Shown here: positions 1-64,000 of the stretch, in pieces
Position numbering within the stretch: position 1 is the first letter of the stretch
Layout of the letters: each line of letters opens with the position of its first letter
DNA from: Ptychomitrium polyphyllum
Taxonomy: Eukaryota
DNA: 64,000 nt
Direction: 5' to 3'
NCBI GenBank assembly: GCA_973851085.1
Contig: OZ316775.1
Coordinates: forward strand, 558,001 to 622,000
The notes under the pieces: generated by a model
What the model was told of the DNA's origin: nothing
Seen by the model: only the letters and a program-made list of their open reading frames with translations
The model's database searches: none
Translations under genes and position numbers: made by a program

Positions 1-1260
1 ATAGAGCCCAAGTGGTATCTACCATTGCCAATTATATTTGTACGAGTAATTTTTCCACCAACTCTACGTTTAAACACCGCAAGCATTTAGCTTTCAAAGC
101 TATTCCATTCATATTTATTGACAATAGCTTCTACCGCCAAGGCAAAGATCTCATTCTTTGCCGCTACGTATCTTTTATCGAGATATCGTAGATCCTTACT
201 AAACTCTATAATGGTACTTCCAGTAGACACATTTTGGTCAACATCACTGTTAAAAAATCCACAATGCTGGTTATTGGTGGCTAACCTTTTACAAAGATAC
301 TTTCAATTATTATCAAACTTGCCTTACATGTCAACAAACTGGCAACCTTACAAAATTAGTCACCACCAAATTAATTGCACATTTACCGACTGAACCTTTT
401 ATGGAATGGAGCTTGGATTTCATTGGTTACTCTTCCTTCTACCTGACACCATGGTCATTAGTTCATACTATTTGCTATCAATTATGCTATTAAGTGGATC
501 AAAGGCATTACTTGAAAAAACAATACCGCCTTCAAAACTGCCCAATTCCTCTATGAGCACATCCTCATCCGCTTTAGCTGCCCCTTCCACATTGGTAGTG
601 ACCAAGGTGTACATTCCAACAACTCGGTAATCTAAATACTAATGGAACATTTCTTTATAAAACATACAACATTGACAACATACTACTCCCAAAGAAATGA
701 ACAGGCTGAGTCTACCAACAAGGTTATTTTTGGCATGTTCCAAAAACTTGTGGATGAGCACCGCATGGGTTGGAACATTTATCCTTCTACAGCCATGTTG
801 GCCTACCAGATTGCGTACAAAACTTCTATTAGCGACTCTCCATTCCAACTTTTATATGGCCTACTTCTCCTCATGCCAATTGAATACCTAGTACCTACCT
901 CTTATACCTCTAGTAACCAAACTTTCAACCATCACCATATTCTTGCTGCTCAAATTATTGACTTGAAAAAACTGGACAAAAATTGCTTACATGCCCAAGA
1001 CCATCAAGGCACATCACAATAGAACCGCACTCAACTCACCATAGCTTGAAGTAAGAATATCACTTTTAATCTTGGTGATTATATTCTTTGGTATCCAAAA
1101 GGAGCCAATTTTTATATTGGTAAACTAAACAACAAATGGTATGGTCTATACCGCGTCCAGTACCTATTACTAAATAGTACAGTCTCACTCGTAGCCTTAA
1201 ACCACTTTGTTCCTAATTGTATCATTATAAATGTGAATAAATTCAAAACCTATTGATCTT
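1..1260 (+). mobile_element. Decayed Ty3/gypsy pol remnant (integrase core and GPY/F region)
   Basis: ORF 642-1022 reads HTTLTTYYSQRNEQAESTNK...W...AMLAYQIAYKTSISDSPFQLLYG, the C-terminal half of an integrase core. Frameshifted upstream pieces include 'EWSLDFIG' and 'SDQG'. 'KLNNKWYGLYRV' near 1122-1157 is a GPY/F-like motif. Many stops and frameshifts. Confidence 0.85.
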
Positions 1261-3326
1261 GAAGAATCTCAAATCCGCCTAGTTGTAGCTTCCAATCTAT
1301 TTAAATCTGTCATTAAAGCAGCTAATCCCAAAAATGATAGTTTATGTTAAGATTCTATACTAGTCATGATGGTTTGAATTAGCCATTAACAACAACCGCC
1401 TACTCAAACCAATTATTCATTCTCTCCACTGCCACTCCAATCCTAATAGTATACAACTCCTCCTTAGTAGTCCTTAACCATTCCTTCATCAGTAGTCCCT
1501 AGCCGTTTCTTAAAAATTATTGGATCTGTGACTAAAGCAAAAGAGGGTTAGGGAGTCCAACAAGAACCCAAACATTTAGTTCCTTACAAGCGCGTTCTTC
1601 TTCAAGGTATCTTTTTTCAAAAAAATGTCACCTCTATGTTGGATAGAAATATTTTTTTTCTATCAATACTGACCGACCTAGTTACCAAACCTAATTAGTG
1701 GGCTTGGCTCACTACTATATACAATAATCTTGCCACTGAACTTCTTAAAATTGAAAAGAGCACATCTCTTTATGCATTCCTGCCAAGATTTGGCACAAAT
1801 TCATTTTTTTTTATAGATACCACCTCTCAATCCAATTTTCGAACAATACTGCATCTATCAAACCTTGTTTTCAACCACCCAAAACATCGACTACCACTCC
1901 TACCGATATAGGACCATCTCAAATGCAAATTCAAACCCAAACCACACATGCCTCAGCGCCAAACAAGCCCGGGAGTCCCTTGAGGATCTAGTATAGAAAT
2001 ATTGGAAGTGCTAAGACTGCCGAGCATCCTACATGTCTACTCCAACCACTTCAACCTATACTACTTCCTCTGGTCCGCATGATTCTCCACCCGCTTCTTT
2101 GGTCTCTATTCCTACTCTTACTCTTCACTTCTTCCAGTTTCCTTCTCCTCCTATCAAGGTACTAGTAGTAAACCTAACTACTGGACCTCCTTCTTCACAC
2201 ATCATTCCTCCAATAACCATGAATTCTATGCCTCTTGGTTCCATCCTTCCTCCTACACCTACTCCACCCTCTACCTCTGCTAATCCTCTTTTTTTCAACT
2301 TGCTACCGATGAATCTACCCCCATCTCCACCCGTCCTTTTACTTTCTAGTCAATCAACTATATCTACAACAACTCCTATATTGACCATAACTTACAAAAC
2401 CTTAAAAAAGTAATACAACATCATTTAGAAAGCTTACCGCTATTAATTGAAGTTCATGCAAGTTTTAAATAATTAACTTTACAAGCTAAACCAATCATAG
2501 ATAAACATGACCGACTAATTGGGCAGATCCAATTACAATTATGGGATTACAAAACCTCTAAACGTACATTACAACGTCACAAAATCTAGGTTCAATCCAT
2601 GACGTTGGAGTGCGACTACAGTCATAATTTGATTCATACGCAGCACTAGCCCATTACCAAGCTAACCTTAAATCTAGACCTTATACAGAAGGACCTAATC
2701 AATCTTCGTCAATAGCCTTCTCTCAATATTGGACTTCAATAGCAGGTCGAGCAACTCATTACCGAATGTGTGCAATACCAACAGTTGGCAAAGACTAGCG
2801 AGGTCTACAATTACCAGACGGAGTATCAATATCAAAAGGCACGCGAATAATTTAGAAAAAATTGCTAGCGTCTCCACAAAGCCTACACCACCAATTACAA
2901 TCAATACGCCATTATTCACAATTACTAGCAAAGCTTTTCAGGGTGGAAAGACAATCATCTTGTAATGGACTCTCTTGTTTATCATAATATCTATGACTCA
3001 AATGACAAATATTTTGATAGTCTAACTTTAGCTATTGATAAACCCTTGTCTAAGATTCCCCACAATTCTTCTTTACCTACCACTTCTCGTTTCCTACCAC
3101 TTGACACTAATATCCTTGATTTTCCATCCTCTATTCCTCCTACTACCAATTTCTTTATTCCATTTAACTAACTCCAACTTCTTTCTATTCCTTTCCTCAA
3201 TAATACCATATCTACATCTACTCCCTGTTTTGCTCCACCTTCCACATGCCAAACTCCTTGCCTCCTTCAAATTCAGGAGATGCCCAAGTAGATCAGTTTT
3301 TGTGTTTCCAAGAATAAACTTAGTTT

Positions 3327-3339
3327 AAAAGGAGGATAA
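3327..3339 (+). other. Polypurine tract of the gypsy element
   Basis: aaaaggagga(taa) lies immediately 5' of the TG that starts the putative LTR. Confidence 0.75.
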
Positions 3340-3909
3340 TGTTACCGGGTTAGCAGATATTATACCTGGTACTACCGGACTTTTTCTACCAATCTTTTTT
3401 TATAGGCACTATTGAACATCCTCCAATGGTAACTACCAGATGATAGAAGTAATTTGTTAGTTCAAAAGAATAGATGTAGATTCATTTTGATAGGATCTTG
3501 ATTCTAGTATTTCAATCCTAAACCAAGAAAGTTGAGTTTATATTGTATTTGGTTTTTTTCTATGAAACAAGTTATACACTCCACTCTTTGATTTATTTAT
3601 TAGTTTTGCCTTTGAATATATATTTATATGTAGGATTTTCCATTCTAGCAATTTTTATAGTAGTTTATAGTTTGTTCCTTATTACTACCATGTCTCTTCC
3701 ATTCGGTAGTATCAACTATAAATTCATATAGATTGTTTATCCTAAATCTAGATTCTCTGGTAAGGAACTATTGAGCCTTAGTATACTCAGTAATTACTAA
3801 TCATAATACTGGTGCAACTGATCTTTTTAAGATAAGGATTTCCAGTAAGAAACTACTAAGTTTTTGATTACTTGGTAGTTACGGGCCGTAACCATTACTG
3901 ACCATAACA
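3340..3909 (+). mobile_element. 3' LTR (about 570 bp) of the gypsy element
   Basis: Starts TGTTAC directly after the PPT and ends ATAACA, giving TG...CA ends with a TGTTA/TAACA terminal inverted repeat. Very AT-rich flank follows. The 5' LTR is outside the window, so LTR pairing cannot be checked. Confidence 0.75.
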
Positions 3910-4977
3910 ACAATATTTTTAATTTCTTAATAACATATATTGCAAATCAAACTTAGAAAATACTTTAATTTTGAAAGTTCAAAGTTGGAATATTCAATTC
4001 AAAGTATAAATTGCACATTATGGTTTAATGTAATAATGGTTTAATAAGTACATAATATATTGAATTTGGTAATTTTTTTAAGATGTAAATAAAAATTGCA
4101 TTAGAAGATTGGAAGCTAATCAATATATTTGTATTGTATTCTTTATATCCTTAAATGATGTGTTTTTTGATATTATATATGTGGAATTCTTAAATTGATT
4201 ATTAAATTTTTGAATGTGATTTATAGATTTTCTTTGCTTTTGTTATTTGAACTTTTAATTGGTTATCATTGTCTGTTTCTAATTTTTATATGGTAGATTT
4301 CCATTTGATTTTTTTGTTAAAGATTTTTTGTAGTCATTATAGATAATTTTTATATTTTGTATTTAAAAATAAACAAATCATTGAATACAAAATACATACC
4401 ATTTCATTAACATATATCAAGCTTATTTAACTGTAGTATATATAAGAATAAATTTTTTATCTTATTTTATATATAAAATTAAAAATAAATATAATTTTCA
4501 TAGCAATATTGGACATGTTTTATTGTATGTTGATAATAATTCCATTTATTCATTTCAACAACATATAAAATACTTTGCAAAAAGGTTTGTAAAGTATGTA
4601 AATGCTTTTGAAATTCACTTATTTAGGATCCAAATAATATTTCTAAAATATAATCAAATAAATAATATCAAAGTTCATAATCCAAATAGCTTTGTGTTCA
4701 TAATATTCTATTTAAGTCACAAAAGGTAAGAATTTTTGTATATTTGAATGTTGAATGCAAATTCAAAGTTAAAACTAAACTTACCAAACATAAATTTCTA
4801 TTAAAAGAGACTTAAACTTTAGTATTCTTAGAGTTTTAGCACATGTTTATGAATGACTTTCTTTTTACAAATCAATGATTTCAAGTTTTTGTACATAGTA
4901 TGGAAAAGAAACCTTATAGTCCTATCCTGCTTATCCTGCCTGTCCGACCATCCGCATATATCAGTTTCAGGAATGTA

Positions 4978-5031
4978 TACCCAAATTCGTCACCGTACCC
5001 AAAACCGTCACAGTACCCAAATTCGTCACAG
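4978..5031. repeat. 18-bp tandem repeat x3 (tacccaaattcgtcacag variants)
   Basis: tacccaaattcgtcaccg / tacccaaaaccgtcacag / tacccaaattcgtcacag, read directly. Confidence 0.85.
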
Positions 5032-5148
5032 TGACTTAGAACAGTTTCAAGCAGCATTGTTGTCTGAGCTGTGAGCTGTGAGCTGTTACCGTGCTGCGTG
5101 AGTTCCATTGCAGGAGAAATGGAGGCATGGTTGAGGTGAGCAGGGGTC

Positions 5149-5184
<36 letters not shown>
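5149..5184. repeat. (GGAGCA)6 hexanucleotide microsatellite
   Basis: Direct reading. Confidence 0.9.
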
Positions 5185-8100
5185 AAGCTGGTTTCAGAAC
5201 AGACTCAAATGCGTGTAAGTGAATGCTGTTGCTGAATCCTACATGTGAGACTCGTGTTCGTCAACAGCCTTCCAATTCTTGGACTATGTTAAGAGATTGG
5301 CTTGGGGATGTAAGCTCAAATGATAGCGCTGTGCATCTGCTGGGCCGTTCAGTTTGTCGAAGCAGGGATGGGGTGTGTCTTCCTCTCCTTTGAATGTGAG
5401 GACGTTGTATCTCCTTGCGTTTGTTATCTATATGTCTGTTCTTTGCTGATGTGGGATGACATTGTGCTGACACTACGATGAGATATAGCGGCTTCAGTTG
5501 GATACATGGATTGGCATCTCGGATTAGCTAACGAAATTCGTTTTTGAAGCTTTTGTGTGTCTTACCATTGTACGTTTCTTTTGCACATGTTCGTGAATAC
5601 TGCTGTTACACGTGTTCATTTTCAACTATTGGTTATCAATCAATGGTTCATCAATTATTCTTATATGTGTAACAAAACACTCATATCATTGATCTCTAGT
5701 TCTTTAATCTATGGTATTTACATACTTATTTGGTTGTAATAGAAATTTTATTCCTCCTTGAAACTTTTCTCAAAAATGTTATACAGTTTGGTTTTAAAAA
5801 ATCCAAATATTTTCATGATAAGAAAATTATAAAGAAGTTTAAACTTTTAGTTTAGATAATTAATCCACATTAAGTCATTTTCCATGTTTAGTCACTTACA
5901 AAAGTTGTTTTGTTTAAATAAAAATTAGGCTTGTTAAAAATCTAATTTTATTTAATTTATTGATATACGTATATTATTTAAATATTTGGATTTCATACAA
6001 AAGATTAATTACATAAAAGATAAAATTTTCAAATGAGAATACCAATGATTTCAAAGTAGATGATCAATTTTAGTACAGCTATTTGTAAACTCATCTTAGT
6101 TGCTTGAGAAAGTAGATGATCAATTAAAGAAGCATGTATAAAAACATATGTTTCAATTAATTGGCTAAAACATTCAAACATTAAAGTGTATGCTCCAATC
6201 ATAACACAATGGCACAAAGGAGGTGAAATGACTTCTTCAACGTGAAATTTTGAAGAAGAAAAAACGGAAGTCAAAAATCACATCAAAAAGAAATAAAGGT
6301 AATTCAGGTTGCAATTTTGGTGCACATTGAATATATCCACCACCATTGCTTTGGGCATTACAAATTGCTTCATACTTGTCAATTCCTTTGCACAGCCTTG
6401 CAATGTTTATCGGTTTCTGGTCGGCCTTTCGTCTGCTTCTCCTGTGAATTGGTTTGGGGATGAGGAGTAGACGACGAGGTGGCTGAAGTGATCCTGTGTT
6501 GGTTGTCTTTCTTAGCCCACTCGTGGTCTCTGGAAGCTCAGTGCTATAGAAAAGGTTTTTGGACTTGCAAATGATGACTGTAATCTTATCTTACACTCCG
6601 AAAGTCAACTTGTTGAACCGTCATGCTCTGACAATCTAATGCATCCCTTTTAACGATGTTCCTTTAACTGGATCGTATGTTGTTGGGATAAATGTCGGGC
6701 GTCGTGAACAATGATGAGAACCGCATTTTCTTCATCGATTTCACTGACATCCGTGATGTCAAACATGCTGCGTGCTTTCTGAATTTGTGATGTTTGTTTC
6801 TGTTAATATAATTATATACGCGGTGATCGGATGATGAAATTCATATACAAAATCTTAGGACACCTTCCTACACGGCGAATGTCGTGGATGAGAGTGAATG
6901 TTAGTTGACGATCATTTGATCGAGAAACGGTTTTGCTTAATGTTTCTCTGATGATGATCAAACAAATGCGTTCTAACCTATATGCTTCATGCGTTGAGGA
7001 AAGATATTTGGAGACCTGAACTGGAGATTTTTTTCTATACCGATGCTGGTGATTCCTTAAACCTGTTGGTTCGGAATTTTTCAGGTGGGATCGCATGAGC
7101 TTGAGGGAGATCATCGGGGAATCATGTGATGCAGAGAGATACACCTAAGAATGATGAAACGCACTGGCCACGGAGTATCACAAGAAAGCTTGTGTTCATG
7201 AGAGACATGCTACGGGACTAGAAAACCCTTTTCTGACTTCTGCTACAAATTACAGAAAATCCCGTGCTGTTATGAACGATCAGTAGTCAGGGATGAGAAG
7301 GATTGATATCTACATAACTGACATGGCAGGATGATACCGTTTGTTTTTGTCGCAGATGTAAATCGGTTGAAGTAAAAATTCATTTTTTCGAAACTAGCCG
7401 TACCTGATAATACCTTCAATTTTATGAGTTTGCGATATAATCATAAGAATGATACATCCTCTCTGTGAAGCACTATTTGAGTTTCCTGCATTGCCGTAAC
7501 ACGAAATTGCACTTTAGTTTGCTAACTTGGTGTTCTATATCAGACTTCAAGAGAATAGTCAACAATTCCCTGGACTTGCTTGCACTAAACCATTGAAATC
7601 ACATGAAGCGTGTTCTGAGATCTCGACTGTAGCATGTGCAACGTCCTGAGTCTGCGCTTCTTTACGTTGATGTGCACCATATACGGAGTACCAGGAAGTG
7701 TAATACTTCAACCTTGGTCCCGTTGTATTTCTCTACATACAAGATTACCTGAATTACAACTGAACATACAAATGATGTGCTGTAAGTCTTCGAGTAGTGC
7801 GGCCTTTTTCTGTCGTCGAAGTTACTCGTCAAAGCTGTTACAGCTTCAACACCAACGGCATGAATTTCACAGCGTGGGCGCGAGGAAAGTCCCGAAGAGT
7901 TGTAAAGCTGTTCAAGGTTTTTACGCACACGAAAGTGGATGGAGGTCCTGGATCTGATTCAAAAGTGAGAGCCGAATGGTCTCTGCGTCACTACTCAGTA
8001 CAAATTTGTCAAAGGTCCTGATTCCACTTCCATTCTCTGGCTTTTTGTCCATTTCGGAAGGAACTTTGGTATCGGTTCCTTATTTGAGTATTTGGAGCGT

Positions 8101-9835
8101 CCTCCTTCTCATCAGTGAAAGTCATGCACCTTGTGATGCCCTGTTGCAACTCATGAGCTGAAACCATGGAACGTTGTCAACCTTTTCTCTCTCGAGAAAA
8201 TAGCGGTTTTCTGACTTGCCTAAAGTGGCATCGTAGCTGACTATACAAGTACTCAGAAAACGTCCAATTATGTTAAGGAGCTAAATTCATGCACTGAAAC
8301 TACCTGGTGACTGTTTCAAACCTTTCCTGAAAGTTTGTTCATTGCGAAGCCATAACGATCTTGAATTTTGACCTGACACATTTACGATGGACCTAAGAGT
8401 ACAACTACTGCTATTGGTAGTTCATTGAATAGAAGTTCTTCTTTCAAGCTTTTAACATGACATAATAAGCAAGAAGCTATGAGTTTGCGACGTTTAAGGA
8501 TTTGCACTACCGATGGCAATGCTTTTTAAAATGCTTTTAGAGATGTTTCCCATTCTTGCTTGATGTTTGGCACGTTGAGATTCTAGTTCTAGACCGCAGG
8601 ACGATGATATCAGTGCTGCTCACAATCAAAAGAGCTAGTGGGTACCCACAGTGTCAGATGTTGCCAACATGGGATGGAATCCCACCTAAAGACACATATG
8701 ACTTATGTGAGGAATACCGTAAGTGTTCTACAGTTGTAGTTCCGGTACACTACTTGCTGCCTGATTTACTTCACATAAGGTGGATTCTCCATAACCGTCC
8801 CTGCAATGGAACATACAAAACCTACAAATTTTCAGTTAGCTGGAGCACCAGCTCATTACTACAGATTTCATAGATTTTCTCTCCTATGGTTTTAGGTGCA
8901 CTTAGGATCATGTTTACGAACTTACTTCAGGTGAATCTTAAAATTGTGTTTTCATCAAAATTAGAACATTTTTCTGAAATGGGGTCCTCATAGAAGTGAC
9001 TCCATTTCAAACTTGGATCTTCAACTTTACCAAATTGCTTTAATTGGGAGTCTACCTTAGATTGGTTTTTGAGTCCTGCAGGCCGCAGATGCTCACTGCT
9101 GATGTGCTGCAAGTTTGATCCGGTTCTCCCATGGAATTTGCAGTGAAACGCTTTTGAAATGTGTTTCGTAGGAATTTCAGCAATCTATTTTTAGCAATAA
9201 CAACCGTCGACTTCTGGGAACCGCGTGAAGTATTAAACTCACTGACATGCTGGATTTAAGGGGTAAAATAAGTGCGTCGTACGTTGCCGTGTGACATCAT
9301 GACGTGCAGATACTGCAACCTTGTCTGTCGTCTGATGTTGGAGTGATTATGTTTTTAAATCTAAAACCTTGGGAGTATAAGAAGCATTTTATGAGGCGGC
9401 TCTACTGGTGTATCCAGTAACACTTGTTTAGTGTGACTTAGATGAGTTACGTGCAGTGAAAATTCAACCAAAGATAAACTCAAAACGGGATCAGTGCTTT
9501 TAGCAGACGTGACAATTATGCATTTGGTTTCCTAATTTGCTAAATTTTCAGGACAATGTAGCTCATAATTGAACATGTTTTCTACATTTGTGTGAGGGAA
9601 TATGCAAGAAACTCTAGTGTGCGGTGTGGTATTGAAAGTAGGCTATCAAGAGTCTAGCAAAAGTCATTTGACAGTACTAATCAATACCTGAGTTGTAAAC
9701 GTGCAGAAATTGACCAATTTCACCAATTCATACAGCTCCACAACCCTTTCGGGAGTCCATGCAAGCGACACTTCTTGTGCTAAGCCTCCACAGGGGAGTT
9801 ACGACACAATGTCATTTGACACTTAAGTGACTGTT

Positions 9836-9879
9836 GACTGCAGTATGACTGAAGTATGACTGAAGTATGACTGAAGTAT
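9836..9879. repeat. 11-bp tandem repeat (gactgaagtat) x4
   Basis: gactgcagtat followed by three copies of gactgaagtat. Confidence 0.85.
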
Positions 9880-10283
9880 CCTAGTATTTTATGCAGTTTG
9901 CAGGGCCTACATCTTTTTCAGATGCAGAATAGAAATTCGCAACATCAATACGGTATATGAATAACTTATAATTCAGATCCTGGTGGGAATAATCATCACT
10001 CTCCGACTTGCAGGAGACGGTAGTAGCAAGGGAGTTCCTTTAGATGTACAGCAAGCACAACTTCATGACATAGTTTCTTTAGATAACTTTACACGATTTG
10101 TTTTGCATACTTGACTTTTCTGATGAGTGCATGCGAGATTTTGTTTTCAGGAAAGCTAGAGCAGAACCCAATTTGACGGATTTACATGCTTCCTTGTCCT
10201 GTCGAAGTAACACTTATTGGCCTTTTCTATAGTCAGTAGTTTGGAGCAGAAGAAGGGAAACAGGTATTGAGAAGAATTTAGTG

Positions 10284-11312
10284 ATGGAAACTAGGGAGAC
10301 GGATTGGGGAAACTTGGCACTGGAGCTGCTCACTTTAGTGTTGCAAAAAGTACAGGAAGGTGCCGGAAGGCGAGGAGAAGGCAGACGAGTTGTTGCCTTC
10401 GCCGGTGTTTGCAGGACCTGGCGACGATCTGTGCAACAGGAATTCCATTGTCAACCACCATCTCTTCTCACCTTCCCCGCGTCACTCCGACAACCAGCGC
10501 CGTGTGGACCTCACATCCAGTGCCTGCTGAAGAAAAGGGGCGATTCATTCCGACTAGTGCAAGTTGTCTCGGGAGACGAGTATTTCCTTCTGGGCGCTCA
10601 TAAGAGATGCACAATCCGCTTCTCGTACTTCAGAATTAGCGCAGATCCTAGGATTTTATGGACGCAGGAGCACGATGACGCGGGAAGCGTGACCTCCAAC
10701 TTCTGGCGGACGGCTTTCACCTTGCACGATAATTTCTGCGACAAGAGTGCAAAATCCAGATTTAAAACACCAACAATGTCGCTAAATTATGAAGAGGTCG
10801 CTGTTGATGGCAATTGCCTTCGCAGGATGCTTTGTACGAAGCTCGTCCTTGCAGGAAGAAATCTTAAGGACGAGGGGGTTTGGTTGCCCTCGTGGTTAAG
10901 TGCTCTGCACAAATGGAACATTCTGAATTTCACCAATCCTGTCAACCGTTCCTACAAATTGTTGAAGAACTGTACCGCGGTACCTTCTCCTCCAAGCACA
11001 GGTCTCATCAAGGAATTCAGAAGTAGCTCTTTGAAAGAAAGCATGTTTTCTTTGCAGAACAAAGAACCTGTTTGGCACCAGCAGGAGCAGTGTTGGTTGC
11101 TTGACTTCAAAGGCAGAGGCTCAATTGTCGCTTCGATTCATAACTTCCAGCTTGTTTCCAGTGATGATTCTAGCGATGGAAGAGTGATCTTGCAGCTTGG
11201 AAAATTATGTAAAGGACTCTTTATACTAGATTTCGGTGCGCCATTGACAGCGCTGGAAGCGTTTGCCATATCTCTCAGTAGTTTCGCCACTTCTGTGGGT
11301 TTGGACACATGA
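10284..11312 (+). CDS. Tubby-like F-box protein (TLP), divergent, single coding exon, about 342 aa
   Basis: N-terminal plant-TLP F-box (WGNLALELL...VVAFAGVCRTWR), linker LTFPASLRQP...IQC, and Tub-domain C-terminus LQNKEPVWH...QCWLLDFKGR...ASIHNFQLV...VILQLGK...FILDF..PLTALEAFAISLSSF. First ATG is 10284; the ORF track starts at the GTG one codon earlier. Confidence 0.9.
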   Translation: METRETDWGNLALELLTLVLQKVQEGAGRRGEGRRVVAFAGVCRTWRRSVQQEFHCQPPSLLTFPASLRQPAPCGPHIQCLLKKRGDSFRLVQVVSGDEYFLLGAHKRCTIRFSYFRISADPRILWTQEHDDAGSVTSNFWRTAFTLHDNFCDKSAKSRFKTPTMSLNYEEVAVDGNCLRRMLCTKLVLAGRNLKDEGVWLPSWLSALHKWNILNFTNPVNRSYKLLKNCTAVPSPPSTGLIKEFRSSSLKESMFSLQNKEPVWHQQEQCWLLDFKGRGSIVASIHNFQLVSSDDSSDGRVILQLGKLCKGLFILDFGAPLTALEAFAISLSSFATSVGLDT

Positions 11313-11435
11313 TTAGGTAGATAACAGTGTTTGTAACATAATCAAAGGCTTAACATGATTCCAGAAGTCACAGAAGCTAAATTTTGTGGACATGTTGGCC
11401 CGTTTGATGATTTCGATGCATATGATGACTACTCA

Positions 11436-13543
11436 TCAAAAAAATCTTTCGTGATTGATAAACGAAGGGGTATCCTCCAAGGCTCTGTTGGGCTCAATCC
11501 ATCTACCCTCAGGGGAAAGCTCCAATCCTTTGTTCTCCACCTGCCACCAACTTGGTGGAATGCAGTACTTCTCCAGCAAAAGGTCGGCGTACTTGTTCAC
11601 CAACGCGTGGTCGCGACCGGTGACGAGCTCAAAGCTTCTCGATTTCTGCCCTTGATGCCCATCAACAAGATGTAAGTAGCACTCCATGTTGTGGCAATGC
11701 ACTGGGTCTCGCGTGCGTTTCAAGTAGGGTGAGAGAGTGTGATCGACTCGAAATTCAACGCCGACGTGCTTGTAAGTCTCCATCCATGGGAAGTGAATGT
11801 TTTGCAAGGTCCTAGGTACGAGATCATACAATTCGACAACTTGCAAGGCTCTCAGCTTCAATCCTTTGAATTTTTTCCTGAAACTTGTGTTGCCGACTTG
11901 AGGGCTTCCGAATGTGAAGACTGTGACTGGGATGGTTTCTTCAGCACCAGAGCTATTTTTACGTTTGTTTAGACCTCGTTCAGCAATCTCGTAGGCTGTT
12001 AGAATTGACAATGCACCTCCCAGGCTGTGTCCTGTAAGAGTGATGCTGAGATTGTCTTCTCTGTAGAGTGTCAGTAATCGTGTCAATTCTATGATAACCT
12101 GCACAGAGATAAGATTTTTCATTCAACGCCACGACTACGGCCTAAGTCAAAACATTACTCTGTCAATTTGTTCAATACTTTTTGTGAAGAGGGTATTGAT
12201 GGTATACTGACCTGCTCCGAGGCACTCTTCCGGTTGAACTGCGATGTAGACCGCCTGCAAGTGTACAGACTCCAGAATCCTTTTTCTACTTTTGGCCACA
12301 TCTTTGTCCCCTTGCAGTTTCCTCCTGCAGTCACGATAGGCACCATTTGGATCTCTGCGTCGACCAGCCACTCGATCGTCCTCACCGTTCCACGCCAAGC
12401 AATAACAATGTCCCTCCTTCCAAGCCTTTCTATCTCCTGCATTTCAGTGGCAACAGCCACATACCCCATCCAGTTGGACTCTACATCCCAAGGCTCTGCA
12501 AACAGAGAGGATTGCAAAGCACGTGGCAGAGGATTCTCGCTTGTTGCGTAGAGGTATCTCGTCACCTGGTAGCCATTGTCCTGCTTGTGAAGCTTCTCAA
12601 ACATTTTCTGCTTCTGAAATCTTGCACTGCCAGCATACTTCGACCGAGTCTCGCTAACGAAGTTGTCATATGTGAGTTGAGCGAAGTCGCCATAGCGAAG
12701 AATCTCTAGTCTGAGGTTGAGGTCTAAGGGCTCCAGTAACCCAATCCAATTCTTAGCCCCTTGAATTTCCCTCCATCTGCTCGAAAGGGGCGCATCACCT
12801 GATTTCAGATGATCTATTTCCTCGCGAAGAGAGACCTCTTGAGCACTGAAGCTCCTGAGTTTGCACGATGTCAACACAGTCGAACTGGCTAAACGTAGTT
12901 TTCTACTCGAGCTCACAGCTGTACTATCAGAACCTTTCGAGGAGACAAATTCTAAATGGCGCGACGAAGATATCCAGTTAGCGAAATCACTTGAGGTACA
13001 TAGAATGCCAATGTTGTGGTATTCATTGGACACACTCTTGACATCATTCCTGTTAAGGTGAGTAGTGCTCTGGAATACCTCCCCTGTCCCCCAGCCTCTC
13101 TGTAATGAAGTAGCGTTTATCCTCTTTCCAATCTGGTCAACTCGTTCAGCACCAAAGCTTTCCGGCTTCTTCTCTTTCGCAACTAATTTTCCCAGTGACA
13201 TTTGTTCTAGACGGATCGCATCAAGGCCTGAAAATGCGATAGACTCCGCTGCATGGCCTTCTCCATGACCTAATGTTGTCAAGTGGTCTCCTAGTTTCCA
13301 GTGAGGATTCAGGCTCCCAGACATAGATTTTTGAAGAACATGAACGTTGCTGGAGGAAGAAACCATTTTGGCACCAGGGTGATCAAGGGAATGATCGCGC
13401 CGATGTGTTGTAGCTATAGCATTTGTCACTTCAGACCCCTTTGCTTGAATACTGATAACGGTCATGCACTGCTGCACAGGTTGACTGACATCCTCCATAA
13501 CTTCCTGACTAACTGGCATCATGGCAGCTAATGGCTGCACCAT
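11436..13543 (-). CDS. DAD1-like phospholipase A1 (lipase class 3); exons 13543-12212 and 12098-11436
   Basis: WREIQG..NW.GLLEPLD..LR.EILRYG, SNWMGYVAV, RRDIVIAWRGT, catalytic GHSLGG, TFGSPQVGN, D(LVP) and H(NMECYLH). GT-AG intron 12211-12099 (113 nt) joins SASEQ|VIIEL in frame. The start codon is uncertain because of a long N-terminal extension; the first ATG is used. Confidence 0.92.
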
Positions 13544-16072
13544 GTTGAGGAACTTGCGGCTCGATGAAAACCTCTCCTGACTCTTAAACAAAACGATATT
13601 CGGAGTTTCAAACAATATCAGACAAAACCTGTGACTAAAGACATAGAAACCTTAAATTAAGGTAGGAGAATCTAAGGCAAAGCAGAGTTCTTGATACAAG
13701 CCGATTGATCTGTAGGAAGCTCAAAAGTGTAAATCCTCATCTCTTCATGATCTAGGCACAGAATCTGATCCCAAACTACTTCTTCCTGACATTTGTAAGT
13801 AACTACGCAGTTCTTTATCATTTATACAGAAGAATATTTTAGATTATTACAGAAAACCGTCCACAACAATCCAAACAAAATAGCATGAAAAGGAAAACTG
13901 CTAGATTTTAGAGTCCTATTGGAAGATGATTAGTTAGTATGATCCACCAAGCAACCATGAGGTGTGTTCGCTATGAATACAGAACGCCACTTGACTAAGA
14001 TAAGAAGATGATCGTTCACCTTTGAGCTTGCTTGGTTGATCAATGATCACTCCTTTGACTAAGTAAACACCACTACAAAATCACGATTACTTAAATATTT
14101 AAGAGCGGGGTAGATTGGTCAATTCCATTAACCTCCTCTGTCGCAAAACCATATACAACTTCTGACAATTAAAAGCAATCCTAAAACTCAAGCTTCACAC
14201 GCATCCCCAGAGTGTGATGAAGTATACCTTAATAAAGTAGAGCCCTAATGTACAGAACGACTACTCCTGACAGCATCTACTCAGCCACATGTTCTCCAAA
14301 TTTAATCATTAATCAGGATAGTCAATATCCCAATGAACCATAATAATGATGATAAAGAATCTGAAATACCAAGGTACTTATTACACATTAATAAGTTCTG
14401 AAGGAACCGAGTGGCGTGTTTGACCTCCAAAACAACCCCCGCCACATTCTAGCTGCCCTCTCATTCAGCAAAACTCAACAGCGCAAGTTAAATCGCACTT
14501 GCACTCCTTCAAGTTATCCAAATCATTGAATACTGAATGTAGCAACCATGACTAGTCTCTCGGATCCACACTCAAGCTACCAGCAACAACAAGCTGGTAT
14601 GTCTTCCGAATTGAATACTCTTTCGTGTAAGCAAATAAAAAAGATGGAAGAACATACACGTGATAAGGTTACAAAATCCGGATGAGATAGCGATGGAGCA
14701 AATGCTGACTGAAGAAGCATGCCTCTTGTGACTAAAACCCTTGACCGATAGATTGAAAACACCGTACAATTGCGGTCCTACAGACGATGCAAAAGTACTG
14801 CAACACCCACCCTCGATACGCAGCAATGTGCTCCAAAGGCAAACCACTTCCACGACCAGGTTCAATGACGATGACCGGCGAAAGTGCACCATCCTTAAAA
14901 AAAACGCATCACTACGTGCAAGAAACACACGCACTAACCGACTAATACGGGTGAAACTTTAGCAATCGGGACTTCGACCTTCATGTCGACATTCTCGCCT
15001 GTCCTTGTTTCCTACATCGCAAAGTCGTCTACCTTTGGAACTTAGAACCGTCAAACGAGAGTCTTTCACTTCTTTGACACATTCTGTCAAGTTTTATAAG
15101 GGCTGCTAATTTTCTCAAGTATCCCAGTCCATGATTGATACATATGAAAAATCTCATGAGATTATGCAAAGGAGCCCTGAACTCGACCTTTAGTGGTGTT
15201 CCGAGGGTACCAACGCACCACCGATGCTCAGCCCATCCTCCAACATCGCCACACACCACTCAAGATTACAACAACCCTTCGAGGCACTCATCTATGCAAG
15301 AAACTAGCGTACCGACGGAACAAACTTTCAAACATTTCATACAGGAAGCCCAAGAACCCTACGAACTTCAGCTGGCCTTCACTGGACAAACAGCAACTAC
15401 CAGGAATCGAGGCGATCATCCACACGAACATGACTTCGCAGTTCGAATTGCAAGGCCCCATGGACTCATAGATACACGCACTGGAAGACAGACAGAAGGA
15501 TGATGAAAAAACAGGCCAGGACGTCAACAGAACAGCGAACCCCGGGATCAATTACCTTTGCCCCGAACAACCACACACGCAACTCCAATAGATAGGGCCG
15601 GTTTTCTTCCAGGTCACAACAACACTTCGGAAAGGGACTGCATTTCACGAACTAAACCCCTAATACATCATAAATTCAAAAGGCTTTTGCACCCTCCACC
15701 CCTGCCATCCCATGGTGATCCCCGTTGACGTCCCGGATCCCCAAGGCTCAACTCTCCCACGAAGCATCGGTATATTCCGAGATTCACAAAACAGCTGCGC
15801 AGTGCACTAATGCTCCCCGAAAGCATTCATGTACATCGCGTGCACAACCAAAAACCCAAGCCTCACACCACGCAGGTCAGCATACTGGTGAGAAGAGATG
15901 GATGATGTTTCCACAGATGGTGCCAGAGAAAGCATTTCAGTGCGGACTCAAAGAGAACCTGAAAAATGTGATGAAAATTTGGTCCCCATTCCTGAATGTG
16001 TCAAAAAGTATACAAAAAATGAGAAGACCGTCACTAATTTCCTCGACTGCCACGACCACCACTGTCACTCCT

Positions 16073-16959
<887 letters not shown>

Positions 16960-17968
16960 GGCGACGACGGAGACACGGAGCCCCGAGCGAGAAAGTGAAG
17001 GAAGGAAAGGCAGTGTGCGTGTGGGCTTGCTGCCCTAATCCCCTTCTCGCCCCCTGCCCTCCCGCTGTTGCCCTAATTGGCCGGGCTTTGGTAGGGGTGC
17101 TGTTCCCCATTCTGTGTTGCTTTAGATCGACGTCCTCACCACGTTCCACTCGAACTACAGCATCGGTTCTCCGTTTGCTTTGCTGTTTCCGAAGTGCGAG
17201 CCCATTTCATTCGAAAATTCTACGACATGCGGGAAGGTGAGGTCATCTTGCAAGAGTGAGGAAAGCCGATTTTTCTTTTGGTGAGGGTAATGGCAACGAC
17301 GTAAGTTAGTTTCGGTTTTGTAATCGAGAAGGACAGGCAAGATTATTGCATAATGCGTGCAAGTAACATGGTATAGTTAAAGTACGCATATTCAACAATT
17401 ATTGTCAGGAACTCATTGGCTAGTTTGAAAAAATTTCGTTACGGGAATATTGTAGAAACTACAAATGACACACGTTAATCAGAAGTTTCCTTTCCATGTA
17501 TGCAAGATATAGTTTGTTAGTTGGCCAACATGTACTGAGATAAGTATTGTTGATTGCTGTTTTTTTTATACGCTTAAACAACGTGTACCAAAGTTTTAAG
17601 CATTTCACCTTCTGTATAGTAACGAATCAATTTAATATGATCATATAAATTTGGTACCCATATTAACCATAGAAAGATAAAATGAGAAGACAAAAGTAAA
17701 GGAAATATGACAAAACACCTATGGCCCCTATCACGTCCAAGATTTGATAGTGGATTACCCTTGTTCCTATGCAATTGTAAAAAGTAAAAAAATAAGTAAA
17801 TTCACAAGTGCAGACAGACGGATATCCTGATATTTAAAACCATTTCTTCCATACTACGCCCTAAAACCTAAAAGTGTAGCGAAACCCAACGGCAGAGATG
17901 GCAAAATAACTACTAGATCTAAAGTTACTTACTTAGTTGATAAAAACGCACAGGAAGTAGCCCTTTCC

Positions 17969-18068
17969 NNNNNNNNNNNNNNNNNNNNNNNNNNNNNNNN
18001 NNNNNNNNNNNNNNNNNNNNNNNNNNNNNNNNNNNNNNNNNNNNNNNNNNNNNNNNNNNNNNNNNNNN
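17969..18068. other. Assembly gap (100 N, placeholder size)
   Basis: Run of 100 n interrupting RPL8 copy B. Confidence 0.99.
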
Positions 18069-18371
18069 CACGTTGCCGATCGACAGAGTCGCCTTCTTGC
18101 CGCAGTACACGAACTGCCCCGAGTACATGCCCTCGGCGGCGATGAACCGCTCCTTCTGCCGTTTGAACCGGAACGGGTGCCGGAACGTCACCTTGCACAG
18201 CGGCGCCCCGCGCCCGGAGTCGTGCACCACCTCCGACACCACGCCCTTGATGTACCCGTTGCGCTCGGCGTAGTCCAGCGACCGGAACTGCGCGGGGCCC
18301 TTGCGGCGGTGCGTGTGGCTCCGGAAGATGGAGCCCGCTCCCTTGCGCTGGGCGCGGATCACACGGCCCAT
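18069..18371 (-). CDS. RPL8: 60S ribosomal protein L8, copy B (5' part only, runs into the gap)
   Basis: [10 protein letters not shown]...ATLSIGNV, then N. Has GVVSEV where A and C have GVLSEV, and a different 5' flank, so it is a distinct copy. Confidence 0.88.
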
Positions 18372-19947
18372 GGCGACGACGGAGGAAATGCAAAGGCGCA
18401 GAGAAACAGACACAGACACTGACACAAAGACACAAGGGAAGTCCCTACAGAGAGCGAGGGCGAAAAGAGGGCCTGCGGACTAGTGCTGCTGCGCCTTCTA
18501 CCCCACCGGCCGCCTCGTAACCCTAATTCGTGCGCGACCCATTTGCATGTTCCTTCCCTTGCGCTGGGTAGGGTATAAATGGTTGCTCCCTTAGACCCAC
18601 CCAGCGACTGGTTCTTGTAAGCGTTGATTGTATTGCAGTGCATGTGTTGATTTCCGTTTCAGAAGTCCGAATCTGATTATTGTTGAATCTAAATGCATCC
18701 GATGAGGTTTAAGTTATGTATGTCCTATAATATGGCAATAATGATTGCCGTTTTCAATTAAATCCAATTTAGATAAAACTTTTAAGGTTTTGTACAAAAT
18801 AAATTTAAAATTGTAGTTTTTTTATACATTTATTTTTCTTTGGAGATTTTGTTTATCATGTAAATGTTTTTTTTGGAGAAATTACATGATTTAAAGAGTA
18901 CATTCTTGAGTTAATTTATAAATTAACATTGCATATCAAGGTAGATGCAACTATCAAAAATGTATTATCATATAAATTCAAACTAGTAAATTATTACAAG
19001 AGTAGATATCTTAGATGCTCACTCTTATGTATCTTAATATGAAGTACACACTTGTAAAGTCTAGGTTTCTACAATAAATTGCAATTTCATTATTTGTTAA
19101 TTTTTGTTATCAAACCTCTTAGGTCCTTCAATCTAAAAATAATTCTAAAAAAATCTGTCTCATCCAAAAACAGTGTGTTAATGATAGAAAATACCTTTGT
19201 GGTTGAAATCCACTATTCAAAGAACAACCTTTATATATGCTGAGCAAAAGATTTATTCACTATTCTACATTTAAAGACAAAACATCATTCTAAAATAACT
19301 CAATCTACAATCACTATAACTAATATAAAATCATTAAAACATTAAAACAACTGCAAGAATAGATTGAAACAAATAAAACTTTGTACAATTTCATTAGAAG
19401 TAACTGTTGTACATTAATAAGGATAAAACCTAATCATTCAAATAATATAAGAACTAGTTACTACACTACTAACCTTACCAATGACATAATATAAAAACTA
19501 GCATATATTTTTAATTCTTTATTATATGGACTTTGCTGATACAATATACGTTGCAGGCTTAATGTTATTAATCTTGCAAATCCTAAAAAACCAAAACTAC
19601 CACACATCGTTGTCCATTACCCTCACCAAAAGAAAAATCGGCTTTCCTCACTCTTGCAAGGTGACCTCACCTTCCTGCATGTAGCAGAAATTTCGAATGG
19701 AACGAGCCCGCACTTCCGAAAAAGCAAGGCAAGCGGAGAACCGATGCTGTAGTTCGAGTGGAACGTGGCGACGACGTCGATCTAAAGCAACCCAGAATGG
19801 GGAACAGCACCCCTCCCAAAGACCGGCCAATTAGGGCAAGAGGGGGAGGGCAGGAGGCGAGAAGGGGATTAGGGCAGCAAGCCCACACGCTCACACCCTT
19901 TCCTTCTCTCCCTTCCTCGCTCAGGGCTCCGTGTCTCCGTCGTCGCC

Positions 19948-20833
<886 letters not shown>

Positions 20834-23800
20834 AGGAGTGACAGTGGTGGTCGTGGCAGTCGAGGAAATTAGTGATGGAGTTATCATTGAGTTTTTTTGC
20901 TGAGGACGAAAGTGATAAAGAATTAATGCCAAAGAGACAGATTTGGGTCCACTGTCTGCTGCAACTGATGTGCATGGGTTGGACATCTTTTTTGAGATTT
21001 GGTCATCAGTTTTGGCATGAGCGTCGGAGGTTTCTGCACGTGTATCCGTTTGGAGCCTCAGACGCTAAACCCTGAACCGAAACCCTAGAAGTGGTGTGAG
21101 GTTTTTCGAGTTTGGAATCCCGACGTAGTGCGCTCGTTGTCGTGTGGCGTTTTGTGCTGTGTAATTGTAATGCTGGACAAATAGGTATGTGTGTCTACAT
21201 TAGTGAGTGCTGGTCTTCTGGTTTTGGTTCTCACCCTGCGGCGAGGCAGTGTGGCGCTGGCTTGATTCGGAACGGGACGGATGGTGCTGTGTTTGATGTT
21301 TCTTTTTTCGAAATTTGGGAATTTTAACTGGTTGCTTGGGTGTTTTCGGAAGCCCTAGGCTGGCTGTTTTTCTCGGTTTGTAGTTCTTTGAGTGGAGTTG
21401 CTCGTGTCCTGTGAGTGTTGCTGAAGGCATGTTCGTTCCACCGGTCCCAGCCTTGTGTTCAGCAGCTTCCTTTCCAGAGGAGGTTTTCCTGGATCCTGAC
21501 GTGGTGATTTGTCACACGAGGAGGATGTACTGAATCGCAGATTGGCCCGTCATCGTCCCCAGCCGTGCCAGTGCCGGAGGTGTATCACATTAGTCAATGT
21601 GGTGTCTTCGCAGTTGAAATGCTCGCATGACGTGCGATTGTCGTATGTTTGACCGTGATAATCGGTGCTGTCTGGTCTTCTTCTACCAAGTGCCTGGACC
21701 GAATGCGTGGGATTACGGTAGGTCGTCGACGTGGCAGGCACTCGTCCCGAACTCGCTCATGTTTTTAGAATGCAGCAACGAAAGTTGCAGGTGAAGAACA
21801 AGGCAATTGGGTTGGCTATGGCGGAGAACAAGGCTGCTTCATCTTTTTAAACATATGTAGGTCTTTCAGGTCTCTTACAGCCTTGTGTGACACGCATAGG
21901 ATGTGTAGATGCAGGTTGTAGTCACCTTTCTAAGGAATACGGCATCAGTATTCTGATGAAATAACCACTCAGTGGTCGGACATACTTGAAGAATGCACTG
22001 TTGTGAACAGAAAGAGACGGAGCACTTCAGGTTTGTATTATAATTGCCTAGATTTGAACAATCGGACGCAGTGGTCTCACCAAGATGTGCAGTTGCGGTT
22101 CGTTAGCATGGGTTTTGCATCGGATAGGTGTTTTAGGGCGATTTTTTGAGTGGCTTTCCATCAGCGGTTGCTGGTACTTGATTTCACTTCTGGGGCTGTC
22201 GATCCGTATGCCGTTGATCGTGGAGGCGAAATGAGTCTTGTGTTGTAACCTTATGTTGTGTGTAGTATGGGTTTTTTTTCCAATTATGAAGGAGTACGGG
22301 TGTAGTATGGATGGGTAGCTGTTTTGTTGTGGTTGCTTGTTTGTATCGTGGACATAGAATCGTGGTTTAGGATTGTTTGTGCTATGTTCAGAGTAGACAA
22401 GTTATATAGCACGTAATTTTAAATAGTGTATCTATTAAAGAACCGAAATTTGTAGGAATATAGTGTAGTGCACATTTATGTGTTGGCTTGTTTTTGTTGT
22501 TTATAGTGTTAGCTGAGATTGATGCTTTATCATTGGTTGGATGTGTGTACAAACCTGCTATATCTCGTCTGGTCTAATTTACAATGGATTTGGTTTTGGG
22601 GTTGATGTATGTGGTCACTTTTCACTCTGACGTGAAAATCTATGAGGGTGGAACCAACTTCACACAATAACTTGTCATGGTACCGTTTTGAGTGTTGGAA
22701 CAAGTCAAAGTATGGGTTTAAATGTTGGTTGGTACCGAGTTTGAATATATTACTCAAGAAGATCATTGTGTGACTGAGGGTACTATATTTCGTTATGTAC
22801 ATTCGAGTTCATTCACCATTTGTGGTAATTAGGGCATGAATGTGTAACACTTTATCGTTAATGTTTCCTCATTTCAGATTTGAAGATGTCAGGTCTGTAG
22901 TCTAGGATTGTAGTAGAGAGAGAAGCGGTTATTTTCTAGAATAACTGTTTTTGTTACTAACACGAAAGTTACGAAGATGATTTTACGATGTGAGTGCAGT
23001 CGGATCTCCTTCTCAAAACGTTATTTAAATGCAGGGTCCAATAGTGTGTTGTAGCATCTCATTCAGCCGCATGTCAGTTGATCGTATTGAACAGAAATTG
23101 CTACGTGGAAACGATGTCAAACATTTAGGACAGCGCCCCCAAAGTCCACTGCGCACTAGCACTGATTCCCTGATTTTGTACTGTTGTCTGAGGTATTGGA
23201 GGCAAACAGACTCCCATAAGTTAGTTGTGAAACTAGCCAATGAAGATTGCTTCCACATTCAGCCATGACATAGATCTAGCTCATCGATCATCAAGTCCTT
23301 AAAGAAATTTGAAGACACTGGAGGTCTGCCCAAAGTTAGCCCCGCCTCCTACAGCGACTTAAAAGCGGTTGCGGAGCATATGCTCTTCGTTTTACAAAGA
23401 TTGCGGAAGCGTAATCGTGAACTAAATTACCTTCTGAGTAGCCTCCACGGTTGACATCGAGGGAACTGGAGAAGTTGAAGATTTCGGAAGTCTGGACACA
23501 GTCAACTGAGCGCCGGCTTCCACAGTGATGAAGAACGTCCTGATTAAAACTCTTCATTCTAGGAAGATTTTTAAAGACAAATTGTAGATCGTGGGAATTT
23601 ATTCGAGATGCTGAGTAGATTCGAAGAGCATTATAGCGAGGGAAGACTTGGGAAGTCTGGCCAATGTGAGTTCAGGAGCACTAATTCTTCGATCTTTCAA
23701 GAGTTTTAAGATAATACGTGGATTTCGTGAGGAGAAATCAGAAAAGAGATAGATGCCAGGGGCGTCAACGGGCGGGCGGAAGAGGAAGACGAAGCAGAGG

Positions 23801-24078
23801 AGCCAAGCGATGGCTTTCGCATGCACCTGAACCCGGCCAACCTGGCGGCCTCGCTGCGCCGCTCCCCACGGTTTTTCTGTCCCGTCCAAGCTAATGCGGG
23901 AGCGCCTAGCAGTGACTCCTTCGCTTCGTGTGGCGGTTTTTGTTTTTGCTTCGCGTTCGGAGTAACGAGGTTGTCAGTAGGCAAGTAGCGGCAACTTTCT
24001 TATCATTCTCCGCGGAGGAGTTTGGAGTTCCTGCAGAGTCGAGGTGTTGGAATTCGGATAGACAGGTTGAGCTTGAAG

Positions 24079-25193
24079 GTTAGGTTTCTTCTGCTGATGT
24101 TTTTTCTGTTATCATTTTCACATTTCAGTTGTTGTGTTGGATTTTGTGCTCTCCGGTTTGGGAACACGTTACGGCTGGCCATCGCGGTGCCTGCGCTGTG
24201 AACTCTCGACTCTGTTGGTATTGTCGCGAGTCAGGAGTCTGGGCCGCAGTATTTTGAGGAAAAAGGAGGCGCTCAGTGTGTTTTCCTCCTGTGAATTTCG
24301 CCTGAACATGCTCAACAAGCAGATTTGAGCTATGGAAAGTGCTTCTGTTTGCGCTGTCTCGTGCGGATCATGATCTTAGAGTTTGAGTTGTTGGAAATAG
24401 TGGTTTGTTCGCTTTACTTTTGTTCGGAAGTGATTTTCAATGCTAAGTGGAATTTTTAGCTAGTCAAAGTTTCTTGGCGTTTTAAGACGTGGTCGAATAT
24501 CTTCTCTTTATGGAAGTTTTTAGTGTGATAATTGATTCACTCGCAATCCGAGTTTTGGTTAAAACTAAAGGTTAAATCTTTCGGGACGCTGTAAAGGAGA
24601 TCGAGAGAGATTTGCACAATTTTGGTGTGAAGAATTGGATTTAATCTCGGGATGGAGTGATCGATTAGTGGTAGAGAGTGCGATTAAAATTTTACAGTTG
24701 CAGTTCTCCTTGTCTAGCTGCTACTTGTTTCTTACCTATGTCTCTAGCTCCGAGACTGTGACTACAGAATTGAAAATCAAAATGCCCTGTGTCTGCTGAA
24801 ACGTTCTCGTTGAATAAGAATCCGCAGAACATATGATTTTATGTACTTTTGCTGCTGTCTTGCTTTCAACGACGGAAGGGATTGAGAGCAGAGCAGTGCT
24901 CAATTACATCAGGACTTGAGTTCTGCGTACCAGACTATTGATAGACAGAGAGGAACGGGCATTCGAGTTGATTGCTTTCTTGTATTAGGTGGTCTGCTGA
25001 AATTTATGACGACACCAAAAAGTTCTATTTAGTGTGCATTTACTTTTGATTTTCTAGAAGCGTTGGTGTTTTACTCGTAGTGATTGTTTTATGTGAGTTT
25101 TATTTGATGGATTGAGCTGAATATGAACTTGATATCGTCATCACGTGGTGCGTGATTCCTTGTTACCTTATTGTTTATGATTTTCCATGTTAG
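24079..25193 (+). other. Probable 5'-UTR intron of the PEPC gene
   Basis: Donor gaag|gttagg at 24079 follows a GC-rich leader-like region. Acceptor ttttccatgttag| at 25193 lies 17 nt before the ATG. No transcript evidence. Confidence 0.5.
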
Positions 25194-25210
25194 GCTGGTA
25201 GAGCTTTGGA

Positions 25211-28200
25211 ATGGCGCAAATTCAAGCCAGTCTGCATGCCGTTGTCAGGTACATCAACTCGATCCTGAACCAGCTTTCTAAACCTCGAGGTCTTGACACT
25301 TGAACCTGGTGCAGTTGAACACGAAAGTATCTTTCTCAAACATATCTGAAATCTGATGGTGGTTGAATTTTTCCAAGTGGTTGTTCTATAATAAAATTGG
25401 TACACGAAGGAACTGAAAGAAGGATACGTTTCAAAATCAACAAACATGTATTGTTGGATTTAAGGGGGCCAATAATTTGCTGAAGGGTCAACCTCCAGCC
25501 CGATTTAAGTTTCTCGTCAATACTTGTCGAGTAATTGGCATAACATTTTGGGGACAGTTGAACACTGGAGGTGAAGGGCTGATTTTCTATTCAATTTATC
25601 TCTATTTCTAAACAAGTCCTGGCAAAGTAGGAGAGTCATTGCACTCAACAGGGGTATTTTGCAGAATATGAAAGGTAATAAATGGTATTGATTCTCATGC
25701 TCGATTGTTTGGATTTTGTCCTCAAGACTCTTGGTTCTAGTAGATGGTTTGTTATCAGAGTTTTCTGAACAGCTTCATCCACTAGAGCAGTGTAATCTGT
25801 ATTCGGCATCAAGTTTGCTTACATAATGGAATATTAAGTGAATATGGAGTAATCTACTGTTCCTTCGTTATGGGAGTTTAAGTGCTTTATGTGAAACTCT
25901 CTTCTCCTAAACCCAAAGAAAGATTTGGAAGCGGACCAACTTATGGTTGTGGCTTCCCTGTTTATTAAGTGGCGTGTTTAGGCGCTTGATACATCCTGGA
26001 ACTTTTAGTACCTTCGGTGACAATTGGAGCTGGGGTTCTTCTTAAAAAGATTAATGTGGAAAGGCGTACGGCTGCTATTATAATTATAAACAATCGTTGG
26101 GGCTTGATCTGTTTTGTGTTTGTGTTTCGGTGCAGACCATCGTTACAGTCCATTACTGCAGGAAGGTCGAGCAAAGAGCTGCCTTTGCAGCATGGACAAG
26201 TAAGTCATACTCGTGGTTCAATGTTCTAATGCGTCGATTTTGCATCAAGTTGTCAACACGGGAGAGTGTTGGGGCTGATTTCTTGGTTTAGTCGTTTGCA
26301 TCCTCATCGCATGGCCTTTCCTACATTTGACATGATGTTATTATTAATTTTTCGTTTGTGATTTTCGTTCCGCTTCGACCTTTTTGTAATATATCTTGTT
26401 TTGAATCTGATATTCTGAACGTTTGGAAAATATTTATGCTGTTATTGCAGGTTCCTAGAACCACCTTCTCTAACAAGGGGGACCCTATTTCACTTTCATG
26501 TTTTCGAGGAAGCTTACGAGGCACGCATTGGTTCTTAGGAAAAGCATCATCAAGAACTCCTGGAAGGTGCTTCACTTAGCAAATTGCTACCATGTATTTC
26601 ATGACTAACTCGAAGTTAATGTCGTCTCATTTTATCAATGAGTCCTTGTGCATGTGCTTGACCTGTGCATGTGCGTTTGTGCACTTCAGGAGAGGCGCGA
26701 ATATAAGGAGTCCTGTCGTCGCTGGGACCTCAGGAAATCACTCTCCTGAATTAGGAGGAATAACACTGACCGAGGACAATGCAAGCCTTTCTGTTTTGGA
26801 TGAATCACCTGGGTCTAGAGTAAGCTACACTACTGACACCGATAGTGAAGGTGAAGCTGAATACAGTCTGGCTTTTGATAATGAGAGCATGCCTGGTTCC
26901 ACTGTGGTTGGTATCGATGGAATGGACCAAGATAATCTGCTTATGGACGTAACTTTGAGCTTCTATGAGATGGGCATCAGGTATCTCCCTCAAACTAAAC
27001 TGGCATTTAAGTTTAAAGTTATATAATAGGTTTCCTTGATGAAGCGATTATCAATTCATCTAGAAACTGCGTACAGGAAAACATATGACACAGGAAATTT
27101 AGATGACCTGAACTTCCAAAATGTCCTGTCACCATGTGGCTTTGCTAGTGTTGCTTTTTCAGATTCCCACATTCGCATCGTGCCGTGAACTCAGTGTGGC
27201 TTTTACAAATGCTTTCATGGTTTTTTTACGATGCCTGACATTTGACTGCTGCATCCCTTCTAGAGATGAAGTTGACTAGGTGTTTCAGTCTTCGTACATA
27301 GCAAGTGTCCTCCTATTGTATTTTAATCGCCCATTTTCATTACGATTGTGAATAATCTGATTATCATCATAGTCGAAGCCCAAGATTAGTATTTCCCTCC
27401 GATCTGATTTCTATGTTCTTCATTTTATCAACAGTGTCCAGAGTGCACAAGTGCTCACAAAGGATAATCGCGTAGTGGACATATTTATTGTCTCGGACGC
27501 TGAAACGAGAACAGCCATTCCCGAGGATAGATGGCCAGACATCAAAGAGAAGATCTTTGCCAAATTAAAGCGACGTAATGTTCTCAATACCACTACTGGC
27601 GATCCCAAGTTAGCGGAACAAGTAAGCTCATCTCATGGTTCTTTTCTTTCTACGCAGATATCTCTCGTTGCTTTATATATATACCTTGTCTATCAGAAAG
27701 AGAGGTTCTAAGAGCAAACAACTGTAGAGGCCAATAAGTTGGTTGATCAATATGATGTTTAAACTGAGGATTGCCGATAATGATAGGCGAAGAGCCAACA
27801 AGTAGTTTAGGAGATATTGAAATGTGTGATGTGATAGGACTTACTGGATCACTTGTTCTGAACAGGTTACATTTTTGACCCAAACTTTGAACAAAGCAGT
27901 CCGTGATGATGGTAAAGAGGATGTGCTTGAAGCAGTAAGTTTTCAAAATTGGTATTATTGACTTTGCGGAAAATGTGAATCTTAGCATTGCTGAGTATTG
28001 GACTGGCTTTAAATGCGTTATACTTTACTGAAAGTGGATTGCAAATAGCCTTGAGAGGAGCATCAGTCGCCAGTCCCGGAGACGGTCTTGCATGCAGTGG
28101 TATGACACAAAGCAGTACTATTAATTTTATTTCTACGTGTTTGGATCAGGCTTTTTTCCTGCAAAATGGATTTGAAGGGTTACGTCATAAGGAAGATCCT

Positions 28201-31200
28201 CGTAAGCGCGCTGACTTGCTACGTTACATAGAGAAGATGGAGGAGAAAAAGGTATGGTCTTCATAGTTCGGTTTGCCATTTTTCTATCTCGAATACGCTT
28301 TGTAACACGTTAAATGTTTTCCTTGTTTTTACTCATAACATGATGTTTTTCTTAATATCGTGTACATCCATTAAAAGCCAAAGAGTTTCTCTTTAATGAA
28401 ATCGTTTCTTATCGGTGATCGAATTGCTGCAGATAACCGCAGTTATTCGTTTATTCTATTTGTATTCATCTCTTCTGAACGTAGCAGACGAAGCCCATAG
28501 TCATCGACTACGTCGAGAGCAGGTACTATTTTGAATTAGTCTTCGCGTGCACTCCTTGGAATTTGGTAGATGTTCCGGTTAATCGAGATTTGCAGCTGCA
28601 GAAATATCGTGATAGGGTTGAGGGGATGCTCATTGCAAATTATTACCTTCCTCCTTGTAATTCGTTCGACAAAGTTTTAGTTTGGGCCTTTTGAGTTTTG
28701 CAGGTGTGGGCTAGCAGAAATGCAACACCGCTTTGGTTTGCATCCTTTGATCACTCTCTAAGAGCATTTAAGAAGGAAAATGTAGGAGCAGCTGAACTTC
28801 AAGAACTGTTGAATCGAACTGAGGTTAGGCTCATTATTACTTTGGGCACCTGTGTTCGTTTTATTCAACAAATTATTTATTGCTTACGATGTCAGTACAT
28901 AAATTTCAAAGCAATTTGTCACTGGCAAACATCATATGCAAGAGCAGACATAATAACTATCACATGTTGATAGAATATCAAGTTTAGTATTTCTATTTTA
29001 ATGTGTTCTGCCAATCATGTGTGATAAATTCTGTACTGTGCCGTTCTAAATATTCTGTGTGCTTGTGGTGTCAGTACAATCCAGTCTTTACTGCTCATCC
29101 AACGGAGGCTCGGCGCAGAGAAGTTCTTACATGTTTGCATCGTATCTTCCTTCTCTGCAATGATCGCGAGGTGTGCTTCATATTTTCTCTTTGTCTCACA
29201 ATCGAAAAACTGTTTATCGTGCAATCTTGTTTTATCTTAGCACGCTTCGTTGCCTATTCATAGGAATAACTGCTAATCAGCGAGCCGCGCTTAGAATGTT
29301 GATTCGTCTTTTCGCCCTTTGTAAGGTCGTTGAAGGGGAAGGCTTCTCTGTTTGTTTAACCTTGAATGTGTGATTTCTGTTTTCGAATTTCAATTATTGC
29401 TTTCAGATTTTATTTCTTACTTCAAACTTTTGGCCTGTTATGAATCATTCTGGACTTTCCACATTGTTCCACAGTTAGTACATATGTGTTTCTCAGACTG
29501 CTTAAACTGCATATTGAGAAGAGAGCATTTTAATAAACTGGTAACTTTGTGGTATGTTATCTACAAAGCCCGCTGTGACACATCGATGGCATGCAGGATC
29601 CGAGACTTAGTCCAGCTCAGAAGGCAGAACTGGAGGTTGAAATTGAGGCTGAGGTAAGCATGATGGTTATCCATGTGGTCATTTTTCCATAGTTGTTACC
29701 ATTTTTGCCAAATACATGAGCCTTGATTAGCGACTAGAATTCATTTATCATTATATTTTGGTCGTTACAGGTCGAGATACTCTGGAGAACGGATGAGATG
29801 CGAGCAACAAAACCAACTGTCTTGGAAGAGATAGTTACAGGACTTGATTACTTCCGTTATTCACTTTTTGAGGCTGTGTGCACCACATATCGATATGCTG
29901 AAAACTCCGTTAATGTAAGTAATTTACTCATAAATTAGTATTTCTTGAAATTCACCTCAGTTTTAGCAGGAGGTAATGTTTCCTAACAGCACCTTGTAAC
30001 TGCCCATGTTGACAGGCTATATACCCAGATGAAGGTGTTGCTGTTCCGAGCTTTATTAAATTTGGATCGTGGATTGGTGGTGACCGTGACGGCAATCCTT
30101 TTGGTTAGTTTTGATCTTGTTGCAATCTACACATGCTTTTTTTCCCCTCTAGTGTGGTAAAGAGTGAAAAATCCTCAGGAAAAGTCTTGGTGTTATTGTG
30201 ATTCTTCGTAAGCTACTCATTTCTCCTGTTTACTCTTACACTGAACAATGAACGTGAGTATCTCTATTCTTCAGCATTAATGACTAAGTCAAAATCGCAA
30301 TGTACAGTATGTAGGGATTCTTATTCCGTTGTGGAATTTACCGAAGGGAATCTACTGTGGATTCACAATACACAGACACTAAGGAAACTCTCATCACTCT
30401 GTTGTTTAAAAGTGATGAAGTATATTTATTTGTGAGCAGTTACAGTGTCTTATCAAACCGCATGATAAATTAGACCACATTGGTAATGACGTCCTACTAC
30501 AATCTTTAGCAAGAATTCTTGGACTACAATTGTTCTACGTAAATACCGTAGTCTATAGTGGGCTAGCCAACTATATATTGACAAAGATATCCTATTTGGT
30601 TGGGTGAATCAGTTCGACCCGAAACAACAGTAATGGCAGCTTTGCTGGCAAGTCGCCTCATCCTGGCTGAATACATTCGTCGTGTCCGTGCATGTCAGGT
30701 GAAGCGACTTGCCTCTGAAAACTGTTTCGTTATTTGCATGTCGCAAATTCTAAGAGTTATAGATAGGTTTGCAGAGAAATAACTTTACTTTAGAATCTTA
30801 GCTATTTATTTGTTTATTTGTGTATTTTTATAAGTTAAAAAAAATTTCACGGGTGTGAGGTAACCATGTTGAAGGGGTACATGCACATGAACTTACCTCT
30901 ATTTGTGTTGGTAACCAAGAAGATTATCTAAGCGTAATATTGTTCCGTAGCACTTTTCCGTTTTGCTATGTGGCACTGCTCTGAGGTTATCCTCTTCCAA
31001 TCTCCTATGTTTTGAGATACAGAATTAGTGATTGAAGGATTGTCTTGTTACATTAGAAGAAAACCTTAAAGCATACAGTACTTGAGAATAGGTAGCGTTT
31101 TATGATTATATTATGTATGTTATAAAAAGAGTGGCCCATTCATTAAGAAACTACTTATTGTACATCTTTTTGGCAGGACACGTTGACGCACTCTCGGCTC

Positions 31201-34200
31201 ATCTGTGAAATATCACCAGAATTGTTGGAAAGCCTAGAAGAAGACAAGAAAGTGATGGAGCAGATTCCTGCAATTCGCTTTGATGGTGCCCTTTTTGAGC
31301 AAGTGCGTTCCTGATTAATATTGTGTTGGTATTCTTTGCTCTGCACATTTTAACTTGCAAATGCATACATTAGTTTCATATACCAGTTTTGATTGTGCTT
31401 TTTTCTACTTTTCTTTCAATTAACTTGAAGCATCAGTATTTCAGTTTTCTTATCAGTGATTTCAATTGCAATGAAGCAGGAGCCATACAGACTCAAACTG
31501 AGGGTCATGCGGCACCGACTTGAGCAAAGATTAAGGGGTGTCAATGCTTGCCTGCGTGAGTTAGGAAAGGCAGGCATGCATGATGAAGTATGTTGTCAGG
31601 TCACCAAACCCTGAATGATTTTAATTGTATGTGATTAATTGTACCTGAACTTTCAATACTGTTGATAGTGGTACCTTTGGTTATAAAAATTTACATTAAC
31701 AACAAGATTGGAAACTTGTAGCTATATCATATATTCTGGATAGCTGTAAAATCATCAACTAAAAAATCAATGTCATAGAGAATTGTAAAAAACCTAGTAC
31801 CTGCAAGAGATCATCAAGGCGAGAATGATACTTCATGTAATCTAGTTGATGTTCTTGACAGTCTAAGTAGGAATTTGTCATAGGAGTTGACATGCTTACA
31901 CGTACAGAAGTTCTTTAGTCATATGCTTGCATCTTATGACATGTTTCTTGTCTTTAATTAAAAAGGTGCTGTATTTGATGAATAGATGTTGCTTGAAATG
32001 AATAAAAGATCGTAACTGGTAATAAAACACATGTGGTGGTGAATATAAGCAGAACCGAAAGAGTAAAGACACTGACCTAGGGCACCTCATCTACTAGTAA
32101 AGGTATAATACTTTGAGTAAATTCTACTGATAATTGATGTTTAATAAGCTAACAGTTGAGCAAACTGTTAAGTCATTGATGCTGACATTATTAAACAGCA
32201 TATAACATGTAACAAGCTTTGGTTTTAAACAACCGGCTGCGCACACTTAAGGAGCGTTTTTCTAAGCTCATAAAAATTTCGGTTTAAAAAGAAAGGACCA
32301 TTATTCGGGTTTAAACAGTCAAGTTTCCAGTAGACTTTTAATTCATTATGGCCATTGAAGATCTTAGAGTGCTTACGTTGTGGATCGGTTGGTTGTGTTT
32401 GTAGTTGCTGATAGACATTGAGTTCAACATTGACGAGATCCCCGGACTGGACCCAAAGAAGGATGCTTATGTCAGTGAGGAACTGTTTCTGAGGGATTTG
32501 AAACTCATTGATGTGGGTCCCCTCTTACTCTCTTTAAACATGGCATTTGTAACATTATTCTGATTCGGTATAATCGTGCTTACATTAATAACAGTTTCTT
32601 TTGTAAGATGAATTAACTGGAAACTTATCTAAACTTCATGAAGTTCCTATCATTTCACAGAATGTTACAAAGCAATCTCGTTAGTAATGTCATCTGCGTC
32701 AAATTTCAAGCTATTGCCAAAGTACCTTCTTATTCTTATATGAAGTGTGTCTCTCTTGCGCACACAGCCTAATCAACGAAGTAAGTGTAGGTTATCGAAG
32801 TTGGTACGGTCAATGATGCTCTACTTGTATGCAGTTTTCTTTGCGCAAAGGTGGAGATATTCGCTTGGCGGATAGGAAATTGAAGGATTTGATCCGGCTG
32901 GTTGAAACATTTGGTTTCTATTGTTGCGCACTTGACGTCCGGCAGGAGTCAACAGTTCATTCTGAGGTATAACTGAATTTCTTTGGACGTGTTTTTCAAA
33001 ATATAAAGACGTTTGGGAAACACAACAGAACAGCACTTGGGCCTCTTGTTTTTTATTATTTTGCTGATAATGCATCTTGGAGTCAGTTATTTGTTTTTCT
33101 AAGTTAGAAGTATCACATGGACTTCTGAGGTTCTGGATGATTTTCATGGATTCAGACAACAAACGAGATTATTCGACTTTTAGGGCTGCATGACAATTAC
33201 AGCTCACTACTAGAGGAAGAGCGCATGAAGATGCTTGCAGAAGCGATCTCATCTCCACCTCCTGTGGAAAAAGTCGAGGTTTGTTTCTTGCCATCCTGTT
33301 TCTAAGTTTCTGCCGGGGTTTCAAAGCTGTTACAAGGTGTGGCAGTGTCCATCTAAGAGGCGGGCTGGTGTTCGCTCTCTGCAAGCAATATCTTTATTAT
33401 GGGTCCCTTTGAATTTACGTTGTTGATTTGACAACCGGTCTATTGCAAAAGGTTCAGCTGTATACCTGTGCTCGATGTACGAGTATGTTTTCAGACTCTC
33501 CCAGAGCTATTCATTTCTTTTAGAATGGGCATGCACTATGGACAGGATGATGTTTCACCTTCTGTTTGCCTTGAAAACTTATTGTATTCGTGTTTCCAGG
33601 GCTTATACAAAACTATGTCAGACTCTTCGAGGGAAGTAGTGGAGCTCTTCTTTGCCATGGCTGATATCAGGGAAAACATCTCAGAGAATTCTATAGCTTC
33701 CTATGTTATTTCTATGACTCGACACGCATCTCATGTGATGGAGGCAAGTGTTTCCTACCTCTTCTTTGCCAGTATCTTTTTGAATTATTATATGTTATTC
33801 TGAGACATCGAATCATTGGTACTGTGTCAGTCTCTTGACCTTCTTCACTTTTGCGAAAGGCTGGACCTTTTCAGATCCCTAGTGGAGTTCAAACCCGGTG
33901 AAATCTATGCAAATTAATATTTGATATGGGTATCTTTCTTCGATACAGTTCTCTTCCAACTCATTCTTCTTCGAAACAGGTCTTGTTTCTTGGGTGGTTT
34001 TCGTGCAAGAATTTACTCGAGAAAAAGGCGTCGGGAGAATGGAATGCACAGCTGGTGGTTGCCCCTCTTTTCGAAACTATTCCGGATTTGGAGGTAATGT
34101 CGAACTTCTTGAATACTGATCTGTTATGCGTACTCATTGCTGATACGAACAGTCATTTTCATGTCTCACGTGTTCATTGTTGTGCCACTTTAGTACGGCA

Positions 34201-37200
34201 GTAGTCTTTTGTGTTAGTGATGCGCTCGTTCACTTGCGGTCCACTTAGACGCGTTTTACAGAGAACCGGATAAGGATGTTCCACAATAGTCTACTATCCG
34301 GACATGTCTTTGATCATGGACCAAAGAGCCCGAAAAAGCTGTCATTGACTGCCAAATCCTTATGTTGCCTGCAGAACATGCCAGGAGCTTTAGAGTCACT
34401 TTTTAAAAACGATACATATAAAGCAATCTTGATGGCTTCTGGAGGTATTCAGGTATTTTTAGTCTGACAGTTGGACATGATATTACCTGCACTAGTATGT
34501 TGCACCCTGGAAAAACCATGAGCTAGATCGCTGTTCTTTTGAAGGTCGCCGATATGCTTGGTGGAACTGTTTTACATTTGAAGAGGATTCATGAGAAATA
34601 GCATGTTTTCAGGAAATTATGCTTGGGTACTCAGACTCCTGCAAAGATGGAGGTATTACAGCTAGTGCATACAACCTATACAAGGCTCAATCTGTAATCC
34701 AGAAACTTACAGTCGAGGCAGGAGTGAAATCCTGCATTTTCCATGGTCGTGGTGGTACTGTTGGACGTGGAGCTGGCCCAACTCACGAGAGTATCTTATC
34801 TCAGGTAATTTGTACGATGACTGCATATCCCTATTTTCTTTAATCCTTCTGATCAGAAACTTCAGGTTGCTAAGAAATACGAGATCTTCTGGTTAGATGC
34901 ATGCTGTGGTACAAAAGTCTCGGCTATAGGAACCCTGTTCACAAATATGTCCTTCTTGGGTGTAACATCTGCTCACCTCTCCTTAGATTCGCGTTCCTAT
35001 GAACCTGCTTCACTTTTGTAATTTTTATCTTCTTTTCACAAGTTCTAGACATTCATATTCTTTTAAATGATTGTCGTATAATGATTCTAGAGTGTGCTGA
35101 GTCCTGAATAGCACTATCAAGGACGTGCCTCTTTAATTGAATTCCCTTTCACTTGCTGGCAGCCACCAGGCAGCGTGGATGGGAAAATAAAGTTCACAGA
35201 GCAAGGAGAAGTTATCACTTATCGTTATGGTAATGCTCAAACGGCTGCATACGAATTGACTGTAAGTTATTCATACCTTGTCATTCTGGTTAGTTCATGT
35301 ATGTATTATTGACATGACGTTGGTGCAATCTCAATTGCGAATGCTGTTGTTTGTCTATATGGTTTGTCTAAACTCCAAATCCAGAACACTTCAGACCACG
35401 CTAGTGCAATTATATACTAGTAATTTTGTGATTCCGTCAAATAGCTTCTAAAGGCTTCTGCTCCTTAATTTGCGATCAGGGTTTTAATCACAAGATCTTG
35501 TTATGGCAGGTTGGTATTACAGGGCTTCTAAAAGCCAGTCATCCTGCAACTCGAGAACGTGGCAATTATGAGAAGGTGAGCAACCCCTTGACTTTTGAAT
35601 AGCAATGTGCACGCAGTAGATAGGTTTAAATCTGGTAGCATGTTTGCAATTTGAAGAATGTGTTGAATTCGGATCCATCTATTTGCCGTTCCTCATCCAA
35701 TCTCGCAACCCGGCGTGTTATTATGCGTGCATTTGAACAGATGTGCCAATTTGGTAGCGGAGAAGCTGCGCAACCGCCTAGTAACATGTTTTACCGTTAT
35801 CTGTTACTTAACATACAGTGTTGTGTTATGACAGTACTTCTCTACCATGGAACAGCTAGCGACAGCTGCAGAGAAGTCCTACCGTGATCTGACCGATGAG
35901 ACGGAAGGATTTTATGATTATTTCTATGAATCAACCGTCGTAAACGAAATTGGTCTCATTAACATTGGCAGTCGTCCTGCTCGTCGTAAGGCTGCTGTTC
36001 GAGACAAGTCTTCATTGCGTGCCATTCCCTGGGTCTTCGGTTGGGCTCAGGTGTGTCTTTACCCCACAACGATGAAATCTTTTTGAAATCTTTTGAAACC
36101 TTTGTCAAGGAAGGATTTCTGCAAGCTAAGTACTTGCTTGTTAAGTGTGTTTTGCACAGGTCATGTTCAGTTCATTATAGTAGGTACCATAGAATAGACC
36201 TACCTAACTAACCTCTCATTGCTTCCCTTATCATCTAGGTTGGAGGAAAGGCAGAGTCTAGGAGTAGACTTCATTACTCATGGCTGGATTCGCGGTCCTT
36301 GGTCAAATTGTGCCTACGCATGACATAAATCTGCCTAAACGTATTCATAATTTTAGTTGATGGAAAGCTGAACCGGTATCTTCATCAAGAAAGCTAAGTT
36401 GTAAGGACTGTCAGGCGAATAATATTCAGTCGAAACAATTTTGTCTTTGTGGAACTCATATTTGTTTTATTCTGAATGTGTGTGTGACAGTCCAGGCATA
36501 CTTTGCCAGCATGGTACGGGGTGGGCAGCGGCATTGCAAGTTACACACGAGATGAACCAGAGCGAATTCAGGAGCTACAGATCATGTATCAGGAGTGGCC
36601 CTTCTTTCGCACTTTTCTGTCAAATGTGCAGGTATTTCTCCTTTTCATTCAATCAATGATTAGAGGCCGAAAGTTCATTGGCAGTCTTGAACTGGTTGAT
36701 TTGATTGAATCATGTCGGCTCACTGGGGTGCACCAAATTTTTCGAAACAAGAATGTCACTTTGTCTAAGCAATTTCCGTCTTGGTTTGATCTTACCAATG
36801 CAAAGAAAATAGGCATCACTTAAAGCTTTTGACGTATAAATCTTCAATTTTTCTTTAATTCCGTCTCGGGGCTGTCTGTAAAGGAAGCCTTAACAAGTTT
36901 GTCATTGGTATGTTGACAGATGTCTTTATTCAAAGCATCAATGGAGATTGCTCAAGAATATGCACGGTTATGCTCGTACGTGTCCTGCCCATTTCCTTGC
37001 TATGCATGCTGAGTTGCAACTTGATTTCACTTTTAAAAATACTATTGGCTATGTGCACCTGATTAGGAGAAAATTTCAAGTTTCGTGCTATCCTTCCAAG
37101 CACAACAGGTCTGTTGTCGTCGTTTAGTCGAGCGATATTCAAAATGCAATGTTTCAGAGAGAAGATCGTGTTGTTGGTAGCTTTAGAGTGCACGAAATAG

Positions 37201-38454
37201 ACGTCGGCATATAATAATCTTAGTTTGAAATGATCCCTTATGTGGCTTTACGAACACATGAAATCCGAGGCTTACTGTCAGTCTTTGAACTCTTCACGCA
37301 CTAGTACTTATAGTTATGTATCCATCATTTTCAATGCAGAAATCGAATCACACAAAAGCTGGTGTTTGATCTAGTAGCTCAAGAGTATTATCTTACCAAG
37401 GCTCAGGTTATTCACACTTTCATTTTTACTCTAGTTATGAGCTAAAGTTGCTAAAGAACAATGTCCTTCACTATGTATGAGGTTGATTATTGGTGGAACT
37501 ACAAGGAATTGATTGTTCATGGAAATGCTACATTCCATGGGTTTTGGTACATAGAGTAGTAAAGCGTTATACACTGTTATTTCCTAGTAGAGTAGATTCA
37601 AGATGTTCCATGTGTTTTATTTCCAGTCAATCAGGCCTTAAATATCGACGAGGTTACAGGTGTCTTAAGATTAGTGTAGCCTGTACTCGGAATCGAACTT
37701 GGTCGTAGGAGGGATTTCCTTGCAGTGTCTAATCGTTCTTATTGCAAATGTTTATTACTTAAAGCTAATTTGACTGGGTTATTAAACTATATTCCTTCTT
37801 CTTAGTCATAAATATGATAGCATATCTCTTTCCATTGGTTAACTGAAAGATGCCTGGGTTGGGTGGTACAGTTTATGATGGTTTCGCAGCAAAATAAGCT
37901 GCTCGAGGACAATCCTTCATTGGAAAGTTCATTTGGCACGCGACGAAAATATTTGGATCCTCTCAACCATCTTCAGGTATTTCATCTTATTGAAAACTCT
38001 TGATATGCGATTGTTTGAAACTATCACCTGTAATGAGTATCTCTGACAAGGATGCCACATTCCTTAATGAATTTGGCGTTAACCTATTGAGGACCACAAA
38101 TCCAAAAACGGCTGATTGAGGTGGTCCTTGACGGGGTAATGAGCACCTAATATGTCCTATTTTATGTTCACCATGGTCAGAATCAGCCAGTTCATGCCGG
38201 CATAATCCTTCAGATTCTGCTTTTCTTACCAAAATACTCTACTGAGAAAGATTGATTTTTTGCTACACCATGCAGTGGTAGACCTCAACTTTTTATGATA
38301 AAGAGCTCTAATTCTTGTCAACCTGATGTGGAAGGTCATTTTATTGGGCCGTCAAAGAGACCCCACAGCATCTGAGGAGCATAAGCCTCTATGGGAGAAG
38401 CCTTTGCTCAGGACCATCAAAGCCATTGCCAGCAACATGCGTAACACTGGCTAA
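25211..38454 (+). CDS. ppc: Phosphoenolpyruvate carboxylase with N-terminal transit-peptide-like region and ACT domain; 30 coding exons, about 1157 aa
   Basis: Hand-spliced exons: 25211-25248, 26136-26199, 26451-26566, 26690-26980, 27435-27621, 28150-28251, 28433-28522, 28704-28823, 29075-29170, 29597-29653, 29771-29914, 30016-30103, 30613-30698, 31177-31302, 31480-31587, 32405-32512, 32835-32966, 33156-33278, 33600-33743, 33980-34093, 34375-34452, 34613-34804, 35163-35261, 35510-35575, 35835-36050, 36491-36631, 36920-36975, 37340-37406, 37872-37976, 38335-38454. Total 3474 nt, phases compatible, no internal stop. PEPC motifs: [80 protein letters not shown]-terminal MRNTG*. The three smallest 5' exons are the least certain. 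Confidence 0.93.
26874..27560 (+). other. ACT domain (ACR/GlnD-like) in PEPC exons 4-5
   Basis: Spliced sequence [76 protein letters not shown] matches the pattern 'DN.....T.v.v...D..gLL..v...l....l.i..A.i.t.......D.F.v.d' of plant ACR proteins and GlnD. Confidence 0.8.
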
Positions 38455-40830
38455 AATCTCAAGCCTGTTCTTTCTGGTTGTCTTGCACTGAGATTCATAC
38501 GTGAAATATAACTAAAGCAAACAAAAAGTTATATGGGTTCATAAGTGTGAACTTTTGGTCCAGCAATATCAAATAAGGCCATCAGAAGCGCCGATGTTAA
38601 CTGTTAGGCACATCCAGAGGCTCAGCATAGTGTCAGTAATTCCTTTCTTAAATGCTAATGTGTTTTGCCATCTCCTAAGCATATTGTCACTCTTTTGTAT
38701 TCTAGGAAGAATTCTTTGCAATTTCTTATACTTTTTTACATGCATTTCTTTCAATTTGGAGCAATTGAAGTGGAATACGATGCATCTTTGGAATAAGTGA
38801 TACTAAGAGAAAGTGAAAAAGTGCAATAGAATGTAGGTAGGAATATTATAAGTAGCTAATTCCAAAGTAAGCTTTAGATATGCATTATTGTTGATTCCAA
38901 ACAACAAATATTGTATATGTTTCTTGTAATAAAAATTTATGAACAATTGGCAAGGCAATCCAACCTTTGTATGAAGTTTATCAAACTTTGCAAACCTTAG
39001 CATCTCTTATGTTTATATTCTTCAATGTGGTTTTAATTAGATCCTATAGTCTCTTCAATATTCATCCTTATGCCTTGCCACCTTTTTATTAGCTTTCATG
39101 AAAACGGTTAGTCTTGCTTTAGCAATCACCTATGGAATATCACATCTTTTTAAAGACATAATTCTATAATTTGTTTTTGTACAATTATTCAAGTGAAAGG
39201 TACAAAATACTAGTAACTTTGTATGGTTTACAACTAGAAAAAGAAATTTAGTACAATAAAACAACGCTATGATTCATTAAAGGTAAGAAAATTCCAAAAA
39301 ATGCTTTCAAAAATATGGCTATAAAGTCAAAAAATTACGTTAGAAAGGAAGAATTTCAAATATAGCATAATATACTAGAACAAAAATTATCCTTTCTAAA
39401 AAAAACCATGATCTAAGTAATGAAATAAAATGCATTTAGTACTTGCATGGAAGTTGCATTAGCCTTTGGATATAAGTAACATTTTCTTAGCACTTAGAAA
39501 TTAAGATCTAATTTGAATACACTATTTAAATTGAACCTTCCAAATATAGACTACAACCTTCTTTTAATCTCCTATGAAAAACATTGCGTCTAAATCCTAA
39601 TAGAAAATAGATTTCTACTTCTTGCAAAAAAAATAACAATTAAGGTGAAGTGACCTAAAGCTAATAGTAACCTCTTAACAAACATGTAGATTACTTCCTA
39701 CCAACATATAGACCACAATCTAAATTATTTATTAAATTAGAATGTTAAGTAATTAATTTTCTACAGTCAATTTATTTTGGGTTGTTTCAAAAGAAACAAA
39801 TGCATAGCTATGTAGACAATTTATATACTAGTTTTGAGTCAATTTTGTATTTCAATAAGGAATATAATTAACTTTTACTTTAATAGTTAATTATAATTTC
39901 ATTATAAAAGATAAAAAGATGAGGAATTTGCATCTTTTGTAACTAATATTATTCATCTAAATAAATATATGCTTTACTCATACTTATGCCGTTCATATGC
40001 AAAAATAAACAGATAAATATTTAAAATCATTTATTTTGAACATTTCTACTCTAGAAGTATATTAATATGCAAATTATGCAAAACGACCTTACGCACCACT
40101 ATAAGTATGTAAATACAAATCACTCATATAGATTTTGGAAAGGCTTTATTATTCTAATTTTAGAAATAAAATATTAGCAAAAAATATTAGTGTGCTTCTT
40201 AAAATCAATTTAAGTCAAAACTAAAAAATAATTTATAAACATAATCAAAGATAAGAAAGACTAGTGTGAATGTTCTTGGAATCACTTTATCTGTTTTTAC
40301 AAACATAAGCACAAAAAAACCTTGGTTACCGTATTAATTTGGCGAAATGTTGCCAATTGCTACTAATATTCTTGAAACAAAATATTCTATCAGCTCAATT
40401 TCCTATTTTCCACCAAAAGCACTATTATTTTTTTAATGAAAATCATCTATCTGAATGAAAAATGAACATTTGGATGGAAATTTTACACCTGTAGATGACA
40501 GAGACCAAAAACAAGTGTAGATGAAAACATGATCAGTTGCCATTCTTGCGATATTAAAATGGTTTTGTGGACAGTTTGGCCTCGGTCATAAGAGACCCAC
40601 AAGTCGAAGCTGTTATCCTGCCCTATCCACCCACGGTGACGGGAGCCCACGTCGGGGGTCGGGCGTCGGGTGTCGCGCGTGGTGGCCGGGCTGCGATGCG
40701 GGCGACGCGCCTCGCTTGGTCAACCTAGATGTGATGGCTCTCGAGGCTGCGAGGCTGCAGGGATTGCTGCCTTCTCGCTACACACTGATCGTGGCCCCGG
40801 AGTCAATCGACAGTATTGTTGCCGATTGCC

Positions 40831-42007
40831 ATGGTCATGGCCGCGACCTCCTTCTCCATGGCGGCTCTCACCGCCGCCTTGCCGTCCGCCGTGGCCACCA
40901 GGAGCACTAGTACTCCCATCTGCGCACGCGCGGCTGGGGTGAGCGTCATCCGGACCTCCCCTTTGGTGGCCAGGTCGCACACCGTGGCGAAAGCTGTTGG
41001 GTTTCAGGCGTTCGATGGTCTTCGCAGCGAAAATGCGTTGCAGCTGCGTACTGGTAAGTCTCAGTGTCTAGGTTCTTGGGAAAAGTCATGATTCTGGGGA
41101 ATGATTGGGTTGGGTGGTTTTTGGGTTTGTGTTGGCGTCTTTTCTTTTTAGTTTTTGTTTTCTGAGGTGTTGGTTGATGAAGCGCTGGTGTTCGGTTGGT
41201 TAACCTCGTGGTTGAACTCCACGTTCTTGTACCTGGATCTTTGGGCTAGGTGAATCGAGGTAGTAGACTTGGAATTGACTACTGAGGTTATCAGCGGTTT
41301 CGAACATCGAAGTTTTATTAGGTCTGGAAATGTGCATTATAGGGCGTGTTCGATGTGCGTTCGAGAGCTGATCCAAAAGTGGTATGAATGAATGAAGCGG
41401 ATGTAAGGTGACTGAGTCTTGGAATACATAGCATGTTTTTGGGTTGTGTCCAAAATGTTTAATGTTAGATTTGGCATGCAATAGTATGTAAGAAGACGTT
41501 CCTTGAAGTTTCGACATGGAATTAGGTTAGAATGGTGAATTGTATCAGAATACATGCAGAAGACTGGAAAGTTTTGATACGGACTATCTTTGTTTGACAG
41601 GATGCACTTTTGAGTCGATGGGTTTGGGAATCACCAATGGTGCTAAGTGGTTCGCAATGAGACACGGTCGCAAAATTCACCGTCTGGGCAGACCTGCCGA
41701 CCAGAGGCGCGCTCTCCTCAGAGGTCTAACCACCGAAATTCTTCGTCACGGTAGAATCAAAACCACCCGTGCCCGTGCCACGGCTATGCGCAAGTACGTC
41801 GACCACATGATTACTCTTGCTAAGGGAGGCTCCCTTCATCAAAGACGGCAAGCATTAGGGTTCCTTTACGATAAACAGTTAGTGCATTCTCTGTTCGCTG
41901 AGGTGCCTGAGAGATATGGTGAGAGAAATGGTGGTTACACAAGGATTATCCGGACAATGCCTCGAAAGGGCGACAATGCCCCCATGGCATTTATTGAGCT
42001 CGTTTAG
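40831..42007 (+). CDS. RPL17: Plastid 50S ribosomal protein L17 (bL17c) precursor; exons 40831-41053 and 41601-42007, about 209 aa
   Basis: [37 protein letters not shown]...[27 protein letters not shown]. Exon 1 is an Ala/Ser/Thr-rich transit peptide. Phase-1 GT-AG intron 41054-41600. Confidence 0.95.
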
Positions 42008-45000
42008 GTACCTCTTTTTAGTTGTCCGATGTTTTTGCAACGAATTTTACATAATCTAGATCACCTAGGCATCAATTTTTTCTGTATGAATGGCTGCCCG
42101 GCTCTTAGATGTCCTGCTCACTCAAGTTTTGCATGCATGATCTCTTTCGTAAAGCATTTTCTCTTGTGTTAATATGCTGCATTTCGCTAGCGGGGTTTAG
42201 AAGTTTGAATTGCACGACTAGATTTGAATTTTTTCAGGATTGGTTTTGTTTTCACGGGCCTTCCATTTGCTCTGCATGAATCATTTTTTCCTTCGTTTTG
42301 CTCTACCTAGGCTCTGAACTTCACACATGCCTTGTGAACCGTCGAAGGCCTTCGATTTGAAGCCATGTGAGAGCACTATGATAGTTTCCTGAGGACTGCC
42401 GTATTTGGATGTCCTTGTTTTGACCCTATGATTCGAAGGCATCAGAGAGCCTGAGACTAGAATTTCGGTTTGAAAACGTAAGCTTGGACTTCGCAGAATA
42501 AAGTATCGCTACATGCTGTGCTTTGAAGGTTCTTAAAGGCTTTCTGTTAGCCAGAGCGAGATGCATTCGAACCCACATTAGGCTTTTAGAGAGCTTATTG
42601 TCACATGCACTTTCGCAGGCCTAATTCAAGCCTGTATAACTTCTACGTCAAGCCAGCACGCTCCTCTCCTTAACGGTGTGTTGCTCTGGAGCCATCTGAT
42701 TAGACGGCACTGACAGTTGCTTAGGGCCGCACATTTGAAAAAGCATCCTTGCCGTTGAACAAGTTAGTGGCTCTAAAAAAACAAATCCCGAGTGAGTACC
42801 ATATGAAATTGGGTTTAGAAAAGGACCACTTATGAGGGAGAATAATACAGTATGTTGAAGCATTTTGAAGTGGTAAGTTGGTGGTATTCTTGGAAATATG
42901 ACGTGGACGTGGCCTAGAGGAGTTCTCTAGTCTGCAGTTTGCAGTACTGGACAGGACAACCTCAACGACCCCAACACAACTAACTTGTAATCTCTTTGAA
43001 TAAGATATGGCGAATCTTTTTTAACCCATACGAAGTTGCTACTCCAGTGTGAAGATCTATGACCGAGGGCAGCACCATCAAATTTCCTTTGTAGCTCACA
43101 ATATGTAGTGCACGATCGTTTCTTACACAAATAGATCTATTTATCACGTAGGCTCTCTGGGCTCCGCAGAATCCTTGAGTTTGTAAGTCTTCTTTGAACA
43201 AACTTGTAAAATGTTAACTTCAGCTTTCCCCTGATGGAATGAACTCGCAGTGGGTATTTGATCCTTGCTGAAAACATCTTGGACAAACTACAGATACTTT
43301 TGTCCTGTTATCATCTTGCTTCAGGAAGACATTTGACAAGTGGCTACTTATCAGTGTTCAACAAAACCGTTGTTATTTACAGCACATTATATAGATGTGA
43401 TGCCTCCATTGTGTTGCTCAACGCTGAGAGCGTGCAGGGCAATGTGAAAACCTAGTGAAAATAATCGGGTTGTTCATCTGTTCATTTGTTCGTTTGTAGG
43501 CTGAAGAAGCTTTGGGGCGTTGGTGGAATCACAAAGAGGACCAAGAGCTAACTTCAGCTGAAATGGGTGATCTAGAAGAAAGATTCCGAATTCTACAGCA
43601 CGCGTGAACAAGGGCCATGACCAGGTCCATATCTTTTAGGTGGATGTAAAAGAAAACTTCAAGTTTATGCCAACAGAACATAGGGTATTTAAGTTCGCCC
43701 ACACTAATTTCTCAGCGTCCTACACTAAGTATAAATATGTAGATTTGGATACACAAGTGTACGCCCTCAGTAGATATCCAAATATACGTCCTTGTTGCTT
43801 TTAAGAATCCGATTTGAAGATTTTAGATATACTTATTATTGATCTACTTTCTTCATTTATTCTCATACAATTTAAATAATCTTCAATATTTTACTTTGAG
43901 GTTTAAATGTAATTAATAATAAAATATAAGAAACATAATTTTACTTTATTAATAGTATTGTAATACAAGATTAGCATACTAATCAGTACTAATTGGTTTT
44001 AGAACCTGATGTACAAAGTTATATTTTAAATAATAAATTTAAATATTTTGTAGAAAAATCAGAATTGAATAAATTGACACGTAGGTCCGTTTTTCTTTAT
44101 ATAGTAATATAATTTTGGACGATTTTGGATATAATGTGCTAAAATTAGCATTTTATATGTACATTTAACCAAATTGGGTACATTTTGCTGTAGGCATTTC
44201 TGTTAATTCACATTGATAATCAGAGTTCTTTACTCTCTTATAAGTAATTCTACAACATCTTTTCTCTCTCTTTTCCTTACATACTTGTAGGGCTGAAGAT
44301 GCATATTGTTCCTTTACAACTGAATTTACAACAGTAAGTAGTAAATAAATAGATTTTTTTTAATAATGTAGTGAAAGGAGAGTTCATTAAATTACATATT
44401 TAACAGCTAAGACTAAAATGTGACAGGAGTCTTTGCATCAATGTCCCGTCTGACAGGAGTCATTTCAGCTTCTATTTAGTCCTTTGAAACTCATACTAGG
44501 TACCTTTATGTTGATGTCAGCTTCTATTTCTGGTCCTGTTGTCCTAGGCCCAGGACTGTCATGAAGGTTCAACTTGATCAATCGGGTTAATCAACGGGGT
44601 GACTCAAGAGCCAGTCCTCTTTGGCTGGTGGAGCATCATAATCTGGGAATTGAAAGGGAGGCTGCAGCAGTGAGATGTGACGGACTCTGAGAGAGTGACG
44701 AAGGGTGTCCCAATCTCTATTGTGGTACCTTCTAGATTAATCTGAATGGGCCAAATTGCAACTTACAAGCAAGTCATCTTCAAAGAGGGTACACATCTGA
44801 GCCTGAGTGAGTGATTGATTGACTGCTGTTGAAGGTTCTCAATATGCATGCCAAAGTGGTCAGCAGGTAACCCGACTCCTTGGAGTCTTTTTGTAAAGGA
44901 CAGATCAAGCTCATCTGTTTGTTGGACAAGCCATATCTTTATACTTCCTCCAACATTTATTCTTTGCTGATTTCTAGATGATATGTAGAGCCCACCCACA

Positions 45001-46538
45001 CAGTACAGACCCAGTAGTACCATCACACCAGCCAATAAAGAGACTAGCCACTGAGCGGTTTGGCCTAAAATGCACCTTGGGTGAGGAAAGTACTCAATTT
45101 GGGGAAGGGTAATATCTCAGTTGACCAAATTTAGGCTCTTCCATGCAAAATTTAGCCTTCAATTGGCTTCCAGAATATTCACACAAGTGGGCATTTGGTT
45201 TCAGTCACAACCAAGCACATGCTTCCCTATCACTGTTTACTAATACAAACCTAAACCATCAGTCTTCTGAATGTCAAGTCTAGACTGATGTTCAATAGCA
45301 CCTGGTATAATTTACCAAAAATCATAGCATTGACAAGCGAATTCTAACTTGTGTTCATCTTAGGCCCTTTAAGAACCTTAAATCTTTAAATCTTTGTATT
45401 GTGCAAAATATACACAAATTATACAATTAGGTATAGTTCTTGTAGTAGAGCTATGGAATAATTTCTAAAAACATCCTTTTTTTTTCCAAGTCTTGACATA
45501 TTTTTTCTTTTCACTTTCATTCCAAAGTCCAAATTTTGGCCTCATTACACAATGAAAATGACCACAACATTATATGGGCTCAAATTTAGAAGTTACTAGT
45601 ACTATTCATTGTTCTAGAATTGGTGACAATCAACATTTAGAAAAAAAAATCTTCTCCTATATTGAGGTTATTTGCTTCATTTGAAGCTTAAGTCCTACAA
45701 TGACATGTTTTGTATACACAACCTAATATTATCAACTCTTCTTTGCACCTCCATATTCTCATCTATTATAAATCAATTGGTAATGTTGTTATCATTTAAC
45801 TTTAATTGGAGCAACTCCAGTCTACTCAAGTTTTAAATATTCCAATCTATTATAATTATAGTCATTCCAAGCTACTCCAATTTATGATTGAATTCATAAT
45901 ATTACACAAGAATTTATTGCAAAGACCAATGAATATATTTTTATTGAAATGGTTTTGTAGTATCCATGTGTTATAAGATCTTCACCACTCTTTATTTGCT
46001 TCAAATTAGATTTTAGAGCTTGTAGGTAAATCCTATTAATTACACTAGAAATACAAATCATATGAATTTGATATTATATGCAAATTGGTATGCACAACCT
46101 ATTCATTTTTATTAGCCATACAAAGAATGAACTTTGGTATTTCAAGAGTTTTGGACATTATGTACTACCTTGATTGCAAGATGTTGACAAAGTCCAAGAC
46201 AATTTTTGCTGGTTTTTAGCTTGGTTAAGAGCAAGTAGGTCCTTCTAATGGAATAGTATAAAGTTTTTATTCTTTACAATTCTTAATATTGCAACAACAT
46301 CATTTTTATCACAAGAATGATATTAGATAACTACAAATCAAAATGAATGAATAAATGGAACATCCACATAAAGCTATTTAAATTGCCTATTTTAAGATAT
46401 GCAAAATAATAATTAATTGATCCTAAGTTGACATGCCAATTATTCTAAATAATACAAACCAATTCAATATTCTGTCTTCACCTTTTTAATTAAAATCTAA
46501 AACATTAGTTAAATCATGACCACATTATATGCCAAGAA

Positions 46539-46730
46539 AATAAAATCCTTTTAAATACCATAATCCAACATTCTTATATATACAAACATTGCAAGACTTG
46601 CAACAATTTGAAAATATGACATTCATTTAAACCATATATCTATAGTTATTGTTGACTATGACAAAGTGAAGTTTTGAATGCCCATATTGATATAAGTATG
46701 TTGGATTATGGTATTTAAAAGGATTTTATT
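46539..46730. repeat. Fold-back / MITE-like inverted repeat with 40-bp arms
   Basis: 46539-46578 (aataaaatccttttaaataccataatccaacattcttata) is the reverse complement of 46691-46730 with one mismatch. Spacer is 112 nt. Confidence 0.88.
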
Positions 46731-49700
46731 CTATAAGATGAAGTAAACATTACAAAAATTGCTTTTTGAAATTTAATTCTATGGGTGAAGCAAGGTAGGT
46801 GCAAAAAAATTTGAAAGCATACATTATGGAATAATAAGATGAGGTGCATTTTTTTGAGGCGGTGGTACATTATGATAAGCATGGGCGCCATGTAATGCTG
46901 ATGAGAGCAAACATAAAGATGAAGTTCTTGAACAAATTGGTAATGCGCTTTTTTATGTTTATAGCTTTGTTAACTCCTTCTTTCACATTTGCTTATGCAT
47001 GCATCATGTAAACAAATCTTTTGAAATCTATATCAAGTCCTCATGATAAATCAAAGCAAAACACCTACTCTTTCCCGATCTCATCTCATACCATAGCAAA
47101 TACAATTTCACATTTAAAGAGCAAATTGCAACTTTTTGCCAAAAAAACCAAAAAAAAATGATTAAATGAAAAGCAAATAAAATCTTTATTCTATGAATTT
47201 AGGTGATTTTTTTAATTTAAAGAATCAAAAATGTGGCCAAAGCATATGTTTGAAAATAAAAGCTCCATTGGTTTCTAATAGTACATTGCCAATGCTTTGT
47301 AAGACTTTTAAAAAAAAAATTAATCTAAATCCTTCACACCAATACTTAAAATTGAAAATATGCATTGTTCAATCTTTTTCACCACCCTTCACGCCACTTT
47401 ATATCTTTAAAAAAGACAATAAGAGATAATTATAAATGGTAGCTTTTTCAATTGATCTAACAACCATTATTGATGTTGAGTGAAGCATTTCAAAGTGCCT
47501 TTTGTTGTTTCTACCAATAGCTTTGCAAACAAGGCCAATTCAAAAGTGTTTTAACCAATGGTTGTAAGGAATTTTTTTGGTTTGTATTCTAAAAAAATAG
47601 TAAATATTGTCAAGAAATGGACACTTGTTCCAAAATCTCATCTAATTTTCATCATTTTGTAAGGAAATTATTGTTTTTTACATGTTCTAACTTGTTCCTT
47701 CTTGCAATATAAATTCCATATACATAAATTGTATATTATGTATTCATATCTTTGAAGAATCGATAGTGGTGAAAATTGATTGAGAATTGTAGCATTGAAT
47801 GCACATGATATCAAAGGAAATTTGTATGTAGTATTGCTAAGCTCAATTCTTGATGGATTTAAAATTAAAATTGTTCTATCAAGTTTTACTATTAAAATTG
47901 GAATCTTAGTTCACAAAGAGTCAACATAAGTACACTTAGAATGATCCACTTTCTAATTTTTCTCCTACACATGAATAAAAAATGAATTCTAATTGTATTA
48001 AAACTTATTCAAATTGATAAGGTTAGCTTTCAAGTCTCACAATTTTGATAAATTGGTTTTTCTTTTAAGAATATTTTCATGGCAAACTCTTGTTCCTTCC
48101 ATGATACTTCTTGCTTTAATTTAAACTCATTTATATTCAACCTAAGTTACACAATTAAATGCCTATAATGCTAATTTTGAAATTCATTCATTAAGTTTTT
48201 AAATGTAATCCATTGGATGTGAATTGGCTCATAATTGTTTTATTAAGGAATTCTTGTTCTTAAATCACTTCAATCCACAAATTCTTATAAAGCTTATCTG
48301 AAGTCTTGTTGGATATATTTACCTTATTATTGAAAATATGAGGCACCATTTTGTTACCTTAACTCCATGGAGAAAGAGATAAAGTCAATATGAGAATAAT
48401 AAAGGATAAGCTGAGGATGCCAAACATGGAAAATATGGTAGATAACATTTCAAAGTTCATGGAAAGTCCTAGTTGATAGTATTAGCTTTAGAATTAAAAA
48501 ATTTATTATCTTGGTGCAGCTTGGTATATCAACTGTCTTTGCACAATTGGTTTGGAGAATATGACATAATACAGCTATAGGAGATTGTGCATCCATCTCT
48601 GCTCTCTTGCAAGCAAGCTAACTTGCAGCATCACCATCAATATTATTTCTAGATCAATTGAAGACGACAGATGAATATGCACACCATAATGTGGACCTTG
48701 ACTATTCAATTCATTTGGACCTGGTTAGGTTGCTGAGCCAGAGGTTAAGTGCAGCTTCAGCAGCAAGGACCACTCTCCAGGAGTCAGGACCACCCAATGT
48801 TGCAGATTTCTTCATTTTGAAAAGGAAACAGCTATAGCAATGTTTTTGTGGTTGATTGTTTCATTCCACCTACTGACAATAAACGTTAGTATGTGCATGT
48901 TATTTATCTGTAGTTGGCATGGACAAGTGCCTTCTCTTGTATGTGCAAGCTGGTGCTTAAACATCTTCGTTGTAAAACTACAGGTCATGAGTTCTTGATT
49001 CTGATGGTTATGAAACACTTAATGTACTTTGAAATCAAACCAACAAGGTCTAATGGATCAACAGAGACAGAAGTATACACTTGTATGCCAATTTTCTGCC
49101 TTGTGAAGAGTTGTTTCTTGCTTAATAAATCTTAAGCATGTTCCCCCAAACCCTGCAAGGCAGGCAAAGTAAGATCTTGGCACTTGCTTGCATAGCAGCA
49201 CAGAATAAGTGATGTACTATAGTCTATGAGTATACTTTAGAAGGTCTAGATAGACCACAACATATGTTTGGTGGATACTTGGCTTTTCAGAACATGTTAC
49301 GGTAAGCCCACATACAGGCACAAGTACCAAAACATATCCTTGCACAAATACAAAAAGAACAAGCAATAAGATCAACTTTGGTGAGTTCATTCTCTTCTGA
49401 AGGTCAGAGTGAAACAAGAGTTCATTTCTTATGAACTTGAAATCATGTGCCATGAGGATCTGAGCAGAGCATAAAAGGCTATCCTTAAACAGGATTAATT
49501 ACATGAACAGGTATCAGCATGGCAATATATCTATTGGCCTGTAGTGTACAAGAAACATGTGATTGTTTTTATTGCATGCTCTCAAAGACTGGGTTGAACC
49601 ATTTTCGCAGCCCATTGTTCATAAAATTGGTAGAAAACCCCACCCTGTGGAAGCTGTTTGCTTCAACTCATCTTGTTGACCTGCTTCCGGGCACTGATAC

Positions 49701-50347
49701 ATGTGCTCCAACCTCTACAATCAATTTCTGTCTGTCTAGATGCTAATCTCTAAAATATGCCGAGCAGTAATTGTCAGCCTCTGCAGGGCTCTCATGATGC
49801 TGCAAGTTTCTCTACAACCTACCACTGTACATAGTATCATAATAGTAGTAGAAACACATTAGTTTACAAAGCTATCGAACACGTGTTTACAATAGCTACA
49901 GAATCATAGTTGTCTTCATCTTTCTACAAATATATCCAGGTGCAGTTGCACGGTGCAAAGAGCCTGCATCACCTGGGGTGACCAGAGAAGCAGCCTCTAT
50001 CAATCCTCCATGATCAAAACTGGAGGGTAAGAGAGAAACTGTAAAGAAGTCGAAATGATTCCCGAATCACCAAAACTTGCGATGATTGATGATGTTGTGA
50101 AGCCGTGCTCGAGTTAATCGGGCTGCCGATATCTGCAGCGCTGCACTTTCCAAGATCTCCTGTTGTGCGAAAATCTTGAATAGCAGCTGATACTAGCAAC
50201 TTCCCGATATAATGCAATGCATTGTTGAACTCAGTCTAAATTTGAATGAAGGAGCAGAAATATAGGGTGTCGTGATCCCCTGAAACAGTGTGTCAACTCC
50301 TGTACATGTAAGTTCATTGCCAGAGATAAATATTTCTCAAGAATTTC

Positions 50348-51980
50348 TTAAACCACTCCAACTCCCAGGAAATCAATGAAGGGCGCTGCGGGGGCAGCCT
50401 CAGTAACGGAGGACAGATCTGGACTCTGATCTGAGCCGTGGTCCGCCTGTTCTGCACCGGACGACGACTGGATCGCAAGGGCTCTTTCCGACTGAGGCGG
50501 GCAATACTGTTGCGACCTCTGGTCGCCATATCCATGGTGACCGTCAAACTGTCGCTGCAGCTCAGACCTGCAGCTCGAGGAAAGGAAGCTCCTCGCGTCC
50601 TCTCTCTGGTTGTGATTAATGCTCGCAAACGGATTCACTAGGGACGGGACCCATAGTTTTGCGCCTGGTGGTCCAGTGCACAGCCCAGCTCCAGGTCGCA
50701 TCTTCAAACCTACAAACGTCGAATCAACACCCGGAGTCATGGTGTCAATGCGGGCGTCCAACTGAGGTCTTGAATCTGAACATAAACCAACAGTTTTTAT
50801 TATTAGCTACCTCGTGAGATAATTGCTCTTTGAAGAGTAGCACAAGCTAGGATGAAAAATCCTTGACAACGGAGTAGATGGAAAATGAGTTCATACCTAG
50901 AAGTCCAACTCCAGCGGACTGAGAGAGCCATATCGCGGCCGAAGGTGGCAACGTAGGTTCAGTGAAGCGGGCCGTTTCCGGGGCGCTGGGATATGTAAAG
51001 TTGGGTGAAAAGGCGCCGGACATGTCGGAATTGGTGACGCCGCGGCTGTGAAAGTGGTCGGAGACGACGTGTTCGTTAGCGCTGGGGTTTGGGAGAGCGT
51101 GCTTCTCGATCCACGCCTTGAGCGAGCTCGCGTGGTGGCCGGGCAGCTGCAACGACGTCGGGGTTGGTCTCCTCCCCCGCCGCGGCGCTTGCACCTTGCG
51201 ACGGCCAGAGTTTCGCGACCGATCCCGAAACTTCCTCGCCATGACCACATGCCAGTGGTTCTTCACAGCGTTGTCGGTCCGACCGGGGAAGAGGCGCGCT
51301 ATCATAGCCCATTTGTTGCCGTGGAACCGATGCGCAGCCAGCAGCCTCTCCTCCTCGTCCTCGCTGAACGGTCGCCGGTTGATGCGCGGGTCCAGCTGAT
51401 TAAACCACCGCAGCCTGCAGCTCTTCCCCGATCGCCCATGCAGCTTCTCCGCGATCAGGTTCCAGTTCTGGGGCCCGAACTGCGACACGAGCTCCCGCAG
51501 CTTCTCGTCCTCCGCAGGGCGCCAATGCCCCCGCGGACACAGCTTCGATTGCACGGACCCGGGATGTTCCATCTCCTCGCTCGTCGACTCTTTCATCTCG
51601 TCGCCGCTTATGCCTGTCTCCATGTCCTGCTCGCCGAAGCTCTCCACCGACCGCCTCATCCACCACGCGTGGGAGCCTTCCTGGGTCGTCATTCCGCTGC
51701 CCAGCGCTTGGAATGGAATTGTGCTGTTGATACCGCTCTTCGGGGTGGTGTCCGAGCCGGAATTGTTGTCCGTTCCGTCGCCGTCTGTGTAGACTGTTTC
51801 TACCGACGTCGAAGACGTTGTCACTTCTCGGTTCGGAAGCTTGACGCCCATGGAAGTACCGTACAAAGTGGCCATCAGAAGTGGACTAGAACTCGAGTCG
51901 GGTGATCCTAAACTAGCTTGCAACGAATCATACGACACTCGCATTCCCTTCGTTTCCTCCTCCGCAAAATACAAACACAT
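50348..51980 (-). CDS. R2R3-MYB transcription factor, subgroup-21-like (MYB52/54/105/117 type); exons 51980-50897 and 50775-50348, about 503 aa
   Basis: RGHWRPAEDEKLRELV..FGPQNWNLIAEKL.GRSGKSCRLRWFNQLDPRINRRPF...GNKWAMIARLFPGRTDNAVKNHWHV. A phase-1 GT-AG intron 50896-50776 joins to ORF 50761-50348, which ends in PFIDFLGVG (FxDFL motif). Start codon uncertain. Confidence 0.93.
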
Positions 51981-54739
51981 CGTGTAAGTTACTGCAGAAA
52001 CAACATACTAGTCACTCTCTCTTTCTCCTAACTGATTCAGTAAATATGTAACGTAACCCTGAGAGAAGTTCCCCACTTCCCACTCCAATTTCCAGACATC
52101 CAAACTCTACGAATGAAATAACCTCACAGCTCGTCTCTACCTGCCTGCATTGGATGGGAGAAACCTATACCCTTCACTCTTCACTCAATAAACTCGCACA
52201 AAAGCTAGCTTGTGACAAAAGCTTCAACCTCCGTGCACCAAGACGCCACCTTTATGATGCCATGAGCTGAATCAGCTAAGCCCACGAGAGGAACCGTTGC
52301 AAGTGGGGATGTAGGTGCATCCCCAGCTTTCATCACCATCAAAAGCTGGCACGGGTTGACCAAGGAGCGATAGTTGCAAGTCAATGAGGTGCTCAATCTG
52401 CATCACATGCAGGTGGAGGGAAGGGGAAATCGGGATGGTGATGATGACGGTGAAGGTGGCTGCAAGTGGAAAGAACCACTCTCGACAAAGAAGTGATTGC
52501 TTGAGTGCGGAAGCCAGGAGCCAAACAGGTTCTTATTAACCCGGGCAAGGCAACAGGCAGGGCGAGAGGGCCGCGATCCGACAGGCAGACACTACAATGC
52601 AGGGCAGTGAAGGAGACTCTCGGTGGGCTATTGCAGGTATGTTACTAATGAGCGCTTGATTTTATTAGCCTGTCTTGTCAGTTGGAACCGCACCTGCTTT
52701 TATTAGCCTGCTCCATGGCTTTGCTGGGGAGCTAGGGAGCTGGGATGCTGAGGAACTGAGCAGGATTTTCTCATAGATTTCGATGGAATTCATCTGATCT
52801 TTTCTCTCTCTCCAGTGGAGTAGATGGTATGGTGGTACAGTGTGTTTAGTATTCCCCTAGCGACTCCATGTATCGTCATTCTTAGGGCGTCATGTTGTTG
52901 TCCAGATGCAAACAACAATATTCTTCTGCTCTGCACTGGTTGCTTGATTGATGGAGTGAGAGATGTTACAGCACTGTAGCAATGCTATTTTTATTACTGC
53001 TAACAATCTTTATGATAATCTATCATTATAAGTCTGTCTGCCATCACCGGCCGTGTAAACTATTCCATTCTCTACAGGAGTATGATTACGGTTATGTCAC
53101 TCAAAGCAACATGGAGTTTTATTTGAAAATTATATTTCATTCCGTGCTCACATGCTGTAGCGTTTTCATGGACAAAAAATCCCAAAAAAAGGAAGATGAA
53201 ATACAGGTCATAAATAACCACGGAGCCGTCACGGTTGCTGGTGCAGTGCTATGAGATCGATGCCTCTGCTGGCCAGCCTAGTTTGGGGTGTTTTTGAATA
53301 TTTTAATGAATTTGAAATGATGAGCCTCACATGTTTTTCTTGAATCATCCCCTCATATTAAGCAAGGCATATTCCTTTCCATCCACGTACTTTGTATTAT
53401 GAATAACAGATCGTAGACTGTGAGTTGAGGTAGGGAGTCTGATACTCACCACAAGTGCACATGCAAAATTTGTTACACGCAGTACTACTTGAGATTAAAA
53501 AGATAAATGTAGAAGTGTGGCAATTGTTAGGACGAGTAAATGGATGTGTGCAAGGAAACTAAATGACACATGACCAGTTGGCAACAAATAACTTGGCAGT
53601 GGGGAGGGTAGAGAAGGGTACGATAGTGGGTCATTGTGTCTGCACTGCAGGCACTTTCTTGTCAGACAGGACAAGAGCAAAGGCCCCAAAATATTCCAAG
53701 CAGAAGAAATTTAAGCAAAAGATTACTTTTGTTTGAACAAGGAATCCAGATGGACTACCTTGCTGTAACTTATGGTGGACATGATGAGAAACAGGTGCAG
53801 GTTGTTTAGGAGGTCAGTCATGTCAAAGAGGTAGTAAATGTTCACATGTACAACCGATAAAAACCTCAACAGCCGTTTGTGCTCAAGAAAGAGTACCAAA
53901 TTACAGTAGGACAAAAATTCTCATTTTGTACCCAATAAATTTTTTAAAATGAAACCTCAAAATAAAATAGAGTTGTCTGAGTCAAATAAAACATAAAAGT
54001 GCTATAGTTGCGTTATAGAAACTGAAATCTCCCTTACTTGTAACCCATTACAGGGTCAAATGCACAGATGATATACTCTAGTCTTGTTGATTTCAACAGC
54101 ATTGTACGGGGTTCGTGGTTCCATTTTTCTGTTGTAGGTAGGATAATTTTGTAAGAAAATTGGTTGAAATTACCAAGAAACAATAAAAACTTTGTTTCAG
54201 TATCACAGGTATTTTAGAAGCTAGTTTGTGGGCAATAATTCTCATCTACAGCTTGTTTTGTGGAGCAAAGTCTTCTGAAGATACTGAACAAAGTGCATTG
54301 CATATGATACATCTTGTTCTTTTAACAACAACAAAACTTAATTGATTACATCATAGCACTTTTCAAATACCTCTTTAAATTTAATATTAAAGGAAAAAGT
54401 GAATCATAAAGTTATTCATTCACCATGAAGGCTTAGCCTAAGTGCTGAATATTTATTTTTATGAATCACTTTGATCCATTGGATAGTTTAGCATAAACAA
54501 TGGAATGGTACTACAAGTTGTATACTAAATAATGGCTATAGTTATAAAGCTATGATTATAGTTAATAAAAAATAAATACTTCAATAATCATGTTAAACAG
54601 AATTGCTCATTGAGGAGTTTCTCACAATCAGTGAATATTTTTAAATGTTAACATATTCAAAAGCTATTTAATAAGGAAGTGATTTCAAAAGGTGGTGCAA
54701 CTTTTAGGCTTGTACTCTATTAATAAAAATAAAAATAAA

Positions 54740-55070
54740 CACAAGTAAAAATAATGATATAAACCACCAAAAAAGACAACCAAACATTGTTTTATTCTAC
54801 CATTAAAGTTTTAAAGTTTTAAGCACAATTGAACATTATTTGATGGTTTCTAAACTTAGGCATTTCATCAAATTTTGAATAGCCATATTTATGAAGAAAA
54901 TCCTCCATCCTAATGGATTTACTATTTTTAATTTAAAGCCATGAATCCGATGGAATGAAGGCATTTTCCTATGAATTTGGCAATTCAATCAAAATTTAAT
55001 CAAAATATATTGTATTTTTAAGTAGACTTCTTTGGTGGTTTATACCACTCTTTCGAATAATTGTACTTGC
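54740..55070. repeat. Degenerate long palindrome / old fold-back element
   Basis: 54870-54921 pairs imperfectly with 54942-54997. An outer pair, tataaaccaccaaa at about 54758 and tttggtggtttata at about 55030-55043, is also visible. Confidence 0.65.
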
Positions 55071-56094
55071 ATAATTTTCTACTAATGTAATTATATTCTA
55101 TTGCGTTTTGCAATGTTAATATAGTAGTTTCTATAAAAGCATCTAATATAAATATGATTTAATTATAATTTCTTCTTGTAAACTTCAATTTAATTTCCTT
55201 TTTTATTCTTCTTTTTTCAAGTTTTTTAAGACAACCCTAACTCAATTATTAAAATACAACCTTAGAAATTTTTCTTCAAAGTCCTCAAGAAAATAAACTT
55301 TTGTTATTTTGGAGTCATTATGGACAAAGTAACAAATAAAGCTACAAACACAAGCTTCAACCCCATTGCTTGGTTTCTAAACCTTTTTATTTATCTAAGA
55401 TGCCTTTAAGCATCCATAATTGTTTAAATTATTTAATAACTGAAATCTAAGATTATCAAAATCTTTAAACTTCTCTATAGTTCTTTTTCATTTAATTTTA
55501 CCATATTATTTCAAGGCTTTTTATATTAACTTAACTACATACTAATTTGACAAGTCTTTTTTATTTAAAGTCTTAGGTGTTTCCTTAGAACCAACCAATC
55601 TACATAGCAATGCTTCTCAAGAGCGTCCAAACTATCCAAACCAACTTAATCCCTGTCAATGTATTCTCAACAAAAATAGCTTTCTATCATGATAAGACAA
55701 TCTATGACTTAGACCTCTATTCATTTGAATGTATAAATAACAAAGGTTACTGACATTCAAATGAATTTGGACTAAACATCTTGGTTTGCCAAAGATTAAG
55801 ATCAATGACAAAGATCCATGGTTTGGCAAAGATTCTTCTAATAAAAATGGTTGGACAACATCCCTTGCCATTTGGTACAAGCCAAATTGTAGCATAGATG
55901 TCTCTTTCTAATCATCAATTGTTTTTTTCCTAATCATGATGGTATAAGCAATGGGTTTGGCCTTATTAGTTCACATGCAATTCCACGCATCAAAATTGAG
56001 TACATATACCAAGCTATAGAAAAATTGACAAATTTTGCTTGCGTTACTCTTGTGTTTGTTTTTCTTAGCAGACATATCAATACACACGTATCAA

Positions 56095-56181
56095 CACACA
56101 CCTCAGTGTAACAGAATGCTGCAACACACCTCAGTGTAACAGAATGCTGCAACACACCTCAGTGTAACAGAATGCTGCAAC
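56095..56181. repeat. 28-bp tandem repeat x3 (acacacctcagtgtaacagaatgctgca)
   Basis: Three perfect head-to-tail copies with no spacers. Confidence 0.92.
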
Positions 56182-56699
56182 TCGCTTGGGGATAGATGAA
56201 GAAAGCTTCACTTTATTACCTTCAAAAAATTTATAGTCATTTCCAAGTGATGCATTAGAACATATCAGCCCGGACGAGTACGGGAATGTGAGGCCGAAGG
56301 AAGATAGCTGGTTCTGTAAGTTAGTGGAAGAATCTTTTTATCATCTATAAGGAAAGGAAAGGAGACGAGGAAGTCGCGATGGTTAAGTTATTGTTTTTGA
56401 CGGTTAAGAAACGTCCATGGGAAGAATGGCAGGAAAAGAGAAGGAGGAAATTGTGCCTTCTGTTGACCTTGCTGATTTGGACAAGCACATCATGGCACGG
56501 CAGACAGTGGTGCACTGGGAACCTTGAAGATTTGGAAGCACTTTTTAGCAGCAATTCCTCCTTTCTGCTCGCACAACCCAAATCCCTTTTCTTTTTTTGT
56601 TTCCCCTTTGAAAAGTGACTGATCAGATTAATTCAGAGAGAAAATGAAATAAGGGGTAACCTGGGTCCCAAGGGTGGGAAACCAAGCCAAAGCAGAGGA

Positions 56700-59600
56700 G
56701 CGAACGGGCGGACTCAAGACTCCAGCACAGAAACGAAGTTTTTATACCACATCTCAGAAAAATCATACGACAAAAAAGTCTTCCTACGCTTGCTACACTT
56801 GTTAAAAAACTCGTAAGTGGCTACTCTTGTTCTTAAACAACATACTGATGCAATATCCCATCTTGGCAAAATACTTAAAGAGCTCCGCTTCTTGGTGGAC
56901 TTAATTTTAAGCCAAATCCATTCCATTAGATCAAAAGGAAGGTTTTAAATTAGGCTCATGGACCAAATCTCACATTAAGAAGGTTAGTCTTGGTATGCTT
57001 GAAGTCACCTCCAAGTATCACCATTCAAACCCTAAAAGTTATAAAGTTAAACAAATCCTTGACAGATTCCACCGGCCTTGAGGTAAAGTGGTTCTTCTAA
57101 GTGTGGGAGAAAACTCTGTGCAAGTGAAGAACTGTAGAAGTGAGTTGAAAAATGTGTGCAATTTTACGAGCTTGCAAGGGGGCCATCCATTCAAGTTCTT
57201 TTAGATTGACTTGTTGATAAAGACACCATTTAGCTAAAATACACCAATAAGGGCAGTACATTGCAGTTAATCTTGTTGGAGGTTCCTCCCTAATGTAGTA
57301 GCACAAGACCTTGTTTTCTTCCAATTATGAAGCAAAAGATCTCAAAAATCTTTAAGCCCATAAACAACCAATAGCATAACTAGAGTCTCTACACATGAAG
57401 CTTTTGTTGTTAGTAATCTTTCTTTTTTTAAATAAAGGTTGCTCGGCAACGGTGTACAACATTTTATGTTGATTGAAAGCCAAGTTGTGATGGACATTGG
57501 TCCACACCTTTTAGATGTTCTTTTATAAATTGGAGTTGAATCTTTATATATTAAATACAATAAACATCTCCGTTTCTTTAAACTCAAGCAATTACTTATA
57601 TAAACCATCATGTATTTTTAACAAACCAATCTAAGCATGAGATTTGTAATGAACAGTTTTGTAAACAAGGCTTGAATTAAAAATTTTGGATTAAGGAGTT
57701 ATAGACCTTCCATTACTTGTAGTAAAATAAGTGAGTGTCAAATAATTTTAGTTCAATAGCTTCTTTCCTCATCTTCTCGAGACCAAAGGTACTTTTAAAT
57801 TAAAGCTCTAACCTTATCAATAGACCTTAAACACAAACTCCAACACGTTGCTATATATTAAGAAGATGCTAAAAGCATTTGGTTAGCAATAAACATCCAA
57901 TCAACTAAAAAAATGTATATAGTAGCCTAATAAGTAAGTTTATTCTTTAAGGATTTTACCACCACTTCAAATCTCATTTTAGATAAGACTTTAAATCCAA
58001 TCATAAAAACAAGGTACCTTGTCATATCTACGTATATGAACCAAACAAGTGATAAATCCTCACCTTAAACAAAATACTAAGGTTCATTGAAGATCCAAAT
58101 TGCTTTGGATTTATTCCAATTGATTTTTGTTCTAATGCAATGCAAAACAATGTAAGAGCTATCTTGACATTAGTAAGATTTTTTAGATTGCCTAGAATGC
58201 AGAGATTAATATCATCTGCGTATTCTTAGTAAGTGATTACATGATCACTTGGGAACAAGATGCCTTCTATATTTTTCTCTTGTTCAAGCACATAACCTAA
58301 ATAATCAACAATAAAAAGATAGAGCAAAGGAGGTATAAGATATCCTTGCTGAATGGATTTTGAAAGTTGAAATTGCTCACTATTGTGAAAAAAAATTCCT
58401 ATTGAGTACTACAAGTCAAAATGAAAGATGCAAACCCAATTAATCCAAAGTGAGCAAAAACCAAAAGTGGCCATAGTGTCTTCTAAAAAACACCATTTTA
58501 CTCTATCATAGAATTTTTCAAAATCAATTTGACCTCCAATTTTTAATGTTGATTTTAGATCCACCTTTTGATATTTAGCACTTTTGGTATTAAGCACAGA
58601 ATACCTGTATTTAATTCCCGACACAAGGTTTCTATGTTGAGTGCTTCAGTATACACCTCCACTAAGTCCGTACCAAGATTATCCCACATAGCCATAAAGA
58701 AATCAACTGGGAGGCCATCTGCTCCAGGGCTCTACCTTTGGGTAATGCTTTGAGCGAGTTGTGTATTTCGTGCATTGTGAGTGGTTGAGTTAGCTTTGAG
58801 TTCATCTCCATCGTTACCTTTGTAGGTATACTGCTCCAGCATTGCTCCATGGCTTCAGTGGCTCCACTGTTTCTCCTTGGGCTGCGAATAAGCTCTGATA
58901 GTACGAGTTGGCATATTAGGCCATGTCTCTGTTCGTGAAGAACTCTCTGCCGTCCAGTCCCAGGAGCGATTGAATGGAAGTAGTGACGTGGGCTTCTTTC
59001 ACCCCGTTGAAGAAGTCGCGGTTCATACGCCCGTCGATCTGCGCCCAACGTGCAGATGATCGAATGGCTGCGCACTCCGCCTCTCGTAGTTCCTGTTCAG
59101 TTAACTGCTGAATCGCCGCAACTAGTTGCTCCTGTAGGAAAGGGTCGTCGGGAATTCTTTCTAAGAGATGCTGAGCAGATGGTACTGTTGTAGGTAATTG
59201 TTTTTCTCGGTCCCGACGTGCTTTTGCTTTTCTCTTTCCTTCGTCTTGGCAGAATTTTTTCCATCGTTCCAGGGTGCCCATTGTCCAAGCTGACCATCTC
59301 TGCTCTTCTATCAGAGGGCGAGGTAAGTTTCTTGCCTCGAGAGCTTCTTAGGTAGATTGCCTATTCTATCCGCTTCGTGCTCCACCATGTTAATACCTCC
59401 TCTCATGATCCAGCAATCTGCTGTCGGAAGGTTGGAGGATATCGCATCCCAGTAGGTGGCGCGGTCCCTGCCTTCGTTGGGAGCATTAACATTTAGAAAT
59501 CCTATTCTCTTCTGTTCTAGATTGCAGATGACCCATTGGGCCTTGCCTGCTACTAAGATTCCAGTCTCTAAGATTGTGTGCTGCATTGCGGCACTTGGAT

Positions 59601-60950
59601 AAATTTCCGTGCCTTCTCTCCAGCGTAAAGTTTCCGGGTTCCAAACCGCTCCGTTCCAGTCCCTTCCACCTTCTCAGGCGTAGTGCTCCAAGGTTATCAG
59701 TCCACTTGCTGCATTTTGTGCCTCTGTATAAACACCACACCTGGTCTAGGGATAATCTTACTCAGATTACTGCGGAATCTTGCCCGTTTTTGTTTGCCCT
59801 TTGAACATTCCAGCATAGCAGATCAATCGGTGTATCACTCGTGGTGAGTTTGATTAGGTGCTAGCAAAATTTCATCCAAAGGTGGCAGTAATGTTGGGGT
59901 ACTAGCCAGCAGGTGTGGTCGGTAGAATACAATGCCTTCTAGTCAGTTGACATATCCTAGTGAATGGTGTGCAAACTTGGAATCCAGAGTCACCTGAACT
60001 ATATGGTGCTTATGGCTGGAAATGATTTTGATGATCTCGAATTGGTGTAATTTCAAGAGTGGTAGGTCATTGGCGTCCTCATCTGGGAGCCAGATTGCAA
60101 AGGCTTTAACCACCGCTATCTTGAGAAGTCTGGGGCAGCTCCATCCTCTCCGGATGGTGGTCATCTGAGGCCAAGTGAGTGCATGCTCTGCCTCCAATGT
60201 GAGGTAGCACTCCGCGTTCAAGCCAGGAGCTGTCCGTAGCGCCACGTTGACCACCATTTCGACATGATCAATTGCACCCTCGTTCTGATGTGGCATAGGA
60301 GGTGGTGGTAGCGGCGTAGCTGCTCGTCCAGTTGGAGCTAGGTATGTCTGGTTGGAGGTGCCTTGTGAGGAGCTGCCTCCCACTTGGTGTACCCGTGTGC
60401 ATGTCGGAGTCACCACAGCGACTACTGAGTTACCCAGCTCCTCGCCGGCGCTCTTTTTCTGGACAGGCCTTACTGGTGAAATGAAGACTTGTTCCACCTG
60501 GTTGGAGGCTGGTAGTCGTGGCAGTGCCGGGCCCCGTCCCTGTTCATGCTCTCCTTCACGTTGCGTAAATGTCGGGTTGATGCCCTAGTGTTCCAAGGCT
60601 TGTGCGATGTCCGAATCCGAGTTGACCAGAACTTGAAGGAACTCCCCGTCCGTCCATTTAGACTTGGCTTCGTTGAAATATAACTGATCATCCGAGCTTG
60701 AGATACCGATTAATGCAAGGATATGGCATGTGGAACCTCCATCAATCAAGGTCTGCCATTTTTCTATCCATTGTATCGACTCCCAAGACCTAGTTAGTAC
60801 AGACTTACATCCTGCATCCTGCTCCAAGATTCCTTGCAAGGTCACACTGTAACTGTTCCTAGCATACCTGCCTGGCTCCTTCAATAGAAAAAGGATGCAA
60901 CCCAAATCCCTTCCAAGATCTCACTCTAAATTTTTTCTCCTTCCAAAGTT
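56700..60950 (-). mobile_element. Decayed L1-clade LINE (ORF1 remnant plus ORF2 APE endonuclease and RT)
   Basis: Endonuclease pieces LLCWNVQ (about 59820) and FLNVNAPN...WIMRGGINMV; linker ARWAQIDGRMNRDFF; LKALPKGRA/PGADGLPVDFF; RT motifs IDFEKFYDRVKW.FL..TM..FGF...WINWV, SIQQG...PPLLYL and EYADD (about 58225-58211). Many frameshifts and stops. Ends are approximate. Confidence 0.88.
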
Positions 60951-62119
60951 AGAGGCTGTGCCACCTTCCATTCAAAGTATGATCCGAACGAAAACATTCG
61001 TTGGAATCTTCTGCTCGGGGGAATCCAAATAGCTAATGAAAACACATGAATTGTTGTGCATCTTTGTTTAAATTTACTTCGAATTGAGAGGTCCTGTAAA
61101 TGTTGGACCTACTCAAATGAACAATTCTGTACAAAACTATAGTTCGCATTTTGATTGGTGATTTCTAATGATTGGTGGTGCAATCTATAAGAATTTTTTT
61201 GAAATTTTATTTAAATTACACCTTAATGCTAGTATAAGATGTGTAGTCATGGAGATTCTTTATACAAAATTTAGACCAAGAATAAATGTGCAAGTATTTA
61301 ATGATTTATAGCTAACATGAGCATCTTCATGTGCACAAAATTAGACAAAGTCAAAATATACGTTGGATTGAAATGGATATTTAAAATATTCAATATATTT
61401 TAGCTTGAAGTATCACACTGTAGTATCAAAGTATAACATTGGGATTAAAGTAAATATATTTTAAGTCATTAAGTGTTCATTAAATCAATATAAATTGTAA
61501 TTTGAACCACCAAATTATATCCCACTTATAAATGATTAGTTCTATCAATCTTTAACTAAGATTGATGCAAATGGTAATTTATTAGTAGTATAGAGTCGCT
61601 ATTTAAAACATACTTAGCATTAGCATTCCATAAAGATCACCATATTTTATTTTTTCAAAACATCAAAAACAATTATTTTTCTACTATTTTTTAAAAGATT
61701 ACACTTTGATTTTAAGATAATTAAAGTCGATGTCCTTGTATTTTATAAATGTAAATAATAGCTTTCATATGAGCACAGTACTTTTCAATATTTCATGCAC
61801 TTCTTGATACTAATATTAAACCACTTGTTATTGGAACAACATTTTTCAAGTATAAAAAGAAGGCTATTGGTAGAAGACATATAATTCACGTTGTTGTGAA
61901 TAACTATGTTTTAAGGAATTCATTGCACGATGATTTTTTTAGTACATTCATCCATGATTCATAAAAATACATTATTTTCTTGAAATGTCAAATAATATGA
62001 ATGATAAAGTATCTCAAATAATGTAGGTTTTTCAATTAACGTGAACCATGTAAACAGAAGTGTTTTTATTAATGAAAATTGCTTCTGATAATTTAGCCCA
62101 CATTATGTATCATCAATGT

Positions 62120-62310
62120 GCAAGCAAGAGGACGGCAAAGGTCATATCCGGAGTTGAGGCTCCATTAAAACATTTACTTTGGTTGTTAAACGCGGATGTC
62201 ATATTCAAAGAAGCTGTTGGGTTGTATGACTTGGGGTATATTAGTGCCATATTTGAAGAGCATACAAAAAGGCCAAAAGATTATTTAAAAGTATCTCTCG
62301 CTTTGAAGGA
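62120..62310 (+). pseudogene. Isolated fragment resembling Elongator subunit 1 (ELP1/IKI3)
   Basis: EAPLKHLLWLLNADVIFKEAVGLYDL....AI.......PKDYL resembles the ELP1 segment EEALKHLLWL.D.EAVFEAALGLYDL.LAAIVA..SQ.DPKEFL as I recall it. No flanking ELP1 exons were recognised. Confidence 0.6.
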
Positions 62311-64000
62311 CCAAAGTTGATGGCAGACTTTAGAAATCAGCAACCACATTGGTAGTGCTCGCACTCAAGGATAGTGTTCAAACCCTTTCTTTCTTTCCCT
62401 GCTTGTTCCTACGACCTATAATTATTCCCAGATTGACTTAATAAATCTGCATTTGATTGGAAGTGGAGCCTGTTTTAATTGCTATTATTGAGTATGAAGC
62501 AGGTACATATTTAGATGTGAAAAATTTAACTTCTAGTTAGATTCTAATGTTGCTTTCTGGACCTTTTTTAGCTTGTGGTGATAACATTTTAGTAATTGTG
62601 GGTGAGTGTGTCAAAGATAGTATTCTCAGCCCTTTATAAATTCCTCACAGCACATGGTCACTGGAGCTTGGGTGACGTTCAATTACTATAGTAATACACC
62701 TAATGTTTGTAACTAAATAGACATGTCTTGCTTGCATGCATCAAATAAAGGTATTGCAATGATGTGAAGCGATTTTGTGTATTTGTAATAACTGAGATTT
62801 GAAGGGAGGTTAATCCAAATTACACTAGGCAATTCTACTGCGTTTTGATTTTCTACTGCGTAAAAGACAAACCAGGTCTACAGGTTTTAGTTTTTCAAAA
62901 TCAAATTGTACATTCTTTTTTAAAAACCAACCTAAGCCACTGCTAGGTTTTGACTTCCTCTTTTAACGATATTCTGAATGTACTACCACGAAATCTTTCT
63001 TTTCTCCAAAATGTACAAACTATGTAGATTCTTTGTATTTTAAAAGATTATTCTTGAGTCTCGAAATGCTAAAAGTAAAAAAATCTTATTTATAATAATG
63101 TAACAACAGTTTTCAAGTAAATGTAGTATTGTTTCTAGTTTGCATCAGGTTTAATATTGGAGATGCCAGAACAAGAAGAAATGGAATCTACAGAATAGCC
63201 TAGGTCGCATTATGGTCGCCGCACTACGATTTTCTCCAAACCTTGTAGATTGCATGTTCCATGAATATATATGTATATTTAGAATAAATGATCTATCGAT
63301 ATACAATTTTCAGAAGACATAGGTGTATTAATTTATTGTCCGGTGTGCATCTAATTCACCTAAGGATGGATATAAATAGGAAACCTCCTCTCCGCTGCAT
63401 CTGCATGTTTACGAAGGCAGCGGTCTGGCCGCGAATCATTCTTCTACTGCCACATTACAAAAATTCTCTCCAAATGTTGCAGGAGTCATTTATAGTCAGA
63501 TAGGACCACTGGTCATTAACTTGAAGGTCGTTTTGGACAAATTCCTACTACACTTATTGTTGTCATTGTTGCAGTTACTGTGTCCCGCAGTAATCGTGAA
63601 AGTTTTAGATAAAGTTTTTAGCATAAACATTAGGAGCTATAAGTATACACTTTTATAACTTGAGTTCATATATTATTTACACCCAAAGTTCTTTAGACAA
63701 TACTTCAGTATCTCGTGGATGTCTTGTGAAGTATCTCACAAACCATAACCATGCATTAACTTTTAATAACAACCTTCCTTATCCATGAACCAACTTAATT
63801 AACATAATATAATTTACACATGGCCATCATTTTTTTTTATATGAAGCTGAAGGATAGAGTGAATTTTTTAAAAATTATTTAGCACTTAGATAATCCAATT
63901 CTAGTGAAACTTTGGTGAACGATGTAACAGAGAAAGCAAAAATCGTTACAGACCAGACAGTAAGGAAGGTCTTCAGTGTACCTGTTTGATTGTCAGAGTT

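What the first reader, a model, noticed from the sequence alone, without database searches (positions are those of the whole stretch)
28150..38454. PEPC core is neither PTPC nor canonical plant BTPC and looks independently acquired from bacteria
Seen: [80 protein letters not shown], and C-terminal W.KPLLRTI.AIA..MRNTG. The stretch before EPYR is short. Established: vascular-plant PTPC and BTPC both have [11 protein letters not shown] and GYSDSGKDAG; PTPC ends QNTG; BTPC has a long disordered insert before its PYR motif, absent here. Inference from recalled sequences: the motif set resembles PEPCs of sulfur-oxidising or phototrophic proteobacteria, suggesting a third, horizontally acquired plant PEPC lineage. 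Its 29 spliceosomal introns and plant neighbours argue against contamination.
Basis: partly seen in the sequence, partly recalled or inferred. Interest (0 to 1): 0.85.

Follow-up and report, generated by a model that had tools for sequence, protein, structure and literature searches.

The report
Third plant PEPC lineage with ACT domain
This moss gene encodes a phosphoenolpyruvate carboxylase that belongs to neither of the two recognised plant classes: its core sits among PEPCs of sulfur-oxidising and phototrophic gammaproteobacteria, so it was likely acquired from bacteria very early in algal evolution, and its added ACT sensor domain is predicted to let amino acids control it.

Summary
All quoted motifs are present, and they belong to an intact gene that is larger than flagged: 31 coding exons at 25211-38454 (+), 1180 aa.

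- **Relatives.** The protein is 92% identical to a Ceratodon protein. It belongs to a clade found in a prasinophyte, Mesostigma, Chlorokybus, Zygnematophyceae, mosses, liverworts and a lycophyte. No fern or seed-plant member was seen.
- **Phylogeny.** In ML trees the clade has 100/100 support. It nests inside Chromatiales/Thiotrichales-type gammaproteobacterial PEPCs, with the Cyanophora PEPC as sister (97/96). It lies far from the clade that holds PTPC, BTPC and E. coli Ppc.
- **AU tests.** These reject union with BTPC (p 1e-42), PTPC (p 4e-5) or a cyanobacterium (p 6e-6).
- **Coexistence.** A published table shows PTPC, BTPC and this type together in Marchantia, Anthoceros and Spirogloea.

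The catalytic residues are intact. Plastid location and amino-acid control are inferred and untested.

On prior art, a 2012 paper flagged one Physcomitrella PEPC as clustering with bacteria. I found no description of the clade or of the ACT fusion. The scan's notes hold no earlier record of it.

The parts
25211..38454 (+). Whole coding span of the ACT-PEPC gene: 31 coding exons, 30 introns, 3543 nt CDS including the stop, 1180 aa
   Evidence: Spliced model guided by P0007. 1084 of 1181 aligned columns are identical to Ceratodon M758_1G193600. There is no internal stop.
25211..25248 (+). Exon 1 (start codon; [12 protein letters not shown])
26136..26199 (+). Exon 2 (presequence-like)
26451..26566 (+). 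Exon 3 (presequence-like)
26690..26980 (+). Exon 4. Its 5' part ends the presequence-like stretch. Its 3' part (from about 26859) encodes the first half of the ACT domain.
   Evidence: The place 26859 is my arithmetic from the exon table.
27435..27621 (+). Exon 5: second half of the ACT domain (to about 27591) and the start of the PEPcase core (from about 27610)
27866..27934 (+). Exon 6
28150..28251 (+). Exon 7 (the finding's start)
28433..28522 (+). Exon 8
28704..28823 (+). Exon 9
29075..29170 (+). Exon 10 (TAHPTE; catalytic His367)
29597..29653 (+). Exon 11
29771..29914 (+). Exon 12
30016..30103 (+). Exon 13 ([12 protein letters not shown])
30613..30698 (+). Exon 14
31177..31302 (+). Exon 15
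31480..31587 (+). Exon 16 (EPYR)
32405..32512 (+). Exon 17
32835..32966 (+). Exon 18 (DVRQES; Arg666)
33156..33278 (+). Exon 19
33600..33743 (+). Exon 20 ([14 protein letters not shown]); its donor is the only GC-AG intron
33980..34093 (+). Exon 21 (PLFETI; Glu795)
34375..34452 (+). Exon 22
34613..34804 (+). Exon 23 ([24 protein letters not shown] loop)
35163..35261 (+). Exon 24 (IKFTEQGEV...YELT)
35510..35575 (+). Exon 25 ([10 protein letters not shown])
35835..36050 (+). Exon 26 ([12 protein letters not shown])
36491..36631 (+). Exon 27 ([10 protein letters not shown])
36920..36975 (+). Exon 28
37340..37406 (+). Exon 29
37872..37976 (+). Exon 30
38335..38454 (+). Exon 31 (…IASNMRNTG and the stop codon)

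Best explanation
The window holds an intact 31-exon moss gene for a 1180-residue phosphoenolpyruvate carboxylase whose catalytic core belongs to a third PEPC lineage of the green line, separate from PTPC and BTPC and nested among PEPCs of sulfur-oxidising and phototrophic gammaproteobacteria. It was therefore likely taken from such a bacterium before green algae and glaucophytes diverged, and was then inherited vertically.

**Shown**
- The gene model is intact.
- The clade exists, from a prasinophyte through Mesostigma/Chlorokybus and Zygnematophyceae to mosses, liverworts and a lycophyte.
- The clade is placed among gammaproteobacterial PEPCs.
- Union with BTPC, PTPC or a cyanobacterium is rejected.
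- The catalytic, metal-binding and aspartate-site residues are conserved.
- A GlnD/ACR-like ACT domain and an unstructured Ser/Thr/Arg-rich N-terminus lie ahead of the core.

**Inferred**
- The protein is an active PEPC (PEP + bicarbonate gives oxaloacetate + phosphate).
- The N-terminus is a plastid transit peptide.
- The ACT domain binds an amino acid, most likely glutamine or a related nitrogen-status signal, and tunes the enzyme allosterically. This would couple anaplerotic carbon supply to nitrogen assimilation in the plastid.
- The lineage was lost in core chlorophytes and in ferns and seed plants.
For: **Gene model.** 31 exons, with 29 GT-AG and 1 GC-AG introns and no internal stop. 1084 of 1181 columns are identical to Ceratodon P0007.

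**Eukaryotic setting.** The neighbours are Tubby, class-3 lipase, R2R3-MYB, ribosomal L17 and uL2 genes. Contigs from two runs of one sample are colinear with the introns.

**Family.**
- Pfam PEPcase E 4.5e-268 over residues 230-1181 of the orthologue.
- NCBIfam PRK00009 scores 829 bits against a cut-off of 815.
- 12 of 13 E. coli catalytic, metal or Asp-site positions are identical; the thirteenth is K to R.

**Clade membership.** Ranks 1-18 score 667-1406 bits, then there is a gap to 578. Cluster names include Physcomitrium, Sphagnum and Pterosperma.

**Distance from the plant classes.**
- Core identity is 47-49% to Thiohalomonas, Thiohalobacter and Halochromatium. It is 35.5% to BTPC, 32-33% to PTPC and 30% to E. 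coli.
- PTPC structures score 369-383 bits. The 150th of the 50%-identity representatives still scores 438 bits.
- Motif states are shared with the gamma type. BTPC and PTPC share the other set: [33 protein letters not shown].

**Trees.**
- 90 rows, quick, PMSF: ACT clade 100, inside a 48-row gamma clade 100.
- 50 rows, careful, LG+G4: 100/100 for each.
- 50 rows, careful, PMSF: 100/100 for each, with the sister (Cyanophora + P0131) at 97/96.

**AU tests.**

**Coexistence.** All three types occur in Marchantia, Anthoceros and Spirogloea by the CD-search table of PMC8784020.

**ACT domain.**
- GlnD C-terminal ACT region, E 1.5e-10.
- Pfam ACT at E<0.01 in 8 of 17 clade members; Mesostigma scores 37.6 bits against a cut-off of 27.
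- The AF2 model has strands and helices in the order b-b-a-b-b-a at residues 132-223.

**N-terminus.** Residues 1-60 hold 2 acidic, 7 basic and 13 Ser/Thr residues. pLDDT is under 50 for residues 1-129. This region is variable across the clade.

**Precedent.** An N-terminal ACT domain is required for glutamine activation of Chlamydomonas AMA2. GlnD's ACT domains are needed for its Gln response (passages of preprint 10.1101/2024.03.07.583849).
Against: **Sampling of the plant classes.**
- My BTPC and PTPC rows could only be fetched by a length filter (1090 aa or more). They are atypically long gene models, some fused or truncated.
- No canonical-length BTPC from a bryophyte, lycophyte or fern was in the tree.

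**Placement within the gamma clade.**
- Only one glaucophyte and one unnamed metagenome protein form the sister group. That node is weaker under LG+G4 (83/93) and unresolved in the 90-row quick tree.
- The immediate bacterial sister is not resolved; the surrounding nodes have 81-91% support.
- Several 'UNK' rows in the gamma clade come from metagenomes of unknown origin and could be eukaryotic.
- The tree is unrooted, so the direction of transfer rests on nestedness alone.

**Function.**
- Pfam's ACT model finds no match at E<0.01 in the closest orthologue itself.
- The Gly of the usual ACT ligand loop (PGLL in Mesostigma, GLL in two of the four unnamed algal members) is Asn in land plants (DQ[DE]NLL). 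Ligand binding may therefore differ or be lost.
- No targeting predictor, localisation, expression or enzyme data for this gene were available.

**Loss in ferns and seed plants.** This rests on absence from top-hit lists and from one 17-species table.
Confidence: 0.8

Rival explanations
1. It is simply the bryophyte orthologue of plant BTPC (AtPPC4/RcPPC4 type). It looks different because seed-plant BTPC evolved fast, lost the ACT domain and gained its disordered insert.
For: The C-terminus is RNTG. There is no SIDAQLR-type N-terminal phosphorylation motif. By the operational rule quoted in PMC4196954 it would be called a BTPC. The NCBIfam bacterial PEPC model passes its cut-off. P. patens has no PRK00009-type BTPC in the table of PMC8784020.
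Against: The AU test rejects ACT + BTPC + chlorophyte Ppc2 as one clade (lnL lower by 575, p 1e-42). Two 100/100 branches separate them. BTPC shares its motif states with PTPC, not with this protein. Marchantia (PTQ41595 versus PTQ42341), Anthoceros (AANG012509 versus AANG007402) and Spirogloea (SM000031S11583 and SM000092S24507 versus SM000126S26288 and SM000312S11989) each carry a PRK00009-type BTPC and this type side by side.
Confidence: 0.03
2. The lineage is an old eukaryotic (Archaeplastida) gene, and the gammaproteobacteria obtained it from algae. Alternatively, greens and glaucophytes acquired it in two separate transfers from similar donors.
For: The tree is unrooted. The stem of the ACT clade is long (0.43). 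The immediate bacterial sister is unresolved. The Cyanophora link is only 83/93 under LG+G4.
Against: The eukaryotic group is nested inside three successive bacterial-rich nodes: 91/92, 98/97 and 100/100. These hold many genera of Chromatiales, Thiotrichales and relatives. All 19 best genome loci are bacterial, about 930-970 aa long and without ACT. Under the better-fitting PMSF model, Cyanophora + P0131 is sister at 97/96.
Confidence: 0.12
3. Bacterial contamination or a recent, moss-specific transfer.
For: The core looks bacterial by motifs and identity. One paper treated a Physcomitrella PEPC (A9SLH0) as a singular HGT candidate (PMC3521007).
Against: The gene has 30 spliceosomal introns, eukaryotic neighbours and colinear DNA contigs. 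Orthologues occur across streptophytes and in a prasinophyte, with branching that follows the species tree.
Confidence: 0.01
4. The gene is real and of the third lineage, but the N-terminal module is not a working sensor or transit signal. The ACT-like fold would be a structural or oligomerisation element, and the enzyme would be cytosolic or mitochondrial.
For: The loop Gly typical of ligand-binding ACT domains is replaced by Asn in land plants. Pfam ACT scores are mostly below the gathering score. No localisation data exist.
Against: The module is conserved in all 17 aligned members, across Chlorophyta and Streptophyta. The ACT-like region is identical between the window protein and Ceratodon over residues 120-179. 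An N-terminal ACT domain confers glutamine control on another algal plastid enzyme.
Confidence: 0.25

Closest known systems
Plant and green-algal bacterial-type PEPC (BTPC: Arabidopsis PPC4 / castor RcPPC4 type; chlorophyte Ppc2)
   Same: Both are PEPcase family enzymes with a C-terminal RNTG. Neither has the N-terminal SIDAQLR phosphorylation motif. Both are nuclear genes with many introns.
   Different: Core identity is 35.5%. The motif states differ: TAHPTE, WIGG…[13 protein letters not shown] and GWAQSR here, against TAHPTQ, WMGG…NPN, GYSDSGKDAG and FAWTQTR in BTPC. The BTPC insert is absent: 177 residues against 286-440. This protein has an ACT domain and a presequence-like N-terminus. 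It falls in a separate clade, and the AU test gives p 1e-42. It coexists with BTPC in three species.
Plant-type PEPC (PTPC; maize, Flaveria and Arabidopsis structures 1JQO, 3ZGE, 5FDN)
   Same: Same fold and chemistry. The catalytic and Asp/malate-site residues align.
   Different: Core identity is 32-33%, and PTPC structures score 369-383 bits. PTPC ends in QNTG where this protein ends in RNTG. This protein has no phosphorylation motif. It falls in a separate clade, and the AU test gives p 4e-5.
PEPCs of Chromatiales/Thiotrichales-type gammaproteobacteria (Thiohalomonas, Halochromatium, Thiohalocapsa, Thiohalobacter, Thiomargarita, Methylophaga)
   Same: These are the nearest relatives of the core: 47-49% identity, the same motif set, and the same 100/100 clade.
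   Different: The bacterial proteins are about 930-970 aa, without an ACT domain or N-terminal extension, and their genes have no introns. The window gene is eukaryotic.
Cyanophora paradoxa PEPC (EukProt tig00021319_g20252, P0127)
   Same: It is sister to the ACT clade in the careful PMSF tree (97/96) and has the same motif states.
   Different: It is 1000 aa with no ACT domain. Identity to the window core is 45%.
Physcomitrella patens A9SLH0 in Peng et al. 2012 (PMC3521007)
   Same: It is a moss PEPC reported as one of 19 non-bacterial sequences that cluster within bacterial branches, and it lies on a 1.5-Mb scaffold. It is probably the Physcomitrium orthologue (Pp3c12_10250 / XP_024391121), but I could not check the sequence.
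   Different: That paper treated it as a singular HGT candidate. In the parts I read there is no clade, no ACT domain and no distribution. The figures are images that I could not read.
ACT-fused or ACT-regulated plastid enzymes and sensors: Chlamydomonas alpha-amylase AMA2, starch phosphorylase STA4, Arabidopsis ACR11, E. coli GlnD
   Same: All have a GlnD/ACR-like ACT module. In AMA2 it is N-terminal to a plastid enzyme, and glutamine activation needs it.
   Different: The catalytic partner differs. PEPC is not among the ACT-fused enzymes listed in the passages I read of that preprint. The ligand of this ACT domain is unknown.
Rice chloroplast PEPC Osppc4 (recalled from memory, not from a call)
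   Same: It would be a functional analogue: a plastid-located PEPC that supports ammonium assimilation.
   Different: Osppc4 is, as I recall, a PTPC with a transit peptide. It is not of this lineage and has no ACT domain.

Membership tests
PEPcase (Pfam PF00311; EC 4.1.1.31) | Full-length match to the family profile | tested here: met
   The orthologue P0007 (92% identical) matches at E 4.5e-268, residues 230-1181, covering 919/919 profile positions. The window's spliced protein could not be handed to the tool, but its exons carry the motifs.
PEPcase (Pfam PF00311; EC 4.1.1.31) | Catalytic His/Arg, metal-binding Glu/Asp and Asp-inhibitor site residues (E. coli numbering recalled from memory: H138, R396, E506, D543, H579, R581, R587, K620, R699, R713, K773, R832, N881) | tested here: met
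   12 of 13 positions are identical in the window protein, and K620 is R. E. coli shows the expected letter at all 13 positions.
PEPcase (Pfam PF00311; EC 4.1.1.31) | Carboxylation of PEP to oxaloacetate | not testable with these tools
   Needs an enzyme assay.
Plant-type PEPC (PTPC) | C-terminal QNTG | tested here: not met
   The window protein ends in MRNTG.
Plant-type PEPC (PTPC) | N-terminal Ser phosphorylation motif (S[IV]DAQLR) | tested here: not met
   Absent from the window protein. It is present in PTPC_Cocos at residue 11; the other three PTPC rows are N-terminally odd gene models.
Plant-type PEPC (PTPC) | Falls in the PTPC clade | tested here: not met
   Two 100/100 branches lie between them. 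AU test p 3.9e-5.
Bacterial-type plant PEPC (BTPC, PPC4 type) | C-terminal (R/K)NTG and no N-terminal phosphorylation motif (operational rule, PMC4196954) | tested here: met
Bacterial-type plant PEPC (BTPC, PPC4 type) | Long insert between the DRDGNP and RQES blocks | tested here: not met
   177 residues here, against 286-347 in two BTPC rows and 345-440 in two chlorophyte rows. The BTPC rows are long gene models.
Bacterial-type plant PEPC (BTPC, PPC4 type) | Falls in the BTPC clade | tested here: not met
   AU test p 1.1e-42, lnL lower by 575. Trees.
Chromatiales/Thiotrichales-type gammaproteobacterial PEPC clade | Core nested in that clade and sharing its motif states | tested here: met
   28-row clade at 100/100; 48-row clade at 100; motifs.
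ACT domain (PF01842 and relatives; GlnD/ACR type) | Profile match | tested here: inconclusive
   Pfam ACT matches at E<0.01 in 8 of 17 clade members, and Mesostigma scores 37.6 bits against a cut-off of 27. P0007 itself has no Pfam ACT match. NCBIfam GlnD models match P0007 residues 133-224 at E 1.5e-10, far below their whole-protein cut-offs as expected for one domain.
ACT domain (PF01842 and relatives; GlnD/ACR type) | Beta-alpha-beta-beta-alpha-beta type fold | tested here: inconclusive
   The AF2 model shows E132-137, E145-152, H157-167, E170-180, E183-192 and H201-223 at pLDDT 63-83. No fold search was run on the isolated domain.
ACT domain (PF01842 and relatives; GlnD/ACR type) | Binds a small ligand (amino acid) | not testable with these tools
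   Needs binding assays. The loop Gly is Asn in land plants.
Plastid-targeted protein | Cleavable transit peptide | not testable with these tools
   Composition and disorder only. No targeting predictor was available.

The most novel reading that the evidence does not exclude
ACT-PEPC is a third, overlooked class of plant PEPC. It would be a plastid enzyme of gammaproteobacterial origin that entered the Archaeplastida ancestor, gained a GlnD/ACR-type sensor domain in the first green algae, and has served since as an amino-acid-gated (probably glutamine-gated) link between CO2/PEP carboxylation and nitrogen assimilation. It persists in bryophytes and club mosses and was lost in ferns and seed plants. 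In Physcomitrium, which has no BTPC, it would be the only non-PTPC PEPC.
Probability: 0.3. Interest if true: 0.8.

Novelty: new variant of a known kind. Interest (0 to 1): 0.66.

Why it matters
Plant PEPC biology is organised around two classes, PTPC and BTPC. Reviews, CAM/C4 studies and gene-family surveys use that scheme.

This gene belongs to a third class that those surveys drop or mislabel:
- In PMC8784020 its members were scored 'PEPcase superfamily' and left out of the tree.
- NCBI calls the Physcomitrium protein 'uncharacterized'.
- By its C-terminus the protein would be filed as BTPC.

The class has a separate bacterial ancestry. It is conserved from prasinophytes and the earliest streptophyte algae to bryophytes and a lycophyte, and it carries a sensor domain that no characterised PEPC has.

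That gives three directly testable questions in Physcomitrium and Marchantia:
- Where is the enzyme located?
- What does its ACT domain bind?
- Is it the ancestral way of matching carbon skeletons to nitrogen supply in plastids?

It also affects how 'bacterial-type PEPC' counts and expression in non-seed plants should be read.

Tried and rejected
**Searches that gave nothing**
- The whole genome is not held.
- The scan's own notes gave nothing by place, words or sequence. The word hits concern unrelated bacterial aminotransferase-PEPC fusions.
- No RNA holder is listed. The two runs found (one sample, one study) are contigs colinear with the genomic DNA and show no splice joints. They give no direct expression or splice evidence for this gene. 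The only hint is indirect: full-length orthologue ORFs lie on contigs of about 4.4-4.6 kb (P0005, P0012). For a gene with this many introns those would have to be spliced transcripts.

**Fetching BTPC and PTPC**
- They were not in the best 120 (exon query).
- They were not in the best 120 (567-aa bacterial fragment against proteins of 994 aa or more; swamped by Burkholderiales).
- They were not in the best 150 representatives.
- They appeared only when candidates were limited to 1090 aa or more.

**Tree-building runs that did not finish**
I then trimmed each row to the PEPC core and used a faster setting.
- The AU test under PMSF on 90 rows did not finish in three calls and was dropped. The AU tests reported are under LG+G4 on 50 rows.

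**Steps not taken**
- The ACT domain was not folded alone, and no structure was compared with solved folds.
- No complex prediction was run.

**Literature**
- Searches for an ACT-PEPC fusion, a third clade, or the gene identifiers returned only Peng et al. 2012, for A9SLH0.
- Of the 13 papers that hold both 'phosphoenolpyruvate carboxylase' and 'ACT domain', none is about such a fusion, judged from the listing alone.
- Figures S1-S3 of Peng et al. are image PDFs and could not be read.
- The supplements of the Isoetes paper, which might show where its 'bacterial-type' genes fall, were not opened.

Full report
**1. What is in the sequence**

A tblastn of the closest full-length relative against the window, followed by a splice-site-aware refinement, shows that the motifs belong to one gene larger than the flagged span.

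- The gene has 31 coding exons from 25211 to 38454 and 30 introns (29 GT-AG, one GC-AG after exon 20).
- The CDS is 3543 nt with no internal stop, and the protein is 1180 residues.
- The protein is identical to Ceratodon purpureus M758_1G193600 (P0007, 1181 aa) in 1084 of 1181 aligned columns.
- The flagged start, 28150, is the first base of exon 7. The span holds 24 introns, not 29.

The setting is eukaryotic. Neighbouring ORFs match Tubby, class-3 lipase, R2R3-MYB, ribosomal L17 and two inverted copies of ribosomal uL2. Contigs of two runs of one sample cover the locus colinearly, introns included. The source is a moss close to Ceratodon. No whole genome is held.

**2. Anatomy of the protein**

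*PEPC core.*
- On the 92%-identical orthologue, Pfam PEPcase covers residues 230-1181 (E 4.5e-268).
- NCBI's bacterial PEPC equivalog PRK00009 passes its cut-off (829 against 815 bits).

*ACT domain.*
- Residues 133-224 match the C-terminal ACT region of GlnD models (best E 1.5e-10).
- Across 17 aligned clade members, 8 match Pfam ACT at E<0.01. Only Mesostigma was seen to pass the gathering score (37.6 against 27). Eight match the plant ACR9-like and eight the bHLH ACT-like models.
- An AlphaFold2 model made with the 17-row alignment has mean pLDDT 71.6 and pTM 0.69. Residues 132-223 form strand-strand-helix-strand-strand-helix at pLDDT 63-83. The last helix runs into the first helix of the PEPC core.

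*N-terminus.*
- In the same model, residues 1-129 have pLDDT below 50.
- The first 60 residues of the window protein hold 2 acidic, 7 basic and 13 Ser/Thr residues.
- This part is highly variable across the clade.
- These are the usual marks of an organellar presequence, but no targeting predictor was available.

*Active site.* I recalled thirteen E. coli positions for catalysis, metal binding and the aspartate inhibitor site, and checked them against the fetched E. coli Ppc. Twelve are identical in the window protein and one is Lys to Arg. All ACT-clade rows agree at all thirteen.

**3. Relatives**

*Exon search.* A 64-residue exon, searched against longer proteins, gave 3677 hits at E ≤ 0.001 among 3698 candidates; 120 were listed.
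- The best named hits are Ceratodon (two paralogues, chromosomes 1 and 4), Sphagnum, Riccia, Marchantia paleacea, Calypogeia, Diphasiastrum, Spirogloea, Mesotaenium and Mesostigma.
- Next come gammaproteobacteria (Thioalkalivibrio, Arenicella, Thiohalobacter, unnamed MAGs) at 67-75% identity.
- No fern or seed plant is among the 120.

*Representatives search.* Against 1.84 billion representatives at 50% identity, the whole clade collapses to one representative.
- The next hit is a 945-aa metagenome protein (885 bits, 48%).
- The 150th hit still scores 438 bits.
- Solved PTPC structures score only 369-383 bits, and E. coli Ppc 356.

*Length-limited search.* A search limited to proteins of 1090 aa or more gave 143 hits at E ≤ 0.001; 120 were listed.
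- Ranks 1-18 (667-1406 bits) are all of this type. They add Chlorokybus, two MMETSP transcripts and three metagenome proteins.
- After a gap come two metagenome proteins (541-578 bits), and then everything else at 390 bits or less.
- That remainder includes seed-plant 'PPC4' BTPCs (326-338 bits) and chlorophyte Ppc2 (324-349).

*Cluster look-ups.*
- One MMETSP cluster is named as Pterosperma sp. CCMP1384, a prasinophyte.
- P0012 is Sphagnum.
- P0127 is Cyanophora paradoxa.
- The cluster of P0005 holds Physcomitrium XP_024391121 (1179 aa), which NCBI calls 'uncharacterized protein'.

*Species genomes.* A scan of bacterial and archaeal species genomes found relatives in 593 of 598 matched stretches and kept the best 80.
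- The 19 best loci (L002-L020, 40-49% identity) are Thiohalomonas, Methylophaga, Halochromatium, Thiohalocapsa, Cocleimonas, Piscirickettsiaceae, Ca. Thiodiazotropha, Thiotrichales, Thiomargarita, Thiobacillus, Ca. Porisulfidus and unnamed Gammaproteobacteria or Proteobacteria MAGs.
- The scan's patterns (WIGGDRDG, E[VI]MLGYSD) were taken from the query, which favours such hits.

**4. Motifs and identity**

A motif table was made for 40 fetched proteins.

| Group | Motif states |
|---|---|
| ACT type, Cyanophora, nearest metagenome proteins | [27 protein letters not shown], …RNTG |
| 11 seed-plant BTPC, 8 chlorophyte Ppc2 | TAHPTQ, GYSDSGKDAG, FAWTQ(T/N)[11 protein letters not shown] in 18 of 19 |
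| 4 PTPC | [33 protein letters not shown] |

- Of the 17 BTPC/Ppc2 rows with an intact C-terminus, all end in RNTG.
- Of the 2 PTPC rows with an intact C-terminus, both end in QNTG.
- BTPC and PTPC therefore share derived-looking states that this protein lacks.

Identity of the window's core, over aligned columns:

| Compared with | Identity |
|---|---|
| Thiohalomonas | 49.1% |
| Thiohalobacter | 48.9% |
| Halochromatium | 46.9% |
| Cyanophora | 45.4% |
| Cyanobacterium (Lyngbya) | 36.1% |
| BTPC | 35.5% |
| Chlorophyte Ppc2 | 34.1% |
| PTPC | 32-33% |
| E. coli | 30.4% |

**5. Trees**

*Row choice.* I trimmed 90 rows to the PEPC core and aligned them. The rows were:
- the window protein and 18 other proteins of its type;
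- 9 further proteins of unknown origin, or eukaryotic without an ACT domain;
- 28 of the 80 genome loci, plus E. coli;
- 8 further named bacteria, two of them cyanobacteria;
- 8 BTPC, 6 chlorophyte Ppc2, 4 PTPC and 7 other eukaryotes.

*90-row quick tree* (LG+C20+F+G4 by PMSF, SH-aLRT, 912 columns).
- The 19 ACT-type rows form a clade (100).
- That clade lies inside a 48-row clade (100, stem 0.46) whose named members are the gammaproteobacteria listed above.
- BTPC + Ppc2 (100) and PTPC (99) lie in a separate 25-row clade (100, stem 0.58) with E. coli, gregarines and a chytrid.

*50-row subset.* To afford bootstraps I cut the set to 50 rows before seeing any careful tree. I dropped:
- 8 ACT-type rows: Ceratodon chr1, P0005, Calypogeia, Riccia, P0024, P0138, P0175, P0503;
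- 4 BTPC rows: Morella, Camellia, Tetracentron, Crotalaria;
- 3 Ppc2 rows: Chlamydomonas UWO241, Chlorella, Scenedesmus;
- 4 other eukaryotes: Symbiodinium, Blabericola, P0467, P0468;
- 21 bacterial or unknown rows: P0122, P0230, P0231, P0234, Arenicella, the Actinomycetota MAG, Trichothermofontia, N2M, MFD02832, Thiohalocapsa, Cocleimonas, YF4, Thiobacillus MAG2, the Alphaproteobacteria MAG, Jeotgalibacillus, Massilia, Ancylobacter, Streptococcus, Moraxella, Acidocella, Gordonia.

*Careful trees* (ultrafast bootstrap / SH-aLRT):

| Node | LG+G4 | PMSF |
|---|---|---|
| ACT clade | 100/100 | 100/100 |
| Gamma + ACT clade (28 rows) | 100/100 | 100/100 |
| PTPC/BTPC/E. coli clade | 100/100 | 100/100 |
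| ACT + (Cyanophora + P0131) | 83/93 | 97/96 |

- In the PMSF tree the enclosing nodes, which are rich in bacteria, have 91/92 and 98/97.
- Inside the ACT clade the order follows the species tree. Unnamed and prasinophyte algae branch first, then Chlorokybus + Mesostigma, then Zygnematophyceae, and then the lycophyte, liverworts and mosses. The window protein sits next to Ceratodon.

| Grouping held together | lnL lower by | p-AU |
|---|---|---|
| ACT + BTPC + Ppc2 | 575 | 1.1e-42 |
| ACT + PTPC | 562 | 3.9e-5 |
| ACT + Lyngbya | 229 | 6.2e-6 |

An AU test under PMSF on the 90 rows did not finish.

**6. Independent check from a published table**

Supplementary file 1 of PMC8784020 is a CD-search table for 17 species. 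I read part 1 and searched the rest.

- In Marchantia, Anthoceros and Spirogloea it lists a pfam00311 'specific' PTPC and a PRK00009 'specific' BTPC (hit from residue 19).
- In each of the three it also lists a third protein, scored only 'PEPcase superfamily', whose hit starts at residue 358-413 and runs to the end at 1132-1213. These are PTQ42341, AANG007402, SM000126S26288, SM000312S11989 and SM000111S18828.
- Physcomitrella has PTPCs and Pp3c12_10250 (361-1179) but no PRK00009 BTPC.
- Two of the Spirogloea identifiers are my P0016 and P0018. So the three types coexist in single genomes.
- By the paper's Methods passage, only genes with the two 'specific' domains were kept. This type was therefore left out of its tree.
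- No row with this pattern appears for Azolla, Selaginella (the four rows in part 1), Isoetes, Gnetum, Amborella, Arabidopsis, rice, pineapple, Kalanchoe or Amaranthus in the part I read.

**7. Earlier print**

*Peng et al. 2012 (PMC3521007).* I read the abstract, passages, part 2 of Results and Table S1.
- It lists Physcomitrella A9SLH0, on a 1.5-Mb scaffold, among 19 non-bacterial sequences that cluster within bacterial branches. The others are 15 haloarchaeal sequences, Populus, Ricinus and Tetrahymena.
- This is probably the Physcomitrium orthologue. I could not fetch A9SLH0 to check, and the tree figures are unreadable images.

*The two-class scheme.*
- Chi et al. 2014 (PMC4196954, passages) define BTPC by (R/K)NTG.
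- Wickell et al. 2021 (PMC8566536, passages) use the two-clade scheme.

*Searches for the fusion or the clade.*
- Seven further searches found no description. They covered an ACT-PEPC fusion, a third clade, a bacterial origin in streptophytes, and the gene identifiers.
- The library lacks most subscription journals, so this is not proof of absence.

**8. How it most likely works**

*Shown:* an intact PEPC active site and aspartate site, a conserved ACT-type module directly ahead of the core, and a presequence-like N-terminus.

*Inferred:*
- The enzyme makes oxaloacetate from PEP and bicarbonate in the plastid.
- The ACT module binds an amino acid and shifts activity.

*Precedents.* The nearest come from passages of preprint 10.1101/2024.03.07.583849.
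- Glutamine activation of Chlamydomonas alpha-amylase AMA2 needs its N-terminal ACT domain.
- GlnD's ACT domains are needed for its glutamine response.
- ACR11 acts on the GS/GOGAT cycle.

*Caution.*
- The Gly of the ligand loop is kept in Mesostigma (PGLL) and in two of the four unnamed algal members, P0139 and P0175 (GLL). It is Asn in P0134, in Chlorokybus, and in the Zygnematophyceae and land plants (DQ[DE]NLL).
- Expression of this particular gene could not be shown.

**9. Verdict**

- This is a member of an old third PEPC lineage of the green line. Its ancestry is gammaproteobacterial, it carries an ACT domain, it is overlooked by the PTPC/BTPC scheme, and it appears absent from ferns and seed plants.
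- It is a new variant of a known enzyme family, not a new kind of system.
- The main open points are the thin and length-biased BTPC/PTPC sampling, the single glaucophyte sister, and the untested location and regulation.

Noticed in passing
window 16076-17034 (-), 17928-18479 (-), 19873-20830 (+); run of 100 N near 18000: There are two inverted copies of a ribosomal protein uL2 (RPL8-type) gene in G+C-rich DNA (52-56%); both match Pfam Ribosomal_L2_C. Between them lies a third N-terminal fragment with the same [16 protein letters not shown] start, next to an assembly gap of 100 N.
   Followed up: partly
window 10233-11309 (+), 11439-13651 (-), 41531-42004 (+), 50850-52007 (-): The neighbouring genes are a Tubby-family protein, a class-3 lipase, a ribosomal L17 (organellar type by its Pfam family) and an R2R3-MYB. 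They were used only as context for a eukaryotic locus.
   Followed up: partly
alignment A1, columns about 255-262; window exon 4, about 26900-26940: The loop between the first ACT strand and helix reads PGLL in Mesostigma and GLL in two of the four unnamed algal members (P0139, P0175). It reads DQ(D/E)NLL in Zygnematophyceae and land plants, with Asn also in Chlorokybus and P0134. The usual ligand-loop glycine is therefore replaced, and the new state is conserved.
   Followed up: no
P0007 and P0010 (Ceratodon chromosomes 1 and 4): Ceratodon keeps two paralogues of this gene, 87% identical to each other. The window's gene is the counterpart of the chromosome 1 copy.
   Followed up: partly
trees: E. 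coli Ppc falls with 100/100 support in the clade that holds PTPC, BTPC, gregarine and chytrid PEPCs, apart from the Chromatiales/Thiotrichales-type PEPCs. Gammaproteobacteria thus carry two very different PEPC types, each tied to a different eukaryotic group.
   Followed up: partly
P0474 (Nowakowskiella sp. JEL0407, 1742 aa): A chytrid fungus protein carries a PEPcase domain of the PTPC/BTPC-side clade, fused in the gene model to gamma-tubulin-complex domains. One paper read here states that PEPC is absent from fungi.
   Followed up: no
P0190 (1668 aa), P0432 (Symbiodinium, 1440 aa), P0122 (1268 aa); Other PEPC fusions appear in the hit lists: with transketolase domains (metagenome), with histidine-kinase and receiver domains (Symbiodinium), and with an EamA transporter domain (metagenome, next to Thiobacillus in the tree). 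Some may be gene-calling artefacts.
   Followed up: no
P0131 (1103 aa, metagenome): An unnamed metagenome protein is the closest relative of the Cyanophora PEPC (100/100). It has an N-terminal extension of about 150 residues with no Pfam match on record, and its organism is unknown.
   Followed up: no

What the first reader, a model, noticed from the sequence alone, without database searches (positions are those of the whole stretch)
25211..26740. Transit-peptide-like leader suggests a plastid-localised PEPC
Seen: spliced N-terminus [84 protein letters not shown]. It starts MA, is Ser/Thr/Arg-rich, has only two acidic residues in about 84 aa, ends in a V-x-A cleavage-like motif and is followed by an acidic linker. 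Established: plant PEPCs are almost all cytosolic; rice Osppc4 is the known plastid exception and is linked to ammonium assimilation. Inference: convergent origin of an organellar PEPC from a different gene lineage, placed alongside plastid GS/GOGAT.
Basis: partly seen in the sequence, partly recalled or inferred. Interest (0 to 1): 0.75.

Follow-up and report, generated by a model that had tools for sequence, protein, structure and literature searches.

The report
Ancient plastid PEPC with ACT domain
This moss gene encodes the carbon-fixing enzyme PEP carboxylase from a third, little-noticed green-plant lineage, found from marine algae to clubmosses, that carries an extra ACT domain and is likely imported into chloroplasts, where it would supply carbon skeletons for amino-acid synthesis.

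Summary
The leader is real. A 31-exon model (25211-38454) gives an open 1180-aa frame, 91.9% identical to an annotated Ceratodon protein, leader included. First, a GlnD/ACR-type ACT domain (aa ~131-216) lies between leader and enzyme. Second, the gene is neither plant-type nor canonical bacterial-type PEPC. It belongs to a third clade (100/100) spanning prasinophytes, Mesostigma, Chlorokybus, Zygnematophyceae, mosses, liverworts and a lycophyte. Its sister group is PEPCs of mainly sulfur-oxidising gamma/betaproteobacteria; grouping with bacterial-type PEPC is rejected (AU p=0.0001). Catalytic and aspartate/malate-site residues are intact.

Plastid location has outside support. The Marchantia orthologue gave 20-22 unique peptides in 3 of 3 published plastid preparations; the two other PEPCs gave 0-10. 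Three predictors call the Physcomitrium orthologue plastid. Against: it is absent from the Physcomitrium plastid list, and aconitase co-purifies in the Marchantia preparation.

A plastid PEPC therefore looks ancestral in green plants, with rice Osppc4 the later reinvention. The nitrogen role and ACT ligand are untested. The clade may equal a 'PPC-3' subfamily recalled from a paper I could not read.

The parts
25211..38454 (+). ACT-PEPC gene, 31 coding exons, 1180 aa, C-terminus RNTG
   Evidence: open spliced frame; 91.9% identical to Ceratodon purpureus M758_1G193600
25211..25248 (+). coding exon 1: start Met and uncharged first 12 aa of the predicted transit peptide
   Evidence: 7/12 and 9/12 identical to the two Ceratodon paralogues
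26136..26199 (+). coding exon 2 (predicted transit peptide, aa 13-34)
   Evidence: tblastn E 7e-8
26451..26566 (+). coding exon 3 (predicted transit peptide, aa 35-72)
26690..26723 (+). end of predicted transit peptide; V-V-A cleavage-like site at aa 82-84
   Evidence: VVA/VIA at the same column in Ceratodon and Physcomitrium; cleavage itself untested
26724..26861 (+). Ser/Gly-rich then acidic linker (aa 85-130), predicted disordered
   Evidence: pLDDT under 50 for aa 1-130 of the orthologue model
26862..27573 (+). ACT domain (aa ~131-216), split by intron 4 (26981-27434); closest to the C-terminal ACT of GlnD and to ACR-type domains
   Evidence: Pfam on orthologues; profile search; models and fold search; Atlas leads at 0.86-0.90
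27610..38454 (+). PEPC catalytic core (aa ~229-1180; exons 5-31); catalytic and Asp/malate-site residues kept
   Evidence: Pfam PF00311 on 6 of 10 exon pieces tested; residue mapping to E. coli Ppc; fold search
23881..25210 (+). possible non-coding first exon (donor after 24078) and 5'-UTR intron (acceptor before 25194); predicted only
   Evidence: splice-consensus scan; would fit the 32 exons reported for an independent moss PEPC branch (PMC8435749)

Best explanation
The gene encodes an intact PEP carboxylase of a third green-plant lineage, built as leader, acidic linker, ACT domain and enzyme, which is likely imported into the chloroplast stroma and would there fix bicarbonate onto PEP to supply oxaloacetate for amino-acid synthesis. 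[quoted passage not shown] SHOWN FOR ORTHOLOGUES in published tables: strong presence in Marchantia plastid preparations, and plastid prediction for Physcomitrium. INFERRED: (1) the ~84-aa leader is cleaved on import; (2) stromal PEP from enolase or PPDK becomes oxaloacetate, then aspartate and Asp-family amino acids, or malate exchanged for 2-oxoglutarate that feeds GS/GOGAT; (3) the ACT domain tunes the enzyme to nitrogen or amino-acid status, in place of the N-terminal phosphorylation switch of plant-type PEPC, which this protein lacks. INFERRED HISTORY: an early green-plant ancestor acquired a proteobacterial ppc and added an ACT domain and transit peptide. The gene was inherited vertically and lost in Chlamydomonas, Arabidopsis and maize. 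Step odds: active PEPC ~0.9; plastid ~0.85; anaplerotic or nitrogen role ~0.6; ligand-sensing ACT ~0.45.
For: Gene model. Orthologues in mosses, liverworts, Diphasiastrum, Zygnematophyceae, Chlorokybus, Mesostigma and Pterosperma. Trees: 20 of 20 clade rows form one group among 77 rows. In a 40-row IQ-TREE, 13 of 13 clade rows group at 100/100 and join 8 gamma/betaproteobacterial rows at 97/98, while PTPC, BTPC and E. coli sit elsewhere at 100/100. Forcing the clade with BTPC costs 653 lnL, p-AU 0.000116. Identity is 47% to a gammaproteobacterial PEPC against 31% to E. coli and to plant-type PEPC. Mesostigma has both a BTPC-like protein (P0417) and the ACT form (P0020). Leader: 14 of 19 proteins tested are as acid-poor as 1.2% or fewer of their own core windows, a 15th (Marchantia) passes on Ser/Thr excess, and 4 fail. 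Marchantia Mp8g17440 (1191 aa) gave 20, 20 and 22 unique peptides in 3 of 3 plastid replicates and is in the filtered list; the 973-aa PEPC gave 2, 1, 10 and the 1060-aa PEPC 0, 0, 3, neither retained (PMC13419835 suppl.). Mp8g17440 and Physcomitrium 112289779 (= P0229) form one orthogroup with no Arabidopsis, maize or Chlamydomonas member (PMC11581415 suppl.). TargetP, Localizer and WoLF PSORT list 112289779 as plastid and none as mitochondrial. GS, PPDK and an enolase are abundant in the same preparation. The ACT profile's best non-PEPC hits are GlnD, matching its last ACT best.
Against: No localisation or activity was measured for this protein. Physcomitrium 112289779 is not in that paper's experimental plastid column; the column is already empty by row 849, so the list is shallow. 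The same paper shows that predictors lose precision in bryophytes. The Marchantia preparation is not clean: aconitase gave 17, 10 and 18 peptides and is retained, with NSAF 2.8e-4 against 3.8e-4 for the PEPC. Other mitochondrial markers were low (citrate synthase 6 and 3 peptides in the two replicates seen, fumarase 1, Cox2 1). Four of 19 orthologues lack a clear leader (Riccia, Mesotaenium, one Spirogloea-type model, Pterosperma), and the unnamed P0022/P0260 group in the clade lacks both leader and ACT. The loop glycine typical of ligand-binding ACT domains (recalled) is Asn in mosses and liverworts. The top fold hits are the ACT-like domains of bHLH factors, recalled as dimerisation modules. 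The second GRGG motif reads GRGA here. No cyanobacterial PEPC is in the trees.
Confidence: 0.62

Rival explanations
1. The enzyme is plastidial and active, but the ACT domain is a structural or protein-docking module (oligomer assembly, or binding to ACR, GS or GOGAT-type partners) rather than a small-molecule sensor.
For: Best fold matches are the GL3 and R ACT-like domains. The match is to GlnD's last ACT rather than its first (that the first senses glutamine is recalled). The loop Gly is replaced by Asn in bryophytes. ACR11 is reported to act by binding GS2 or Fd-GOGAT (PMC12702975 passages).
Against: The domain is 82/86 identical to Ceratodon, as conserved as the catalytic core. Algal and lycophyte members keep the Gly. 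Ligand-binding ACT domains (SerB2, PGDH, aspartate kinase) are also fold hits.
Confidence: 0.35
2. The plastid enzyme mainly serves carbon or redox handling (bicarbonate recapture, a PPDK-PEPC-MDH malate valve, or PEP partitioning against the shikimate pathway), not nitrogen assimilation.
For: PPDK (33-36 peptides) and enolase (24-27) are abundant in the Marchantia plastid preparation. The clade is kept in algae and seed-free plants and was not found in seed plants.
Against: An ACT domain of the GlnD/ACR nitrogen-signalling type is fused to it. The grass plastid PEPC supports ammonium assimilation (second-hand). A stromal PEPC would compete with Rubisco for inorganic carbon rather than concentrate it (established knowledge).
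Confidence: 0.25
3. The leader targets mitochondria, or both organelles, as recalled for some diatom PEPCs.
For: The leader is Arg-rich and acid-poor. Aconitase co-purifies in the Marchantia preparation. Cross-organelle prediction errors are documented.
Against: No Arg in the first 10 residues and a modest hydrophobic moment (0.41). None of three predictors lists the Physcomitrium orthologue as mitochondrial. Fumarase and Cox2 gave 1 peptide each in the preparation.
Confidence: 0.1
4. This is an ordinary cytosolic bacterial-type PEPC (BTPC) with a disordered N-terminal extension.
For: It ends in RNTG, and has been lumped with moss BTPC in one family survey.
Against: AU test rejects grouping with BTPC. 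Local identity to BTPCs is only 29-39%. It coexists with a BTPC-like gene in Mesostigma, and Marchantia has three PEPCs. The orthologue is strongly present in plastid preparations.
Confidence: 0.04

Closest known systems
Grass plastid PEPC ppc4 (rice Osppc4, wheat Tappc4)
   Same: PEPC with an N-terminal transit peptide; proposed anaplerotic role in the plastid
   Different: ppc4 is a plant-type PEPC whose targeting arose after the ppc1/ppc4 duplication near the grasses (PMC9358456). This gene is 31% identical to plant-type PEPC, ends RNTG, has 31 coding exons and an ACT domain, and dates at least to early green plants.
Plant bacterial-type PEPC (BTPC; AtPPC4, Osppc-b)
   Same: C-terminal RNTG; no N-terminal phosphorylation motif; many introns
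   Different: Separate clade; lacks the BTPC N-terminal signature seen in P0416 and P0371; has leader and ACT domain
PEPC of Chromatiales, Thiotrichales, Thiobacillus, Methylophaga and relatives
   Same: Sister group; 45-49% identity; shared motifs around the catalytic His and Lys
   Different: No leader; no clear ACT hit in any bacterial PEPC among 443 proteins scanned (two marginal, E 0.002 and 0.008)
GlnD C-terminal ACT / plant ACR proteins (ACR11, ACR12)
   Same: ACT subtype (profile iE 1e-18 to 5e-23 to the last ACT of 7 of 7 GlnD proteins tested); plastid nitrogen context for ACR11/12
   Different: Single copy fused ahead of an enzyme; loop Gly replaced in bryophytes; no ligand known
'PPC-3' subfamily of Deng et al. 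2016 (recalled; paper not held) and the '32-exon independent moss BTPC branch' of PMC8435749
   Same: Probably or possibly the same genes, noticed as an odd branch
   Different: The passages I could read mention no ACT domain, transit peptide, proteobacterial sister group or range down to prasinophytes; what Deng et al. say is unknown to me

Membership tests
PEPC (PF00311, EC 4.1.1.31) | PEPcase domain and fold | tested here: met
   (892 bits for the orthologue)
PEPC (PF00311, EC 4.1.1.31) | Catalytic and metal residues (E. coli H138, R396, E506, D543, K546, R581, R587, R699, R703, R713; roles recalled) | tested here: met
   10 of 10 identical in the window protein
PEPC (PF00311, EC 4.1.1.31) | Measured carboxylase activity | not testable with these tools
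   needs recombinant enzyme
Plant-type PEPC (incl. Osppc4) | C-terminal QNTG | tested here: not met
   ends RNTG; criterion from PMC4196954
Plant-type PEPC (incl. Osppc4) | N-terminal phosphorylation motif (recalled) | tested here: not met
   that position is taken by linker and ACT domain
Plant-type PEPC (incl. Osppc4) | Falls in the PTPC clade | tested here: not met
Plant bacterial-type PEPC (BTPC) | C-terminal (R/K)NTG | tested here: met
   shared with most bacterial PEPCs, so not diagnostic
Plant bacterial-type PEPC (BTPC) | Monophyly with BTPC | tested here: not met
   AU p 0.000116; BTPC rows were labelled by a recalled N-terminal motif and species names, not by a database class name
Plant bacterial-type PEPC (BTPC) | Hetero-octamer with PTPC (Class-2 PEPC) | not testable with these tools
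   not examined
ACT domain (GlnD/ACR type) | Profile match | tested here: met
   13 of 17 proteins scanned hit an ACT-clan family at E 0.1 or better, 3 of them above the curated cut-off; the closest moss orthologue only E 0.034; clade profile hits GlnD at 2e-25
ACT domain (GlnD/ACR type) | ACT fold | tested here: met
   orthologue domain model pLDDT 89; top hits GL3/R ACT-like, SerB2, PGDH
ACT domain (GlnD/ACR type) | Binds an amino acid or other small ligand | not testable with these tools
   loop Gly is Asn in bryophytes, Gly in several algae and Diphasiastrum
Chloroplast transit peptide | Ser/Thr-rich, acid-poor, uncharged start, disordered, fast-evolving | tested here: met
Chloroplast transit peptide | Predictor call or plastid proteome detection | tested here: inconclusive
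   only for orthologues, from published tables: 3 of 3 predictors plastid and 3 of 3 Marchantia replicates, but not in the Physcomitrium experimental list
Chloroplast transit peptide | Import and cleavage shown | not testable with these tools
   needs GFP fusion, import assay or N-terminomics

The most novel reading that the evidence does not exclude
Green plants ancestrally had a third, stromal PEPC. It came by gene transfer from a sulfur-oxidiser-type proteobacterium and was fused to a GlnD/ACR-type ACT sensor, so that bicarbonate fixation into oxaloacetate inside the chloroplast responds directly to amino-acid status. It is the main PEPC of bryophyte plastids. Seed plants lost it, and grasses rebuilt a plastid PEPC from the plant-type enzyme.
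Probability: 0.4. Interest if true: 0.85.

Novelty: new variant of a known kind. Interest (0 to 1): 0.72.

Why it matters
Reviews and family surveys describe two plant PEPC classes, both cytosolic, with grass ppc4 as the lone plastid exception. A third class with a plastid leader and a fused ACT domain, conserved from prasinophytes to a lycophyte, would reverse that picture and add an overlooked anaplerotic route to algal and bryophyte chloroplast metabolism. It would also be a rare case of a ligand-sensing module on PEPC. It is directly testable: Marchantia (Mp8g17440) and Physcomitrium (112289779) each show one gene in the orthogroup. Surveys that label any RNTG-ending PEPC in seed-free plants 'bacterial-type' may be mixing two unrelated enzymes.

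Tried and rejected
No whole genome is held for the window, so paralogues and the organism's other PEPCs could not be counted. No RNA holder was listed. The two runs laid are DNA-like contigs with no joints: no evidence on splicing or expression. Pfam on single exons found no ACT because intron 4 splits the domain. The Atlas gave no usable hit for the leader. I could not obtain a cyanobacterial PEPC for the tree, so endosymbiotic origin is disfavoured only by the absence of named cyanobacteria among the top 120 hits. The patterns would likely have excluded them. An ACT homodimer job and the wide structural search did not run because queues were full. Masumoto 2010, the Physcomitrella organelle proteome paper and Deng 2016 are not held. 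Supplements of PMC11135702 gave no hit (one file too large to read). Three of 15 supplement files of PMC11581415 were not searched. Ten full-text searches found no description of an ACT-fused or plastid PEPC in seed-free plants, and the gene ids gave 0 papers; subscription journals are not covered. Earlier scan findings: none. Rejected: an artefactual leader (orthologues share it), a recent moss-only gain (clade-wide), a pseudo-enzyme (active site intact), and membership of PTPC or BTPC (trees).

Full report
1. OBSERVATION. The window holds an intron-rich PEPC gene on the + strand. Splice-site scanning and exon joining by coordinate give 31 coding exons from 25211 to 38454 and one open frame of 1180 aa ending in RNTG; 29 introns are GT-AG and one is GC-AG. 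The closest database protein is Ceratodon purpureus M758_1G193600 (P0001, 1181 aa), 91.9% identical over the full length, so the source is a moss. The first 135 aa of three annotated moss orthologues recover exons 2-4 from raw DNA by tblastn; exon 1 appears at the right place for 2 of 3 queries at chance-level E-values. Identity to P0001 is 60/84 in the leader, 82/86 in aa 131-216 and 897/952 in the core. No RNA run was available, so splicing rests on homology.

2. A MISSED DOMAIN. Residues ~131-216 form an ACT domain. Of 17 proteins scanned, 13 hit an ACT-clan Pfam family at E 0.1 or better ahead of the PEPcase domain, and 3 pass the curated cut-off; P0001 itself scores only E 0.034. A profile of 14 such domains returned 36 proteins: clade members, three short unnamed pieces, and otherwise GlnD-type uridylyltransferases (best 2e-25). 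In 7 of 7 GlnD proteins tested the last ACT matched best. AlphaFold models of the Ceratodon orthologue show aa 1-130 at pLDDT under 50 and a folded domain after it. The isolated domain (pLDDT 89) matches the GL3 and R ACT-like domains, SerB2 and PGDH. Two bacterial proteins were marginal at E 0.002 and 0.008.

3. A THIRD LINEAGE. Orthologues were found in Ceratodon (two paralogues), Physcomitrium, Sphagnum, Marchantia, Riccia, Calypogeia, the lycophyte Diphasiastrum, Mesotaenium and Spirogloea-type gene models, Chlorokybus, Mesostigma, Pterosperma and unnamed MMETSP/JGI transcripts. No named seed plant, fern or Selaginella protein was among the top 120 of either search; these searches are word-limited. 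The next hits are PEPCs of gamma- and betaproteobacteria such as Thiohalomonas, Ectothiorhodospira, Halochromatium, Thiobacillus and Methylophaga.

Plant-type references came from a motif scan. Bacterial-type references came from a representative search and were labelled by a recalled motif. In a 77-row FastTree all 20 clade rows group at 100. In a 40-row IQ-TREE subset the 13 clade rows group at 100/100 and join 8 proteobacterial rows at 97/98, while PTPC, BTPC and E. coli Ppc form a distant group at 100/100. Holding the clade with BTPC lowers lnL by 653, p-AU 0.000116 (run after the tree was seen). Branching inside the clade broadly follows the species tree, which fits one early acquisition and vertical descent. 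No cyanobacterial sequence could be added, so the donor is inferred, not shown. One unnamed group in the clade (P0022/P0260) lacks both leader and ACT.

4. THE ENZYME. Ten of ten catalytic or substrate-binding positions of E. coli Ppc and the four Asp/malate-site positions are identical in the window protein (roles recalled). The arginines recalled as the sugar-phosphate activator site are kept too. The whole orthologue model matches solved PEPCs. The second GRGG motif reads GRGA in land-plant and Chlorokybus members; the effect is unknown.

5. LOCATION. Of 19 proteins tested, 14 have a leader as acid-poor as 1.2% or fewer of their own core windows, Marchantia passes on Ser/Thr excess, and 4 fail (Riccia, Mesotaenium, one Spirogloea-type model, Pterosperma; some may be faulty models). 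The window leader has no Arg in its first 10 residues and no hydrophobic core.

Published tables add orthologue evidence. In PMC11581415 (passages and supplement rows seen; 12 of 15 files searched), Marchantia Mp8g17440 and Physcomitrium 112289779 (our P0229) form orthogroup OG0016087 with no Arabidopsis, maize or Chlamydomonas member. All three predictors list 112289779 as plastid, none as mitochondrial, and it is not in the experimental columns. In PMC13419835 (preprint; abstract, first part of Results, MS methods and supplement rows seen), Mp8g17440 gave 20, 20 and 22 unique peptides in three plastid replicates and is retained. The 973-aa PEPC gave 2, 1 and 10 and the 1060-aa PEPC 0, 0 and 3, and neither is retained. 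Contamination check: fumarase and Cox2 gave 1 peptide each and citrate synthase 6 and 3 in the two replicates seen, but aconitase gave 17, 10 and 18. A mitochondrial share is therefore not excluded.

6. MECHANISM (inferred). After import and cleavage near aa 84, the enzyme would carboxylate stromal PEP; enolase and PPDK are abundant in the Marchantia preparation, as is GS. Oxaloacetate would go to aspartate and its family, or to malate for exchange against 2-oxoglutarate. Asp/malate feedback is likely kept. The ACT domain is the candidate nitrogen-status input, by kinship with GlnD and with plastid ACR11 (PMC12702975, passages). A docking role is nearly as likely, given the altered loop and the fold hits.

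7. WHAT IS KNOWN. Passages from PMC8566536, PMC4196954, PMC8784020 and PMC9358456 and parts 1-3 of 4 of PMC3521007 describe two plant classes. PMC9358456 places plastid ppc4 among plant-type enzymes with an origin near the grasses. PMC8435749 notes an independent moss 'BTPC' branch with 32 exons, which fits 31 coding exons plus a predicted UTR exon. PMC8784020 leaves one Marchantia PEPC unclassified. UniRef names some Ceratodon isoforms 'ACT domain-containing protein'. I recall that Deng et al. 2016 defined a PPC-3 subfamily; the paper is not held, and a palm preprint uses that label differently (passages). PMC7455551 (passages) added nothing on this gene. Ten searches found no account of the ACT fusion or plastid location, within an open-access library only.

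8. VERDICT. This is a distinct, ancient ACT-fused PEPC class that is probably plastidial: a new variant of a known enzyme family, glimpsed in surveys but, as far as these searches reach, uncharacterised. Interest 0.72.

Noticed in passing
window 16018-20888: Three near-identical copies of a cytosolic ribosomal protein L8/uL2-like gene (name recalled from motifs): two form an inverted pair 96-98% alike, and the third abuts a run of N. Recent duplication or assembly artefact.
   Followed up: no
window 10233-13651: An F-box/Tubby-like ORF (+) and a phospholipase A1-like lipase (-), tail to tail; names recalled from motifs.
   Followed up: no
window 40829-42007: Gene directly downstream with a transit-peptide-like start and a plastid ribosomal protein L17-like ORF; name recalled.
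   Followed up: no
window 50847-52007 and 58662-60584: An R2R3-MYB-like ORF and LINE-like retroelement remnants; names recalled.
   Followed up: no
window 33744-33745: Intron 20 of the PEPC gene has a GC donor; the frame and orthologue alignment require it.
   Followed up: yes
window 34613-34804: The second GRGG motif of PEPC reads GRGA in land-plant and Chlorokybus members and GRGS in Pterosperma, but GRGG in Mesostigma and the bacterial sister tested.
   Followed up: partly
P0022 / P0260 (unnamed ENA/JGI cluster): Members of the same clade with neither leader nor ACT domain: secondary loss, truncated models or another host lineage.
   Followed up: partly
P0021 / P0252 (Pterosperma cluster): Has the ACT domain but an acidic, non-transit N-terminus, so possibly a cytosolic version or a wrong start.
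   Followed up: partly
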